Shown one piece after another: positions 1 through 64,000 of a stretch of DNA of 64,000 nt (positions within the stretch are counted from its first letter, which is position 1; every line of letters begins with the position of its first letter). The stretch comes from an uncultured candidatus Porisulfidus sp. GTDB lineage: Bacteria > Pseudomonadota > Gammaproteobacteria > Poriferisulfidales > Oxydemutatoraceae. The position numbers and the translations under genes are program-made. The stretch covers positions 864,001 to 928,000 of the forward strand of contig OZ244052.1 of the NCBI GenBank assembly GCA_965215125.1, given 5' to 3'. The notes under the pieces were generated by a model. The model was not told where the DNA came from and did not search any database. It saw only the letters and a list, made by a program, of their open reading frames with translations.

Positions 1-1
1 A

Positions 2-325
2 GAGATGTTGTATGAACTGGCGCGCACCTTAGTGGAACAAGACATAGAATTTTTATTCGCCCGCCCACCTATAGAGGTGATGAATACTTTTGAACGCAGC
101 GGTTTCGCTAGCGAAGAGTGGGCTGATCATTTCTTTAATTCTCGCGATCAAGCCCTGCAATACGCATGGGCAGAATTGGCTAAGCAGAGGCGTAACTGTT
201 CGGTGGAAGGCTGTACGGCTAAAGATATGTCGGGTTGCATTTTGAGGAGAGAGCGTCGTATACCTAGTCAGCTACTAAGAATTATGGGTGGGGGCTTGCC
301 CAAACCTAGCACTTCGGATAATTAG
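2..325 (+). CDS. C-terminal fragment of a probable SulP-family transporter (STAS domain end), truncated by the window edge
   Basis: Reading frame is open from the window start; ELARTLVEQDIEFLFARPPIEVMNTFERSGF resembles the end of a STAS domain. Confidence 0.55.
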   Translation, partial: EMLYELARTLVEQDIEFLFARPPIEVMNTFERSGFASEEWADHFFNSRDQALQYAWAELAKQRRNCSVEGCTAKDMSGCILRRERRIPSQLLRIMGGGLPKPSTSDN

Positions 326-331
326 CGACAA

Positions 332-590
332 TCATTCCCCTCCTTCAAAGGGGTGTCAAGCTCTGCTTGACGGTGACGTTGCAGCGTGTCTGCACAACTA
401 TAGTGCCGGTACATTCCCCTCCTTCGGAGGGGTGGCAGGCGCAATAGAACCGCCGATTGAGCCAGTAGGTCAATCGGCGTAACATTGTGCAGAACCTCGA
501 TACATAGTACAAAATGTAAAGCCTTTCCTTGGGGTGGTCGCAGAAGTATCCGTACAAGCTAATTCCCTTCCTCTGGAGGGGAATGTGCCG
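332..590. repeat. Mosaic of repeat A (TTCCCCTCC-N-GGAGGGG hairpin, 3 copies) and repeat B (CGCCGATTGA-N9-TCAATCGGCG palindrome)
   Basis: The same motifs recur at 8089, 11615, 18335, 32272, 35061, 45290, 49745, 51820 and 52195. Confidence 0.85.
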
Positions 591-1254
591 GTACTCTATA
601 TTGCAAATCATGAATGTGATGCTTCAATGCTTTTCCGCGTCGTTCAAATCCGGTAATCGGACGCAGCGGTGGTGTGTCTATTTTTTGATAGCGCTTACTT
701 TCGGCAATCGCGGTGTGCATCTCTTCGGCGTAATCATCCCAATCGGTGGCTAGATGTAACACACCGTCCGGACAGAGTTTATCGGCTAACATATCGACAA
801 AGCTCGTTTGTATCAGTCTACGCTTATGGTGACGCTTTTTAGGCCACGGGTCCGGAAACAAAACTAAAATTTTGTTCAGGCTGCGGTTCGTAAAACATTG
901 CGGCACCACCGCCGCCGCATCCGCGCGTATTATCTTTATATTGCTCAGTGCTTTGGTTTTAATTTTATTCAGCAATGCACCTATCCCGGGCGGATATACT
1001 TCTATCCCTATAAAATCGGTATCGGTATCGGTTTCCGCCATAGCCGCCAATACCTCGCCGTTCCCGAACCCGATCTCCAACACCGTCGGAGCTTTGCGCT
1101 TGAAAATAGTCTCTAGATCCAGCAAGCGGTCGCCGACATCTATGCCGTAATCCTTCCAATATGTCTGCAACGCATATCGCTGTGCTTTTGTGGTACGTCC
1201 GCTGCGTAGCACATAGCTGCGTATCGGATAGTGCAGCGGTGCAGATTTCAACAT
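559..1254 (-). CDS. trmB: tRNA (guanine-N7)-methyltransferase
   Basis: IRSYVLRSGR, LEIGFGNGE, FPDPWPKKRHHKRR and ATDW motifs; start placed at ATG 1254. Confidence 0.95.
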   Translation of the reverse strand: MLKSAPLHYPIRSYVLRSGRTTKAQRYALQTYWKDYGIDVGDRLLDLETIFKRKAPTVLEIGFGNGEVLAAMAETDTDTDFIGIEVYPPGIGALLNKIKTKALSNIKIIRADAAAVVPQCFTNRSLNKILVLFPDPWPKKRHHKRRLIQTSFVDMLADKLCPDGVLHLATDWDDYAEEMHTAIAESKRYQKIDTPPLRPITGFERRGKALKHHIHDLQYRVPAHSPPEEGN

Positions 1255-1274
1255 TCGGAGTATCGTCTTAGGGC

Positions 1275-2066
1275 TTAGAAGAATAATTGTTCGGAAGGCG
1301 ACGATGCCGATGCAAAACGGCGCTTGGGCATACGCCCGGCGAGCCATGCCATACGCCCAGATTCTACGGCTTTTTTCATCGCCGCCGCCATCAATACGGG
1401 GTCTTCGGCTTCGGCTATCGCAGTATTCATCAATACACCGTCGCAACCTAGTTCCATAGCAATTGCGGCATCGGAGGCGGTGCCTACACCTGCATCTACG
1501 ATAATCGGTACTTGCGCATTTTCCACGATACTTAAGATATTGTACGGGTTGCGTATACCCAGACCCGAACCTATGGGTGCCGCCAAAGGCATAACGGCAA
1601 CACAACCGGCTTGCTCAAACTGCTTCGCCGCAATCGGGTCGTCGTTGGTATACACCATTACATCAAAGCCTTCTTTGACTAAAACTTCGGTTGCGCGTAA
1701 GGTTTGAACGATATGCGGGAACAAGGTCTCGGAGTCACCCAAAACTTCCAACTTCACTAACTGATTACCGTCCAACAACTCGCGTGCAAGTCGGCAAGTA
1801 CGTATTGCATCCTCGGCGGTGTAACAGCCTGCGGTGTTCGGCAATATCGTATAGCGATCGGGTGGCACGATATCCAGTAGATTGGGTTGAGCCTTCTCTT
1901 GACCGACATTCGTGCGCCTGATAGCCACCGTCACAATCTCGGTACCCGAGGCTTCTATTGCATCTCGGGTCTCGGAGAAATCTCGATATTTACCGGTGCC
2001 GAGTAACAGACGAGAGTCATAGTCTTTGCCGGCAATATTCAGGGTCTTGTCCGCTCTTTTAGCCAT
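1275..2066 (-). CDS. thiG: Thiazole synthase
   Basis: [35 protein letters not shown]. Confidence 0.97.
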
Positions 2067-2080
2067 CGGCTATCGGTGTA

Positions 2081-2293
2081 TCAGCCGCCGCCGATTGCTT
2101 CTATGATCTCAACCCGATCCCCGTCGCATAATTCGGTTTGTTCGTGCCGAGATTGCGGCACAATTTGCCGGTTAATTTCAATCGCGATTTTACGCTCGGT
2201 TAATGCAAGCATTTGTATTAGCGCGGATACGGTCGTGCCTTTTTCTAAGCTACGATCGGTACCGTTGACCTGAATCCGAACTTGTGTGTGCAT
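2081..2293 (-). CDS. thiS: Sulfur carrier protein ThiS
   Basis: 70 aa ending in GGG, directly upstream of thiG. Confidence 0.95.
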   Translation of the reverse strand: MHTQVRIQVNGTDRSLEKGTTVSALIQMLALTERKIAIEINRQIVPQSRHEQTELCDGDRVEIIEAIGGG

Positions 2294-2306
2294 GACGGCA
2301 CCGCAA

Positions 2307-2774
2307 TTAGATATTTAGGGCGGCTTCCAACACCTCGTTTACGTGATTAATCACTTTAACTTTGCGCCACTCTTGTCTTAAGACACCTTTCTCGTCTATC
2401 AGGAAAGTACTACGCTCGATGCCGCGCACTTTTTTGCCGAACATACTCTTCTGCTTGATGACATCGAATAGCGTACAGAGTTTTTCGTCGTTGTCGGATA
2501 GAAGGTCAAAAGGAAATTGATACTTGTCCTTGAACTTCTCGTGGGAACTGATGCTGTCGCGCGACACGCCGATGATTTTGATATTATGTTTCGCAAAACT
2601 ATCCGCCTTGCTTTTGAAATCTTTGCTTTCCATAGTGCAACCCGGCGTATTATCTCTAGGGTAGAAATAAATCACAAGTTTAGAACCCTTAAAATCCGAT
2701 AAACCAACTTCATTGCCGCCGGTGGCGGACAGCTTGAAATTAGGCACCTTTTTGCCAACTATTACTTTATCCAT
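2307..2774 (-). CDS. bcp: Peroxiredoxin (BCP family)
   Basis: YFYPRDNTPGCT motif, ERSTFLID. Confidence 0.92.
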   Translation of the reverse strand: MDKVIVGKKVPNFKLSATGGNEVGLSDFKGSKLVIYFYPRDNTPGCTMESKDFKSKADSFAKHNIKIIGVSRDSISSHEKFKDKYQFPFDLLSDNDEKLCTLFDVIKQKSMFGKKVRGIERSTFLIDEKGVLRQEWRKVKVINHVNEVLEAALNI

Positions 2775-2818
2775 ATCTCCGTGGAATGTTTATTTAATAT
2801 CAAAAGGGGTATTCTACA

Positions 2819-3931
2819 CTACTCCATAGAAATATCCGGCAAACGATAACTGGTGCTACGTCCGCCGCCCGGATTTTGTATGAAGATGCCACGCCCTTTT
2901 AGCCCTTGAATATCTCGTAAAGCCGTGTCCGTTGAACATTTTGCCAACTTCGCATACTTGGATGTATTGATATAACCTTGAAAATCATACTCGAGCATAC
3001 GATTTATAACCAAACGTTGACGCATATTGACCGGCTGCTGATTGATTTTTTCCCAAAGGCGCGCTTTGAATAACACGACATTCAGTTCATTTTCGGCGTT
3101 TGTAATTGCACGTTTTAGGCAATCCAAAAACCATCGCATCCAGCCGGTAATATCCAGCGAACCGCGCTGTTGATTTTCGAGTTGCTTGTAATATTCTCTG
3201 CGCTCCGACTCTATTTGAGTAGAAAGACTGTAGAAACGGTCGGGGTTTTTGTCTGCACGAGCCAAAACCATATCGGCGATGGCTCTGGCAATACGACCGT
3301 TACCATCTTCGAAAGGGTGAATGGTCACAAACCAAAAATGAGCTAAGCCTGCTTTGAAAACTGCATCGGTGGTGTCGTCGTGCTTCAGCCATTTCATAAA
3401 ATCTTGCATGTCTTGATCGATTCTGTTCGCCGGCGGTGCTTGAAAATGTATTTTTTCATGTCCTATGGCACCGGAGACAACTTGCATCGGCTCCGATTTC
3501 TCCGTACGCCAAGCACCCACTGTGATTTTGTGCATCCCGCTTCGCCCAGTCGGAAACAAAGCAGCGTGCCAGTCAAACAAACGACTTTTGGTTAAAGGTT
3601 TAGCGAATTGTCGGGTAGCATCGAGCATTATTTCTACGATACCCTCAACATCGCGACCGGTAGGAACGAGCCCGGCAATATCGATTCCTAAGCGACGAGC
3701 AATAGAGGAACGTACCTCTTCGGGATTTAAATTTTCTCCTTCAATAGCCGAAGACTTCACAACATCCTTGGTGAGTGTATTAAGATTTGCCTCCAGTCTT
3801 AAATCAAAGCCTAGATTTTTCATTCTACCGAGCAACATCCCCTGACTATGACGTACATCCGCAAGTTTATAAGTCAAAGTGTCGTTATCCCAAGTGAAAT
3901 TCGGCCAGTTGTCGTGTTCGTATATCCACAT
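2819..3931 (-). CDS. Fic family protein with DUF4172-type N-terminus and C-terminal HTH
   Basis: HPFEDGNGRIAR Fic motif; SSAIEGE; C-terminal KYAKLAKCSTDTALRDI. Confidence 0.92.
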   Translation of the reverse strand: MWIYEHDNWPNFTWDNDTLTYKLADVRHSQGMLLGRMKNLGFDLRLEANLNTLTKDVVKSSAIEGENLNPEEVRSSIARRLGIDIAGLVPTGRDVEGIVEIMLDATRQFAKPLTKSRLFDWHAALFPTGRSGMHKITVGAWRTEKSEPMQVVSGAIGHEKIHFQAPPANRIDQDMQDFMKWLKHDDTTDAVFKAGLAHFWFVTIHPFEDGNGRIARAIADMVLARADKNPDRFYSLSTQIESERREYYKQLENQQRGSLDITGWMRWFLDCLKRAITNAENELNVVLFKARLWEKINQQPVNMRQRLVINRMLEYDFQGYINTSKYAKLAKCSTDTALRDIQGLKGRGIFIQNPGGGRSTSYRLPDISME

Positions 3932-3932
3932 A

Positions 3933-3985
3933 ATAATCACCGCAGAATATGCGGTGATTATAGGGTGTAATCACCGCAAAAGCAA
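3933..3985 (-). promoter_or_regulatory. Sigma70 promoter of the fic gene with overlapping operator repeats
   Basis: Minus strand TTGCTT-N17-TATAAT; inverted repeat ATAATCACCGCA-N5-TGCGGTGATTAT plus a third TAATCACCGCA. Confidence 0.7.
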
Positions 3986-4110
3986 GGAGAATCGCTGATT
4001 GAGCCATAGAATCGCCACTTGCTCCAGTTGGGCAAGTGGCGTGACTTCGTGCAAAACTAAATACTGCGTCCGTTAGAAACATTACATATATCCAAAGTCA
4101 ATCGGCGGTT

Positions 4111-4812
4111 CTACTTATCCGGCATCCAGCTTTTTAATGTCAGTGTGGTTTTGATTTTATCGCCGTCCAACTTTACGATCTTTATCGGCAGATAATCATG
4201 CTTCGGACTGAGCCAGTATATTTGATCCGGTTTTTCATTTTTGTATCGCTCTATGCGAATCGTATCAAACTTTTCTGCTGCAACTTCAATTATCTCCTCG
4301 CCTCGTTTTACGAAACGTCTCTCTTTCAATCGTCCATCGGAGATTAGAATATAATTTCGGTCAAAATCGGAGTCCAGCGTGTTGACAACATCGTCTCTTA
4401 GTTTGAGCTGAAAGGTGTTTTCATCTACCGTGCCTTTTTTAATGTCCAGAGTAGATTGTTCGCCTTTATACAGCACTTGGGCTTTATAGTTTTTCCAATC
4501 AAAACGGTACACTTGTTTTTTGTTTTTGTTCGGAACCTCTTTTTCATAGACCAACGGTAGCCAGTGTTCGCTCTTTTTAATAATTTTGCTGTAGCTATGC
4601 GCCCGAATGTTGAAAATGTGTCCTAATCCCCTAGGCTCTACCGCGCTTTTATACAAGAACTTATGGTCTTCGCGTTTGAGGGCAACAGCCATCTCGGCAA
4701 CGGTGATGTTAGGTCTGCCGATTTCGTAGATCGCTTTGAACGATGATAATTCCTGCCCTATACTTTGAACGGCAAGTGCGCCGCACAGAATTAATGCAAA
4801 AACATATCTCAT
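4111..4812 (-). CDS. DUF3108-like exported protein
   Basis: Signal peptide; C-terminal YWLSPKHDYLPIKI pattern. Confidence 0.7.
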   Translation of the reverse strand: MRYVFALILCGALAVQSIGQELSSFKAIYEIGRPNITVAEMAVALKREDHKFLYKSAVEPRGLGHIFNIRAHSYSKIIKKSEHWLPLVYEKEVPNKNKKQVYRFDWKNYKAQVLYKGEQSTLDIKKGTVDENTFQLKLRDDVVNTLDSDFDRNYILISDGRLKERRFVKRGEEIIEVAAEKFDTIRIERYKNEKPDQIYWLSPKHDYLPIKIVKLDGDKIKTTLTLKSWMPDK

Positions 4813-7700
4813 GTCGTCGCCCAATCGTGGTATTCGTCCCATGCGGGACGTCTGCAAAGACCGGCATAATCGCAATATTTGCATACATTCTGCTTATTGC
4901 CCCACGCATTCAGGGGGTGTTCGGAATCGTAGTCGGTTTTAATGCTTAACAGCCTGCCTAGATTTTTATTGCGGTATTCGGCAAGTTCTTCGCCTTGCAG
5001 AGTACGTTGCTCGCCCCTATTTTTAGCACCCAATGCCAAGTAGATTGCGGTGTTGATGTTTTTATCGAGCAATGCATAGCTGGTTAGCTGTATGTGTTCG
5101 CCGCTTTTTATGTCTTTGTTGCTCGCTAAGCCACCGGTTTTATAGTCTACCAACATAGAACCTTTTTCGGTTTGTAAAATCAAGTCTGCGATACCCCGCA
5201 TAGATAGATTTTCCGATAGTTCCTCTTCCAGTTTCTGCTCGGTGCTCGTTGACGATACAGCTTGTTCTCGTTGCCGTTCTATCATCCAATCTATGTAGTA
5301 GGTCATCGCTTCGTTCGCATCGGTGAACCAGAAATAATTTACATAATTACTGAATTTCGACTCCTTAAATTTCTCCCGCAGTATCTCGAGCGCAAAGGAG
5401 CTTATCTCGAAGCGTTTTTCGGCAACCCAAATCGGCGGGTCGTAACGCGCGTTGAGTCCGGCATGTAATTCTTGCAAACATCGGTGCAGATAATTGCCAT
5501 AGTCCATTGCATCCCAATAGTCGGATACTTCGCGGCGACTATAGATTTTCAAAATATCGCGAGCGTAGAATCGGTATGGGCAATCTATTATTCGTTGATA
5601 CCCGCCCACACTGAGCCGTTGCGGCCATAACCGCTTGGGTGCAGTCGGTGTTGCAATACTTTGCATCTGCGCTTCAAACCCCTGCTCGGTTGCCAAATTG
5701 AGCGATGAACAACGCTGCGCCATACTTTGCAACTCATAATCGCTCAAATCGTCGTACGCGATTTTATGAAAATCACGAATTGCGGTGAGCCAAGCCGACG
5801 GCATCATCTGCCTGTCTTGGTTGTATTGCTGGCAACTCAGCAATAGATGTCCGGCACTCTCCAGTAAGGTTCTAAATAGCATGAATTGGGTTCCCACGGA
5901 TTGCTCGTAAGTCTCAAGCCCTAATTCACGGCGAATGTTCTCGTTGATTAAGCCGCCGGTTTGCGGTGGGTGGGGAAAGTGACTATGATCCAGTGCGACG
6001 ATAGCCAATGCATCAAATTGCATAAGTTCGGCTTGTCCGGGGTTCATTAAAAAGACACCGTGTTCTGGACAATCGGGCATAAAGTTGCTCTGCTCCAAAT
6101 GATACAAAATCAAACTCTGCCATACACCGAAGCTCGCTCGCTCGCCCTCTATTTTGACTGCCCTATAGAGCTGTTGTAATTCGGAGATTATCCGCTCCCC
6201 GGCGTGGTCTGCGGATAACTTTTTATACATGCCCAGTTTGTTCATCGCATCAAACAAACATCCAAAATAATCCGTATATGGATGTTCTGCCCCATCTCTT
6301 AACCGTGCTATAGGGATTAACGCTGCGACAATTTTTTCGGCAAGTATGATTGATAGCGGGTTGCCGACAGCGACAGTCTTGATCTGCTCTAAGGCTTTGT
6401 CAATAGGACTATGCCGTATCCGACGACTGCCAAGCAGGTGTTCTATATAATCTGCCGATGCAATCGCATCGCTATGCTCTACCTCTAAATCACAATACGG
6501 AGATCTCATCAGTTCCAACACCGTTTTGATGTCCGCTACACCCTCCGTATTGCCCAAAACATGCTTCAAAGCCGACGCACTGCTGGTGGTGGAAAGCTCC
6601 CAACCGGAATAATCTATCAACGGGATATTGTATCTTTCAAAAATCGCTCCGATGCGCCGGCTCAATTTACGGTCCAAACTTATCAGCCCTATTTTTTGAT
6701 GCTTCAGCTCCAACCAACGACGCACCGCAATATAAATACCCCATGCGTGTTCTTCGGTGGTCATCGGAAAAAATAAGCGCACCCTCTCGCTGAAAGGACT
6801 TGTGGCAGATGTTTCGGCAAACCGTTGCGCACGCTCCGCAAAAGGTATGCTTTTCGGGTCGGACGAAACTCGGGCAGAGAATATGCTGTCCAGCAAACGG
6901 CTGTAGTCGGTATCGCTGGCGGTGAAAGCAGGCGATTCCCCGACTTCCGCAGTGAGTTGCTCGGCGGTGTGTAGTACGGGATTATAAGCAACCGGAATAG
7001 CGGCGGTGTTCGCTTTGCTAATCCATGTTAGACGATTCTGCTTATATAAATTGCATGCCCATTTCTCAAAGCACGGCGATAGGTGATTCATACCGCATAG
7101 ATAGACATGCTCGTCGGGTTCGGTGTAGGTGTCCGTATTGAGCATCTTATACCAAGCAAAGGTCGGATAGTTCTTTTCATCGTATAAACTTTTCCATGTC
7201 TGCCATAAGGTTAAAAGTATGCGCGTATCGTCCTGCCATGTTGCAGCGAGCGTCTCGGTATTTTTTTCCAAGCTGTCATCGGCTTGCTCGGTAGCGTAAT
7301 CGTATTCGCTGATTTTGTCGAAGACCGAAATTATCTCGTCGGCTAATTGCCATCTACTTGCATTGGGGAATAGGTTTTTATATCGATGTAGCGCAGTTGC
7401 TAAACTTAATCCGGCACATAAACCCTTCGTTGTTTTAGCGGTCGTTATATAACGTTCCGAGAACAACCGCTTCGGTGTTGCAATCGTCGGCGGGATGAGT
7501 GCCTCGTATCCTCGCCGCCGCGCTTCATCCGATAAGTGTTTGCGCAGTGTTAGGAACTGTATTCTGATACGCGCAGTCGCTTCGGGGACGAGTATAACCG
7601 CGTTTGATAAATCGGGTAGCTGTTCCGAAAAATCCGCGACTACGGTCTCGGCACAAAATGCCGAGAGGTCGCTACGAAAAGGCAAAATATACGAAGGCAC
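4809..7700 (-). CDS. AddB/RexB-like PD-(D/E)XK nuclease with Fe-S cysteines
   Basis: C-terminal CPYRFY, RGIADLI, VDYKTG, QLTSY, CKYCDYAGLC. Confidence 0.85.
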   Translation of the reverse strand: MPSYILPFRSDLSAFCAETVVADFSEQLPDLSNAVILVPEATARIRIQFLTLRKHLSDEARRRGYEALIPPTIATPKRLFSERYITTAKTTKGLCAGLSLATALHRYKNLFPNASRWQLADEIISVFDKISEYDYATEQADDSLEKNTETLAATWQDDTRILLTLWQTWKSLYDEKNYPTFAWYKMLNTDTYTEPDEHVYLCGMNHLSPCFEKWACNLYKQNRLTWISKANTAAIPVAYNPVLHTAEQLTAEVGESPAFTASDTDYSRLLDSIFSARVSSDPKSIPFAERAQRFAETSATSPFSERVRLFFPMTTEEHAWGIYIAVRRWLELKHQKIGLISLDRKLSRRIGAIFERYNIPLIDYSGWELSTTSSASALKHVLGNTEGVADIKTVLELMRSPYCDLEVEHSDAIASADYIEHLLGSRRIRHSPIDKALEQIKTVAVGNPLSIILAEKIVAALIPIARLRDGAEHPYTDYFGCLFDAMNKLGMYKKLSADHAGERIISELQQLYRAVKIEGERASFGVWQSLILYHLEQSNFMPDCPEHGVFLMNPGQAELMQFDALAIVALDHSHFPHPPQTGGLINENIRRELGLETYEQSVGTQFMLFRTLLESAGHLLLSCQQYNQDRQMMPSAWLTAIRDFHKIAYDDLSDYELQSMAQRCSSLNLATEQGFEAQMQSIATPTAPKRLWPQRLSVGGYQRIIDCPYRFYARDILKIYSRREVSDYWDAMDYGNYLHRCLQELHAGLNARYDPPIWVAEKRFEISSFALEILREKFKESKFSNYVNYFWFTDANEAMTYYIDWMIERQREQAVSSTSTEQKLEEELSENLSMRGIADLILQTEKGSMLVDYKTGGLASNKDIKSGEHIQLTSYALLDKNINTAIYLALGAKNRGEQRTLQGEELAEYRNKNLGRLLSIKTDYDSEHPLNAWGNKQNVCKYCDYAGLCRRPAWDEYHDWATT

Positions 7701-7702
7701 AT

Positions 7703-8026
7703 TTAGTATTCCAACAAACCCAACTTGTCAGGTTTATCTTTCCATTCGTCGGCATCGGGGGGAGCATCCTTCTTAACGGTTATCACCGGCCATTGTTGTG
7801 AAAGCTCGTCGTTCAATTTGAGAAACTGCTTCTGCTCTTCCTCTAAATCGTCTTCGGACAAGATAGCATCTATAGGGCACTCCGGTTCGCAAAGAGAACA
7901 ATCAATACACTCTTCGGGATCTATCACCAAAAAGTTGGGTCCCTCGTGAAAACAATCTACCGGACACACCTCTACGCAATCCGTATATTTACATTTAATA
8001 CAATTTTCTGTAACCACAAAAGTCAT
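7703..8026 (-). CDS. fdxA: 7Fe ferredoxin FdxA
   Basis: [26 protein letters not shown]. Confidence 0.96.
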
Positions 8027-8088
8027 ACCAAAACCTCATTAGTTGAAAAGCCTATTTTACATGATAACCTACATGCTTAGAGGCGGAC

Positions 8089-8210
8089 TATTCCCCTCCT
8101 GTGGAGGGGTGGCAGGCGCAGCCTGACGGGGTGGTTATTCCCCTCCTGTGGAGGGGTGGCAGGCGCAGCCTGACGGGGTGGTTATTCCCCTCCTGTGGAG
8201 GGGAATGTTG
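8089..8210 (+). repeat. Tandem array of repeat A (47-bp period, about 2.5 copies)
   Basis: TATTCCCCTCCTGTGGAGGGGTGGCAGGCGCAGCCTGACGGGGTGGT starts at 8089 and 8136, with a partial copy at 8183. Confidence 0.95.
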
Positions 8211-8213
8211 CTT

Positions 8214-9005
8214 CTACGGGTGGTTATCAAACTCGGCAATTATCGGGGCATGGTCGGACGGGCGTTCTAGGGTGCGGGGGTGTTTGTCTATGATGCTAGA
8301 TAAGCAATGTTCGCAAAGTTCAGTGTTGGCTAGCAACAGGTCTATGCGCAAGCCTGCGTTTTTATCAAAGCTATTGTTGCGATAATCCCACCAGCTAAAA
8401 GTATCTTCGGTTTTATGTTCAAACAGGCGGAAGGTGTCGGCGAGACCTAAGTCAAAGAAGGTCGCAAGCATTTGACGTTCGGGTTCGGTGCAGAGTATAT
8501 GACCTGCCCACTTTTTAGGGTCGTGTACATCGGCATCGGCAGGGGCAATATTAAAGTCTCCCAAAACAATAATGTGACGGTGTGTTTGCATCTCGGCGGC
8601 GATGAAAGTTCTGATGTGTTCCAGCCACTTCAGTTTATAGTGATAGCGGTCGGAATCCACTTCGGAGCCGTTGACCACATATAGGTTGACGATACGGACA
8701 CCGTCTATGGTTGCGGCTAAAACTCGCTTGTCTTCATCGTCTATATTTGCCACCTCGGTGTTTTCATCGTTCGCTTTGCCGCGATATAACAATGCGACTC
8801 CGTTATAACTTTTCTGCCCACTGAACATGGCTTGATAACCTGCCGCTTTTATTTCCCTTATCGGAAATTGTTCGTCGGTGACTTTGGTTTCCTGCACGGC
8901 AAGTACATCGACTTGGGTATGTTTGAGCCAATCCAATATATGTTTAAGCCGCGTGCGTATAGAGTTGACATTCCATGATGCCACCGTAAATCTCTGGTTG
9001 TGCAC
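8214..9005 (-). CDS. xth: Exodeoxyribonuclease III
   Basis: SWNVNS, QETK, GDFNIAP, WWDYR, RIDL, SDHAP. Confidence 0.96.
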   Translation of the reverse strand: MHNQRFTVASWNVNSIRTRLKHILDWLKHTQVDVLAVQETKVTDEQFPIREIKAAGYQAMFSGQKSYNGVALLYRGKANDENTEVANIDDEDKRVLAATIDGVRIVNLYVVNGSEVDSDRYHYKLKWLEHIRTFIAAEMQTHRHIIVLGDFNIAPADADVHDPKKWAGHILCTEPERQMLATFFDLGLADTFRLFEHKTEDTFSWWDYRNNSFDKNAGLRIDLLLANTELCEHCLSSIIDKHPRTLERPSDHAPIIAEFDNHP

Positions 9006-9024
9006 GGATATATGCTCTGAGGTA

Positions 9025-11427
<2,403 letters not shown>

Positions 11428-11572
11428 TCAGGGGTTTAGAGGTTAAAAACATACTTAATAATGAGATTTAATTTAGTTTTTTTCAATCGTTATATTTTAG
11501 CACATATGGTACCGTAATTTCGGATTTTAAGTGCTTCGGAGGTTGTGGTTTTTAATGTATGTGCCACTTGAT

Positions 11573-11664
11573 ATGTTGAGGTTCTGCACAAGTCACGCCA
11601 TTTGTTGTCGTTGCAACCACCCCGTCAAGCTCCGCTTGCCACCCCTCCACAGGAGGGGAATGTT
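11573..11664 (-). repeat. Repeat A copy plus a B-type tail downstream of accC
   Basis: AACCACCCCGTCAAGCTCCGCTTGCCACCCCTCCACAGGAGGGGAATG. Confidence 0.8.
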
Positions 11665-11665
11665 C

Positions 11666-13015
11666 TTACAGGTTGTAATGCGGCAACTTGGTTTCTAGAT
11701 AGTGTATATCTAATTTCCCGTCGGCAAAAGCCGAGTCGTCTAATATCTGTTTATGCAACATGATATTGGTGTCAATACCGTTGATGTATATTTCGTTAAG
11801 GGCGATTTGCATGCGTTTGATGGCAATATCTCGGTTATCGCCGTATGCGATGAGTTTGCCTATCATCGAGTCATAAAACGGCGGCACGGTATAGCCGCCG
11901 TAGATATGCGAGTCTACGCGTATGCCGGGACCACCGGGTAAATGCAAATGTTCTATTGCACCGGGCGACGGCATAAAATTTTTAGGGTTTTCTGCATTGA
12001 TTCTACATTCTATTGCGTGTCCTTCAAAGCGTACATCCTCTTGTTTTATATTGAGTTTAAGACCGGCGGCGATTTCCAGTTGTTTTCTAACGATGTCTAT
12101 GCCGGTAATCATTTCGGTAACCGGATGTTCAACCTGTACCCGGGTGTTCATCTCTATAAAATAAAATTTGCCGTCTTCGTAAAGGAATTCAAAAGTGCCG
12201 GCACCGCGATAGCCGGTGCGTCGGCAAGCCTCCTTTACGATATGACCTATCTCGGCGCGTTGTTCCTCGCTAATACCGGGGGCAGGTGCTTCCTCTATTA
12301 CCTTTTGATGCTTGCGTTGCATCGAGCAGTCTCGCTCTCCCAAGTGGATTACGTTGCCATGGGAGTCGGCTAATACCTGAAATTCAACATGGCGCGGCTT
12401 TTGCAGATATTTCTCCATATAGATTTCGTCGCTGTCAAATGCCGCTTTGGCTTCGGCTCGGGTTAATGCGAGCGCATTCGCCAAGGCACCTTCGGAATGT
12501 ACCACACGCATACCGCGACCACCACCGCCGTCGGTTGCTTTGATTATGACCGGATAGCCGATACCCTTAGCAATCTCAAAACTCTCTTCGGTTCCGCCTT
12601 GCAACGGGCTGTTGACTCCCGGCACACAAGGCACACCGGCTTCCAGCATGGTTTCTTTGGCGGTTATTTTGTTCGCCATCGCTTTGATAGTCGCCGGCTT
12701 AGGACCTATAAAAATAAAGCCGCTCGATTCTATTTGTTCGGCGAAAGACGCACTTTCGGAGAGAAAGCCGTAGCCCGGATGGATTGCCATTGCGTCGGTG
12801 ACTTCGGCTGCGCTGATGATTGCCGGAATATTCAGATAGCTTTGCTGTGCCGGCGGCGGTCCTATACACACCGACTCATCCGCCAGCTTGACATGCATCA
12901 GGTCTTGGTCGGCTTTTGAATACACTGCCACCGTCTTGATATTGAGTTCTTGGCACGCGCGTAAAATGCGTAAAGCAATCTCTCCGCGATTGGCAATCAA
13001 TACTTTATCAAGCAT
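11666..13015 (-). CDS. accC: Acetyl-CoA carboxylase, biotin carboxylase subunit
   Basis: [33 protein letters not shown]. Confidence 0.97.
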
Positions 13016-13131
13016 CAATTTAAGGTTGTTGAAATATTACAAAATGCAAAACCGCCCCTACGGGTGGTTTGCAGATATTCTCGGCGCATAGCGGTTGCGG
13101 TCGTGCCAAACGGTACTTTAGGGCGGACATG

Positions 13132-13611
13132 TTAGTCCGCCCCTACAGAAGGTTCTATCCGAATAATAGTTTGCCCGAACTCAACGGGTTCTGCGTTTTC
13201 CACTAGGATCGCTTCAACGGTGCCGGAAATCGGGGCTTCAATATGGTTCATCATTTTCATCGCTTCTATAATGCAGAGAGGTTCACCTTTTTTAATCGTA
13301 GTTCCAATTTCCACAAAGGGAGCGGCATCGGGCGATGAGGATCTATAAAAAGTCCCCACCATCGGAGCTTCAACATCATGTAAACTTGACGACAATGCTT
13401 CATGCTCTGCACCGGCAGGTTGTTCACTGCTCGCTTGCTGCGTATTTTGCGAAGGTGCCGGTGTTGATATTGTCTGCGTTGTAGCTACCGGTGGTGCGAT
13501 ATTGCTTGCACGGCTGATTCTTACCGTGTCATCACCTTCTGTTACTTCTATTTCAGAGATGCCCGACTCTTCCAAAAGCTCTATCAGTTTTTTAACCTTA
13601 CGTATATCCAT
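13132..13611 (-). CDS. accB: Biotin carboxyl carrier protein
   Basis: [18 protein letters not shown] start; EAMKMMN biotinylation motif. Confidence 0.96.
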
Positions 13612-13615
13612 TTGT

Positions 13616-14062
13616 TTAGCTTTGTAGATGCCCGACTGCGGCTTGCAATGCGAGTTCGTAGCCTTGCGCGCCGGCACCCGATATGACTGCGACAGCAATA
13701 TCCGACAGGAAAGACTGTCGGCGAAATGTTTCTCGAGCAAACACATTAGATAGGTGTATCTCTATGAATGGTTTAGAAACCGAGAGGAGCGCATCGCGCA
13801 GGGCGACGCTGGTATGTGTCAATGCGCCGGGATTGATAATAATAAAATCGGTTTTATCGTCCATCGTTTGGTGTATACGGTTAATAATCTCTGCCTCGGA
13901 GTTTGACTGCAAATGGTCTATCTCAATGTTGCGCTCTTTCGCTTTTGAGCGGACTTGCTCAGTAATTTGCGCTAGGGTTTGCGTGCCGTAGATCTCAGGC
14001 TCGCGCTTTCCCAGCAAATTTAGGTTGGGACCATTGATGATAAGTATCTTATTTGTTGTCAT
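13616..14062 (-). CDS. aroQ: Type II 3-dehydroquinate dehydratase
   Basis: [21 protein letters not shown]. Confidence 0.96.
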
Positions 14063-14188
14063 TGTTCATTAAATTAGGTGAAATTCGCCAAACATGTGGC
14101 TAGTAGCATAACATAATTATCCAAAATGCTAGAAATATGTTGTGCGGCACTCTGAAGAGTTAGTATCTAAAGGTTGAGGAATGCTTAA

Positions 14189-15541
14189 TTATCGCAGTGA
14201 ATCTATCAGTTGGTCTTTCAGCCTGCCAAAATCGCCATTGGACATAATCAGCAAATGGTCTCCCTCTGCTAGCTCTTCAATAATTGCATGTTTTAGCTGT
14301 GCTATATCGTTATGATACGAATACCGAGTTTTAGTTTTTTCCAATACCACTTCCGCCGACCAATCTAAATCCGGGGGGCTATAAAAGAAAAGACAGTCCG
14401 CTTCGTCAAAAGCGGCACCGAGCACTCGGTTGTGTTTACCTGCTTTCATCGTATTTGAACGTGGTTCAAAAGCAACCAATACGCGAGAGACTTTCCGGGC
14501 GCGCAATGCTTCTATGCTTGCCTTGATTTCAGTCGGATGATGGGCAAAATCATCGTAGACGGTAACTCCCTTATAGGTTCCGCAAACCTCAAGCCGACGG
14601 CGTACACCTTCAAAACTCTCTAGTGCTTGCAATGCGGTTCGGGGTGGCACACCGACATGCGCTGCGGCTGCGATTGCGCCTAAGGCATCGGCAATATTAT
14701 GATCACCCGATAGCTTCCAGCGACAACATCCTTGCTGTCTGCCTTTATGAGATAATTCAAAGCCGTCGTTGCGCTTACGCGCCTGCCAGTCGGCAGTTTT
14801 ATCCCCTGAATCAAAATACTCGCATTGCGACCAAAGTCCTTGTTCCAGAACATCTTGCAATGCGGTGTCGAAGGCGCGCACTAACACAACGGTATCCGCT
14901 GCCAGTGTTTTGAGTAAGTGATGAAACTGTGTCTTTATGGCATCTAAATCCTTAAAAATATCGGCATGGTCAAATTCTAGGTTGTTGAGCACCAAAACCT
15001 GCGGGCGATAGTGGATAAACTTCGATCTTTTATCAAAAAAAGCGGTATCGTATTCGTCGCCCTCTATAACAAACAAATCGGATTGTCCCAGGCGTGCAGA
15101 AACACCGAAGTTGATCGGCACGCCGCCGATTAGAAACCCCGGCTGCATTCCGGCAAACTCTAATATCCATGCGAGCATAGAAGCGGTCGTCGTTTTACCG
15201 TGCGTGCCGGCAACGCATAAAACTCGGCGGTATTGCAGAACCTGTTCGTAAAGCCATTGCGGTCCCGAGTAGATAGGCATACGCCGGGCTAGCAAGGCTT
15301 CCACCGACTCGTCGCCTCTACACATTGCGTTGCCGACGATATAAATATCGTAACCGTCTAGCAACGATGCACTACAAGGTTGATCCAAACCGATGTTATG
15401 GGATGCCAACTGCTCGCTCATCGGCGGCCAAGCCGCTTTATCACAGCCTTGAACAAAATAGCCGAGTTCGCGGGCAATACCCGCAAGACCCGCCATAAAA
15501 GTGCCGCATATCCCGAGTAAATAAACTTTGCCTGCAGGCAT
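14189..15541 (-). CDS. mpl: Murein peptide ligase Mpl
   Basis: GICGTFM, GTHGKTTT, DEYDTAFFDKRSKF, DDFAHHPT. Confidence 0.94.
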   Translation of the reverse strand: MPAGKVYLLGICGTFMAGLAGIARELGYFVQGCDKAAWPPMSEQLASHNIGLDQPCSASLLDGYDIYIVGNAMCRGDESVEALLARRMPIYSGPQWLYEQVLQYRRVLCVAGTHGKTTTASMLAWILEFAGMQPGFLIGGVPINFGVSARLGQSDLFVIEGDEYDTAFFDKRSKFIHYRPQVLVLNNLEFDHADIFKDLDAIKTQFHHLLKTLAADTVVLVRAFDTALQDVLEQGLWSQCEYFDSGDKTADWQARKRNDGFELSHKGRQQGCCRWKLSGDHNIADALGAIAAAAHVGVPPRTALQALESFEGVRRRLEVCGTYKGVTVYDDFAHHPTEIKASIEALRARKVSRVLVAFEPRSNTMKAGKHNRVLGAAFDEADCLFFYSPPDLDWSAEVVLEKTKTRYSYHNDIAQLKHAIIEELAEGDHLLIMSNGDFGRLKDQLIDSLR

Positions 15542-15549
15542 AGTTCAAA

Positions 15550-16113
15550 TCACATAGCCATCAACGATACGAACAAACTACTCATTAAATAGAGCATCGC
15601 AATACCAATCGCAAAAGGCAGGCGTACTTCCAATGCATGAAGAAAAATATGCCCTAAGACTCTTAACATCCATATAAACAATGCCAAATAAACCAATGCG
15701 ATTACCGCCCCGGCAGGAGAACTTTGCACCTGCGATTGAGCCTCTACGCCGAAACCGATAAGGTCGGCAGCAAAGAAGTTCAACGGTATAAACAAAACGC
15801 TAAACAAAGCGATGCTACCGGTAATCGCTATCGCAGTTTGTGTGAAACGCATAGGAAAGCGGAATAACCATAATATTACTTTCAAGAAGGCTAACAAGAA
15901 AAACAAATCTACGACGGTTTCCAACAAGTTAACTTCGGTCAAGCCTGTTGCAAGGCCCGAGAGAATGCCCATGGCAACCATAAAAGCACAAGACAAAATA
16001 AGTAATTTTCTGTATGCAGGCAGTTGTTGCGGAGTTGCCCGCAGTAGTATCAGATGCCATAGGATAACGATGAAATCCATCAATATCTCCCATAGTATTA
16101 ATATAGATCTCAT
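15550..16113 (-). CDS. Hypothetical multi-pass membrane protein
   Basis: About 5 hydrophobic segments; lies in an operon between yaaA and mpl. Confidence 0.75.
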   Translation of the reverse strand: MRSILILWEILMDFIVILWHLILLRATPQQLPAYRKLLILSCAFMVAMGILSGLATGLTEVNLLETVVDLFFLLAFLKVILWLFRFPMRFTQTAIAITGSIALFSVLFIPLNFFAADLIGFGVEAQSQVQSSPAGAVIALVYLALFIWMLRVLGHIFLHALEVRLPFAIGIAMLYLMSSLFVSLMAM

Positions 16114-16160
16114 GATTTATTCAATCCGTCGCACTCGTATCGGTAGTGGGGTTAATACAC

Positions 16161-16925
16161 TCAATCGCGCGTGAAAACCCACTGTGTTTCGTTGGATAGC
16201 TTGGTCCGGTAACGATAATTTCCTTCGCGAAACCGCTTCAGTAATTCGGGTGTCTTAATACGGTTTTTGATAATGTAGCGCGCCATCATACCTCGGGAGC
16301 GTTTGGCGGTGAAACTAATGACCTTATAGGTTCCGTTCTTTTTCTCCTTGAATATCGGCGTGATGATTTTAGCATCGAGATGATCCGGAACGATAGAATG
16401 AAAATACTCGTTGGATGCCAGGTTGATCAACACCGCATTACGCATCTTCTTAAGTTCGGCATTAATCGCTTCGGTGATGCGAGCACTCCAAAAATCGTAG
16501 AGGTCTTTGCCTTGTTTGTTTTTGAGACGGGTACCCATCTCAAGCCGATAAGGCTGTATCATATCCAACGGTTTTAAGACACCGTACAAGCCCGATAGTA
16601 TACGCAGATGCTTTTGCGCAAAATCAAAATCTTTAGCCTCAAAGCTGGTAGCATCCAAACTCGAATACACATCGCCGTCAAAGGCTAAAAGTGCCTGCTT
16701 AGCTTTGGGGGTCGTCGTAGAGTTATCCCATAGCTTAAAACGGTCGGTATTCAAATCGGCAATTTTCGTGCTGACCGACATTAACTCCTGCAGTTGCTCG
16801 GTAGATAACTTTCGCAATCGCGTAACTAAATGGTTTGCATCCTCTAAAAATAGCGGCACGCTCTGTTTGCGTATCCTATTGCTATCAAAATCAAGACGTT
16901 TCGCTGGTGAAATAATAACAATCAT
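16161..16925 (-). CDS. yaaA: Peroxide stress protein YaaA
   Basis: ISPAK, LRILSGLYG, YRLEMG, NLASNEY. Confidence 0.94.
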   Translation of the reverse strand: MIVIISPAKRLDFDSNRIRKQSVPLFLEDANHLVTRLRKLSTEQLQELMSVSTKIADLNTDRFKLWDNSTTTPKAKQALLAFDGDVYSSLDATSFEAKDFDFAQKHLRILSGLYGVLKPLDMIQPYRLEMGTRLKNKQGKDLYDFWSARITEAINAELKKMRNAVLINLASNEYFHSIVPDHLDAKIITPIFKEKKNGTYKVISFTAKRSRGMMARYIIKNRIKTPELLKRFREGNYRYRTKLSNETQWVFTRD

Positions 16926-16975
16926 AATTAATTCGTAATTTTTTTTATGCTCTTATTGTCTGCAACTCCATAACT

Positions 16976-18234
16976 GGGAATTATGTATTTAACCTGACAA
17001 GGTTTTTAGCCTTGCCATGTTCAACCATTTTTTGACGCTTCACAGACCAACAAATGTTGCAATCTCGACACCCGATAGCGGCACTCCCAGCCGCCATAAT
17101 GTTTAATGCAGCATTGATGTCCGCATTGCCCTCGTGTCCGCAGTACTGACACTTAAATATCGCTTGTGTTTTGCGGTTAGCTTTATTTACGCTTCCACAT
17201 TTATTACAGGTTTGACTCGTGTAGTGTGCCGGCACTTTCTCCACATGGGCTTTGTAGCTTAAGCATTGCTCTAGCCTACTCCAGCCACTCTTTAGTATCT
17301 CCCTGTTCAAACCTGACTTCGCCTTCACATTCTTACTCGGGCTGTCTATCGTCCCCTTCGCCGACTTCGTCATGCCTGCTGTATTCAATCCTTCCATATA
17401 AACACTATCGTATTTATCTGCTATTAGCTTGTTGGTTTGATGACTCCAATTCGCTCTCACAAATCGCTCCGCTTGATATGCGCTCTGTAGTCTATGCTTC
17501 GCTAGCTTTCGTCTATTGCTCCCCTTGACCCGTCTTGCCACCATTCGTTGATAGTGCCTACGCCTTGCTTCCTTAAGCTTTAGGTCGGGTAGGTGATATA
17601 TCGTTCCGTCCGATAATGCTATCTGTCCCACATTCCTATCCAAACCCACTTCCTTTAGCATGTGCGGTTTGTCCGCTATCTCTACTTCATAAGTGATATA
17701 AGCATACCAGTTTCCGTACTCATGCTTCACTTGACCCGATACAAACTTCTCACCTTTATACCTATCCCCACCGGCAAACTTCATCCAACCAACCTTCTGT
17801 ATGTAAATATGCTCGCCCGCTATTCGTGCTGTTTGCTTATCTATTGAAAATGAAGGATTATATGTATATCTGCTGTGAAACTTCGGCAATCCGCCATTAC
17901 CAGTAAAGAAGTTTCTATAGCTAGTTTCTATTGGTTTTAATGACATCTTCACTATATAAGCGGAATATCCTTGCAGCCACTTGTCGCAATGCTTCCGCAA
18001 AGTCGTAAATTGCTTGCCTATTGTGAAATAACTAAACCGGCTCTCCCCGTAATACTCGTACTCGTCTCTCAACTTCTCTACAAAGTGATTCCAAACATAT
18101 CGGCATGCGCCTGCAGTCCCGTGTAGCTTCTGGTGTTTCTCTTTTGTCGCCGGGTAAAGGCGATAGCGGATTGTTCTGTGGATTTTCATTGGTTTATTTT
18201 AACATTTTCTTGTCAAGTTATATGCATAATTCCG
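16976..18234 (-). mobile_element. Non-autonomous element bounded by terminal inverted repeats and carrying only tnpB
   Basis: GGAATTATGTATTTAACCTGACAAG (16977-17001) versus the reverse complement of 18209-18233, GGAATTATGCATATAACTTGACAAG: 22/25 identical; possible 3-bp ACT direct repeat. Confidence 0.7.
16981..18189 (-). CDS. tnpB: RNA-guided endonuclease TnpB
   Basis: N-terminal YRLYP...GACRYVWN; RuvC residues in GLDRN, MEGLN and NADINAALNI; zinc finger CNKC/CQYC. Confidence 0.93.
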   Translation of the reverse strand: MKIHRTIRYRLYPATKEKHQKLHGTAGACRYVWNHFVEKLRDEYEYYGESRFSYFTIGKQFTTLRKHCDKWLQGYSAYIVKMSLKPIETSYRNFFTGNGGLPKFHSRYTYNPSFSIDKQTARIAGEHIYIQKVGWMKFAGGDRYKGEKFVSGQVKHEYGNWYAYITYEVEIADKPHMLKEVGLDRNVGQIALSDGTIYHLPDLKLKEARRRHYQRMVARRVKGSNRRKLAKHRLQSAYQAERFVRANWSHQTNKLIADKYDSVYMEGLNTAGMTKSAKGTIDSPSKNVKAKSGLNREILKSGWSRLEQCLSYKAHVEKVPAHYTSQTCNKCGSVNKANRKTQAIFKCQYCGHEGNADINAALNIMAAGSAAIGCRDCNICWSVKRQKMVEHGKAKNLVRLNT

Positions 18235-18284
18235 ACTCAAGTAAATAGAATATCACCACTTGCTTCAAATGAACCGGCACTATA

Positions 18285-18412
18285 CCCGTGCAGATACGAC
18301 GGGGCTGTTGAAAAAGTATTCACGAACTGTAGGACGGTACATTCCCCTCCTGTGGAGGGGTGGCAGGCAGAGCCTGACGGGGTGGTTAATTCCCCTCCAC
18401 AGGAGGGGAATA
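18285..18412 (+). repeat. Repeat D end plus repeat A copies
   Basis: GGGGCTGTTGAAAAAGTA at 18301 followed by A units. Confidence 0.85.
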
Positions 18413-18413
18413 G

Positions 18414-20541
<2,128 letters not shown>

Positions 20542-20611
20542 TATTCTGTCCTTATAAGAATACAAAATAATAACAGTACTAAACTGTGTTAATAAATGAT
20601 AGTGTGAAAAT

Positions 20612-20642
20612 AAAAAAGAGCCGGGGATATTAAATCCCCGGC
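20612..20642 (-). terminator. Intrinsic terminator
   Basis: Minus strand GCCGGGGATTTAATATCCCCGGC followed by TCTTTTTT. Confidence 0.8.
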
Positions 20643-20730
20643 AAAGGGGTCGTGGTAATCATTACCACTTTCTAAGGAGGGTTTGACTTCCTGTCGCCGA
20701 GTTCAGGGGGGTCTCAGCAATTGATATAGT

Positions 20731-20802
20731 TTAGTCTAAATAACCCTTTCTCATGCAAAAAAATACTGTTGACCAAACTAAAACCAACATTAAAAATTCC
20801 AT
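20731..20802 (-). CDS. Putative 23-aa hydrophobic small protein MEFLMLVLVWSTVFFCMRKGYLD
   Basis: AGGAG RBS 8 nt before the ATG; upstream TTGGAA-N17-TATATT; below the ORF-track size cut-off. Confidence 0.55.
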   Translation of the reverse strand: MEFLMLVLVWSTVFFCMRKGYLD

Positions 20803-20992
20803 TTGTTTAACTCCTATATCCAAAGTACATTACATCATTTCTGTATATAAGTATATCATAATATACTTATATAGCAATACTATTCCAAGGTTTTTTTGAA
20901 AGTATTTTTTATTCTATTGATTTTACCCAATTTATAGTTATAAAAAGTGAAAGAATCAAGAAAAACTCAGTTCAATTTTTAAGTCGTATTTG

Positions 20993-22693
20993 TTAATTTC
21001 TAGTACGTTCTATGGGTTTGGTTGTGTTGGATATCACCTGTGCACCTAATTTTTTTTGCAGTGCCTGTACATTGGGATCCTCCCGAATAGATATTTCGGC
21101 ATCGTGTTGCTTTTGCCGATTTATTTTTTCATCTTCGGAAATCGGTGTTGCGTCGGGTGTGGCATATTTGAATGTTAATTCTATATCGGTGCCGTTAAGT
21201 TGTTTAAGTTTATTCAATATCTCTGTTTTGATATCTTCGGTGCATAAATTTTTAATATCGGGAGGGATTTCCATCGTTGCTTGATTATCGGACTCAATGG
21301 CTATCGACGAGTTAAGACATATTCCGAGAGCCGCACCTTTGAGTCCCGATGCTTCTACATAGTGCCGCCAGTCGTCTATGCTTTTGCAACCCAAAAGACT
21401 CTTTTGCCTTACCGGTGTGTCATGAGTGGTTAGGGAGTTGTCCGAGTTTTGTGTATTTTTGTTTGTATGAGATACTTCGGCGACGGCATCGGTCGGTGGT
21501 TCGGATTTGGGTGTAGTGGTTTTTTTAGTGCGCGCGCCCGCTTTGGGTGTAGTAGCACCTGTGGTTGCTTGGGTTTGCTTTGGCGTAGGTTGAGAGACTG
21601 ATTCTGCATGGAGCGGCACGAAACACACCATTTTCAGCAGGGTCATCTCAAAAGTAGCTTTATAATCCGAGACCACTGCCAGATCACGTTTGGCAGCCAA
21701 TGCAAACTGATAATATAATTGCGTGTCCTCCGGCTTAAGCGCGGTTGCCAGTGCAGCAACATCCGCCTCCTCAAATTGAGGCGTCAATTCGGCTTTGGGC
21801 AATGCTTGTCGCAATGCGACTTGATGTAATAAAGCAATCAACTCTCTGAGCACATCGTTAAAATCCACACCCGCTTGATAAATCTCTTCGCTCGTATCAA
21901 TCACGCCGGCTATATCCTGATCGGCAACGCGCTTGAGCAGGCTTGCAACCTGCGCTCTGGATGCGGTACCCAACATGGTCTTTACTTCTTTATCTTTAAG
22001 CGCGCCGTTTCCGTAAGAGATCGCTTGATCCAATAGGCTTAGTGCATCTCGCACACTACCGTCGGCAGCAACGGCAATTTCGTTCAGTGCATTTTCTTCA
22101 AACGCAATTTCTTCTTTGTTGAGCATTTTGGCAAGATAATCTCTAATGGCAATATAAGTCAGGCGCAATAGATTGAATTGCAAACAACGCGATAAGATCG
22201 TCACCGGTATCTTTTGCGGGTGTGTGGTTGCAAAGAAAAATTTTATATGCTCGGGTGGCTCTTCCAAAGTTTTGAGCAATGCGTTGAAGCTACTGATAGA
22301 CAACATATGCACCTCGTCTATTAGATAGATTTTATAAGTGCCGACATTCGGCGCATAGGGAACATTGTCCAGTAGCTCGCGCATGTTTTCCACACCGGTA
22401 CGCGATGCCGCATCGACCTCGATCAAATCCACATAGCGACCTGCATCGGTTTGCTCGCAGGCGGCACATTGATTACACGGGGTCGCACTGACACCCGCTT
22501 CGCAGTTAAAACATTTAGCAAGTATTCTGGCTAAAGTCGTTTTGCCTACGCCGCGCGTGCCACTGAACAAATAGGCGTGATGTAGCCGACCGAGAGATAA
22601 AGCATTTTGTAATGCTTGAACGATATGCTGTTGCCCCACGACCTCCTCAAAAGTACGCGGCCGCCATTTGCGCGCAAGAACCTGATAACTCAT
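20993..22693 (-). CDS. dnaX: DNA polymerase III subunit gamma/tau
   Basis: MSYQVLARKWRP, GTRGVGKTT, DEVHML, SRC. Confidence 0.97.
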   Translation of the reverse strand: MSYQVLARKWRPRTFEEVVGQQHIVQALQNALSLGRLHHAYLFSGTRGVGKTTLARILAKCFNCEAGVSATPCNQCAACEQTDAGRYVDLIEVDAASRTGVENMRELLDNVPYAPNVGTYKIYLIDEVHMLSISSFNALLKTLEEPPEHIKFFFATTHPQKIPVTILSRCLQFNLLRLTYIAIRDYLAKMLNKEEIAFEENALNEIAVAADGSVRDALSLLDQAISYGNGALKDKEVKTMLGTASRAQVASLLKRVADQDIAGVIDTSEEIYQAGVDFNDVLRELIALLHQVALRQALPKAELTPQFEEADVAALATALKPEDTQLYYQFALAAKRDLAVVSDYKATFEMTLLKMVCFVPLHAESVSQPTPKQTQATTGATTPKAGARTKKTTTPKSEPPTDAVAEVSHTNKNTQNSDNSLTTHDTPVRQKSLLGCKSIDDWRHYVEASGLKGAALGICLNSSIAIESDNQATMEIPPDIKNLCTEDIKTEILNKLKQLNGTDIELTFKYATPDATPISEDEKINRQKQHDAEISIREDPNVQALQKKLGAQVISNTTKPIERTRN

Positions 22694-22714
22694 TTATTTG
22701 ATGATGACAGAAAA

Positions 22715-22825
22715 GCCTCCCGCGACCGCCGATCTTCGGCACCCAGTTGCATTGCTACCGTTGCTTCCTTCCGAACCTGGCGGGGTTCACAACAAACTGC
22801 CGCGAAGGAGCCGTCGCGAAAGACC
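22715..22825 (-). ncRNA. ffs: Signal recognition particle RNA (4.5S)
   Basis: Minus strand contains CCAGGTTCGGAAGGAAGCAACGG (domain IV) in a long hairpin, in the usual position upstream of dnaX. Confidence 0.93.
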
Positions 22826-22954
22826 AGTATATTATACCGTATCTAGACCCACCGCGTCATTAATATTTCCCTCCTGTGGCGAGGAGTTGCGGAAGTGTCT
22901 GCACGAGTATAGTACTGGTTCATTTTGGCTCAAAGTGTTAAAATTGTAGGTGAG

Positions 22955-24082
22955 ATGGGTATTTCTGGGGCGGCACAAACACGCTTAAATGCGATGTTAA
23001 AAAAATTTCAGACACTGGCGCAAAGTCAGGTCGGGTACCCCTGCAATCAGAAATTCGATTATTCGGAACTATCGGTTTTTATACGCTATTGTCTGAACAA
23101 TGTCGGCGACCCCTTTCACAAAAGCAATTTTCTCAGCAACACCCACCAAATAGAACGGGAAGTTATCGCCGAGTTCGCCGACTTGATGCACCTGCCACAA
23201 GCGCAGGCATGGGGCTACGTTACGTCCGGCGGCACCGAAGGCAATATGTACGGTTTGTATTTGGGACGCGAGTTATATCCGAAGGGTGTCGTGTATTTTT
23301 CGCAAGATACGCACTACAGCATACTCAAAATTTTGCATGTGCTCAATGTGCGCAACATCATGATCAAAAGCCAAGATAACGGTGAAATAGATTACGACGA
23401 CCTTTACGAGACCATACGCATACACCGAGATGTCCCGGTAATTTTCATGGCGAATATCGGAACGACGATGAAGGGTGCGGTTGACGACTTGAGCAAGGTG
23501 CATAACATATTGAGCGATTTAACGGTCAACAATTTCTACATACATGCCGACGCTGCGTTAAGCGGCATGATCTTGGCTTTCGTCGACGACCCGCAACCCT
23601 ACGACTTTGATGCCGGCATAGACAGCATAGCAATCAGCGGTCATAAATTAATCGGTGCGCCGTTGCCGTGCGGCGTGGTGCTGACCCGCCGCGATTATGT
23701 CAACCGTATCGCCCGTGCGATTGAATATGTCGGTGTTTTAGATACTACTTTGCCGGGGTCGCGCAACGCATTAACGCCCTTGATGTTGTGGTATGCGTTT
23801 GAGAAGTACGGTCGCGCCGGCTTTAAGAGCGTAGTGGCAGACATGCTTGCGGTTGCCGAGTATGCGGTGTTGCGTTTCAACAAATTCGGTGTCAAAGCGT
23901 GGCGCAACAAAAACTCGGTCACGGTCGTCATTCCTAAACCTTCGGACACATTTCTGCACAACTGGCAAGTTGCCTCGGAAGGAGACATTGCCCATATCAT
24001 CACCATGCCCCATGTGGATCGCACGCTTGTAGACCGACTGGTGGATGAATATGTAAAAGACAGACAGACACAAGCGGCATAG
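22955..24082 (+). CDS. hdc: PLP-dependent histidine decarboxylase family enzyme
   Basis: GYPCN, NNVGDP, GGTEGN, HADAAL, SGHK (PLP lysine), GSRN. Confidence 0.85.
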   Translation: MGISGAAQTRLNAMLKKFQTLAQSQVGYPCNQKFDYSELSVFIRYCLNNVGDPFHKSNFLSNTHQIEREVIAEFADLMHLPQAQAWGYVTSGGTEGNMYGLYLGRELYPKGVVYFSQDTHYSILKILHVLNVRNIMIKSQDNGEIDYDDLYETIRIHRDVPVIFMANIGTTMKGAVDDLSKVHNILSDLTVNNFYIHADAALSGMILAFVDDPQPYDFDAGIDSIAISGHKLIGAPLPCGVVLTRRDYVNRIARAIEYVGVLDTTLPGSRNALTPLMLWYAFEKYGRAGFKSVVADMLAVAEYAVLRFNKFGVKAWRNKNSVTVVIPKPSDTFLHNWQVASEGDIAHIITMPHVDRTLVDRLVDEYVKDRQTQAA

Positions 24083-24096
24083 GGAGAACTCGTATC

Positions 24097-24489
24097 GTGA
24101 AAAGAATTATTATCATGGCCGAAAACAGGGTCGGAGTTATCGCCGACATCGGCAAAGTACTAGCCGACGATAAGATCAACATAGAGGCGTTGGATGCCGA
24201 AAGTACCGGAGACGACGGCATCGTTATATTGATGACCGATGATCCCGACGGTGCTTTACACGCATTGACATACGCCGGGTTTAAGGCAGTGAGCGACGAG
24301 GCATTGATCCTCAAATTGAAGGACGAACCGGGGGCACTCGCTAAAGTTGCCGAGCAATTCAAACAAGCCAATCTCAATATACGCAGTTTTCACATACTCG
24401 GTCGCAAAGCGGGCTATTCTATGGTTGCGTTGACTACCGACGATAGAGCAAAAGCTCAAGCACTCATAGACGACAAATACATCATATAA
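24097..24489 (+). CDS. Tandem ACT-domain protein
   Basis: ENRVGVIADI and DEPGALAKV ACT repeats. Confidence 0.85.
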   Translation: MKRIIIMAENRVGVIADIGKVLADDKINIEALDAESTGDDGIVILMTDDPDGALHALTYAGFKAVSDEALILKLKDEPGALAKVAEQFKQANLNIRSFHILGRKAGYSMVALTTDDRAKAQALIDDKYII

Positions 24490-24495
24490 ACACAT

Positions 24496-24663
24496 GGGGC
24501 TGTTGAAAAAGTATTTCATACATCATAGGGGCGGACTTGCATGTCAGCCCGTAACGCGTTATGCCTGCACGATTTATACATTCATTCATCCAATTTATGG
24601 AAACCAAAACCATACGGCGCAAACGGTTAAGTTTGTGCAAAACGGTACTTTTTCAACAGCCTC
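24496..24663. mobile_element. MITE-like element (repeat D) containing a REP-like palindrome (repeat C)
   Basis: Ends GGGGCTGTTGAAAAAGTA and TACTTTTTCAACAGCCTC, flanked by ACAT direct repeats; internal GGGGCGGACTTGCATGTCAGCCC. Confidence 0.75.
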
Positions 24664-24673
24664 ACATCACTAG

Positions 24674-25117
24674 ATGAAAAAAACGCAAGACTCGGTTGAC
24701 CCGTTTGCCGAAGTCAACCGCAACCGATCTATCCTTGAAGTGAGTATGCAAATACAAAAAATCGCACAACACTATCGTTTTGATTGGCGCAATGCAAAGG
24801 GTGTGATTGCCAAACTCTACGAGGAACTGGAAGAGATAATTGAAGCGGACACCGACACGCCCGAGCGGGAACAGCGTATTGAGGAGGAACTGGGAGACTT
24901 TTTATTTACTGCGATAAGTCTGGCTCGGCACTATTCCATAGACCCCGAGGTTGCCTTGGACGAGGCTAACCGTAAGTTTGAACGTCGCTTTGAAAAAATG
25001 GTAGAGATTATAAAGGATAACGGTTCAACTATCGGCCGTGCCACCAAAGAACAGATGGAAGATGCCTGGCACAAAGCAAAGGAACAGGAAAAAGAATCGG
25101 TTGAGGCGAACCCATAG
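24674..25117 (+). CDS. MazG-family nucleotide pyrophosphohydrolase (single domain)
   Basis: FDW, EELEE, EELGDFLF, NRKFERRF. Confidence 0.88.
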   Translation: MKKTQDSVDPFAEVNRNRSILEVSMQIQKIAQHYRFDWRNAKGVIAKLYEELEEIIEADTDTPEREQRIEEELGDFLFTAISLARHYSIDPEVALDEANRKFERRFEKMVEIIKDNGSTIGRATKEQMEDAWHKAKEQEKESVEANP

Positions 25118-25170
25118 GTTCGCCTCTGCGCAAGCGATGTTTCTTATGCTTACTTAACGCAAGTCTTGCC

Positions 25171-25692
25171 CTAAAAGGGCAGACCGTGTCCCATACCGCC
25201 GCCGATCATGCACATCAGCATCGGTATAGAAAGCAAAGTGTTGGTACGAGATGCCATCAGTGCCTTCTTCTTGGCTGTGGCTTTCTCTTCGTCGCTGGCT
25301 TGTATGCCGCCGATGCCCAATACCTTTTTCTGGTTCGGCCAAATAATGCCCCATACATTGAGCAACATAATAGTACCGAGCCATGCGCCTACGCCGATAA
25401 CCTCATAGGGCGCACTAAGCAAAAATACTTTCGTGGTGCTTCCGCCACCGTAGACAATTTCTATTGCGGCAGCACCGGTAAGCCAGGTAAGCAAGGCACC
25501 GTAACGAAACCATGCAAGTGCTCGCGGCGCAACATATTTGTTGATTGCAGCCGGGCCGGGACCGTCTTTGTCGTTCATCGCTTCGGCAACCGCCGGTACT
25601 TGTACGAAATTAAAATAATAGAGCAAACCTATCCAAATAATTCCGACGAATACGTGTAGCCACACGATTAAAGAACTCATGTTCATATCCAT
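25171..25692 (-). CDS. Urate hydroxylase PuuD-like membrane protein (Urate_ox_N domain)
   Basis: WLHVFVGIIWIGLLYYFNFVQ, NVWGIIWPNQKK, SRTNTLLSIPML. Confidence 0.8.
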   Translation of the reverse strand: MDMNMSSLIVWLHVFVGIIWIGLLYYFNFVQVPAVAEAMNDKDGPGPAAINKYVAPRALAWFRYGALLTWLTGAAAIEIVYGGGSTTKVFLLSAPYEVIGVGAWLGTIMLLNVWGIIWPNQKKVLGIGGIQASDEEKATAKKKALMASRTNTLLSIPMLMCMIGGGMGHGLPF

Positions 25693-25718
25693 AATGATAT
25701 CTCCTTATGTCCGAGACA

Positions 25719-25796
25719 CTAAAGAATTAAACTAATTATCACCGCCAAAATAAAGCCGGCGATAATTGTTCCGGTGATAGAGTCAAGTGGGTTCAT
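25719..25796 (-). CDS. Putative 25-aa single-TM peptide MNPLDSITGTIIAGFILAVIISLIL
   Basis: Strong GAGGAGG RBS; directly upstream of the PuuD-like gene. Confidence 0.6.
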   Translation of the reverse strand: MNPLDSITGTIIAGFILAVIISLIL

Positions 25797-25990
25797 AACA
25801 CCTCCTCTTTGTTAAGTGGGTTTAGCCGACGATTATATCACAACACCGTAAATTTAATATTAAGAATGAAATTGTACAAAATGATGCCAATCTACTTTTG
25901 AGAAACTAAATTCTTTATGTCAATTTCAGATATTGAGTTTATTTTTGCTTTACAATATCTAATTATTGTTTTACAGAGGAGGAATTAAAT

Positions 25991-26629
25991 ATGTACCCCA
26001 AAAAAATTTTTATTGTGCTCATTTTGGTCACGATGTTTGCCACAGGTGTCGCAGAGGCTCGGTTCGGTTCGGCACCCGAAGGTTGGCCGTGTGTACAAGG
26101 CTATGTTGCCGAAGTCTCGGCAGGTGCATTTTGGACCGGTGAATTGCCCGCTAGCGAAGCCGTAGCAAACAACGAAGCATTGATGAGATTGGTGGAGGAA
26201 GCGAGTGATAGGACTATTTCTTATGAACAAAGCCTCGATAAGATAAAGGCTTTCTTAGATCAACTTGAAGGAAGTAGCCCCGAACATAAGCAGGAACAAG
26301 CCGCCTTACTAATAGTCGCATTGACCGACTCAATCAACGGCAAACGTGTAAAAGTATTAAAAGGAATAGACCGCTTCAGTAAACGCCAACAAATGATGAT
26401 TACCCGCATAGAAGACCAAGATAACAAGATAAGGGCTATTAAAAACGGCGAAACTTCGGAGAACGGTTCGGCACTTGCAGATTTAGAGGATCGTCAAATG
26501 TGGGACATTCGTGTTTTTGAGGAGCGCGAGTTCCAGAAAAATTATCTTTGTGAACAAGCGGTTTTACTCGAACAAAGATTTTTCTTTTTAGGGCGCGATA
26601 TTGTTGCTTGGCTTGAAGACAGCGAGTAA
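25991..26629 (+). CDS. Exported hypothetical protein with WPCVQ motif, of the type seen in PQQ-dehydrogenase/Lut clusters
   Basis: Signal peptide; WPCVQ and C-terminal W..RVF...LCEQAVLLEQR; strong RBS. Confidence 0.65.
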   Translation: MYPKKIFIVLILVTMFATGVAEARFGSAPEGWPCVQGYVAEVSAGAFWTGELPASEAVANNEALMRLVEEASDRTISYEQSLDKIKAFLDQLEGSSPEHKQEQAALLIVALTDSINGKRVKVLKGIDRFSKRQQMMITRIEDQDNKIRAIKNGETSENGSALADLEDRQMWDIRVFEEREFQKNYLCEQAVLLEQRFFFLGRDIVAWLEDSE

Positions 26630-26671
26630 TTTCCGGCGTATAAAATTTATAAGCGTGTGATACCAACAGGT

Positions 26672-27160
26672 TTATTGATTGGATAGCTTGTTGGGTGGTG
26701 GGTCATCGTTTGTAACCGGAGGGCACTTTATGCTTTCAAAGCCTACTAAAGCGATATTAAATGTCGGGGTTCTTATCGGCACACGATTATCGTAAAGCCA
26801 GTTATATTGTATGTTGTAGGCTTGCACTTCTCTTGCCTTCCAAGTCAGGCAGTCGTTTTCCAGAGACGGTATGTTGTGTTTATACTGCACATAATGAACT
26901 AATTCGTGTAGCAAGATACCACGCGCTTGCATGTTGTTTTGAACATCCAGCGTATTTTTAAGATATACAGTCTCGTCTTCGTTGGAAAACCAGCCTAGTA
27001 CATTTCCGCACGACTCACCGTCGCAGGCCTTGGCTTCAATTTGCGTTTGCGGTACAAACCGAACTTCCGGAGCGGCGATTTGCGAATCGGTGATATACAT
27101 GGCAGTATTGATATATACCATCAATGCACTGACGATTGCTTGTAGTGAAGTTAACTCCAT
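26672..27160 (-). CDS. DUF6647-like protein with HELVH zincin motif
   Basis: LLHELVHYVQ, REVQAY. Confidence 0.65.
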   Translation of the reverse strand: MELTSLQAIVSALMVYINTAMYITDSQIAAPEVRFVPQTQIEAKACDGESCGNVLGWFSNEDETVYLKNTLDVQNNMQARGILLHELVHYVQYKHNIPSLENDCLTWKAREVQAYNIQYNWLYDNRVPIRTPTFNIALVGFESIKCPPVTNDDPPPNKLSNQ

Positions 27161-27173
27161 TATTCCGATTCCT

Positions 27174-27983
27174 TTATGCAGCGATTACAGGCCATTGCGA
27201 TTCGTATATTTTTTTTCTCGAATCTATCGCTTTGGCAAATAATACGTCATCGCTTTCGGTAGCTAGATAAGAAAAATCAAAGCTTGGATTCTCGCTGAAA
27301 GAGATATCACCTTCAACTGCAAACACGACTTCGTCAAGGCGATTTTTAATCTCCACCTTTTCAATATAGTGCGGAGGAATAAAAAGAAGTGTTTGCTGGT
27401 CTTTTTGTAGACCCGAGTAATTAGGATGTGTGATGACAAGATGAAGATCGCGCATTTTTGGATTGTTGGTCGCCTCGTCTTGTATCAGTTGCATTTTCCC
27501 CATAGTCAGTTTAGACATAGGGTCAACTTCCATCGGTGGCGCAGAACACCCGCCGGAAGCTTTAACAAAAGTCTTATTCATATAAAGTTTGCCGTCGTTG
27601 GTTTCCGAGACTACGCGGACATTACTATAAGTATTGACACGGATACGAGTTGATATATCTGCCGTACCGTTTTTCGGCGATAAAGAAAATTTGGCTGCGA
27701 CCGGAGACGGGTTCTCGTCGACTATCAAATGGTGGTTTTTAATAAATTTGTCTGTTTCTTGCGGAAAGCGCGAGGCAATCGTTATCGGCACATCACCGCC
27801 GTTAGGAGGACGCTCGGGTGCTATAACCGAAATCCATTGACTTCCGTCATCCACAGGACGGTCCTGAAACAGAAAATTGCGAATATCCGTCCATGCTTGT
27901 TCTTGTTCTGCCCAGACATTTCCGAACTTAGCGGCGATACCCGTTGCAGCACTATACATTAAAAATTTGCGTCTGCTAATCAT
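27174..27983 (-). CDS. Quinoprotein dehydrogenase-associated SoxYZ-like carrier
   Basis: Tat signal SRRKFL; VDENPSP; KASGGCSAP; HPNYSGLQ. Confidence 0.88.
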   Translation of the reverse strand: MISRRKFLMYSAATGIAAKFGNVWAEQEQAWTDIRNFLFQDRPVDDGSQWISVIAPERPPNGGDVPITIASRFPQETDKFIKNHHLIVDENPSPVAAKFSLSPKNGTADISTRIRVNTYSNVRVVSETNDGKLYMNKTFVKASGGCSAPPMEVDPMSKLTMGKMQLIQDEATNNPKMRDLHLVITHPNYSGLQKDQQTLLFIPPHYIEKVEIKNRLDEVVFAVEGDISFSENPSFDFSYLATESDDVLFAKAIDSRKKIYESQWPVIAA

Positions 27984-28044
27984 GTCGTTCTCCCTAATTA
28001 TGTAAAGTGAATAAAAGCCTTTTCAAGTATACCACAAATAAATA

Positions 28045-28170
28045 AAACCGCCGATTGAGCCAGTAGGTCAATCGGCGTAACTTTTTACAAAACCTGAATA
28101 TTGTGTCCATTAGGAATGTTACATATATCAAAATCAATCGGCGCGACCTCGTGCAGAACCTTAACATGGG
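28045..28170 (+). repeat. Repeat B mosaic
   Basis: ACCGCCGATTGAGCCAGTAGGTCAATCGGCGTAAC, as at 449-483. Confidence 0.8.
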
Positions 28171-28332
28171 TGTGTAGGGCCGGATATATCAAACAAAGCT
28201 ATCGCATTCTAATAGTTTGCTACAATAACTACTCGGACCCCTCTTTTGAGTCTCGCATCCGGTAGACTTAAATAATTAATAGGGGTTTCGTGAAAATATA
28301 TTTACTTTATCTTGATTAGAGGAGGAAAGATC

Positions 28333-28743
28333 ATGTTGAATAAATACTATAAAGTTTTTATAACCCTAGTTTGTGCTTCTTTGTTATCGGTTGCCTGCAT
28401 GCATTCCGACAACGAGACTATCCCGAATTTGGCCGGGGAGTGGAAAGGAGTCAATCACACTATATCCGACGCCAAAGGATATTCAGAATGGGAGAAAACA
28501 GTGACGATTAGCGAGCAGCGGGATCGTCGGTTCAAAGGCTACTTTGAATATAGCGAAGGCACTATAAACTTCTCGGGTGTGATTTTCGGTGATAACACAT
28601 CTTTTGCGTGGACATCCGAAAATAGCCAAGGCTACAATGTAGGAAGAGTACTCGGAGATAATAAAATCAGTGCGTGTTATGTAGAGTCCGGAGAGCAAGC
28701 GACCGCAGGCTGTGCCGAAATGACTCGCGCCTCCATGCCTTAA
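28333..28743 (+). CDS. Hypothetical lipoprotein
   Basis: GGAGG RBS; lipobox-like SVAC. Confidence 0.7.
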   Translation: MLNKYYKVFITLVCASLLSVACMHSDNETIPNLAGEWKGVNHTISDAKGYSEWEKTVTISEQRDRRFKGYFEYSEGTINFSGVIFGDNTSFAWTSENSQGYNVGRVLGDNKISACYVESGEQATAGCAEMTRASMP

Positions 28744-28892
28744 CGCAACAACCGAATCCGTGTGGGGCTATTGTGCAAGGGAGGGTGTTAACCCTCCCCT
28801 ACACGCATCGGGTAACGCATATTAGCAATGTCGGATTTGTAATAACTGCCTTGCATAGAATACGGTTGATATTCAAAGTGCAATGATAGGGC

Positions 28893-29882
28893 ATGAAGCG
28901 TAGAACATTTTTGAGTGTCGGGGCGAGCCTAATAATGTTGTCTATGATCGACCTAAAGCGTGGTTTTGGTTCGCCTCGACCCAAAGTCGGCATGGTCTAC
29001 GATCCGTTATTTTCCGAAGATTGGCGCGTACACGACCATCCGGAATCGCCTATGCGCTACCGGTCAATAATCGACGGTTTCGAGCAAAACGACATATTGA
29101 GGCAAACTTCAAAAATAGAATTATTAGACGAAATTGAGCCTTCATTGCTGACGGTACATAATAAAAAACATATTGATACGATTAGAAAATTTTATGTTTA
29201 TGCGCACGATGTTGCGTCGGCAGCGGTTGGTGCCGGATTGGCTGCTGTCGACGCAGTTTGTAGCGGTACGCACAATAGCGTTTTTTGTGCCGTACGCCCG
29301 CCGGGTCATCACGCCTTAAATACCGGCCGGGAGGAAGGCTTTTGTTTTTATAACAATGTTGCCGTCGCCGCGCGTTATGCACAAAACAAATATAAGCGTA
29401 AGAAAGTCTTAATCGTAGACTGGGATTACCATCACGGCAACGGTACGGAGGCAGTATTTTACGAGGATCCGTCGGTGCTTTTTTTCTCCACACACGATTA
29501 TCGCGCTTATCCGGGAACCGGAAATCCGACCAGAGTCGGTGCCGATAAAGGCAAAGGATACAATATCAATGTGCATTTGGATTGTGGCGCAAACGATGAG
29601 GATATTATCAATGCATTCAACGACATATTGATTCCTGCTGCGCACCGCTTCAAACCCGACTTGATATTGATATCGGCAGGATTTGATAGTCGCAAAGACG
29701 ATTTATTGGGTTGCTTCGACATTAGCGACGAGGGTTTTGCTCGGTTGACGCATATCGTGCGTAATCTTGCAGACGAATACTGCGACGGATGTATGGTATC
29801 ATTACTGGAAGGGGGGTATAGTTTATCGGGACTGGCAAATGCCACGGTCGCACACCTGAAAGCGATGCTCGATATGTCCTGA
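28893..29882 (+). CDS. Histone deacetylase family (Zn-dependent) enzyme with a twin-arginine signal
   Basis: HPESP, RPPGHHA, GFC, DWDYHHGNGT, SAGFD, LEGGY; N-terminal KRRTFL. Confidence 0.9.
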   Translation: MKRRTFLSVGASLIMLSMIDLKRGFGSPRPKVGMVYDPLFSEDWRVHDHPESPMRYRSIIDGFEQNDILRQTSKIELLDEIEPSLLTVHNKKHIDTIRKFYVYAHDVASAAVGAGLAAVDAVCSGTHNSVFCAVRPPGHHALNTGREEGFCFYNNVAVAARYAQNKYKRKKVLIVDWDYHHGNGTEAVFYEDPSVLFFSTHDYRAYPGTGNPTRVGADKGKGYNINVHLDCGANDEDIINAFNDILIPAAHRFKPDLILISAGFDSRKDDLLGCFDISDEGFARLTHIVRNLADEYCDGCMVSLLEGGYSLSGLANATVAHLKAMLDMS

Positions 29883-29983
29883 CTAACTGTGCTCGGTGCC
29901 CTTTTCATTGATATATCCGACTGCCAAACACAGCTACAATGAGGAAATAGTACCGACTTTATAACACTGATAAAGGAGTAAAG

Positions 29984-31681
29984 ATGAGTAGTTTTTTTTC
30001 AAAGGAGCGGATTGTAGCCGAGGAAGGGTTTAATCGCTGGCGCGTGCCACCGGCATCGATTGCGATACACCTTTGCATCGGTTCGGTCTATGCGTGGAGT
30101 ATTTACAATCCTGCATTGACGAAAGTCGTCGGTGTCGTCGCCAGTTCCGCCGACGATTGGACCTTAACCGAAGTCGTCTGGATTTTCACCGTTGCTATTC
30201 TGGTTTTGGGGCTTGCTGCGGCGTTTGCCGGCAAATGGCTCGAGGAAGTCGGGCCGCGCACGGTCGGTATTGTCGCCGCCTTTTGCTGGGGCGGCGGTTA
30301 TGTAGTAGGCAGTCTGGGCATCTATCTGAATCAAGTATGGTTACTTTATCTCGGCTATGGCGTGATCGGGGGATGCGGTTTAGGTTTGGGTTATGTATCG
30401 CCGGTTAGTACTTTGATCCGCTGGTTTCCCGACCGGCGCGGTATGGCAACCGGAATGGCAATTATGGGTTTCGGCGGCGGCGCAATGCTGGGAACGCCCT
30501 TGAAAGAATATTTCCTTCAAAAATTTTACCGTGCACCCGAATATTTAGGCTCAATCGATAGTTTGGATTTGATTACCGAAGCCGGTAGACGTTTCGTGCA
30601 GATAGGCGGCGAATTAAAAGAAGTGGTGGTGGTCGGTGCAAACGAAGTTTCCGGCATGATCGTTCCGGGAGATCCCGGTGTCTATCTACTCGGCACAGGT
30701 TCGGTCGGTGCATGGCAGACATTTTTATTTATCGGTTTAATTTATTTTATTGTGATGCTGATCGCAGCGTTGAGCTATCGTATTCCGCGCGAGGGTTGGA
30801 CTCCCGAAGGTTGGACACCACCGAGTAAATCCGTTTCCGATAAGAAAATGATAACGCAAGGCAATGTGGACATAGACCAGGCATTGAAGACACCACAATT
30901 CTATCAACTATGGATCGTCTTATGTTTCAATGTCACCGCCGGTATCGGTGTTATCGGCGTTGCCAAGACGATGATTACCGACATCTTCGGTTCCGCTTTG
31001 CCGGGCATAGTAGACGGTGCTTTTGCCGCAACCTATGTCTTGATGATCAGCGTGTTTAATATGATCGGCAGAGTATTGTGGGCAGGTTCGTCCGATTTTA
31101 TCGGACGCAAGAATACCTATTGGATATTTTTTGTCGGAGGTATATTACTTTATTTGTCTATCCCGTTTGCCGCACAACAAGTGAGTGTTCATCCTACGGT
31201 ATTTTGGTTGGTATTTTTCTATGCGGCAACGATGATTATATTCACCTTCTACGGCGGTGGTTTCGCAACCATTCCCGCCTACTTGGCGGATATTTTCGGC
31301 ACCCATCATGTCGGTGGCATCCACGGTAGACTACTAACCTCATGGAGCACCGCCGGCGTATTAGGGCCGCTTGCTATTACCACTTTGCGGCAAAACTCAC
31401 TCAGCAATTCAATTCACGAGTTGGCTGCCAAAGTGGATCCGGCAAAATTTGCCGAAACCTTCGGGGCAGGAATTGATAAACTGGACTTATTGATTGAAAA
31501 AAAGACCGTAACGCTCGCCAAGTTGCTCGAAATCTCGCCGCCGGGAACCGTGGACCCCACACCCAGCCTATATAATACGACGATGTATTTGATGGCGTTT
31601 CTGCTACTTCTAGCATTGATATCAAATGCGCTTATGAAGCCGGTGCATCCCAAGCATCACATCAATGACGGGAAAACATAG
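29984..31681 (+). CDS. OFA-family MFS transporter (oxalate/formate antiporter-like)
   Basis: IHLCIGSVYAWS, WFPDRRGMATG, YGGGFATIPAYLAD. Confidence 0.88.
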   Translation: MSSFFSKERIVAEEGFNRWRVPPASIAIHLCIGSVYAWSIYNPALTKVVGVVASSADDWTLTEVVWIFTVAILVLGLAAAFAGKWLEEVGPRTVGIVAAFCWGGGYVVGSLGIYLNQVWLLYLGYGVIGGCGLGLGYVSPVSTLIRWFPDRRGMATGMAIMGFGGGAMLGTPLKEYFLQKFYRAPEYLGSIDSLDLITEAGRRFVQIGGELKEVVVVGANEVSGMIVPGDPGVYLLGTGSVGAWQTFLFIGLIYFIVMLIAALSYRIPREGWTPEGWTPPSKSVSDKKMITQGNVDIDQALKTPQFYQLWIVLCFNVTAGIGVIGVAKTMITDIFGSALPGIVDGAFAATYVLMISVFNMIGRVLWAGSSDFIGRKNTYWIFFVGGILLYLSIPFAAQQVSVHPTVFWLVFFYAATMIIFTFYGGGFATIPAYLADIFGTHHVGGIHGRLLTSWSTAGVLGPLAITTLRQNSLSNSIHELAAKVDPAKFAETFGAGIDKLDLLIEKKTVTLAKLLEISPPGTVDPTPSLYNTTMYLMAFLLLLALISNALMKPVHPKHHINDGKT

Positions 31682-31741
31682 GGTATACTAATGAGTTTGT
31701 TTTGGTTCAATACACGATAATTTACGAGGAGAAAAAACGAT

Positions 31742-32254
31742 ATGATGTTTATCAATAGCAAAGAACAACTTAAAAATATCTGCCGTTGCTTGATAGCGAA
31801 CCGCGGATTACTCATCGCAATATTTGCAGCCGGCGTACTGAGTTCACCGGCGGTTTCCGATGACCTTGCAAAAGGCGAAAAAACTTTTATCAAGTGCAAA
31901 GTATGTCACGCGGTGGAGAAGGATGTAAGCAAAATAGGTCCTAGCTTGCATGGTGTCTTCGGACGCAAAGCGGGAAGTTTGGAAAGTTTTCCGAACTATT
32001 CCGATGCAATCAAATCGACCGATATAGTTTGGGGAGATGAGACCATACGCGAATTCGTAAAGGCACCGCGCACTTATATCGCCGGTACAAAAATGATTTT
32101 TATAGGTATCAAAGACGATAAGGTGATAGATGACTTATTGGCTTATCTAAAATCGGTCACAGGTGCCGAAACCGGTTCCGAGACTTCCGATACCGAGACC
32201 TCGGATGCCGGCTCCGCCGCCGAGATGTCTCCGACCGAAGCGACTGTAGAATAG
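31742..32254 (+). CDS. Cytochrome c2-like class I cytochrome c
   Basis: CKVCH, GPSLHGVFGRKAG, GTKM. Confidence 0.9.
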   Translation: MMFINSKEQLKNICRCLIANRGLLIAIFAAGVLSSPAVSDDLAKGEKTFIKCKVCHAVEKDVSKIGPSLHGVFGRKAGSLESFPNYSDAIKSTDIVWGDETIREFVKAPRTYIAGTKMIFIGIKDDKVIDDLLAYLKSVTGAETGSETSDTETSDAGSAAEMSPTEATVE

Positions 32255-32271
32255 TTTTTTATTACTTAAAG

Positions 32272-32590
32272 TTAATTCCCCTCCTGTGGAGGGGTGGCAG
32301 GCGCAATAGAACCGCCGTTTGTTGCAAATAATCGTTCCTTGTTGCAGTAGCACAAGGAACATCACCTTATACAAGATTCAGCTATTTATGGCTGTTAGAA
32401 ATAATACGAATAGCAAAGACAAACGGCGTGACATTGTGCAGAACCATAGCATATATACAAAATGTATGCCTTTTCATGGGGTGGTTGCTAAGGGTCTGTA
32501 CAAGGTGCAGTGTCGGTACATTCCCCTCCTTCGGAGGGGTGGCAGGCGTAGCCTGACGGGGTGGTTGTGTGGTATCTGTACCAGTTAATT
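32272..32590 (+). repeat. Mosaic of repeat A, long-form repeat B and repeat A
   Basis: 32294-32444 is nearly identical to 51581-51731. Confidence 0.88.
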
Positions 32591-32608
32591 CCCTCCCTGA
32601 TTTTTTCA

Positions 32609-33145
32609 TTAACAACCCTCCATGTATTCGTTTTTAAGAGACACATAAATCTCTGCCGAATAAACAAGAAACTCTCTGTCCATTGCGCTGAGTTTACGGA
32701 TTTTCTTTATCGGCGAACCCAACCATAAATAACCTCCCTCGATTATTTTGCCCGGTGGTACCAAGCTGTTGGCACCTATCATCGCCTCACTGCAAACTAC
32801 GGCACCGTCTAAAACCGTGCTACCCATACCGATCAACGAAGTATCTTCTACAGTACAAGCATGCAATATGCAGCGATGTCCTACCGTGACCTCGTTGCCT
32901 ATCGTCAAATGATAGCCGTCGGGAACATAAGAACTTTGATTGACGATATGCAAAACACTACCGTCTTGTATGTTAGTACGATTGCCTATCGTGATAGTCA
33001 TATCCATATCACCGCGCACCACGCTTGCATGCCACACCGAACTGTCTTCTCCGATAACGACATCGCCGATGATATCGGCACTTTCGGCGATATACGAGGA
33101 CTCGGAAATGCGCGGATAAATATTCTTATAAGGTCTTATAGGCAT
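32609..33145 (-). CDS. Gamma carbonic anhydrase family (YrdA-like)
   Basis: Hexapeptide repeats; RGD, NIQD, VLH, VGH, ILH. Confidence 0.92.
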   Translation of the reverse strand: MPIRPYKNIYPRISESSYIAESADIIGDVVIGEDSSVWHASVVRGDMDMTITIGNRTNIQDGSVLHIVNQSSYVPDGYHLTIGNEVTVGHRCILHACTVEDTSLIGMGSTVLDGAVVCSEAMIGANSLVPPGKIIEGGYLWLGSPIKKIRKLSAMDREFLVYSAEIYVSLKNEYMEGC

Positions 33146-33174
33146 AATATTGTGCTAATAGCATTGATATAGGT

Positions 33175-33999
33175 CTACCGTTTGCGGCGTGTGCCCAACA
33201 CACCGCGGCGGGGGTCGTAACCGTACACCGCCATCGTCATGAATAGTACGGCAACACCTACAACGATTAGGAAAGCCTGAGTGTTGAACTCCGAGTAAAG
33301 TGAAAAGCGGATCAATTCGACGATATGGGTGAACGGGTTGTATAAACAAATATCGTGCAGTAGCACGCTGGACTCCTTGATGCGCCACAAAGGATAAAGT
33401 GCCGAAGAGGCAAAAAACATCGGGAATATAACGAAATTCATAATTCCGGCAAAGTTTTCCAACTGTTTGATCACCGACGATATGAATAACCCGATGGCAC
33501 TCAACATAAACCCGGTCAGCAGCAATGTCGGCAGCAGTGTTAAATAACCTAAAGTGGGCGGGCGTATTTCCCAGAACCAGGCGATTGCAAGAAACACATA
33601 AACCTGTAGTATCGAGATGACGGTGCCTGCCAATAATTTATTGACCAACAAAAACCAACGCGGTGCCGGGCTAGTCAGTAGAATTCTCATGCTACCCATC
33701 TCGCGATCGTAGACCATAGACAAAGAAGTTTGCATCCCACTGAACAACTGAATCATACCGATTAATCCGGGCGTAATGTATTCCTCGTAAAGCACATAGG
33801 TTTGATAGGGTGGAATAATAGATACACCCAATACCGAGCGAAAGCCGGCAGCGAATATGAACAGCCACACCAAGGGACGTACCAACGCAGCCACAAAGCG
33901 TTCGCGTTGTTGCAGGAAGCGTAATATTTCGCGCTCGACGATGCCCAAGAAAAAATAAAAATAGCTAAGTAGCGTTAATTTTGCAGCACTTTGATTCAT
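33175..33999 (-). CDS. ABC permease of the PQQ-alcohol dehydrogenase system (LutF/PedC-like)
   Basis: RFVAALVRPLVWLFIFAAGFR, SLSMVYDREMGSM, ENFAGIMNFVIFP. Confidence 0.88.
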   Translation of the reverse strand: MNQSAAKLTLLSYFYFFLGIVEREILRFLQQRERFVAALVRPLVWLFIFAAGFRSVLGVSIIPPYQTYVLYEEYITPGLIGMIQLFSGMQTSLSMVYDREMGSMRILLTSPAPRWFLLVNKLLAGTVISILQVYVFLAIAWFWEIRPPTLGYLTLLPTLLLTGFMLSAIGLFISSVIKQLENFAGIMNFVIFPMFFASSALYPLWRIKESSVLLHDICLYNPFTHIVELIRFSLYSEFNTQAFLIVVGVAVLFMTMAVYGYDPRRGVLGTRRKR

Positions 34000-34006
34000 C
34001 GCTATC

Positions 34007-34729
34007 CTATAGAAGTTCGGCTAATTTTTTTCTCATCGCAATGGCTTCGTCGGTGTCGGTGAGTTGTTCGGCACTGCCGCGCAGCGCGATACTACCTTTT
34101 TTGAGTATCAACATGCGGTCGTCGGCTTGAACCTCGTCGAGCAGATGCGTAGTCCATAATACCGACAAACCTTCGCTGCACATTTTGCGTACATGCTTGA
34201 TAATCAGTTCACGGCTCTGCACATCCAAACCCACGGTGGGTTCGTCTAAAATCAGTAATTTGGGTTTGTTGATTAGGGCGCGTGCAATTTCTACGCGTCT
34301 CACTTGTCCGCCGCTGAGATACCTGATTTTGGTGTCCATTCGATCGGTCATTCCGATACGCTCAAGTTCTCGGGTAGCGCGCGCCATGCCTTCCTTCGAC
34401 GACAAACCGTACAAATGCGCCGAGTACTTAAGATTTTGGCGTACGCTTAGATCCATGTCCAGAGAGCGTTGCTGAAAGACCACACCGAGTTGCAATAAGG
34501 CTTTGGATGGTTTTTTGTGCATCGCACAACCGCAGATAGAAATTTGCCCACGACGGCTATGGTAAAGACCGGTAATCAGAGAAAATAATGTTGTCTTCCC
34601 GGCACCGTTGGGACCTAATAGTATGGTGAATTGACCGGCGGAAACCGAGAAGCTAATCGCATCGAGTGCCTTGATTGTTCCGTAGTTATAGCTAACTCCG
34701 TCAACTTTTAGAATTTCTTGCAAAGACAA
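34007..34729 (-). CDS. ABC ATP-binding protein (LutE/PedB-like)
   Basis: GPNGAGKTT, LSGGQ, LDEPTVGLD. Confidence 0.88.
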   Translation of the reverse strand: MSLQEILKVDGVSYNYGTIKALDAISFSVSAGQFTILLGPNGAGKTTLFSLITGLYHSRRGQISICGCAMHKKPSKALLQLGVVFQQRSLDMDLSVRQNLKYSAHLYGLSSKEGMARATRELERIGMTDRMDTKIRYLSGGQVRRVEIARALINKPKLLILDEPTVGLDVQSRELIIKHVRKMCSEGLSVLWTTHLLDEVQADDRMLILKKGSIALRGSAEQLTDTDEAIAMRKKLAELL

Positions 34730-34839
34730 TGTATCACCACTAATTCAAATTATAGAAACACGGCGCACCATGAAGCACGCATAAGATATTATTTCATAAG
34801 CAAGCTATTATACATAACTCAAAGTACCGTTCGGAATAA

Positions 34840-35300
34840 CCACAACCGCTCGCGTGCAGATACGCTGGGGCCGTTGAAAAAGTACTGTGTTTGCACAATT
34901 GCAACCGCTTTGCGCCACATAATTATCCAACCCACCTGTAGGGGCAGACCTGTGTGTCTGCCCTTAAGTACCGTTCTGCACGATACCAACCGCTTGCGCC
35001 ATATGGTTTTGGTTTCCATAAATCGGGTGGATTAATGTATAAATCTTGCAGATATGACACAACCACCCCGTCAGGCTTCGCCTGCCACCCCTCCGAAGGA
35101 GGGGAATGGACCACCCCGTCAGGCTGCGCCTGCCACCCCTCCACAGGAGGGGAATGTACCGATACCATACTGGTACAGATCCGATGCGACCACCCCGTGA
35201 AAAGGCTTACATTTTGTACCATTAAAGTTTTGCACAACGTTACGCCGATTGACCTACTGGCTCAATCGGCGATTCTATGCAACAAACGGCGGTTCTGCTG
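34840..35300 (-). repeat. Mosaic of repeats D, C, two A copies and B interrupting the ABC operon
   Basis: GGGGCCGTTGAAAAAGTA; GTAGGGGCAGACCTGTGTGTCTGCCC; two A units; B palindrome. Confidence 0.85.
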
Positions 35301-35307
35301 GTTCCAA

Positions 35308-36288
35308 TCAGCTGTCTTTGATTGCTACACCCCAAGGATAACTTCCGACCGCTATAGATTTTATTACCTTTTGGCTTTCAATATCTATAACCGAGATATC
35401 GTTGCTGACACCGTTCGTCGTATACACTCTGGTTTCGTCGGCATTGAAATCCAACTGCCAGACCCGTCTGCCGACCAATAGATATTTCTCCACTTCAAGG
35501 TTTTGTACATCTACTACGGCAACACGGCTCGCAGGTCCTAGTGCCACGAATGCGTACTTGTCGTCATCGGTGATGCGCACGCCGACCGGCTGTATTTCTT
35601 CTTTCTTCAGACCGGGGATCGAAAATTCAATGTCCTTTATTATTTTAGGGTTCTTTGCGTCGATCACGCTGACCGTGCTGCCGAGTTCGGCCGACACCCA
35701 GACCTGCTTGCCGTCGTGTGTGAATTCGGCAAAACGCGGGCGTGTTCCGACCAGCACATTAGCAGTCAATTCGCGGCTTCCGACATCCAGAAAGTGTGCC
35801 ATATTGCTCGTCTCCGATGTAACAACAACTGTTTTGCCGTCGGGACTAACGCCCACACCTTCGGGCTCCTCACCGACCTCTATTTCCGCAACGATTTTTC
35901 TCGCTGCGATATCAACGATCGAAACTTTGGCATCATCCTCGTTGGCAACATAGATCGTCGTGTTGTCCGGAGAAATTGCCATCAGTTCGGGATCGGGGCC
36001 GGAAGGCAAATTGCCGATTATTTCATGGGTAGCCAAATCAAGTATTTGGATTGTATCGTCGTCGCTTGCACAGATATAAAGAAACTTTTGCTCTCTACCC
36101 ATGATAAGCCCACGCGGCCGTTGCCCAACCTTGACGGTTTTAATCACTTCTAGTGATTCACCGTCGATAATACTGAGCGTATTATCCTTTTCGTTGGAAA
36201 CATAAATCGTTTCGGCAAACAAAAGTGGACTACACATGATAAGCGTAAAAAATACCATCCGCTTCAGATTACTTAAAAAATAAGACAT
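35308..36288 (-). CDS. YVTN beta-propeller protein of PQQ-dependent catabolism (LutB/PedA2-like)
   Basis: YVSNEK, GQRPRG, SGPDPE, YLLVGRRVWQ, YTTNG. Confidence 0.88.
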   Translation of the reverse strand: MSYFLSNLKRMVFFTLIMCSPLLFAETIYVSNEKDNTLSIIDGESLEVIKTVKVGQRPRGLIMGREQKFLYICASDDDTIQILDLATHEIIGNLPSGPDPELMAISPDNTTIYVANEDDAKVSIVDIAARKIVAEIEVGEEPEGVGVSPDGKTVVVTSETSNMAHFLDVGSRELTANVLVGTRPRFAEFTHDGKQVWVSAELGSTVSVIDAKNPKIIKDIEFSIPGLKKEEIQPVGVRITDDDKYAFVALGPASRVAVVDVQNLEVEKYLLVGRRVWQLDFNADETRVYTTNGVSNDISVIDIESQKVIKSIAVGSYPWGVAIKDS

Positions 36289-36302
36289 TTTATTACCTCC
36301 TG

Positions 36303-37538
36303 TCATCGTTTAACTTCATTGAGTTTACACTCTACTTCGTAGTCATCAAAACCCATTGTATCCAACTGGGATCTTTGATGAAGAAACTGGTTTTGAGGGG
36401 AAACCGAAACTAGTGAAGTCGGCGACACCAGTAATATCGGCTGGCGTAGTTGTTGGTTCCAAGGGCGGAATGTCATCGGTTGTCCCTTATATCCCGCTAA
36501 TTCGAATTTGTCGCTGATGATATACGCTGCTATATCGTTGCTGTCTACCGATTGCGAGCGAGTGACGGCTTCGCTTATGCTGCGTATTGCCGACCATACA
36601 CCGTAATCTTTTTCCGACATATAGCGTTCAAAGTTGTTGTGAAAACGTTTTTGTATTTGTGCCGCCCCCCACTGTTCGTGCGCTCTGTGCCAAGCGACCG
36701 GCATCAATCCTTGCGAACCTACCACCACCGAAGGTTTCCAAGTCCGATACATCAGGTATTCGCCGAATTCTCCGACCATATCGGCAACGACCAGCACATC
36801 GTAGTCCGGTGCATCTTGAGTAAAGACCGGCACGGTGGAAGCTGCGGTGCGGCGCATATCGGCGGTATCAAAGTCCCATTTTTTCTCGGCCACGATTTTT
36901 CCACCGAACTTTTTCGCTGCGCGCCGCAATGCTGCCGCAAAACCGGCATCCGATTTTCTCTTCCCTTCTATCAAAAACCATCTGTTCCATTTTTTCACGA
37001 TTAGATATTGAGCGAGTGCGTCGGCGCGCATCGCATGACTCGGTGTGAAGTGAAAGATATTTTTTCGGCATTGTTCGGTGCGTAGAAAATCGTCGTCTGC
37101 GTCGATATTATAAAACCACGATTGTTTGCCTTGTTCCGAATCGGCCGTGGCAAGCAACTCTTCGGCATCCAGATTGACGACGAAATGTCGTATGCCTTGC
37201 TTGAATAAATCGTCCAAAGCTTTTGCCGGATCGTCGTTCTCCCCGAGGATGGCCGATTTGAGCGTGTAGTTATGACCTAAGAATTTTCCGGTCGTATTGC
37301 TATCTTTTATACCTTGCATACCACCGAGCAGACCGTCATCTTCGGGCGGTAGTTCTATATTGGACATTTTGGGCAATACTTCGGTCTCTTTTTTGATATA
37401 GGCAATGTCAATATTTTTGACGGTTTGTTGGGCAATCGCCGTTGCGGTAAATCCGAATAGGCAAATCATCGCAAGGACATATTGCATCAGCCACCGTGGA
37501 TATTGAGGCTGTGATAAGAAGGGTTTGTTGTGACGCAT
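36303..37538 (-). CDS. ABC substrate-binding protein of the PQQ-alcohol dehydrogenase system (LutA/PedA1-like)
   Basis: DSNTTGKF, PSHAMRADALAQYL, EQWGAAQ, FRPWNQQLRQP, LDTMGFD. Confidence 0.88.
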   Translation of the reverse strand: MRHNKPFLSQPQYPRWLMQYVLAMICLFGFTATAIAQQTVKNIDIAYIKKETEVLPKMSNIELPPEDDGLLGGMQGIKDSNTTGKFLGHNYTLKSAILGENDDPAKALDDLFKQGIRHFVVNLDAEELLATADSEQGKQSWFYNIDADDDFLRTEQCRKNIFHFTPSHAMRADALAQYLIVKKWNRWFLIEGKRKSDAGFAAALRRAAKKFGGKIVAEKKWDFDTADMRRTAASTVPVFTQDAPDYDVLVVADMVGEFGEYLMYRTWKPSVVVGSQGLMPVAWHRAHEQWGAAQIQKRFHNNFERYMSEKDYGVWSAIRSISEAVTRSQSVDSNDIAAYIISDKFELAGYKGQPMTFRPWNQQLRQPILLVSPTSLVSVSPQNQFLHQRSQLDTMGFDDYEVECKLNEVKR

Positions 37539-37577
37539 GGTAGTATCCTAAATATTTAGAGAGGGGACATAACTTGC

Positions 37578-38438
37578 TTACAATTCAAATTCTAAGCCGA
37601 TGCCGGCCCATGTTTGATCGTCATATTCTCCTTCTGCATCCTCGTTGTTGCGTTCGCGGCGGAGATTTTCCTCGGCAAAGGAGTGTGTAGCATACGCCCC
37701 CAAACTAACCGAGTCGGTCAACGGTACGGTGACCGCTAAACCAATAAGTATGTTGTTTAGTCCGTCGTATTCATCGGTAACATAACCGAAATCAATCAAG
37801 GCACCTACATAAGGTTCTATGCTGAAACGCTCCATCTCTATTTCTCTTGCCAGTTCAACTTCAACCATACCACCGTCCGCTTCTGTAGAGTATGTATAAG
37901 ACAAGTCCGGATTAATCTCAAAGGGCAAACATCCGTCGCATGAGAGGCTTAGGAAAAACTCGTGATCGTTAGGTTCTTCCTCTTCTTCGTCTTCATCCAT
38001 GTCACCGTCACCGTTCCCGTTCTCTTCCTCCTCGTCTCCTTCATCCTCATATACCCAGGTATAGCCGAGTGTCATGCTGTAGTCATTCCACTCCCACTCC
38101 TTACCTACGGTTAACTCGGATTCGCGAAAACTGCCCGACTCTCCTAGTTCTAGAACTACTAACTCGGCTCCGATAAAGAAACTCGGCACTTCAAAATCTC
38201 CGATTTCCAATCCTTCAAATTCAACCTCAAGCTCCGGTGTGAATACGGCGCGCCCCGGCACCTCAACGATACCTTCTTCTACAAATCTGTTGCTAAAAAA
38301 TAATTCTAACTCGGCGGAAATACCCTCTTCGTCATCGTCGTCATGATTGTCTGCATGAACGAACGAACTAAAACTAAGAACGATGAGAGACAAGCCGACA
38401 CATAAAAGATAAAGTAATCTTTTCTTGAAATTAAACAT
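37578..38438 (-). CDS. Highly acidic outer-membrane beta-barrel protein
   Basis: GAGGAG RBS; signal peptide; alternating beta-strand pattern ending WAGIGLEFEL; D/E-rich loops. Confidence 0.7.
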   Translation of the reverse strand: MFNFKKRLLYLLCVGLSLIVLSFSSFVHADNHDDDDEEGISAELELFFSNRFVEEGIVEVPGRAVFTPELEVEFEGLEIGDFEVPSFFIGAELVVLELGESGSFRESELTVGKEWEWNDYSMTLGYTWVYEDEGDEEEENGNGDGDMDEDEEEEEPNDHEFFLSLSCDGCLPFEINPDLSYTYSTEADGGMVEVELAREIEMERFSIEPYVGALIDFGYVTDEYDGLNNILIGLAVTVPLTDSVSLGAYATHSFAEENLRRERNNEDAEGEYDDQTWAGIGLEFEL

Positions 38439-38748
38439 CTTAGACTCCTCAAAAATTAAAAAATGTGCGTGACTATGTGCATAAATATGACATGACAATT
38501 GAACTTCGTAGCATAGCATATATAGCCGTGTAGTATAACAATCAATTAAGGCATGGAACAAGCGATAACGCAAAAAAAACAAAAAAAACGATATATAAAA
38601 TAAATTATGATTTTGCGCGAATAAAGGGTGATATCTGCACAATCACCAGCTAAAAACTCTAAATAGAGTAACCCCTCGGATGATTATCAATCTATCGCTA
38701 TCGGTTCATGCTACAATTTAAGTTTCTAATCTGAAAGGCATACCATAA

Positions 38749-39474
38749 ATGATAGATAACAAACTCAATTATCCGCATTTACTATTGTTGCAGTGGCTTA
38801 TTTTCATTTTTGTTTTAACATTCTTTACATGGTTGGCGTGGCAGCAAGGCGTAATACAAGATGTTCTAAAAACGGATCCGACCAGACTCTCTTTGATAAT
38901 CATGCTGATTTTTATCGTCGGCACTATCCATTGTGCGATACGCAGTGTGTTCTTGTCGCGACAATTAAACGAATTAGGAAAAATCATCAACGCACCGGGC
39001 AAATTACATTTTGCCGATAACCGCTTATATTTTGATAATCAAGTGCTAGCTTCGTCGTTGATAGCCGATTATTTGGTCGGCGTTTTTCGTTACCGCCAAT
39101 CGTTGGCCGATCAAGCCGGCGCGCAGCAAGCATCCAAACTTGACGAAGTATTAAGCGAGCACGCCAACGGCTCGCACGAAAGCGGGTGGTTTTTTTCGCA
39201 GTTGTTGATCAAGCTGGGATTGCTGGGAACCGTCATTGGTTTTATACTCATGCTGAAATCGCTATCTAGTTCGTCGTTGTCCGATGTTTCGCAAGTTTAT
39301 GTGTTATTCGGTGATATGGCACAAGGTATGAGAGTAGCACTCAACACCACATTAACCGGGTTGCTCGGTGCGATGTTGCTCGGGCTGCAATATCTGATGT
39401 TGGATCGTGGTGCCGATCGCTTGTTATCCGGTGTAACCCATTTCGCCGAGACTTACCCCGAGACGACCGAGTAA
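38749..39474 (+). CDS. MotA/TolQ/ExbB-family channel protein
   Basis: KLGLLGTVIGFI and GMRVALNTTLTGL motifs. Confidence 0.85.
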   Translation: MIDNKLNYPHLLLLQWLIFIFVLTFFTWLAWQQGVIQDVLKTDPTRLSLIIMLIFIVGTIHCAIRSVFLSRQLNELGKIINAPGKLHFADNRLYFDNQVLASSLIADYLVGVFRYRQSLADQAGAQQASKLDEVLSEHANGSHESGWFFSQLLIKLGLLGTVIGFILMLKSLSSSSLSDVSQVYVLFGDMAQGMRVALNTTLTGLLGAMLLGLQYLMLDRGADRLLSGVTHFAETYPETTE

Positions 39475-39494
39475 AAATTCTTTTCCCAGATACG

Positions 39495-40106
39495 ATGGCT
39501 TTTAAGCGACAGGCACGAACCGCACTTGCGATGGATCCTTTCACCGATTTACTATTCAATGTGTTGCTGGTGTTTACTTTTTTATTTATGGTTGCAATTA
39601 TTTTTTTAAATCCGACATCCAAGGACGGCAATGTAGAATTAAAAGCCGAATATATTATTACGGTCAAATGGCCCGATCAAAGTCCGGACGATGTCGATAC
39701 ATGGGTAGAGGATCCGCAAGGACATCTTGTTTGGTTTAATAATAACGAGGCTGGTTTTATGCATTTAGATCGCGACGATCGCGGCACGAGCAACGATACG
39801 ATAATGGTTGACGGCAAAGCAGTCGTCAATCCCTTGAATCAAGAAATAGTAACGCTCAGAAAACCGATCCCGGGCGAATACACCGTCAACCTACATTACT
39901 ATAAATCCAATACCAAGAAGCCGGTAACCGCCGAGGTGACCGTGTCTAAGGTGAACCCGTGGCTTGAAATCGTCTACTACGGTGAAGTACTACTGGAGGC
40001 AACCAACTCGGAACGCACCGCAGTACGGTTCAGCGTCAAAGAAGACGGCAGCGTAGGCGAAATCAATACGCTACCGAAGTCTTTGGTTACCGTGGAGCCG
40101 ATATGA
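39495..40106 (+). CDS. ExbD/MotB-like single-TM partner with an uncharacterised periplasmic domain
   Basis: PFTDLLFNVLLVF transmembrane segment with Asp; periplasmic WPD..DDVDTWVEDP..LDRDD. Confidence 0.6.
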   Translation: MAFKRQARTALAMDPFTDLLFNVLLVFTFLFMVAIIFLNPTSKDGNVELKAEYIITVKWPDQSPDDVDTWVEDPQGHLVWFNNNEAGFMHLDRDDRGTSNDTIMVDGKAVVNPLNQEIVTLRKPIPGEYTVNLHYYKSNTKKPVTAEVTVSKVNPWLEIVYYGEVLLEATNSERTAVRFSVKEDGSVGEINTLPKSLVTVEPI

Positions 40107-40615
40107 GTGCCGCGCTTATCGCAATCGTCACCGCTTATGTTGCGCTTGCGGTTTTGCTGCTGGGGTTATGTCTTTATTCGAGATGGCCGGTATGGGTTAA
40201 GGGAGGCGCGATCGTCTTGACCGGCTTTTTTTATTATGCAACCTATTTCTCTTTGCAGGGCTTGCTCGGGTGGCCGACACAAACCGATTTGCCCGTTGAA
40301 TTTATTTTATTGGCAGGCAAAGTAGAAGAACCCGCAGAAAAAAATAAAGACGGCGGTGCAGTCTATCTGTGGGCATTGCCGTTGGATGAAGAGAAAATCA
40401 AAGGTATGCCTCGCGCGTATAGAATGCCGTATTCCAAGTCTCTGCACAATAAAGTCGCCGCAGCCAATAAGAGGTTGCGCCGCGGTATCCCTCAAGTCGG
40501 CAAGCTCAAGAATGTCATCGTGCCGCAGCCGGGCATGGGTCGGACTTTGCTTGTGGAGCCTACACAACGCATTGACATTTACGACTTTCCCGACCCCGAA
40601 TTGCCCGACAAATGA
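40103..40615 (+). CDS. Hypothetical membrane protein
   Basis: Two N-terminal TM segments; ATGA overlap with neighbours. Confidence 0.7.
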   Translation: MSAALIAIVTAYVALAVLLLGLCLYSRWPVWVKGGAIVLTGFFYYATYFSLQGLLGWPTQTDLPVEFILLAGKVEEPAEKNKDGGAVYLWALPLDEEKIKGMPRAYRMPYSKSLHNKVAAANKRLRRGIPQVGKLKNVIVPQPGMGRTLLVEPTQRIDIYDFPDPELPDK

Positions 40616-41328
40616 ATACCACGATGCTGTTTAGAATTTGTACGGTTGCGGTTGTTGCCGCGTGTATGGTTGCCTGCGACCGTGGCAAAGAAATGACTAG
40701 CAGCTATTTTCCGTTGCAACAGGAATTGGAATGGAACTATCTGGTTGTGAGTGAAACCCCTTATGATCGCAACGAAAGCGAACTGAAAATTGACAACGCC
40801 GGAATTTGGGAAGATAAAAATAAGCAGTACCATGTCCGTAGAACGAATACCGGAAACTACTACTATATACAAGACCGCAACGACGGCATTGTGCGAGCGA
40901 CAAAACGGACAATCGTCGAGGCTTACCCGCGTCTGGGCGTTGCCGAGCGTTATATAATCAAATATCCCGTGCAAGCAGGCACGCAGTGGTCGCATAAGGC
41001 CAAGCCTTATCTACTCGCTCGGCATACCCCTACCAGCAACGAACTCAAACAGATCGTCAATTACACAATGGATTGGGAGATCGTCGGCAACGACGCAAAG
41101 ATATCGGTGCCTGCGGGTGAATTTGAAAATTGTCTTCATATTCAAGGTAAGGCTTTGGTTGAGGTGCCCCGATCTCTGGGTGTTGCCACGGACGAAGTTT
41201 GGTTTGAAACCAATGAATGGTACGCACCGAATGTGGGGTTGATAAAACTCGTCCATGAAGAGAAAGCGTATTCCGACCAAGCATACGGTGGTTCCATATC
41301 GCTGGTTTTAATGTCTTTTAACGATTGA
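40612..41328 (+). CDS. Hypothetical lipoprotein
   Basis: Lipobox-like MVAC; VPAGEF...WYAPNVGLIK. Confidence 0.7.
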   Translation: MNTTMLFRICTVAVVAACMVACDRGKEMTSSYFPLQQELEWNYLVVSETPYDRNESELKIDNAGIWEDKNKQYHVRRTNTGNYYYIQDRNDGIVRATKRTIVEAYPRLGVAERYIIKYPVQAGTQWSHKAKPYLLARHTPTSNELKQIVNYTMDWEIVGNDAKISVPAGEFENCLHIQGKALVEVPRSLGVATDEVWFETNEWYAPNVGLIKLVHEEKAYSDQAYGGSISLVLMSFND

Positions 41329-41338
41329 GAGGTTTGAT

Positions 41339-42061
41339 ATGAAAAAAACACTTTACCGTGCCATAAACTATATAGTTTTGATGTTTGCTATGGCTTTCGG
41401 CACGCTTGCCGATGCCGGCGATTTGAGTATTGAGAAAGCAAAGCAATATCTGGCCGACTCCTTTCCCAACGCCGAGATTGACAGCCTAAAACCGGCGGCA
41501 ATGCCCGGTGTCTACGAGATCGTCATTGCAGGTGGCGTTTACTATTTGACCGAAGACGGAAAGTTTTTACTCGCCGGCTCGTTGTACGATCTAGAAAGCG
41601 GTAAAGACCTCACCAAGCAGGCTAAGAACGAATTAAGGAGCAACATCGTTACGAAGCTCGCCGAGCGAGAGGCGATCACTTACGCACCGGCGGACTATCA
41701 ATACACACTGAATGTATTCAGCGATGTAGAATGTCCTTCGTGCCGCAATTTTCACAGTCAAATAGATCAAGTCAATGCGCTCGGTATACGCGTGCGCTAT
41801 TTTCTAACCCCGTTTCTCGGAGATACGGCATACCGGAAAGCAACCAGTGTTTGGTGTGCCGATGATCGCCCGACGGCATTGAACCAAGCCAAACTCGGTA
41901 TGACCGTAGAGGATAAACAATGCGACAACCCGTTGGACGAGAATCTTCGTGTGGCAGAGCTGCTCGGCATCAAAGGCACGCCTTCCTTTCTGCTCGAGAA
42001 CGGTGCATTGCTACAAGGTTATCGTACGCCCAAAGTGCTACTCGATGAAATCAAAAAATAA
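41339..42061 (+). CDS. dsbC: DsbC-family thiol:disulfide isomerase
   Basis: FSDVECPSC, SVWCA, GTP. Confidence 0.85.
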   Translation: MKKTLYRAINYIVLMFAMAFGTLADAGDLSIEKAKQYLADSFPNAEIDSLKPAAMPGVYEIVIAGGVYYLTEDGKFLLAGSLYDLESGKDLTKQAKNELRSNIVTKLAEREAITYAPADYQYTLNVFSDVECPSCRNFHSQIDQVNALGIRVRYFLTPFLGDTAYRKATSVWCADDRPTALNQAKLGMTVEDKQCDNPLDENLRVAELLGIKGTPSFLLENGALLQGYRTPKVLLDEIKK

Positions 42062-42095
42062 AATCAACATATCGGTGATAGCGTAAATTACGTTA

Positions 42096-42869
42096 TTGCG
42101 TATGCCCCCCATAACAGCGATGAATATTAAAAAATTCCCGTTTATTCCGATTGCTTCGGTGGCAGCACTCATCACTATATGGTGGCTGGGTTCTTTAGGT
42201 TTAGGCAGGGATTCATTGCCGACCCCGCTGGATGTACTGACAGTCATAACCCGATACACGGAAAGCGGTGAATTATTCGTCCATATCGGCATCACGCTAT
42301 GGCGCGTGATTGCCAGCTTCACACTTGCCATCGTCATAGGTATGACGATCGGATTGCTGATGGGTGCTTCAATGAGAGCGAACGAAATACTCGATCCGTG
42401 GTTGTTGTTTTTTCTCAATCTACCGGCATTGGTCGTCATCATCCTCGCCTATATCTGGTTGGGGTTGACCGAAGTCGCCGCAGTACTTGCGGTTGCCGTC
42501 AATAAAATACCCAATGTCGTCGTGACTTTACGCGAAGGCGCACGCGCTATGGATAGCGGTTTGCAAAATATGGCACTCGTATTTCAATTCGGCTGGTGGA
42601 AAAAACTACGCCATGTCGTCATGCCGCAGTTGGCACCCTATATCGCGGCGGCAACGCGCTCGGGTATCTCGTTGATCTGGAAGATCGTGTTGGTGGTGGA
42701 ACTGCTCGGGCGCAGCGACGGTGTGGGTTTTCAACTGCATCTGCAATTTCAGTTATTCAATATCGCCGGGATTATGGCGTGGGGTTTAACCTTTGTTATT
42801 ATTATGCAGTTCGTGGAGTTGTTTTTGGTGCAACCCTTCGAACGATATGTCAACCGATGGCGCAAATGA
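42096..42869 (+). CDS. NitT/TauT-type ABC permease
   Basis: TLWRV, LNLPAL, WKIVLVVELLG. Confidence 0.85.
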   Translation: MRMPPITAMNIKKFPFIPIASVAALITIWWLGSLGLGRDSLPTPLDVLTVITRYTESGELFVHIGITLWRVIASFTLAIVIGMTIGLLMGASMRANEILDPWLLFFLNLPALVVIILAYIWLGLTEVAAVLAVAVNKIPNVVVTLREGARAMDSGLQNMALVFQFGWWKKLRHVVMPQLAPYIAAATRSGISLIWKIVLVVELLGRSDGVGFQLHLQFQLFNIAGIMAWGLTFVIIMQFVELFLVQPFERYVNRWRK

Positions 42870-43606
42870 TGTCCACGCCATTGCTCTCGGTTAAGGTCGA
42901 TAAAAAGGATTTTATGCGCCACGACGGAAAACGAATTTCGGTGCTGCGCAATGTTGCGTTCACCATTCCGGATCACGAATTGATTGTCATCACCGGTCCG
43001 TCGGGTTGTGGAAAAACAACACTGCTCAATCTTATCGCCGGACTCGATGCCGACTACCACGGACACATTGAACTACCGCCGAATCCCGACGGTGAGTTGC
43101 CGCTGTCTTATGTATTCCAGAGACCTTGCTTATTACCGTGGCGCACATTAAAAGAAAACATCATGCTGGCTTTGCCCTCGCCACAACACAGCGAAGCAGA
43201 AGTTACATCGCTATTGGAAAAAATGGGCATAGCCGACGCCGCCGATAGTTATCCGAATGCACTGTCTTTAGGTATGGCACGGCGCACCGCCCTGGCACGC
43301 GCATTTGCGGTAAAAGCACCGTTGCTATTGATGGACGAAGCATTTTCATCCATAGACGAACTCACCTCGCAGCGGTTGCGAGAATTGCTTTTGTCGCAAC
43401 TGGAAATCTCATCGCGTATCGTCATTTTCTTGACGCACAACCTGCGCGAAGCATTATTCTTGGGCGATCGTCTGCTGGTCATGTCTAAACGGCCGTCCAC
43501 CGTGGTTGCCGATCTATCGTTGCCGGGAACGCGTGGCCGCCCGCCTGCCGAAGTTGAGTCATTGCATAAAGAAATTTTAGACCAATTCCCGAACATACTC
43601 GGATAA
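42866..43606 (+). CDS. NitT/TauT-type ABC ATP-binding protein
   Basis: GPSGCGKTT, LSLGMARR, LMDE. Confidence 0.88.
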   Translation: MMSTPLLSVKVDKKDFMRHDGKRISVLRNVAFTIPDHELIVITGPSGCGKTTLLNLIAGLDADYHGHIELPPNPDGELPLSYVFQRPCLLPWRTLKENIMLALPSPQHSEAEVTSLLEKMGIADAADSYPNALSLGMARRTALARAFAVKAPLLLMDEAFSSIDELTSQRLRELLLSQLEISSRIVIFLTHNLREALFLGDRLLVMSKRPSTVVADLSLPGTRGRPPAEVESLHKEILDQFPNILG

Positions 43607-43669
43607 TAAAACTTTATCTATTGTATTGATAAATATAATTATTAGTATTTGTTGTTTTTTAGCAACAGT

Positions 43670-43691
43670 TTTGTATCATTTTTGTATCATT
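43670..43691 (+). promoter_or_regulatory. 11-bp tandem direct repeat upstream of the porin gene
   Basis: TTTGTATCATT twice, head to tail. Confidence 0.5.
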
Positions 43692-43798
43692 ACATATTTA
43701 CTTGCTTTATACTACAGGGCATCTAATTATTTAGATGTGTTAGTGGCTTGATTTCAAGCCTAATATTTAATCAGATTAATAACCCTCGGGAGGATAAA

Positions 43799-45136
43799 AT
43801 GAAATATCTCAAAAAACTAACAGTAACTATGATTAGCTGTTTACTCTTTACAATACCCACATCTGCATTCGCCGATGCATTTGAAGGTTTATCGATGATG
43901 CGCATGGGCGCATGGGAGGTTGACTTCAGCGGTAACGTAAATGCTTTTGCCACCATAGGCGAATGTGATCCGCAAATAGAAGGTACTTTAGTCGGAGGCG
44001 GTTTAGCCTGTCTAGGAAACGCTAACGACGAAGATTACACCGATGTCAGAGATGGTCTATTGCCGTCATGGTTCAACTTCACCGCTGCGACGGTCACCGA
44101 TAGCGGCATCAGAACCGCCGTTCATCTCAGTTTCCAGCCTGGTACCAGTACTGGGCCTAGTGGTATAGGTATTAATAGAGATGGTGCTCTAGGTCAAAAT
44201 GATGTTAACTTCCGCCAAGTCTTCTTGACTTTCGGCACCGAACAATGGGGCACGATCAAGTTGGGACGCGATCTGGGTGTCTTCGGCAGCGATGCAATCC
44301 TAGAAGATATGACGCTGCTTGGTGTCGGGTCGGGTGCAAATCTTGATGGCCACACTACGCTAGGTCGTATTGGTGTCGGTTATTTGTATGCCGACTGGAA
44401 AGCCCAAGTCCAATATACCTCGCCGAACATGAACGGTTTTACATTCACTGGGGCGATCGTTGATCCTTGGGAAGCAGGTACGCTTGCTGGTGCTCAATAT
44501 AGCCGCGTTGGTGCTCAAACTCAAGAAGATGATACCTATGGTATTGAAGCCAAGCTCAACTACAACTATGCGCTGGGTGACACTTCGGTGAAATTCTGGG
44601 CAGGCTATATCCGCCAAGATTTAGACTTTGAGGACGGCAACGATGCCGAAGCCGATGGTTATGATATCGGTGTCAAGTGGGGCCACGGCAGCTTTGATGT
44701 CGTCGGCTACTACTACGACGGCGAAGGCATCGGCACCACCGGTTTTCTGTTGGATGGCTTGGATGCCGACGGCAACGAGCGCGACTCGGACGGTTTTTAT
44801 ATCCAAGGTCGCTACCGTATGCCTACCGGAACCCTGCTCGGAGTCAGCTACGGCGAAAGTTCGCTGGACGAAACCGCTTATGACCGGACACAGAAAAACA
44901 TGGATAGAGCGAGAATAGCAGCCCTTACACCAACAGCAATAGCAGCAGACCCTACTCTCACCAACCCCACATATAACTTGGTTGATACCAACGAATCTGT
45001 GGTAGTCGGTCTTTATCATCCGATAGGTGAAGCGTTAAATTTAGTGCTTGAATACACCGATACCGAAGCCGAATCGCATAGCGGCATCACCAACGAGGAA
45101 ACAACATTGGCAATCGGTGCCATTATGTTCTTTTAA
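43799..45136 (+). CDS. Gram-negative porin
   Basis: GGAGG RBS; signal peptide; RQVFLTFG..WGTIKLGRD; C-terminal Phe. Confidence 0.88.
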   Translation: MKYLKKLTVTMISCLLFTIPTSAFADAFEGLSMMRMGAWEVDFSGNVNAFATIGECDPQIEGTLVGGGLACLGNANDEDYTDVRDGLLPSWFNFTAATVTDSGIRTAVHLSFQPGTSTGPSGIGINRDGALGQNDVNFRQVFLTFGTEQWGTIKLGRDLGVFGSDAILEDMTLLGVGSGANLDGHTTLGRIGVGYLYADWKAQVQYTSPNMNGFTFTGAIVDPWEAGTLAGAQYSRVGAQTQEDDTYGIEAKLNYNYALGDTSVKFWAGYIRQDLDFEDGNDAEADGYDIGVKWGHGSFDVVGYYYDGEGIGTTGFLLDGLDADGNERDSDGFYIQGRYRMPTGTLLGVSYGESSLDETAYDRTQKNMDRARIAALTPTAIAADPTLTNPTYNLVDTNESVVVGLYHPIGEALNLVLEYTDTEAESHSGITNEETTLAIGAIMFF

Positions 45137-45168
45137 GTACAACAATATCCTTCATATATACTCGTAAT

Positions 45169-45204
45169 GCTGTTGCCGGCTTATCACCGGCAACAGCCTT
45201 TCTT
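45169..45204 (+). terminator. Intrinsic terminator after the porin gene
   Basis: GCTGTTGCCGG-N7-CCGGCAACAGC followed by CTTTCTT. Confidence 0.7.
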
Positions 45205-45220
45205 AAAAACACTCCCCCTA

Positions 45221-45247
45221 AGGGCGGACATGCAAGTCCGCCCCTAC
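45221..45247. repeat. GTAG-type REP-like palindrome (repeat C), intact copy
   Basis: AGGGCGGACATGCAAGTCCGCCCCTAC; variants at 13120, 24526 and 34937. Confidence 0.85.
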
Positions 45248-45534
45248 GGAGGGGTGTTAGGCGTAGCGTATCTGCACAAGTATAGTGTCAGTACATTCCC
45301 CTCCTTCGGAGGGGTGGCCTATGCATTTTGCAATGCATGCGTTTAGCAGTAATGTTGAGGTTCTGAACAAAGTCACGCCGATTGACCTACTGGTTCAATC
45401 GGCAGTTCTATTCAGCCTGACGGGGTGGTCTCCAACCGCTTGCGCCATTTGGTTTTGGTTTCCATAAACTGCGATGAATAAATGTATAAATCATGCAGGC
45501 GCAACGCGTTACAGGCGGACAGATATATTAAACC

Positions 45535-45740
45535 GCAGCTTATTTGATATAAGATAAACGCTTAGGTAGATGCAGTGCCTAGGAAGTCGGAGGAGACACG
45601 CTGCAGGACGGACAAGGCATTAAAGCCTGGTTGCATGAAAAGCACTCCTCCGGCGTTATGACTATAGAGCTCGAAAGGCATCTTGGGACTTTAGATCTCG
45701 TATTTATCTGTTTGAGCGGCGTAGTCATACTTTCCTAGAC
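45535..45740 (+). ncRNA. IS110 bridge RNA (boundaries approximate)
   Basis: Nested stems with two internal loops whose sequences match the target and donor junctions. Confidence 0.82.
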
Positions 45741-45795
45741 TTTGCTTGCTACCTATTATTTCATTAACTCAACAACCCATATGGAGAACATTATT

Positions 45796-46782
45796 ATGGA
45801 AAACAAACAACCCGTCACAATTGGCGTTGATGTCTCTAAAGAGACTTTAGAAACAGCTCTATTATTCACCGATAATAGTTTTGCCGAGCAGCAATTCAGT
45901 AATGATGCCAAAGGCATTAAACAACTGTTATCTTGGGCTACCGAGCATGGTGCGCAACAGTGTCGCCTCTGCGTTGAGGCAACCGGCGGTTTTGAGCTAG
46001 ACCTGTGCATGGAAAGCTATGACCAACATCCCATCACGATTGTGCCACCTGTACAGGTCGCGAGCTACCGCAAAACGCTGGGTATGCGTAATAAAACCGA
46101 TGGCGTTGATGCGCAACTCATCGCACGCTTCGCATTTGCAGTCGGTGATATTCAAGACTGGGAACAGCCTACCGAAGCAGTATTCGCCTTGAGAGATACA
46201 CTGAAATGGCGCCGGCAATTAACCAAGTCCCATACGCAGTTAAGCAACTGTGCAAAGACGCTGCGCAGTATGCAGCTCAAAAAGAAGGCAGCTGCAGAAC
46301 TCGCTCACCTCCAGAAGCAAATCCATGAGTGTGACGCCTTACTTTACGAAATCATCGCTGAAGACGAACAACTCACACAGCAGTATCAATTGCTCTGCTC
46401 TATTACTGGAATCGGAACTCAAACCGCAGCCACCCTATGTGCAGCTTTTGATGATAATACGTTTCAACACCCAAAGCAACTTGCCGCCTATATCGGCATC
46501 ACTCCGATGCGCAAGCAATCCGGCAACTACGAGGCGAAGGCGCACATCTCTAAAATTGGCGATGCACACCTGCGCACCGCACTATTTATGGCGGCACTCT
46601 CGGCTCGGGTTCATAACCCAATCGTCCGTGCGTTCGCCGACCAGTTAAGCCGGCGGCGTCCGGATTTAACCAAAAAGCAGGTTATTGTTGCTTGCGCCCA
46701 TAAACTGACGCGTATCATTTACGGAATACTCAAGCACAAGAAACCGTTTGACCCGAATTATTGTTGCGTATCTGCGTCCTAA
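45796..46782 (+). CDS. IS110 DEDD recombinase/transposase
   Basis: GVDVSK, VEATG and KTDGVDA give D-E-D-D; serine motif QSG; LRTALF, AHKL. Confidence 0.95.
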   Translation: MENKQPVTIGVDVSKETLETALLFTDNSFAEQQFSNDAKGIKQLLSWATEHGAQQCRLCVEATGGFELDLCMESYDQHPITIVPPVQVASYRKTLGMRNKTDGVDAQLIARFAFAVGDIQDWEQPTEAVFALRDTLKWRRQLTKSHTQLSNCAKTLRSMQLKKKAAAELAHLQKQIHECDALLYEIIAEDEQLTQQYQLLCSITGIGTQTAATLCAAFDDNTFQHPKQLAAYIGITPMRKQSGNYEAKAHISKIGDAHLRTALFMAALSARVHNPIVRAFADQLSRRRPDLTKKQVIVACAHKLTRIIYGILKHKKPFDPNYCCVSAS

Positions 46783-46966
46783 ATTGATACTCAGAAGAGA
46801 AGATAGAAAAAGATAAAAAACGAATAAAATAACTTGACTTTGAATAAGGCATCATGCAAGTCCGCCCCTACAATTGGTTTGCGTAATTAGGGGGCGCACA
46901 GCGGTTGGATTTTTGCGCTGCCAATACTTTTACAACAGCCCCGTAGTTTAATGCTAAAATGGCGTA

Positions 46967-47785
46967 ATGCTTTCATACCACACATTCTATAAAATCATCG
47001 TTTATGTATCGGTAATCCTTGCGATACCGATAGGTGCATACGCTCAAGTCGGGCAATGGCAGGAGGGTGAGTTTGTCAAACTCGTGGCACGCGACGGTAC
47101 TCCCGGAATTAGTAATAACCACCCGCTTAAAATTAACCCGCAAACACTTACCGCCGTCCTCGCCGAAATAAAAATTTTGCCTAAAAAGGCGTCCGACGAC
47201 GACGAAGTACCGGAACTGCTGTTCTCAAAATCAAAAACCGAATCTTTGGGAATCAAACTGAGCGAAGCCTTCGGCAAAGCACGCCCGGACGAGGACATCG
47301 CTTTTCAGGTAATGGAAGTATCGCCGCTACTCGGCAAACTCATCAGCAAACCGGTTTATACCACCGGGCGTATGTTCTGGAGAAATAAGCGGTTGCAAAT
47401 AGTCTTCGGGTCTATACAACGAGGCATCGCCAAGCGTAAGTTATTGGGGCAAGATGCCGGCGTTATCAACCCACCGAAAATCGGTAGCCGTGAGCGTGTG
47501 ATTGATTCCGATTATAAGCCTGCGCTATTTCCCGGCACTCGCTACGCAGAAACTCGAAGCGGCACCGTGCGTAGCGACTGGCTTATGATAGACCCGCGCG
47601 AAACCTTGCGCGCACTTTCCGATGCCAAAGAGCAAACCGAGATGCAAACCGAGAACGAGCGCAAAGCGAAACCCGACAACTCCGTCGAGGCGCGTCTCAG
47701 ATATCTGAAAGGCTTGCGAGAACGGGATTTGATATCCGAAGAAAATTACCGATACAAAGTGCGCCAAATTTTGGATAAACTTTAG
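46967..47785 (+). CDS. Exported hypothetical protein with a C-terminal SHOCT-like domain
   Basis: Signal peptide; RLRYLKGLRERDLISEENY. Confidence 0.7.
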   Translation: MLSYHTFYKIIVYVSVILAIPIGAYAQVGQWQEGEFVKLVARDGTPGISNNHPLKINPQTLTAVLAEIKILPKKASDDDEVPELLFSKSKTESLGIKLSEAFGKARPDEDIAFQVMEVSPLLGKLISKPVYTTGRMFWRNKRLQIVFGSIQRGIAKRKLLGQDAGVINPPKIGSRERVIDSDYKPALFPGTRYAETRSGTVRSDWLMIDPRETLRALSDAKEQTEMQTENERKAKPDNSVEARLRYLKGLRERDLISEENYRYKVRQILDKL

Positions 47786-47866
47786 TGTTTATCCGACGAC
47801 AAAATTCAAATCGGATATTACCCGATAGAATGATTAGATCAACTTAATACAAAGGAGGAAACCCTC

Positions 47867-48910
47867 ATGCCGAACGACTTTTACAACGAAAAAAATCATG
47901 GAAGCTATGAGATTTTTAATCTCGGTGATTTTGAATTACAACGCGGTGGGTCCTTGCCGAATTGCAAACTCGCTTATGCAACGGCGGGTGAACTCGCCGA
48001 CACAAAAGACAATGCGATACTCTTTCCGGTGATGTTCTCCGGAACCAGCGGTAGCCTGCAGCATTATATAGGCGAAGGGCTGGCACTCGATCCTAAAAAA
48101 TACTTCATCATTATCCCCAACCAACTCGGCAACGGGCTTTCCAGTTCCCCCAACAATAGCGAGGCACCGTTCGATGCAGGCTCGTTTCCACCGCTGGATA
48201 TCGCCGACGATGTACGGGCGCAACACCGCTTGCTCGGCGAACACTTCGGCATCACCGAACTACAACTGGTTGTCGGCTGGTCTATGGGAGCACAGCAGAC
48301 TTATGAATGGGCAGTGCGCTATCCGGAGATGGTACGCCGCGCCGCTCCGATTGCCGGCACCGCCAAGGTGACTCCGCACGACGCACTTTATGTGGATACC
48401 TTTTGTGAGGCACTCAAATCCGATCCGGTTTGGAACAACGGGAATTACGGGGACGATGTCGTCAAAGACGGTTTGCAACTTTTGGCTCGGGTATTCGCAC
48501 TGATGGGTGTATGCCCCGAATTCTACAAGCAGCAACTGTGGCAAAAGATAGACATTAAATCTATGGACGAATTTCTGAGCGGCTTTTGGGAAAAATGGTT
48601 TGCACCGATGGACCCCAATGTGCTGTTGTGCATGGCGGACAAATGGAAAAACGGCGATGTGAGTATCCCGTACGACGGCGATTTGAATAAAGCCTTGCAG
48701 CGTATTACCGCCCGCACAACCGTTATCGCTTTTTCCGAAGATATGTTTATACCCGAACAAGATTGCCGTGCCGAACAAGCGATGATACCCAACTCTAAAA
48801 TAGAGGTGCTGGATAGCCTATGGGGGCATTTCACGACCTTAGGTTTATTCGAAGAGGACTTTAAGCGTATCAACGAGATACTCGGCGACCTATTGGCTCA
48901 ATCGGCGTAA
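47867..48910 (+). CDS. Homoserine acetyltransferase-like alpha/beta hydrolase
   Basis: GNGLSSSP, GWSMGA nucleophile elbow, WGH. Confidence 0.85.
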   Translation: MPNDFYNEKNHGSYEIFNLGDFELQRGGSLPNCKLAYATAGELADTKDNAILFPVMFSGTSGSLQHYIGEGLALDPKKYFIIIPNQLGNGLSSSPNNSEAPFDAGSFPPLDIADDVRAQHRLLGEHFGITELQLVVGWSMGAQQTYEWAVRYPEMVRRAAPIAGTAKVTPHDALYVDTFCEALKSDPVWNNGNYGDDVVKDGLQLLARVFALMGVCPEFYKQQLWQKIDIKSMDEFLSGFWEKWFAPMDPNVLLCMADKWKNGDVSIPYDGDLNKALQRITARTTVIAFSEDMFIPEQDCRAEQAMIPNSKIEVLDSLWGHFTTLGLFEEDFKRINEILGDLLAQSA

Positions 48911-49186
48911 CATTGTGCAGAACTCTGATGCATAGTACAAAATGTAAAGCCTTTCCATGGGGTGGTTCCAACCTTAACCCACTCGCACGATTAACGCATC
49001 CACCCATTGATTTATGGGAGTCAAAACCAAGTGGCGCATGATAGTTTTCGCAACTCATCCATTTTTTTGATACCGTTCGTCGGAAATGTGAAACAGCACC
49101 AGATCGCCCATTTTATGATCCGACCCTGATTAAACGGCTTGCTATGACGCAAGCTCTTTTTTATAATTCAACTTAAGAGGTTAAAA

Positions 49187-49669
49187 ATGGAAAATATAGA
49201 GAGTGTAGATAACTTAACGATTGAAACCATTTACAAAATGGTGCTTGAAATGAAGTCAAAGCTGGACTTTCTAGAATCGGAAACGCATGCCCCACAATCT
49301 GACAAGGCAGGTTTATACATGGAAAGTATAGATCTAAGACTAAGCAATGTTAATTCCGACATCGTAGAAATAAGAGCCGATATAGAAAGCATAAAGCTAA
49401 GATCGAGCAATGTTGAGACTGACATTGTAGAAAGTATAAAGCTAAGACTGAGCAAAGTTGAAGCCGACATCGTAGACATGAAAACTGATATAGCGGTTAT
49501 AAAAGCCGATACAGAAAGCATGAAACTGCGACTAATCAGGATTGAAACCGACATTGCAGACATCAAAGCAGAACAATCTAAATTCTATAAATGGGGTTTA
49601 GCGTTAACCGCCGGCATTATTGTCTCGGTAAGTTCTATTGTTAGTTTGGTTGTAATTTTTACCAGCTAA
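49187..49669 (+). CDS. Coiled-coil repeat protein with a C-terminal TM anchor
   Basis: Four ES(I/M)xLRxxxxxxDI repeats; hydrophobic C-terminus. Confidence 0.7.
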   Translation: MENIESVDNLTIETIYKMVLEMKSKLDFLESETHAPQSDKAGLYMESIDLRLSNVNSDIVEIRADIESIKLRSSNVETDIVESIKLRLSKVEADIVDMKTDIAVIKADTESMKLRLIRIETDIADIKAEQSKFYKWGLALTAGIIVSVSSIVSLVVIFTS

Positions 49670-49772
49670 CTCCTAATCCATAGCCTGACAGGGTGGTTGC
49701 AGAAATGGGGCTGTTGAAAAAGTATCCATGAACTATAGGGACGGTACATTCCCCTCCTGTGGAGGGGTGGCA

Positions 49773-51581
49773 CCCTAATTCCGCAATAGACCACCTGCAA
49801 AAGTCCGTAATCTCTTATGTTGCAACACTCTCATGCATATTCCCAATTCACCCATTAGGTGAAACATAATTATTACTAATTTTTTACATAAAACTCTGTA
49901 CAACGCCTTATTTTTTTGTTACTATTTACCAATTAATAACTTCGGAGGTATTATGTCAAAACAAAAAAATCAGCACAATCAATCATCGTATACGCTAGCT
50001 ACCACCCACCAGAAATTGACCTCTCGTTGTGGTTTGTTGGCATTGATTAAAGTGCTCAAAGCACTACAACTTAAGCCACAAGCAGACACTGTGTTTGCGG
50101 CACCGGGTAGCAATCGTGGCTACCGCAATGGCGACATTCTAACGAGCTTCATCTTGATGCTCAACGAGGGTGCGAGATGCCTTGAGGATGTCTGCCATTT
50201 ACACACCGAAAGGGTGTTGCTTAAGCTGGGAGGTATTAACAAGATACCGGGAGCAGACACTTTGGCGAGGTGGTTGAAACGCCATGGTCAAGCCGGTGCC
50301 GGTTTAGTTCACCAGCTCAATCGCACGGTGATTGCCAAGACCCTGAAGTTGTGGAAAGTAAAGCATGTGACTTTGGATATTGATGCGACTACTATTTTGA
50401 CCGAGAAAGTCGGTGCTAAATGGACGCGTTTTAAGGAGCGTGGTTTCATGCTAATGGTCGGCACGCTAGCTGAAGTGGGTCAAGTCATCGCCGTTGAGTT
50501 GCGCCACGGCAATGTCTCCCCGAACTTTGATAATATCGGTTTCATCAAGACCTGCCAAGCACAGTTGCCGAGTGGCGTAATACTCAAGCGGGTGCGTATC
50601 GACTCGGCAGGGTATCAACAAGCAATCATTGAATATCTAGTAGCTCAAGGAATAGAGTTTGTTATTCGTGCGCCGATGTACCCGTCAATAGCGCAAGCGA
50701 TTGCTGGTCTGTCGGAAGCAGACTGGCGACCATTGCGATTAAGCGACGGCAGTTTATCACCCCACGACTATGTGGCTCGCTGCACTTATCAGATGTATCG
50801 CAGCAACCTCGTATTTACGCTAGTCATTCAACGCCGCCTCAAGAGCGAAGCCGCTCGACAGTCTAACCAACCGGAGTTGTCGGGACTGTCTGAACAGCTG
50901 CGCTATCAACCCGACAAGTATGACTATCGTGTGATTGCGACTAACATCAACGGGCTAGACGATGCACAGATTGTACATGAGTATAATCAACGCGGTGAGC
51001 ATTCCGAAAACCGCATTAAAGAACTCAAATCGGATTTTGTTGCCGGTCGTTTGCCGTGTAGTGATTTTGCTGCCAATGCTCTGTATGTTTGTGTGTGTGC
51101 TTTAGCCTACAATGTGTTCGCACTGATGCGTGCCGGCTTAGCTAAACAGTTTCGTTCCTCTAGAGCCCCGACGCTCAGGGTCCGCCTGTTTGGTTTAGCG
51201 GCGAAGATTGTACGACAGGGTCGGCAATGGAAGCTCAAACTACACGAAGTGCATCGTAGTTTATTGAGTGGAGTTTTCTCAGACCTTGATGAGACTATCG
51301 GCAAGCTATTGCCGGATATGCGATACCCCTTGCTACATTAACTAGCCACCTTATCTCTTCATTACTCATAAGGCATCAATCAAAGTAGATGCCATGCCCC
51401 AGCATACCCTAATACTAGAGATTAGAGTACTTTGATGCTTCATTTAGCTCTCAATAGGAGTTTATCTCCCGTCACCGAGCAATGATGTGGCATTCAGTTT
51501 CGGGTTCAGGCGATTGCCCTGATAATTTAGCAGTAAATTATCCATCACATGCAATTTTCATGCTCTATTGAGAAATTAGGG
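49773..51581 (+). mobile_element. IS1380-family element inserted in repeat A
   Basis: TIRs CCCTAATTCCGCAATAGA and CCCTAATTTCTCAATAGA (16/18); TGGCA target duplication at 49768-49772 and 51582-51586. Confidence 0.92.
49953..51341 (+). CDS. IS1380-family DDE transposase
   Basis: LTSRCGL, LDIDAT, RIDSAG, YNQRGEHSENRIKELK. Confidence 0.93.
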   Translation: MSKQKNQHNQSSYTLATTHQKLTSRCGLLALIKVLKALQLKPQADTVFAAPGSNRGYRNGDILTSFILMLNEGARCLEDVCHLHTERVLLKLGGINKIPGADTLARWLKRHGQAGAGLVHQLNRTVIAKTLKLWKVKHVTLDIDATTILTEKVGAKWTRFKERGFMLMVGTLAEVGQVIAVELRHGNVSPNFDNIGFIKTCQAQLPSGVILKRVRIDSAGYQQAIIEYLVAQGIEFVIRAPMYPSIAQAIAGLSEADWRPLRLSDGSLSPHDYVARCTYQMYRSNLVFTLVIQRRLKSEAARQSNQPELSGLSEQLRYQPDKYDYRVIATNINGLDDAQIVHEYNQRGEHSENRIKELKSDFVAGRLPCSDFAANALYVCVCALAYNVFALMRAGLAKQFRSSRAPTLRVRLFGLAAKIVRQGRQWKLKLHEVHRSLLSGVFSDLDETIGKLLPDMRYPLLH

Positions 51582-52475
51582 TGGCAGGCGCAATAGAACC
51601 GCCGTTTGTTGTAAATAACCGTTCCTTGTTGCAGTAGCACAAGGAACGTCACCTTATACAAGATTCAGCTATTTATGGCTGTTAGAAATAATACGAATAG
51701 CAAAGACAAACGGCGTGACATTGTGCAGAACTTTGATACATAGTACAAAATGTAAAGCCTTTCCTTGGGGTGGTCGCAGCGTGGGGCTGTTGAAAAAGTA
51801 TCCATGAACTATAGGGACGGTACATTCCCCTCCTGTGGAGGGGTGGCAGGCGTAGCCTGACGGGGTGGTTGTCAAATATGGAAACCATAATCGGGCGGCG
51901 CAAAGCGATTGGGTTCTTGCAAAACGGGACTTTTTCAACAGCCCCGTCGTATCTGTACTATGTTTATACATTTATCCATCCAATTTATGGAAACCATTAT
52001 TTGTTGGCGCAAGCGGTTGGTGTCGTGCAGAACGGTACTTAAGGGCAGACATCAGAATTGCCGATTGACCTACTGGCTCAATCGGCGGCTTTATCCTGCT
52101 CCTACAGGTGGTTTGCAAATATTCACGACGCAAGCAGTTACGGTTGCACGCTGACGATACTTTTTCAACAGCCCCAGAAATATCTGCACAATTTAATTCC
52201 CCTCCTTCGGAGGGGTGGCCTATGCATTTTGCAATGCATGCGTTTAGCAGTCATGTTGAGGTTTTGAACGAAGTCACGCCGATTGACCTACTGGTTCAAT
52301 CGGCGGTTCTCTTCAGCCTGACGGGGTGGTCGCCGGGGTCTTGCACAATGTCACGCCGATTAACCTACGGGCTTAATCGGCAGCTTTGTTCTGCCCCTAC
52401 AGGTGGTTTGGATAATTATGCGGCGCACAGCGGTTGAGTTTGTGCGATGTCCGCACTTTTTCAACAGGCCCAAGT
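51582..52475. repeat. Large nested mosaic of repeats A, B, C and D
   Basis: Full D copy at 51783-51945; D right ends at 52175 and 52471; 52195-52330 nearly duplicates 45295-45430. Confidence 0.88.
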
Positions 52476-52494
52476 AAGTTATCCGCGCAATCGG

Positions 52495-53481
52495 CTACGA
52501 CACTAATGCCGTAACGACTTTACGCGTGGCTTCGGTTATGCCTTCCTCCGACTGGCTGTGCCCGGCTTTTTCTACGGTGACAACTCGGCTGTACGGCCAG
52601 CGACGCGCTAAAGAATACGCGGTTTGCGGTGGACACAGTAGATCGTAGCGAGCTTGGACGATAATACCGGGGATATTATGCAAACAATCGGCGTTTTCAA
52701 GCAATCGCCCCGGCGATAGAAAACAATGATTGGAAAAGTAATGTGCTTCCATGCGAGGTGTAGCGGGCATTTGATCCCGTTTCCCGACGGCATCCAGCGA
52801 TAGCTTTGAAGGTAAAATTTGCTCGGTAGGCAACGGTGGTTGCAATACCGACAAAGCTCGCTCGTAATCGTGCCAAACGAAGATCGCCGGATGAGAGACC
52901 GACGGGTCGTCGTCGAGGATGCGTTTGTAATACGCTTGCAGAGGTGCTTGCCTTTCATCTTCGGGCAATAAACCGACAAAAATTTCGTACAGTTCGGGAT
53001 AAAAAATCTTAGGCAAGTCTATAAAAGCTCGCTGTATTTCATCGTCGCCGCCCAAAAACAAAGAGCGCAAAACAAGTCCGGCGACGGCGGAAGGGTAGTG
53101 TTCGGCATAGGCTATCGCCAGCAAGGCACCCCACGACCCACCGACTACCATCCATTTTTCTATTTTCAGATTACTGCGTATTAGCTCGATATCTTCAATC
53201 AGATATCGGGTCTCGTTTTGTTCTAGACAGCCTTTGGGTGTGCTGTCGCCGGCACCGCGCTGGTCGGGGGCAACGATGCGAAATTTCTCAAGATCGAACA
53301 AGTCGCATAGGCTATTGCGACAACCGCTACCGGGGCCGCCGTGTAGAAAAACAACCGGATAACCATTCTCGGAACCGTATTCTTTTACCATAAGTTTATG
53401 AACGGTATCGGTTTCTATCCGATAACTACAGCGAGGTTCAATATCGGGCATCTTAAATTTATGAGGATTGTCTGCTTTCAA
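52495..53481 (-). CDS. pip: Prolyl aminopeptidase
   Basis: LHGGPGSG, DQRGAG, GGSWG, RYD, AGHS. Confidence 0.9.
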   Translation of the reverse strand: MKADNPHKFKMPDIEPRCSYRIETDTVHKLMVKEYGSENGYPVVFLHGGPGSGCRNSLCDLFDLEKFRIVAPDQRGAGDSTPKGCLEQNETRYLIEDIELIRSNLKIEKWMVVGGSWGALLAIAYAEHYPSAVAGLVLRSLFLGGDDEIQRAFIDLPKIFYPELYEIFVGLLPEDERQAPLQAYYKRILDDDPSVSHPAIFVWHDYERALSVLQPPLPTEQILPSKLSLDAVGKRDQMPATPRMEAHYFSNHCFLSPGRLLENADCLHNIPGIIVQARYDLLCPPQTAYSLARRWPYSRVVTVEKAGHSQSEEGITEATRKVVTALVS

Positions 53482-53503
53482 TCGGTGTTTAACACACCGA
53501 GAA

Positions 53504-54622
53504 TCAAGCGGTTTTGATCGGTATTCCTCCTATGCGTCTATAATCAAAAGGTACTTCGGTACGATGCGATTCTAAATTGGCAATTTCTACCAGTTGCTCG
53601 TGATGTTCGGAGAACTCACAAGCCGGATCCATATTGGCGGCGTCGCCGGTGATTGCGAATGCTTGACAACGACAACCTGCCCAATCTATCGTATGCCGCG
53701 GGCAACTGCGGCATTTCTCGGGCATCCAATCGGTGCCTCGAAATCTTTCGAATGCTTCGGAGTTTTGCCAAATATCCACAAGGCTACGTTCTTTAACATT
53801 ATCGAAGTTTAGCGAGGTAATACTTTCGGCGGCATGGCACGGCATCACTTTGCCCGACGGGGTGATATTCAGAAATTGTCTAGCCCACCCGCCCATACAT
53901 GCCTTGGGTCGTTTGGCATAGTAATCCGGAACCACATAATCGATGGTCAAAATACCCTTGAGTTGTTCTATTGCCTTTTCTACAACTTCGGTTGCCACCT
54001 CCAGCTGTTTCCGCAACGGCATCAGTGCCGCACGGTTATGATACGCCCAGCCGTAGTACTGTACATGTGCCACCTCCAGCCGAGAAGCTCCCAGACTGAC
54101 TGCGAAATCAATAATGGAAGGAAGATTCTCTATATTCATTTTATGTATTGGTGCGTTGACGGTTAACGACAAGTTATTGTCCTTCACCGCTTTGGCAATC
54201 CTGACTTTCTGCTTGAAGCTATGTTTATTACCGCTGATGTGGTTGGCGGTGTCTTCTTTGCTATCTTGTATGCTAATTTGTACATGCTTCAACCCGTAGC
54301 GAGTGAGGGTTTCCATGCGTTGTTCGTCGAGCGAAGCTGCGGAAGTAATCAAATTACTATACAACCCGAGTTCTTCGGCTGCTTTTACCAAATCTTCGAG
54401 ATCTTTGCGAACCGCAGGCTCTCCGCCGGAGAAATGGACTTGCAAAATTCCCATACCTACCGCTTGCTCCAGCACATCGCACCATTGTTCGGTATTCAAT
54501 TCACCGGCGGCGCGTTCCAGTTGCTCGGGATTAGAACAATAGGGGCACTGCAACGGGCAGCGGTGCGTCAGTTCGCACAATATAGAAACCGGCATCCCGA
54601 TACTTTGATCTTTGGCACTCAT
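53504..54622 (-). CDS. pqqE: PqqA peptide cyclase (radical SAM-SPASM)
   Basis: ELTHRCPLQCPYCSNP, QYYGWA, CMGGW, CRCQA. Confidence 0.96.
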   Translation of the reverse strand: MSAKDQSIGMPVSILCELTHRCPLQCPYCSNPEQLERAAGELNTEQWCDVLEQAVGMGILQVHFSGGEPAVRKDLEDLVKAAEELGLYSNLITSAASLDEQRMETLTRYGLKHVQISIQDSKEDTANHISGNKHSFKQKVRIAKAVKDNNLSLTVNAPIHKMNIENLPSIIDFAVSLGASRLEVAHVQYYGWAYHNRAALMPLRKQLEVATEVVEKAIEQLKGILTIDYVVPDYYAKRPKACMGGWARQFLNITPSGKVMPCHAAESITSLNFDNVKERSLVDIWQNSEAFERFRGTDWMPEKCRSCPRHTIDWAGCRCQAFAITGDAANMDPACEFSEHHEQLVEIANLESHRTEVPFDYRRIGGIPIKTA

Positions 54623-54924
54623 ATCGTCATAAAGTCCTTATCTACTAAATCTTGTAGCATCGTTTTTACATCCTTCTGAATCTCTTCGGAAGGCGCATTA
54701 TACTCTTTTGCCAATTTCTCGGAAATAGCTGCAACCGTGGTCTTTCCGTCGCACAATCGCAAGATTTCCAGCGCAATCTCGTCCGGTGTCAATAAACGTT
54801 CCGGTGCCAATAATACCCAAGCGTCGCGTACCTTGTCATGGTGTAGCCTGATATGTGTCGGTAATATCGGTATAGATTCGGCCGATACCATTGTGCGGTC
54901 GGGGAGTGTTTGCTTATCGTTCAT
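54619..54924 (-). CDS. pqqD: PqqA-binding protein
   Basis: WVLLAPER, ILRLCDG; position in the operon. Confidence 0.93.
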   Translation of the reverse strand: MNDKQTLPDRTMVSAESIPILPTHIRLHHDKVRDAWVLLAPERLLTPDEIALEILRLCDGKTTVAAISEKLAKEYNAPSEEIQKDVKTMLQDLVDKDFMTI

Positions 54925-55660
54925 TCGGTACGAAACAGTCCGGTGGCACTAGACACGGCTCTACATAAGAAAAGTACAACGCGTCCAGTTGGCTCCACAA
55001 AATATCACATTTGAATCGTAATGCGTTCAATACGCCTTCTTGCTCGTCGATTGTGTGGGCATGATCGAGCACATATTGGAGCGCAAAATCGACATCGCGC
55101 CGCGCTTGGGTCAGCCTCGGTTTGAAATAGGCTAAGGTCTCTTCGGTTATAAAATCGTAATTTTTCAACATACCGGAGACCCTTTCGGCAATAATCGTCG
55201 GTGAGAAGATCTCGGTTAACGACGATGCGATCGCTTCGAGTAGCGGCCGTTCCGATACAAAGCGTACATAGGCATCGGCAGAAAATTTTGATGCCGGCAA
55301 AGCACCGTCTTGTGATATTACATAATCGCGTATTAAACCCAAACCGTCGGTCAGTTTGAGCCAACGTTCTATTCCACCCCCGCTTGTTTCGCTGCCGTCA
55401 TGGTCTTCTATTCTTTGCCGCCACTCGCGACGCATAACATTACAAGGCATTCTCGCCATCAAGTAGGTATCTTTAATAGGGATGATGGCTTGATAGCAAT
55501 AGCGATTTAGTGCCCACGCCTGGACTTGTCCGCGACCAAGTTCCCCGGTATGCAACAAACGATGAAAAGGATGCTTGTCGTGGTAGTAACGCTCGCCTAT
55601 TTCGTGCAGATGTTGCTTGAGCTGTTCCGGCATCAATGTCTCTTTCAGAGTGATTCTCAT
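54914..55660 (-). CDS. pqqC: Pyrroloquinoline-quinone synthase
   Basis: YHDKHPFH, WALNRY, RIEDHDG, SSLTE, FKCDILWSQLD. Confidence 0.95.
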   Translation of the reverse strand: MRITLKETLMPEQLKQHLHEIGERYYHDKHPFHRLLHTGELGRGQVQAWALNRYCYQAIIPIKDTYLMARMPCNVMRREWRQRIEDHDGSETSGGGIERWLKLTDGLGLIRDYVISQDGALPASKFSADAYVRFVSERPLLEAIASSLTEIFSPTIIAERVSGMLKNYDFITEETLAYFKPRLTQARRDVDFALQYVLDHAHTIDEQEGVLNALRFKCDILWSQLDALYFSYVEPCLVPPDCFVPNER

Positions 55661-56586
55661 AATAAAATTTCCATTCCATCGTGCGATATCGTCCAACCTG
55701 CTGACTCTACCATTTTTCTTTCGGGTGAGTTTTGAAGTAGCACGGGATTAGTATTGTTGATATGAATATAAATTTTCCGATCGATATCAATATCGCTAAA
55801 AGTTTTGAGCGAACCGTCGTCGCCGTCCATGTTGATATGTCCCATCCGTTCACCGGTTTTTTGTCCGACTCCCATTTTAACCATTTCGTCGTTTCTAAAT
55901 AAAGTACCGTCAAAAAATAAAAGCTCGGCACCGTTTAACCTTTGTTTGAGCCAATCGGGTACTCGAGCGCAACCCGGAATATAGTAGAACGAAGCGTTGC
56001 TTTGCAAGTCGCGTACATGCAAGCCCACCGTATCGCCTTCCTGGGTGCCAAAGTTATCGCCTTGGTTTTGATCTTCCAAAAACAATGCGACTTTGCCGGG
56101 AACGGCAAACGCTTCAACCTCAAGACCTAAGGATTCATTTTGTGCGTCTTTAACCTCAAAGGTATCGGATAATTCAAAGGTGTTGCGTTTGACATAATCG
56201 GGGTTGAGCACATTAAATATGCTGTTTGATGCCAGTATGCTTTGTACTCTGTCGGATGCATAAATGCGAAAAGGCTCGCTTTCACGCATCGTGAGTAATC
56301 CGGCAACATGATCGACATCGCCGTTAGTTAAAATAACCGCATCAATCGGGCTACCTCTGAGTCCGTTGCACGGATGGAGTGCTTTGCTTTGGTTAACTTG
56401 ATAACGTAAATCGGGAGAGCAGTTCAGAAGTAAGAATTTGCGGTCATCGGATGAAACCGCTATTGAAGATTGGCTTCTCGGAACTGAAAGGGTATTGCCG
56501 TTTCTCGCTAATCTACAATACTCTGTGTTGCAGTTCCATTGAGGAAATCCACCTCCTGCTGCCGACCCTAATACAACAATTCGCAT
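55657..56586 (-). CDS. pqqB: PQQ biosynthesis protein B
   Basis: LGSAAGGGFPQWNC, DHVAGL, MGH, HINNTNP. Confidence 0.96.
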   Translation of the reverse strand: MRIVVLGSAAGGGFPQWNCNTEYCRLARNGNTLSVPRSQSSIAVSSDDRKFLLLNCSPDLRYQVNQSKALHPCNGLRGSPIDAVILTNGDVDHVAGLLTMRESEPFRIYASDRVQSILASNSIFNVLNPDYVKRNTFELSDTFEVKDAQNESLGLEVEAFAVPGKVALFLEDQNQGDNFGTQEGDTVGLHVRDLQSNASFYYIPGCARVPDWLKQRLNGAELLFFDGTLFRNDEMVKMGVGQKTGERMGHINMDGDDGSLKTFSDIDIDRKIYIHINNTNPVLLQNSPERKMVESAGWTISHDGMEILL

Positions 56587-56633
56587 TGTGAATTAGTTTT
56601 CGACAGCAGTCGGTAGATAACTAAATGATCTAT

Positions 56634-56714
56634 TTAGAGCTCGGCGCAGGCATAGCAGTTAATCTCCATGCCAACAGAAGTTTCTCTAATAGAAGGTTGT
56701 TTCCAGTATTTCAT
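56634..56714 (-). CDS. pqqA: PQQ precursor peptide MKYWKQPSIRETSVGMEINCYACAEL
   Basis: GGAGG RBS; E-x-x-x-Y motif; directly upstream of pqqB; missing from the ORF track. Confidence 0.93.
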   Translation of the reverse strand: MKYWKQPSIRETSVGMEINCYACAEL

Positions 56715-56926
56715 TTTTACCTCCAGTTTTATAAACTTTAATCAATTGCTCACAAGTATCCATTTAATAAACGGTTCTTAGTGAATCGTTAGAACATAGT
56801 AGCATGATACCCCTAATCTCACAATAGAATATACAATTAATAATCTATATTACAGCGATAATAAATATATTTATAAGGGTGATAAAATGTCCTATATATC
56901 AGCACTTTAACAGATAATTTTTGTTC

Positions 56927-57292
56927 TCAAAAACAACGAATTTCGGCTTCGGCCTGAGCCGTACGCAATGTCTCAAGTGCTTTATTGACCCATTCCACAT
57001 CACGAAATATTGCGGTGCGTTCTCCCGACATCTGTCTCATTCTAACCGTGGTCTCGGCATCCACATACTCGTCATAAGTCATTAACTCGGCAATCGTATC
57101 TACGCTACACGAGCATTTATCAAGCATTTCTCGTGACTGACCATTCGTACTCATGCATGCAAAGACATATTCCGCGCGCGCACTGGTCGGAAAATCATTT
57201 GCGCTGGCTTGCTCGGTCACTAGAAAACCAAACACCAAAAAAAACATCAATGATGTTTTTCTATGTCCTTTTATAATTTGTCCTAACTTCAT
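56927..57292 (-). CDS. Exported Cys-containing hypothetical protein of xox/PQQ clusters
   Basis: NDFPTSARAEYVFACM...KCSCSVD...RCF. Confidence 0.7.
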   Translation of the reverse strand: MKLGQIIKGHRKTSLMFFLVFGFLVTEQASANDFPTSARAEYVFACMSTNGQSREMLDKCSCSVDTIAELMTYDEYVDAETTVRMRQMSGERTAIFRDVEWVNKALETLRTAQAEAEIRCF

Positions 57293-57324
57293 TTTTACTC
57301 CTTTTTTGCTTTGTGAATACATTA

Positions 57325-58080
57325 TTACTTTGTCATGTCCATACGATTAAATCGTATTAGTGTGGACTCAATCGGCTCTGCGGACGAGTCGTCTTCTCCG
57401 TTACCGGTTTTGGAGGGTATCAGCGTGCTGATACTATATATTCCACCCGGCACCGCATCGCTAACAACAAATTCATAATACTTTTGGGGATAGTCCTTGT
57501 AGAGATCATCATCTTGTTGTTGAACCAGAGGTTGAAAAAACACTTTGTGTGCTGTTTCGCTACGACCCTCAAAATCAATTTTAATTTCCTCGCTATCGGC
57601 ATTGGTTAGAAATGCCTGACGCAGTAAGTGGCGAAAATAATGGTGTGTTACTTTGCTACCGCTGTCCATTTTTTCTACATCCCATTGCAGAAAAAACATC
57701 AGCAACGGGTTAGCATGAAAATCCTTGATATCGGAGTAGGGTCTGTTATTCTCACCGCTCAAGAATGAAACTTCTAAATCTTTGCCACCGCGCTCCGAAA
57801 TACCGGTAATAGTCAAAATAATCTCGTCGTTAAAACTAAGCGTATTCGCTCCGTGCTGATGAAAATCATAATACAAAGCAGCTTCGTTTTTTATATTATC
57901 CAAGTGCGGAGTAGAAAATAATAACTCTTGTGCTTCGGAATAGCCGTTGCCGACTTGTTCTTTTTGCTCTTCACTCGGTTGCGTGTCGGCAAACGCAAGT
58001 GTTATGCAAAACAATAAAACTGCGTATAAATATATGCGCATATTAAGTAAATATTTCATGTTAATTGTCCTTTTGTTCAT
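57325..58080 (-). CDS. Exported hypothetical protein
   Basis: Signal peptide; NPLLMFFLQWDV; VPGG; in an operon with xoxJ. Confidence 0.7.
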   Translation of the reverse strand: MNKRTINMKYLLNMRIYLYAVLLFCITLAFADTQPSEEQKEQVGNGYSEAQELLFSTPHLDNIKNEAALYYDFHQHGANTLSFNDEIILTITGISERGGKDLEVSFLSGENNRPYSDIKDFHANPLLMFFLQWDVEKMDSGSKVTHHYFRHLLRQAFLTNADSEEIKIDFEGRSETAHKVFFQPLVQQQDDDLYKDYPQKYYEFVVSDAVPGGIYSISTLIPSKTGNGEDDSSAEPIESTLIRFNRMDMTK

Positions 58081-58651
58081 TAATAAATTCGGGCATCGGT
58101 ACCGCTTTACTACGTTCCAATTTATAACCTAAGGTTTCCCATTCGTCGCTACCGCCGGGGAACCAATAAACGTTATGATAACCCAATTCGAGTGCACGCT
58201 TTGCCGCGTTCCACGACATCCAGCAATCCATAAGACAATAAAAAACCAATGGTGGATTATCCTTTCCTGCTACTATTTTCTCCAGATTTTCTATTAAATA
58301 TTTCTTAAACAACGGTGAAATAGGTCCGTCTCCGACATTGGGTAACCACACGCTACCGGGTAAATTATAGCGTGGTGGTGTGCGCCATAAACGGTCGGGG
58401 GGGAAATCGGGTGGCTTACGCTCGAGCGGCAATACATCTATCAATACGGTTTGCTTATTCTCTTGCATCAGAGCATATAGTTCGATGGAGTCCACTACGG
58501 TTGCCCCGGCCAAGGTGGCAGGGGTGGGTGTTCTATATTCACCCATACGATAGCCTTGTGGCTCGGGAATAAAGCCACTGGCATTCACCGGCATTACAAC
58601 GGCTATAGCGACTAGTAGGGGTGTAAGCGGTGTCAAAGAATGCATTTGCAT
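58061..58651 (-). CDS. PQQ catabolism-associated CXXCW rhodanese-like protein
   Basis: FYCLMDCWMSWNAAKRA. Confidence 0.9.
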   Translation of the reverse strand: MQMHSLTPLTPLLVAIAVVMPVNASGFIPEPQGYRMGEYRTPTPATLAGATVVDSIELYALMQENKQTVLIDVLPLERKPPDFPPDRLWRTPPRYNLPGSVWLPNVGDGPISPLFKKYLIENLEKIVAGKDNPPLVFYCLMDCWMSWNAAKRALELGYHNVYWFPGGSDEWETLGYKLERSKAVPMPEFINEQKDN

Positions 58652-59472
58652 TATCTTGCCGATACTAGCGGCACACCGTATTCGGTTAAAATAGCATCTA
58701 TGTCTTCTTTATTCCGGCGTATGAATGTATTCAGGGTTTTCTTCCATTCAGCTTCTCCGCGCCTAATGCCCATCGTGATAGAAAAAACCATCGGATACGC
58801 CTCGGAGTCGGCTTCGGCCAAGGACACAATTTCAAAAGGTGAGTCATATTGCTTATTTAAGTATCCGGCAACCGGACCCCACAAAACCGCAACATCTAAT
58901 TTACCGTCCATCATATCTTTGATAATTTGTTCGCCCGGTGAGTCCGCTCGCGTATCAACCCACAAATGATACGGAGACACCTGCTCCATCAGACCTTGCT
59001 CCAGCAATAATCCGCTCGGTGGTGTTCCGGCAATCAAACCTATACGTAGATTTCGCTCTCTTATAACTTTATCCGTCAAGGAAGTCACCTCATAATCGGC
59101 TTGCGACGGATAAACGATTACAAAAGCCGATGTGTAGTATGGGTTGGTATTCAAGACTAACTCGTGGGCTGCCGAAAAACCGATGATTACGTCGCATTTT
59201 CGTGCGCGTAAGGTAGTACGAACGAACCCCATACTTTGCGGAAACCAAAAATAATTTACGGGTAATTCCAAGCTATCGGCAAGAAGTTTAGCTATTTTAT
59301 TTTCAAATCCTTGCTGTAATCTATTTGAAAACGGTAAATTACTCGGATCGCCGCATACACGCAACGATGTCCGTGATTTTATTTCGGTTATACCCTCGGC
59401 GGATACTTGAGAAGCATATATAAGCGATATAGCGAGGGCAATAGCTAGATAAAGTTTCATAATCTTTACCAA
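58651..59472 (-). CDS. xoxJ: XoxJ/MxaJ-family periplasmic binding protein
   Basis: LRVCGDPSNLPFSN, GFVRTTL, WGPVAGY; follows xoxF-xoxG. Confidence 0.85.
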   Translation of the reverse strand: MVKIMKLYLAIALAISLIYASQVSAEGITEIKSRTSLRVCGDPSNLPFSNRLQQGFENKIAKLLADSLELPVNYFWFPQSMGFVRTTLRARKCDVIIGFSAAHELVLNTNPYYTSAFVIVYPSQADYEVTSLTDKVIRERNLRIGLIAGTPPSGLLLEQGLMEQVSPYHLWVDTRADSPGEQIIKDMMDGKLDVAVLWGPVAGYLNKQYDSPFEIVSLAEADSEAYPMVFSITMGIRRGEAEWKKTLNTFIRRNKEDIDAILTEYGVPLVSAR

Positions 59473-59530
59473 TATATACTATATGCGTTTTATCGGAAGC
59501 GGTAGAGCAATCGGATTACGCAAGTTTAGG

Positions 59531-60028
59531 TTATGAACCGAAGCAGGCTTTATCTCTTTCTATGGCTTCCTCGGGTTTAGCTTGTTTATCGGGACGTTCC
59601 GTTCCTATTACCTTATCGGCTCTTGCGTAAAGGTATGCATAAATATCATCCAAGAAACACATTACATTTAAGTTTGTCCCGAAAGCGGGCATAACATTCT
59701 GCATATCTGCACTAACATTCACTCTGCCGTTTACGACGACTTCCCAAAATTCTTCGTAACCAAGATTTTTCGTTGAATCGAGTAAATTAGGGGCAAAAGA
59801 ACTTCCCAAGCCGGCAGGCCCGTGGCACACATGGCATTCGGCGTGATAGCGCCTGAAGCCACTAAATGTATACCAGTCTACTCTGCCTTCATCATCGATG
59901 CTATAGGGTTTCTCCTCTTCTGCCAAATCTGCTTGGTCGGAAGATGCATAACCCGGCATCAATATCAAAGCGAGTAACATTGCGCCCAGAAACATCCAAA
60001 GTGATTGTCTTATCTTTTCAGAAATCAT
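59531..60028 (-). CDS. xoxG: Methanol-metabolism c-type cytochrome
   Basis: GFRRYHAECHVCHG, MPAFG; follows xoxF. Confidence 0.85.
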   Translation of the reverse strand: MISEKIRQSLWMFLGAMLLALILMPGYASSDQADLAEEEKPYSIDDEGRVDWYTFSGFRRYHAECHVCHGPAGLGSSFAPNLLDSTKNLGYEEFWEVVVNGRVNVSADMQNVMPAFGTNLNVMCFLDDIYAYLYARADKVIGTERPDKQAKPEEAIERDKACFGS

Positions 60029-60047
60029 AGTTTTATCTCCTGTAAAT

Positions 60048-60087
60048 AAAAAAGCCCGCCATCCGTACAAAAGTTCGGATGGCGGAC
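60048..60087 (-). terminator. Terminator or attenuator hairpin between xoxF and xoxG
   Basis: GTCCGCCATCCG-loop-CGGATGGCGGGC followed by TTTTTT. Confidence 0.75.
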
Positions 60088-60134
60088 ATCAAGACTTTAG
60101 AAGCCTTGTTTACTGTTTCTCTTTTAAGCTCTGA

Positions 60135-61916
60135 TTAGAGAGAGAATACAGTTAATACACCACCTAGGCGGGTATAGTTTTGTAGGTGACGATAGCCACC
60201 GACTGCACCCAAGCCATCGGAGTCTTCGGTCAATCCGGCAGCCATGCCTATGCCTGCCCAACCACCGACACCCGATAGGACAGCAACATATTGCGTGCCT
60301 CCGTGTTTGTAGGTCATAACATTACCGATAATCCCCGATGGGGTTTTGAACTTATATAGTTCTCTACCGGTTTTGGCATCAACAGCTTTCAGATAACCTT
60401 CAAGCGTACCGTAGAAAACGACACCGCCGGCTGTTGCCAAAGCACCGCTCCATACGGAGAACTTCTCTTCGTTGCTCCACTTAATCTCACCGGTACCGGC
60501 ATCCCAGGCAATGAAATTGCCCATGTGATCACCACCCGGAGCAGGATACATCTTGAGTGTAGCACCAACGTAGGGTTGCCCTGCAGTATAGCTCACTCTG
60601 AACGGCTCATAATCCATGCAGACATGGTTAGTCGGTACATAGAATAAGCCGGTCATCGGAGAGAACGCCGCCGGTTGTTGATCTTTGGTGCCTAGCGCAG
60701 CGGGGCAGATGTCGGTTGTATTGACATCTTCGCCTTGCTCACCAGGTGCATATTTAGCCACAACTTGCGGGCGACCGGTCTTCATATCAACGTGCGTTGC
60801 CCAGTTAACCACAGGGTCAAACTTTTCGGCAACCAACAATTCACCGGTTACACGATCAAGCGTATAGCCGAAACCGTTACGATCGAAGTGCACCAATGCT
60901 TTGCGCATTTGACCATTGACGGGAATATCGGCCAAGATCATCTCATTGATGCCGTCATAATCCCATTGATCCCACGGTGTCATTTGATAGACCCATTTGG
61001 CTTGTCCGCTATCCGCATCGCGTGCAAATATCGTCATAGACCAACGGTTGTCACCGGGACGCTGAACAGGGTTCCACGTGCTCGGGTTACCGGTGCCGTA
61101 GTAGACCAAGTTCACTTCCGGATCATACGAAAACCAGCCCCAGGTCGTGCCGCCACCAATTTTCCATTGGTCTCCTTCCCAGGTTGTCATACCTGAGTCT
61201 CTACCAACGGATTGGCCGAGGTGCGTCGTTGACGGTCCCATCAAAGTGTCGGAATCGGGTCCCATCGAGTAGCCTCGCCAGACTCTTTTGCCGGTATTGA
61301 TGTCGTATGCAGTTAAGTGACCACGAACACCAAATTCGCCGCCACTGATACCGATATAGACTTTGTCTTTGACAACCATAGGTGCCGCAGTACCGGTTTG
61401 TCCTTTGGAGATATCACCGTTTTTCGCACTCCAGATCATTTTGCCGCTTTTAGCGTCTAATGCGACCAGAGTGGTATCGGCTTGATGCAGGAATATCTTA
61501 CCGTCGCCATAAGCAACGCCGCGATTTACAGTATCGCAACACATCACCGGGATTGTTGCCGGATCTTGCTTAGGCTCGTATTCCCAAGCGATGCTTGCAT
61601 CGTTATCAAGATCCAGTGCCATCACTTTGTTCGGGAACGGTGTATGAACATACATCATATTACCAACCACCAGAGGGTTACCTTCGTGTCCTCTAAGAAC
61701 ACCTGTAGAGAAGGTCCACGCAACTTTCAGATCACCGACATTAGATGCAGTAATTTGATCTAACGAGGAGTATCTATGGTTGGCATAGTTACCAGTAGGC
61801 ATAACCCACTGATTGGGGTCGTCGGACATCTTCATAAGCATGCTGTTAGCATGCAGATTTGAAGTCCCGACCAGTGCAACTAATGTTGCAATAAAGAATG
61901 TAGATAATAATCTCAT
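60135..61916 (-). CDS. xoxF: Lanthanide-dependent methanol dehydrogenase
   Basis: [13 protein letters not shown]; vicinal CC in [10 protein letters not shown]; GGEFG; WDYDG carries the extra lanthanide-binding Asp; no mxaI in the window. Confidence 0.95.
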
Positions 61917-62255
61917 TTCTTCCTCCCTTTTGTACAAAAGAAAATAGAATCCATTCAACTCAGAAAATTTCATTTGCATGAAATTCCTCGGACCTCATGT
62001 CCTCGCACGAACAAACTTTTCTCTTATGCAGAGAAAAAGTTTCCACCTCCTCTCCGTTCTTTTATGACTATAGCAGAAAGACAGTATATTGTCCTTTTTA
62101 GAACGAACAATTTTATCAATTCAATTTGTACTAAAACATTTTCAAATAACCATAAAACATAAGCTATATAATGCTTTAACAATTGGATTAAAATAAATAA
62201 ATAAGGAAAATAGATAAAATAAATGTGATAATGCCCGTCGGGACATCAGAAATTT

Positions 62256-63227
62256 TTAGAAATATCCTTTTGACCAGAAAGTTCCGGGCATGAGTTGAGT
62301 ACTGTTACCGACCGCTTCGCTGCCACCAATTTCAGACAGTATCGCCATCAGTTGTACCGCACTCTTTCGATCGGTTTCTCCCCATTGTGACGGGATGCCC
62401 TCGCGATAGCGATCGCGTAGCGCGATAAATGTTGCTTCGTTCTCTGCGCGCATCATCGGTCGCAATCTGTTCCATGCTTCGTTGTCGTTGCGCAAAAGTT
62501 CGCGAGCATTGCGTATCGCATTATTGAATCTCACGACCAGCCCGTTATGTTGCTTTGCCCAATCGCCACGAAAAGTGTAGCCTACCATCGGTATCGGATC
62601 TATGCCCAAATCCTTCATCACATCGGACATTTTCACTAGGGGATGATAGTTTATAGCTTCCAAACGAGCGCAGTAGTGCCAAAAATTCAACACTGCGTCT
62701 AGGTTGTTTCGTTCTATTTGCCCATTCAATAGCGGCGGTGCTGCATAATTAACGTCAACACTGTCGGATAATTTAAAGTTATGTTCCTTGTTCCCCCAGG
62801 CCTGCAATAACAACCAACTTTTATCGTGTGCGCCGCCTGCAACACCAAGCCTCAGATCGCGTAAATCGGACAACGACTCGATATTGGAATTGGGTGGCAT
62901 CATCACCGCGCCCAACGACGAGGAATAAGGAATAAAACTAAAGTCATCCCCTTCGGCACGTTTGCGCGACACCCAGACCCAGTCGGTTACAATCATATCT
63001 ACTTCCTTACTCTGAAAGATAATATGTACGGCTTGCTTATTTGCATACGACATGACTTCAATGCGAATGTCTTGTTCGGTATCGAGACCGTAATGCCGCG
63101 CAGTATCGAGTTCCCAATTTACCGTACCGAACTGTAGTGTCCCGACACGCACCGTTTCGGCTGCATTGATGATACCGCTAATCAGCATTATCAGTACAAA
63201 TAAAGTCGGCGTTATAAATCTCTTCAT
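62256..63227 (-). CDS. NitT/TauT-type ABC substrate-binding protein
   Basis: FGTVNWEL, DWVWVSR, DKSW, LNFWHYCARL. Confidence 0.82.
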   Translation of the reverse strand: MKRFITPTLFVLIMLISGIINAAETVRVGTLQFGTVNWELDTARHYGLDTEQDIRIEVMSYANKQAVHIIFQSKEVDMIVTDWVWVSRKRAEGDDFSFIPYSSSLGAVMMPPNSNIESLSDLRDLRLGVAGGAHDKSWLLLQAWGNKEHNFKLSDSVDVNYAAPPLLNGQIERNNLDAVLNFWHYCARLEAINYHPLVKMSDVMKDLGIDPIPMVGYTFRGDWAKQHNGLVVRFNNAIRNARELLRNDNEAWNRLRPMMRAENEATFIALRDRYREGIPSQWGETDRKSAVQLMAILSEIGGSEAVGNSTQLMPGTFWSKGYF

Positions 63228-63259
63228 CAAAACTCTCTCAAACATTTTTGGAAAAACCA

Positions 63260-64000
63260 TCAGTTTCCCGCCGCTGTCGCTTTCTCGGCAATAATCTCTT
63301 TGATGCTCGACGGGTCGGCCAGTGTAGAGATGTCACCGAGGTCATCGGTATCGTCGCTCGCAATTTTGCGTAGAATACGTCGCATGATCTTGCCGGAACG
63401 TGTTTTCGGCAAATTGGGAGCCCACTGGATAATGTCGGGAATTGCGATTGCACCGATTTGTCGGCGTACTAATTCGAATAATTCTTGCTTTATTGCATCG
63501 TCCCCGACAGTGCCTTCCATTAGTGTCACATAAGCATAGATGCCTTGTCCCTTAATGTCATGTGGATACGCAACTACGGCAGCTTCCGCAACCATATCGT
63601 GTTCCACCAGTGCGCTTTCAATTTCGGCGGTACCCAAGCGATGCCCCGAGACATTAATAATGTCGTCGACGCGCCCGGTAATCCAGTAATAACCGTCCTC
63701 GTCTCTACGACACCCGTCGCCGCTAAAGTATTTGCCGGGGAAAGTACTGAAGTAGGTGTCTACGAACCGCTGGTGATCGCCGTATACGGTACGCATCTGA
63801 CCAGGCCATGGTTTAGTAATAACCAGATTGCCTTCACAAGCACCCTCAAGTTCGTTTCCTTTATCGTCTACTATCGCCGGACAAACGCCGAAAAAAGGCC
63901 GTGTTGCGGAACCTGGTTTTAGTGCAGTTGCACCGGGTAGCGGTGTAATCATGTGACCGCCGGTTTCCGTTTGCCACCATGTATCTATAATCGGGCAACG
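63260..64000 (-). CDS. acs: Acetyl-CoA synthetase, C-terminal part, truncated by the window edge
   Basis: [40 protein letters not shown]. Confidence 0.95.

Follow-up and report, generated by a model that had tools for sequence, protein, structure and literature searches.

The element described here is very probably a non-autonomous insertion sequence (IS), in which terminal inverted repeats (TIRs) of the IS1595-family DDE type enclose an intact tnpB gene with an embedded omegaRNA scaffold, and which would be moved in trans. Bacterial TnpB is usually described as a partner of IS200/IS605 or IS607 transposases, with scarless excision. The element was found in a stretch of 64,000 nucleotides (referred to as the window, whose numbering is used throughout) from an uncultured candidatus Porisulfidus sp. 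(contig OZ244052.1, positions 864,001 to 928,000 of the forward strand). It occupies 1,259 bp (16976-18234) and tnpB is the sole gene between its ends. Right and left refer to the tnpB sense, which is the minus strand, except for the two ACT copies, which are given in forward-strand order. The features are as follows:

16976-18234, unstranded: whole non-autonomous element, delimited by the homology edges of four genome copies and by the empty site in three congeners, which joins 16975 to 18235 with ACT shared.
16976-17001, unstranded: right-end inverted repeat, at the 3' end of tnpB, with the outer sequence GGGAATTATGTATTTAACCTGACAAG; located by inverted-repeat search, with 23 of 24 outer nucleotides equal to the TIR of an autonomous IS1595-family IS (L089).
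18209-18234, unstranded: left-end inverted repeat, 5' of tnpB, with C instead of G as its outermost base in the tnpB sense; located by inverted-repeat search and from the genome copies.
16981-18189, minus strand: tnpB, 402 aa, with RuvC residues D184/E266/D357, a C4 zinc finger and its stop codon in the right repeat; from the open reading frame and domain matches.
16977-17131, minus strand: predicted omegaRNA-like conserved fold in the 3' end of tnpB, reaching the element terminus; from RNAalifold on 24 relatives.
17032-17041, minus strand: conserved box GAAGCGTCAA, the 3' arm of a conserved stem, near-invariant in 24 relatives with 42-100% protein identity.
16956-16975, minus strand: host flank, which would be the guide if an omegaRNA read out of the right end; from its position and by analogy with TnpB omegaRNAs.
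16973-16975, unstranded: ACT, left copy of a 3-bp direct repeat; from the sequence and the congener empty site.
18235-18237, unstranded: ACT, right copy of the same repeat; from the sequence and the congener empty site.

The two arms of the inverted repeat (16977-17001 and 18209-18233) are 25 nt long and 88% complementary (22/25), the runner-up inverted pair around tnpB being 19 nt long and 74% complementary. When the region 16900-18300 was used as a query, homology to the four other full copies in the genome extended from query position 76 to 1334 (window 16975-18233). These edges lie at most one base from the repeat ends, indicating that the inverted repeat is more than a chance match and that the repeat ends are the ends of the element. 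The TAA stop codon of tnpB (16981-16983) falls within the right repeat at 5 nt from the element end, a distance that is kept in 35 of the 57 distinct related elements analyzed below, and no transposase gene was found among the open reading frames within the element. The original prediction had described this arrangement correctly: tnpB bracketed by 25-bp inverted repeats identical at 22 positions, the stop codon inside one of them, no tnpA and a possible ACT duplication around the unit. Contigs from four DNA sequencing runs span both junctions of the element. No joint across the whole element was found in these contigs; one joint inside it connects 17104 with 17933 and seems to stem from a copy at another locus that has an internal deletion.

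The 402-aa protein matches HTH_OrfB_IS605 (E 2.1e-10), OrfB_IS605 (E 9.9e-8) and Cas12f1-like_TNB (E 8.8e-18), so that all three Pfam families (HTH, RuvC and zinc-ribbon) are above cut-off. It scores 187 bits with the NCBIfam model guided_TnpB (NF040570, cut-off 100) and 164 bits with IS200_TnpB (NF038281), under the cut-off of 425 of that model, and it aligns over its full length with the solved structures of ISDra2 TnpB (E 2.7e-23). The RuvC triad, formed by D184 (in GLDRN), E266 (in YMEGLN) and D357 (in NADINAA) in the canonical D-E-D order, and the zinc finger (C328/C331/C347/C350) are kept in all five genome copies, which extends to every copy what had been claimed from the letters of the window. 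A promoter scan of the minus strand found no sigma-70-like promoter upstream of tnpB.

The genome examined is a single contig of 2.22 Mb, 99% complete, and contains five full copies of the element, the four outside the window having 78-82% DNA identity to the window copy. A search with the end sequences, allowing up to six mismatches, gave 14 sites that form seven inward-facing pairs: the five full elements, one 586-bp internally deleted copy and one deleted copy into which another IS is inserted. The reading frames are open in all five full copies (397-405 aa, with 74-94% protein identity) and dN/dS is 0.14-0.19 in nine of the ten copy pairs (0.41 in the closest pair); the tnpB of the five intact copies is under purifying selection.

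Target duplications were analyzed at loci that encode protein relatives (42-100% identity), 74 in total, from 14 genomes and a few named contigs. After leaving out eight loci lacking a clear TIR pair, one that could not be anchored and eight duplicates of the same insertion, 57 distinct elements remained, of which 26 have a perfect 8-bp duplication, 11 match at 7/8 positions and 20 at 6/8 or less; these elements come from related genomes, so that the statistics overstate their independence. Among the other copies in the genome, 8-bp direct repeats such as CACTCATT and TATTAGTT match at 8/8 positions. Inspection of the boundaries of other copies, one of the checks that had been proposed, showed that they end exactly at the inverted repeats, with 8-bp duplications and with no hairpin ends of the IS200/IS605 type. 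The search for an empty yaaA-tgt site in relatives, also proposed, was successful in three congeners (G003, G001 and G004), whose yaaA-tgt spacer is uninterrupted (...CTATAACTCAAGTCAATAG...) and contains ACT once, the sequence left of 16976 continuing directly into that right of 18234. Likewise, the site of copy c4 is empty in four of four congeners, where TAGCTAAT occurs once, and in the source genome this copy is flanked by TAGCTAAT on one side and TCGCTAAT on the other. The flanks of copies c3 and c5 are non-adjacent in the congeners, which therefore gave no clean empty site for these two. The window copy is atypical for this group of elements because it has only the 3-bp ACT repeat; an 8-bp duplication is indeed not visible there, as had been stated, and a putative loss of 5 bp beside one end would explain it. 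This copy is an old and slightly worn member of the family: its TIRs match at 22/25 positions, its duplication comprises 3 bp and its protein is 74-78% identical to those of the sister copies.

The transposase that would move these elements is suggested by their ends. No DDE_Tnp_IS1595 transposase is encoded within the element, and two copies are present elsewhere in the genome, in two 1,294-bp ISs that are 99.8% identical over 1,297 aligned nt and each code for a 308-aa IS1595-family transposase (PF12762, 134 bits; NF033547, 187 bits). One of these two ISs has a perfect 8-bp duplication, and their ends (GGGACTTATAGCGATTAGTTGACAAA) agree with the TIR consensus of the TnpB elements at about 20 of 25 positions in a by-eye comparison. 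Closer matches were found in related genomes, where 51 transposase loci were examined and gave 21 distinct elements with TIRs of the GGGAATTAT type, 18 of them with 8/8 duplications. A 1,276-bp IS from a congener (L248, in G004) has the same ends as genome copy c2 (26/26 on the left and 24/24 on the right), and a 1,382-bp IS with at least eight copies in a genome of the sister genus (L089, in G006) matches the right end of the window copy at 23 of 24 positions. TnpB elements and autonomous ISs have nothing in common beyond these 24-26 nt TIRs, suggesting that the TnpB elements are IS1595-type shells with a different cargo. The transposase domain PF12762 was detected in 25 of 41 related genomes, comprising all 17 with TnpB (in three of them as fragments only) and eight of the 24 lacking it, a count that is descriptive because the genomes are kin. 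A 753-bp IS1595-type IS with many copies in a congener was also considered as a partner and was rejected because its ends differ (GGTACTTGACTAG...). The annotated plasmid relatives of the transposase (39% identity or less) are named merely 'IS1595 family transposase'. The GGGAATTAT ends fit ggnnatTAT, which we take to be the end motif of the ISNwi1 subgroup in ISfinder. The IS1595 family is recognized by termini starting with GG and by target duplications of 8 bp (Siguier et al. 2009, in the summary of PMC8101967), and the elements described here share the GG-starting inverted repeats and the 8-bp duplications, their ends being identical to those of transposase-bearing members; unlike members of that family, they lack a DDE_Tnp_IS1595 transposase and have tnpB as cargo. 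The resemblance to IS1595 ends noticed in the original prediction therefore holds at the family level through the TIR identities given above, and transposase-bearing elements with the same TIR, which it had asked for, belong to this family (PF12762, NF033547). Its proposal of a non-autonomous TIR element mobilized in trans by a DDE transposase is supported by sequence, also at the family level, through the shared ends and the 8-bp duplications.

A standard TnpB could have been expected to belong to an ordinary tnpB-only element of the IS200/IS605 group (IS1341-type), mobilized by a Y1 TnpA, in which the look of inverted repeats would be accidental. The protein itself would suit such an element, given its full-length alignment with the ISDra2 TnpB structures and its NF038281 score, even if under cut-off, and the plasmid-borne TnpBs nearest to it (34-36% identity; none above 36% was found in the plasmid search) do carry the subterminal hairpins of IS200/IS605 elements, which reveals a contrast in the type of ends within one protein family. 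However, 37 of the 57 elements have 8-bp duplications matching at seven or eight positions, empty sites hold the target in a single copy and the TIRs are identical to those of IS1595 ISs. In addition, the Y1 transposase profile (PF01797) has no match in the genome, and the same profile matched six of 14 control genomes; for the serine recombinase profile (PF00239) there is again no match in the genome, with matches in 12 of the 14 controls. IS1341-type elements have subterminal hairpins, lack inverted repeats and target duplications, and depend on a Y1 TnpA, as summarized in a 2026 review (PMC13565253). The elements described here resemble them in protein family and size and in the (predicted) omegaRNA scaffold at the 3' end of the gene, and differ from them in their 25-nt TIRs and 8-bp duplications. 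An IS200/IS605 origin of the ends is already contradicted by these data and we regard it as extremely improbable.

The IS1595-type element would also carry its own guide RNA. An alignment of the last 190 nt of 24 elements was folded with RNAalifold, which predicted 29 pairs in six helices, with compensatory changes in 11 of the pairs. On the predicted structure 98.3% of cells are paired, versus 33-44% when the partners are slid by one to three columns. Covariation scores 0.411, versus 0.104 or less with slid partners, and none of 500 shuffles reaches this value. All of these counts lean towards the structure, the alignment they were taken from being the one that produced it. Some of the compensations alter the encoded amino acids (GCGG/CCGC versus GCCU/GGGC), which argues for a constraint on the RNA. 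The box GAAGCGTCAA is present in 47 of the 57 elements, and the 16 nt that follow it are predicted to pair with the variable inner part of the right TIR of the same element, with a mean energy of -5.9 kcal/mol in these 47 elements, versus -2.8 kcal/mol with the TIRs of other subfamilies. Left repeat, right repeat and RNA arm therefore change together. In the window copy this terminal pairing is weak (-2.5 kcal/mol), and its 3' 177 nt, folded as a single sequence, are no more stable than shuffles (z -1.42). An Rfam scan of 16500-18700, with E values up to 5, found no omegaRNA family and returned two spurious hits to microRNA models. According to this comparative prediction, the last 155 nt or so of tnpB fold into a covarying, omegaRNA-like structure in which the right TIR contributes to the final hairpin; the expression of the RNA, its ends and its guide are what we infer from it.

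It could be argued that the copies in this genome are stranded relics with no cognate transposase left, and that tnpB has been kept for use by the host or by another element, similarly to domesticated TnpB-like regulators. The resident IS1595 ends agree with the TIR consensus at only about 20/25 positions by eye and the copies have diverged by 18-22% in DNA, making current mobility in the source genome doubtful; one of the insertions also occurs in a congener, between identical flanks (L033, L050), and dN/dS stays at about 0.15 despite the divergence, all of which would fit such relics. Domesticated forms of TnpB are not known to have all of their catalytic residues intact, whereas here the whole set is. 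Moreover, the family has multiple copies, internally deleted derivatives and species-specific insertions, and the omegaRNA-like fold and the TIRs are conserved in addition to the protein, which suggests that selection acts on the element as a whole. We consider that host use of stranded copies is improbable as an explanation, and that an element borrowing its transposase accounts better for these observations.

A possible trace of TnpB activity was found in the DNA next to the insertions. Flanks were read in the tnpB sense in the 37 elements with duplications of at least 7/8. Directly 5' of the left duplication, 36 of them have a purine (G in 22 and A in 14, with T in one element and C in none), the next base out is C once and the third base out is never T; at the mirrored position on the right side a purine is present in 16 of 37. 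In 18 autonomous ISs that share these ends and have perfect duplications, a purine occurs in nine on one side and in five on the other (14 of 36 flanks), and comparison of 36/37 with 14/36 by Fisher's test gives p = 2.6e-8, although related genomes overstate the independence of these cases. All eight elements fetched after the idea had been formed have a purine at this position (one of them after a 1-base shift of the end). The empty sites of copy c4 already have this purine, which makes it a property of the target. In a quick, preliminary protein tree with midpoint root, the TA form of the motif was confined to one TnpB clade with 17 of the elements, the other 20 having mostly G. The window copy has T at the motif position, where the three congener empty sites have G.

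This base could have nothing to do with TnpB and stem from base composition or from a site preference of the transposase. The duplications themselves are AT-rich, which means that the transposase does have target preferences, and the biased positions are one to three, fewer than in characterized TAMs, which are longer. A preference of the transposase, or composition, is nevertheless unlikely to be the cause, because the bias is one-sided (36/37 on the left versus 16/37 on the right), does not occur in the 18 autonomous ISs whose ends are the same, and comes in two variants, TA and G, whose distribution agrees with the TnpB tree. A TAM would leave just such a bias, one that depends on how tnpB is oriented and is missing from transposase-only elements. 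Read most simply, the purine preceding the left duplication (either G or, mostly within TA, A) would be a short TAM, and a TAM this short would be well matched to a transposase that can insert at nearly any site.

The following cycle can be proposed for the IS1595-type TnpB element. Having no transposase of its own, it must borrow the enzyme of an IS1595-type transposon in order to move, and IS1595-family transposases of full-length ISs in the same lineage would recognize the common GGGAATTAT...TTGACA ends, insert the element in trans and make the 8-bp duplications. The right TIR would have a double role: the transposase would bind it, and in the omegaRNA it would supply the 3' arm of the final hairpin. 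An RNA transcribed outwards past this end would then carry a guide composed of the 8-bp duplication and the adjacent host DNA, and in an empty target the order would be purine (TAM), 8-bp target and flank. TnpB loaded with such an RNA may cut unoccupied insertion sites, so that the element would be retained or copied by repair, a putative form of homing. DDE excision normally leaves a break and not a resealed target, so that it is harder to see what homing would gain here than in the case of IS200/IS605 elements. Tentatively, and at somewhat less than an even chance, TnpB may have been refitted in this way to a cut-and-paste DDE transposon: the right TIR would be both transposase site and last omegaRNA stem, with both TIRs and the RNA arm co-evolving; the guide would start with the variable 8-bp duplication; the TAM would be a single purine, or TA, outside the duplication; and only insertions beside such a base would keep a working homing guide and persist. 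If true, this would be the first sequence-level evidence of TnpB activity filtering where DDE-mobilized elements survive, and would point to compact TnpBs with very permissive TAMs.

Relatives of the protein with more than 50% identity are numerous and come almost all from metagenome assemblies. When 400 genomes were sampled evenly across the class, a single genome outside the order (G418) had relatives, with the same ends and a perfect duplication in one of its two copies. A 596-Gb genome collection was scanned with the DNA pattern GAAGCGTCAA-N25-55-TARTTCCC (about 18 specified bases), which gave at least 118 stretches; among 80 of these, 11 encode the TnpB and 69 are chance matches, as expected from about 18 bases in 596 Gb, so that the scan says little about spread outside the lineage. 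All 11 true loci are gammaproteobacterial, being assigned, among the matches listed, to Gammaproteobacteria, Proteobacteria, Chromatiales, Candidatus Porisulfidus and Candidatus Oxydemutator. A metagenome scan with the protein found no relatives and gave three weak, unrelated matches.

Association of TnpB with DDE transposases has precedents. Six DDE-linked TnpB branches (DDE-1 to DDE-6), all with inverted terminal repeats, have been described by Altae-Tran et al. (2023, PNAS; PMC10691335); in these the 3' end of tnpB is mostly less than 250 bp from the transposon end, and for solo TnpBs with the same ends mobilization in trans was proposed. Our elements share with them the location of TnpB between inverted terminal repeats and the closeness of the tnpB 3' end to the transposon end. 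According to the SI text of that paper, DDE-5 has a TA motif 8 bp upstream of the end; unlike DDE-5, which is listed there among the branches with rearranged catalytic sites, the window TnpB has the canonical D-E-D order (PMC10691335). IS630 (DDE-6) is the sole partner named in its text, IS1595 appearing just in the SI list of transposase profiles (PMC10691335), and the 2026 review lists ISL2, IS630 and IS1031 as DDE partners and regards the rarity of TnpB-DDE pairs as a question still to be answered (PMC13565253). The literature searches gave no paper in which IS1595 is named as the partner of TnpB, and the clade may already be in the supplementary data of PMC10691335. The suggestion in the original prediction of a little-described partnership thus stands as regards the IS1595 family, since no paper naming that partner was found, and has to be reduced in its general form: the partnership is less new than claimed, PMC10691335 having already described TnpBs linked to DDE transposases as well as solo TnpBs that have the same ends. 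What is added here is a partner from the IS1595 family whose ends are identical, a right repeat that would be used twice, and the one-sided purine that resembles a minimal TAM. Another parallel is Fanzor, an RNA-guided nuclease carried as cargo by eukaryotic and viral TIR/TSD transposons (PMC10711439; PMC3627910). Similarly to Fanzor, the nuclease is here the cargo of a cut-and-paste element and the TIR is part of the (here predicted) guide-RNA scaffold; unlike in Fanzor, where a short fixed duplication is reported to be part of the scaffold (PMC10711439; PMC3627910), the 8-bp duplication varies from site to site, and would therefore have to be the start of the guide.

This lineage provides a compact natural case, with dozens of independent insertions and with matching autonomous and non-autonomous partners, in which a covarying guide-RNA scaffold, as predicted here, overlaps a transposase binding site and in which the flank motif is directly testable as a TAM. 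Should the TAM truly consist of one purine, the targeting of these 400-aa nucleases would be unusually loose, which would be relevant to genome editing.

One further full copy of the TnpB element in the source genome (c2, L033) and one copy in a congener genome (L050, G003) have identical flanks and an identical duplication (AATGAGTG, tnpB sense), and this insertion is therefore older than the split of the two species, whereas those of the window copy and of c4, another full copy, are specific to the source genome. Beside the left end of the window copy (window 18246), the base immediately 5' of the left duplication, usually a purine in TnpB elements and a putative TAM, is T in tnpB sense, whereas three congener empty sites (L045-L047) carry G there, suggesting that the putative TAM base may have mutated after insertion.

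A short way beyond the window copy, towards higher window coordinates, lies a hairpin with perfect 20-nt arms, ATTCCCCTCCTGTGGAGGGG and CCCCTCCACAGGAGGGGAAT (window 18341-18411). This hairpin is part of a very abundant dispersed repeat, because the summed contig depth from two DNA runs reaches 14,000-34,000 over window 18276-18423, compared with about 150-250 alongside.

Two kinds of transposase-bearing insertion sequence (IS) differ from the TnpB elements. In three autonomous ISs of the IS1595 family (L248, from a congener; L089, from a sister genus; and L252), AACTTGACA occurs again, facing inward, some 45-55 nt from the left end; this additional copy, perhaps a second binding site for the transposase, is missing from the TnpB elements. 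The other is a separate IS:

L273-L277 (congener G003) and L278-L279 (congener G001): 753-bp IS1595-type IS, 226-aa transposase, ends GGTACTTGACTAGTTTAGGGA

Its ends are unrelated to those of the TnpB elements. G003 has multiple near-identical copies of this IS (99.9-100% alike across the five loci fetched), and 8 bp are repeated in three of four flank pairs, judged by eye.

The source genome (G000, contig C1) also contains deleted copies of the TnpB element:

G000:C1:965778-967676: deleted TnpB-element copy, split by an unrelated insertion
G000:C1:1627104-1627691: internally deleted TnpB-element copy, 586 bp

The insertion that splits the first holds a 295-aa open frame, which we took, by eye, for a putative IS3-type integrase. 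A joint from window 17104 to 17933, similar in form to the deletion of the 586-bp copy, was observed in contigs of two DNA runs. The 586-bp copy is flanked by a perfect 8-bp duplication (TATTAGTT). It retains both inverted repeats, ~210 nt at the start of the element and ~410 nt at its end, the latter including the entire omegaRNA-like region at the 3' end of tnpB; it is possibly a guide-RNA-only miniature element.

Follow-up and report, generated by a model that had tools for sequence, protein, structure and literature searches.

Bridge recombinases are in development as programmable tools for genome rearrangement, and their targeting is limited by the core dinucleotide. Statements on published systems, here and below, follow excerpts of the respective papers. 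Within these excerpts, all characterised bridge systems found use CT as core. The second core base, T, is described as 'almost invariant' among relatives of IS621, and N84 of the IS621 recombinase contacts the core base pair. The CT core is presented as typical of IS621 and close orthologues rather than of the family at large. The class to which the element described below belongs has already been surveyed in thousands of orthologues.

The window, i.e. the whole stretch of 64,000 nucleotides analysed, harbors at 45520-46854 a candidate for such an element, which the initial annotation had assigned to IS110 with intact DEDD residues and catalytic Ser. The element is 1335 bp long, and both assignments are borne out by its protein. 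The transposase matches the Pfam families PF01548 (E = 3.7e-20) and PF02371 (E = 2e-25) as well as the NCBIfam model NF033542, 'IS110 family RNA-guided transposase', with 216 bits against a cut-off of 140. The structure of the IS621 transposase, 8wt6, could be aligned to residues 8-321 (E = 2.4e-44). In this alignment, D12/E61/D102/D105/S242 coincide with D11/E60/D102/D105/S241 of IS621, five of five, the numbering offset of +2 for the PDB chain being deduced from these five matches. At the left junction, ACAGGCGGA is followed by CAGATATATT with CA at 45520-45521, and at the right junction AATAAGGCAT and CA (46853-46854) are followed by TGCAAGTCCGCCCC. An AC core or a longer one was considered and rejected; donor and target share CA alone, and the neighbouring bases differ (A versus T on the left, T versus G on the right). 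The non-coding left end comprises 276 nt (45520-45795) and the right end 72 nt (46783-46854), an arrangement typical of the IS110 group. Elements of the IS1111 group show the reverse arrangement of end lengths. Taken from the sequence and by analogy, the region is very probably an intact, recently active IS110-group element moving by an IS621-type, bridge-RNA-guided mechanism. The features on which this reading draws are collected in Table 1.

Table 1. Features of the insertion sequence, its predicted bridge RNA and its target (positions refer to the window)
Feature	Position	Strand	Remarks
Unoccupied perfect target hairpin GGCGGAC-ATGCAA-GTCCGCC	45223..45242	+	278 bp upstream of the element, same orientation; 0 mismatches, 0 expected (100 shuffles)
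Left target half (LT), 5' arm of the interrupted REP-like hairpin	45512..45519	+	CAGGCGGA here; AGGGCGGA or AGGGCAGA at other copies
Insertion sequence	45520..46854	+	1335 bp, without inverted repeats; CA at both junctions, a single CA in empty sites
Core dinucleotide CA, left copy	45520..45521	+	Junction sequence, copy comparison
Right donor half (RD) GATAT	45522..45526	+	Predicted to be read by RDG
TATATT, putative -10 half of the promoter, formed only at the circle junction	45524..45529	+	Sequence reading
5' stem-loop of predicted bridge RNA	45561..45583	+	Fold; in sister lineages one pair changed on both sides, three on one side
Target-binding loop module (TBL), predicted	45586..45654	+	Basal stem, internal loop, distal hairpin
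Left target guide (LTG) GGACGGACA	45606..45614	+	Reads in the sense of LT and core; 1-nt linker A45615 on its 3' side
Right target guide (RTG) UUGCAUG (DNA TTGCATG)	45631..45637	+	Exact reverse complement of CATGCAA (CA + TGCAA)
TBL handshake positions AA	45638..45639	+	A45638 pairable with donor position 7 (T46852), not with target position 7 (A45519)
Donor-binding loop module (DBL), predicted	45657..45729	+	Fold, comparison
Left donor guide (LDG) AAGGCAUC	45675..45682	+	Equal to the final 7 nt of the right end and the first core base
Right donor guide (RDG) AU[UU]AUCUG	45702..45710	+	7/7 with CAGATAT, two bases looped out
DBL handshake positions UU	45711..45712	+	U45711 pairable with target position 7 (A45519), not with donor position 7 (T46852)
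Transposase/bridge recombinase, 328 aa	45796..46782	+	DEDD RuvC-like domain and Tnp domain; D12, E61, D102, D105, S242
TTGACT, putative -35 half of the junction promoter	46834..46839	+	Spacing to TATATT in the joined ends: 17 nt
Left donor half (LD) AAGGCAT	46846..46852	+	
Core dinucleotide CA, right copy	46853..46854	+	Junction sequence, copy comparison
Right target half, consisting of hairpin loop TGCAA (RT) and, after it, 3' arm GTCCGCCCCTAC	46855..46873	+	

The element had been proposed to be directed to a REP-like repeat of its host, and the sites of the other copies agree with this proposal. All nine copies of the genome are located at CA in one and the same REP-like hairpin and in the same orientation, the internally deleted copy lacking the right flank, and 20 further copies in three sister genomes behave likewise. 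Site- and orientation-specific insertion, a short shared core and the lack of a true duplication are characteristic of the IS110 group. The left flank reads GGGCGGACA in five of the nine copies and GGGCAGA in three others. The repeat family itself is represented in the genome by 98 strand-hits, corresponding to about 49 short, GC-rich hairpins of the form GGCRGAC-N-GTCYGCC with at least 12 loop variants, and six exact empty targets, the 14-mer GGGCGGACATGCAA, are present. The host genome as a whole is full of repeats.

Recent activity is indicated by two copies that are identical over 1335 bp, with no difference. Since the genome is repeat-filled, seven solo left-end fragments were found and defects occur in several copies (a frameshift in one, an internal deletion in one, interruptions in two), the copies could also be dead relics that were spread among the repeats by homologous recombination or segmental duplication instead of transposition. 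Intact frames of 328 aa in three A-type copies, two pairs of identical copies whose flanks differ outside the hairpin, and exact single-dinucleotide junctions in every copy make this explanation very improbable. One copy with a broken transposase has reached a second site. In a composite of 2474 bp, the transposase is interrupted. For the internally deleted copy, a guide-directed origin of the deletion was considered and discarded: the deletion lies between 11-nt direct repeats, AAGGCATTAAA (45614-24 and 45911-21), so that ordinary repeat-mediated loss suffices.

The minimum-free-energy fold of 45540-45740 contains both predicted modules of a bridge RNA (-62.9 kcal/mol, z = -2.56), and three of 200 shuffled sequences folded equally well. 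In the target-binding module, the basal stem is formed by GTCGGAGGAG (45586-45595) and CTCCTCCGGC (45645-54), and the distal hairpin extends from 45615 to 45628. The stems of the donor-binding module consist of TATGACTAT (45657-65) with GTAGTCATA (45721-29) and of GCTCG (45669-73) with TGAGC (45713-17); the internal segments AAGGCATC (45675-82) and ATTTATCTG (45702-10) lie between them. An Rfam scan of 45300-47000 at E <= 1 matched no family. Comparison of nine sequences revealed 36 RNA pairs, 12 of them changed on both sides, with 97.5% of the cells paired versus 37-50% with a slid partner; this stem covariation comes essentially from one outgroup in an alignment fitted to the model, and a distant relative retains all six helices. 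The fold thus modelled corresponds to the two-module architecture of bridge RNAs, and its segments have their counterparts in the published IS621 RNA, in agreement with the initial annotation, which had called it the IS621-type bispecific architecture.

All four guide segments are present at the positions read initially. The RTG, TTGCATG, is indeed the exact reverse complement of CATGCAA, and the LDG matches the left side of the donor as described. Two readings required adjustment. The agreement of 8/9 reported for the LTG holds against the repeat consensus GGGCGGACA; at the window's own copy it is 7/9 identical residues plus one G.T wobble, because the left flank reads AGGCGGA-CA here. Similarly, the RDG does match the left end, and pairing of 7/7 with two looped-out bases, as in IS621, describes this better than 8/9. 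Chance matches were estimated from 20,000 shuffles of the 276-nt left end: an LTG with at least 8/9 arose in 287, the 7-mer in 395, the 8-mer in 73 and the bulged RDG in 468, i.e. each single guide match in 0.4-2.3%, while any two together were obtained in 22. The handshake rule derived from the IS621 passages, pairing with position 7 of the non-cognate but not of the cognate DNA, is followed by the first handshake base of both modules; complementarity of the second base is inconsistent.

Comparisons among copies and lineages showed how the guides vary. Left ends are 86-95% identical between lineages versus 66-76% for the coding sequences, and left-end variation is concentrated in the guide segments. 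The RTG pairs with its target by 7/7 Watson-Crick pairs in 21 of 28 copies from four genomes, with one wobble in five and with mismatches in two. The 28 copies are kin to each other, the 12 C-type copies forming a single lineage. Among the four RTG types distinguished, the one carried by the copy itself fits best, without a tie, in 22 of the 28 and is tied in four, and two copies sit where a different type fits better. An RDG with AUCUG goes with the end CAGATAT, and one with ACCUG with CAGGTAT, without exception (28/28). In G223, a distant relative, the RDG read with two bases looped out predicted CTTGTGT as the start of the left end, and this start was subsequently found. The LTG changes along with the C-to-A difference that separates the two repeat families, and its match is perfect in no copy: one A.C mismatch is present in every A-, B- and G036-type copy, and the C-type LTG forms six Watson-Crick pairs and one wobble out of ten, some of its mismatches adjoining the core. 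As the target is palindromic, the LTG could equally pair with the 3' arm of the top strand. The LDG has a G opposite donor position 7 (T) in all lineages but the window's. From the sequences, the evidence for covariation of guide and target is strong for the RTG and partial for the LTG.

The imperfect complementarity of the LTG would also suit another explanation, by which the left-end structure is a mere 5' leader or promoter for control of the transposase, the protein itself picks the target, perhaps by the shape of the REP hairpin, and the guide matches are by-products. The target is a structured hairpin, and in ISPpu10 the target stem-loop adds specificity beyond base pairing. Such an explanation is nevertheless very improbable. 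RTG and RDG change in step with the variants of target loop and end in scaffolds that are otherwise conserved, the segment layout predicts the junctions in distant relatives, and the homologous IS621 was reported to require the RNA in vitro.

For a bridge-RNA-guided element, a cycle can be proposed in which circle, transcript, dependence on the RNA and cleavage chemistry follow the IS621 literature. The element would leave as a circle in which right and left end abut at a single CA. This junction would create a sigma-70 promoter, TTGACT-17 nt-TATATT; sister lineages have TTGATT in the position of TTGACT, and no sigma-70-like site was detected upstream of the predicted RNA in the integrated state. 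Transcription of the left end from the junction promoter would yield an RNA, roughly 200 nt long, that carries a hairpin at its 5' end as well as two internal-loop modules. The donor-binding module would hold AAGGCAUC, corresponding to the right end and C, and AU[UU]AUCUG, corresponding to CA and GATAT of the left end. Bound to this RNA, the DEDD/Ser recombinase would exchange strands at CA and place the element in one orientation at the loop edge of the host hairpin GGGCGGA-CA-TGCAAGTCCGCCC. The donor AAGGCAT-CA-GATAT, initially given as the circle junction, is correct in its end sequences, which are observed, and predicted as a junction. A check of the public sequencing runs turned up none of RNA. 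No joint of right and left end was present in the assembled contigs of four runs, and contigs cannot show rare forms. One contig (run X1) joins 45519 to 46853, skipping 1333 nt, and may represent a paralogous repeat; it was not counted as an empty site because one side is only 30 nt long and near-identical hairpins occur elsewhere in the genome.

The CA core, singled out in the initial annotation, proved to be real and unusual within its RNA clade. A covariance-model search with the window's predicted bridge RNA detected eight more lineages, all of them CT-type by their guides (8/8), which was verified at the junctions in two, G107 and G223. The window's lineage departs from this CT-core feature, having CA at every junction and RTG and RDG ending in UG, not AG. 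Since the other bridge-RNA lineages are all CT-type, CA is a derived trait of the window's genus. In the paper texts searched, 'CA core' was nowhere paired with IS110, and IS110 preprints contained nothing relevant on the core; orthologues with other cores may be listed in the supplementary tables of the 2024 papers.

What the change means for the enzyme is less clear. It is plausible, though somewhat less likely than not, that a genus-restricted lineage re-specified its crossover: the near-universal CT would have become CA, the ends of both top-strand guides, RTG and RDG, would have changed from ...AG to ...UG and the DBL handshake base from G to U, the Asn equivalent to N84 would have been lost, and the LTG would no longer need to pair with the second core base. 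The last point is suggested because the LTG base opposite this position is A, G or U depending on the sister lineage, and thus does not track the core A. The DBL handshake base is G facing C at target position 7 in the CT lineages and U facing A in the window's element. The Asn aligned with N84 is Pro in the window's protein; it is absent from six of six proteins of the CA lineage compared and present in four of four of the CT lineages, where the Asn-Pro motif is retained in all readable proteins (4/4). With a chance approaching even, the element is a genuine bridge-RNA IS110 in which CA has no special meaning: the recombinase would accept any core matched by both top-strand guides, and CA would have drifted in with the guides, the specificity of the enzyme staying unchanged. 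IS621 is reported to be active on AT, GT and TT cores once the guides match, and its T9 is contacted solely by a main-chain amide; the surrounding EATG motif is unchanged in the window's protein. The near invariance of T among IS621 relatives and in all eight other lineages, as well as the distribution of the Asn, speak against such drift.

Should the enzyme truly prefer CA, nature would have provided a bridge recombinase whose core requirement is orthogonal to those of IS621, IS622 and ISPpu10, and the preference would be a test case for the reading of the core by the protein. A recently active CA-core element and sister elements that differ mainly in their guides constitute a ready-made comparison for core preference. 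Within one genome, sister elements divide the loop variants of a single host repeat among them by changing three bases of one guide. In all other respects, the element is a mobile element of the ordinary kind, located within a cluster of intergenic repeats.

Compared with known systems, the element is similar to IS621 of Escherichia coli (8wt6-8wt9) in both protein domains and the five catalytic residues, and, according to the published passages, in the location of the RNA in a long left end, the short right end and a promoter split over the circle junction. The same passages describe two internal-loop modules, each with a stem, a 5' guide, a distal hairpin and a 3' guide; an LTG of 9 nt followed by a 1-nt linker; an LDG of 8 nt ending on the first core base; an RDG of 9 nt pairing with seven bases while two are looped out; handshake positions directly 3' of RTG and RDG; and insertion into a REP hairpin. 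Differences are the core (CT versus CA here), N84 (Pro here), the natural RTG of 4 nt versus 7 nt here, and the protein, whose similarity is distant by the E value given above. The host repeat family is also another one, which confirms that the REP-like target differs from that of IS621. ISPpu10 of Pseudomonas putida, as far as described in the excerpts, likewise inserts into REP copies by means of a bridge RNA, tolerates G.U/G.T wobbles and distal LTG mismatches and is stringent for the RTG, a pattern also seen in the natural copies here. It differs in having a CT core, in a structural element that is rich in GC and extends the target on its 5' side, the guides here being predicted to read hairpin arm and loop themselves, and in not tolerating core-adjacent mismatches such as those of the C-type sister lineage. 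ISEc21 and other seekRNA IS110-type elements (Siddiquee et al. 2024), compared by description only, encode a guide RNA in the upstream non-coding region, show no duplication of the target if one of the two overlap copies is counted as part of the element, and have been naturally reprogrammed among relatives. The CT-core relatives G107, G223 and six others matched the covariance model over its full length at 27-118 bits, sharing its six helices and the arrangement of its segments; unlike in the window's element, the LTG ends in ...CU, the RTG in ...AG and the RDG in ...CAAG. The initial assignment to a known class therefore stands, with the qualification that the literature excerpts already report both targeting of REP sequences and natural reprogramming in the IS110 family: the element is an ordinary further member of this class with a variant core.

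The element carries CA at both boundaries, and its parts are listed in the table below. Its transposase matches both Pfam PF01548 (DEDD RuvC-like) and PF02371, and scores 216 bits against NCBIfam NF033542, 'IS110 family RNA-guided transposase', for which the cut-off is 140. Comparison to the solved IS621 transposase yielded E = 2.4e-44 over residues 8-321, with D12, E61, D102, D105, and S242 aligning to the published catalytic residues D11, E60, D102, D105, and S241; from all five residue matches we infer that the deposited IS621 chain is numbered two higher. For the products of the two flanking genes, no Pfam match was obtained at E <= 0.001.

Features of the IS110-group element and its surroundings (window positions)
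Feature	Position	Strand	Size or remark
Insertion sequence	45520-46854	+	1335 bp
Non-coding left end	45520-45795	+	276 nt
Transposase gene	45796-46782	+	328 aa
Right end	3' of transposase gene, up to 46854	+	72 nt
Codon of transposase P84	46045-46047		
TATATT	45524-45529		
TTGACT	46834-46839		
Segment folded	45540-45740		
Segment used for covariance model	45585-45731		
Direct repeat AAGGCATTAAA, first copy	45614-45624		11 nt, distal hairpin of target-binding module
Direct repeat AAGGCATTAAA, second copy	45911-45921		11 nt, transposase gene
Empty target	45223-45242		278 bp upstream of the element
Intergenic region	45137-46966		
Upstream flanking gene	43748-45136		462 aa, signal-peptide-like start
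Downstream flanking gene	46967-47785		272 aa

All stems and guide segments of a bridge RNA that the initial annotation had placed in the left end were recovered at their positions in the window sequence, and the predicted fold (-62.9 kcal/mol, z = -2.56) shows two modules of stem and internal loop. Two of the pairings needed adjustment. The 8/9 match claimed for the left target guide (LTG) holds for the commoner target GGGCGGA-CA; to the element's own flank, AGGCGGA-CA, it is 7/9 plus a wobble. The right donor guide (RDG), also claimed at 8/9, is present, and following the published IS621 geometry it is better read as AU[UU]AUCUG, pairing 7/7 with CAGATAT when two bases are looped out. In 20,000 shuffles of the left end, an LTG match of at least 8/9 occurred 287 times, the 7-mer match 395 times, the 8-mer match 73 times, and the bulged RDG match 468 times, while any two together were found in 22. 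Rfam contains no family for these RNAs. The predicted RNA scaffold is conserved far better than the transposase gene: lineages with 66-76% identity in the coding sequence share 86-95% identity over left-end positions 1-216, and the guides are where the variable columns cluster.

The genome of the window (2.22 Mb, a single contig, G000:C1) harbors nine copies in two subfamilies, which share about 80% DNA and 69% protein identity. A-type copies, to which the window element belongs, comprise three full ones (an identical pair and a third lacking 1 bp), a hybrid, and an internally deleted one; of the B-type copies, two are intact and identical and two are interrupted. The initial annotation had proposed to check whether other copies reside in the same repeat, and all nine do so in a single orientation, AGGGCRGA|CA ... 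CA|TGCMAGTCCGCCCCTAC, with two exceptions at the flanks: the internally deleted copy lacks the right flank, and the hybrid lies in a TATCAG loop. The target, a palindromic hairpin of the form GGGCRGAC-loop-GTCYGCCC, is present about 49 times with at least 12 loop variants. Six empty exact 14-mers, GGGCGGACATGCAA, are left in the genome, including the one located 278 bp upstream of the window element (45223-45242). CA is the sole sequence common to donor and target, the neighbouring bases differing on either side.

Several copies are rearranged. The hybrid (G000:C1:1998246-1999580, minus strand) combines a B-type left end, containing the bridge-RNA gene, with a transposase 99% identical to A-type, and its ATATCA-loop hairpin fits the right target guide (RTG) of the B-type via one wobble, which suggests that the bridge-RNA module was exchanged between subfamilies. 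In two B-type copies of 2474 bp (297990-300463, minus; 763826-766299, plus), the same IS of 1146 bp interrupts the transposase gene at an identical position. It encodes an rve integrase (Pfam rve, rve_3, and HTH domains), is accompanied by a 6-bp duplication, ACTCGC, and occurs seven times in the genome. The two composites differ from each other at two bases yet occupy different hairpins; either intact copies mobilised the interrupted element in trans, or gene conversion spread the insertion. In copy 1428678-1429714 the stretch between the 11-nt direct repeats is precisely missing (element positions 106-391). The hairpin is absent from the right flank of this copy, and a distant IS110-family gene is adjacent. 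Beyond the nine copies, the genome has four very distant genes of this family, at 1057679, 550992, 1428098 (391-aa frames), and 933798 (318 aa), with 26-30% identity over the C-terminal domain. Seven solo left-end fragments were also detected, at 1402490, 1981289, 585650, 670310, 521885, 1334511, and 2109565, spanning element positions 1-103, 1-71, 45-103, 1-110, 1-45, 29-108, and 19-60, respectively. Two stop at the same base inside ...AAGGCATTA, resembling the right end ...AAGGCATCA, two are about 77% diverged with different guide sequences, and that at 521885 is a 45-bp remnant within an otherwise complete hairpin. Around the element, the intergenic region is a patchwork of several further repeat families, among them CCCCTCC..GGAGGGG hairpins, GCCGATTGA..TCAATCGGC hairpins, and 'GGGGCTGTTGAAAAAGTA' units. 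Among the 20 of 44 direct-repeat families listed, such repeats are found throughout the window, for example at 334-594, 8048-8216, 32275-32573, and 51579-52472. In sequencing run X1, one assembled contig joins flanks 45519/46853 without the element, its shorter side being 30 nt; it could reflect an allele that lacks the insertion or come from a paralogous hairpin.

Guides and targets were compared in 28 copies. Eight belong to this genome; the other 20 come from three sister genomes within the genus, which carry relatives at 61-71% protein identity. As all are kin, the 28 copies amount to only a handful of independent contrasts. Four RTG types were found, each with its own variant of core plus loop: UUGCAUG with CATGCAA, UAGCAUG with CATGCTA, UAACAUG with CATGTTA, and UGGUAUG with CATGCCA or CATATCA via wobbles. 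RTG pairing is 7/7 Watson-Crick in 21 of the 28 copies, with one wobble in five and a mismatch in two. In 22 copies no other RTG type fits as well as the copy's own, in four the own type ties for best, and cognate pairing averages 6.7 of 7 positions versus 5.3 for non-cognate combinations. On the donor side, left ends starting CAGATAT have RDG AUCUG and those starting CAGGTAT have ACCUG in 28/28 copies; within the RDG, the base that is T or C depending on the subfamily is a looped-out one. The LTG tracks the main difference between two repeat families, C in GGGCGGA versus A in GGGAGGG, although its match is perfect in no copy (in the C-type, a sister-genome lineage of 12 copies, six pairs and one wobble of 10). 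At one sister locus (L047, G034:C1, around 265499), a full C-type copy is directly preceded by ~77 nt from the start of a second copy's left end, with the left junction ...GGAGGAGA|CA and a normal hairpin half on the right; a half-matching site within the RNA gene may have served for insertion or recombination here.

A covariance model built from the predicted RNA of the element and its sisters was run on 151 genomes of the class, where it detected one additional lineage; a rebuilt model, run on 151 genomes of the phylum, added seven. Including the first outgroup, both sides were changed in 12/36 pairs and 97.5% of cells pair versus 37-50% for slid partners, figures that come from an alignment fitted to the model and represent essentially one contrast. 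The RDG ends in ...CAAG in 8/8 other lineages, and the LTG in ...CU plus one linker base and the RTG in ...AG in the seven whose target-binding module aligned, the alignment of the eighth (L082) covering the donor-binding module only. These endings are the CT signature of IS621. Among the aligned lineages, ...UG in both top-strand guides is confined to the genus of the window. CT was found at real junctions in two lineages, G107 (six copies) and G223 (two copies); the RDG of G223 had predicted a left end starting CTTGTGT before that end was inspected. At the handshake position of the donor-binding module, CT lineages have G, facing a C at target position 7, and the window element has U, facing an A. 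With CT guides in the other lineages and this switch from G to U, the alignments mark the CA core as derived, with coordinated changes in the RNA. The LTG position that faces the second core base carries A in the window's type, G in the B and G036 types, and U in two others, and thus did not change in step with the core.

A protein residue may also be connected with the core. In a MAFFT alignment of ten transposases, the Asn-Pro corresponding to IS621 N84-P85 is kept in all four CT-lineage proteins, while the six CA-lineage proteins have P, A, K, R, P, and A instead of Asn; the window transposase has Pro-Pro. According to the IS621 structure paper, the G that lies opposite the first core base is contacted by N84, and T9 is read through the G63 main-chain amide. 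The EATG motif with the Gly equivalent to G63 is unchanged. Loss of the Asn thus goes with the CA core, a correlation over few lineages that is a lead only.

Transposition would most likely follow the published IS621 model. Joining of the ends would place TTGACT 17 nt from TATATT; no comparable promoter was found upstream of the RNA in the integrated copy. The transcript would carry both modules, and strand exchange would be carried out at CA by the recombinase. Because the core of the target lies across the junction of hairpin stem and loop, the 5' arm would be read by the LTG and the variable loop by the RTG, so that sister elements can share one repeat family and occupy different loop variants.

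The literature compared, in the parts available, was PMC11208160, PMC11208158, PMC11187229, PMC13604230, PMC13626964, 10.1101/2025.05.14.653916, 10.64898/2026.03.19.712850, 10.64898/2026.08.31.748434, 10.1101/2025.10.25.684509, and 10.64898/2026.08.14.744561. These sources already describe REP targeting, junction promoters, tolerance of wobbles, and natural reprogramming. A search of papers, with supplementary orthologue tables outside its scope, found none pairing 'CA core' with IS110. In the available parts, the alternative cores tried are AT, GT, and TT only, and the T of the core is described as 'almost invariant' among IS621 relatives; a 2024 analysis filtered explicitly for 'CT core guides', which implies that other cores exist in its data set. 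The variant CA core merits a bench test. With its RNA predicted from sequence, the window element matches the IS621 architecture segment for segment, and differs from IS621, IS622, and ISPpu10, all described with CT, in its CA core.
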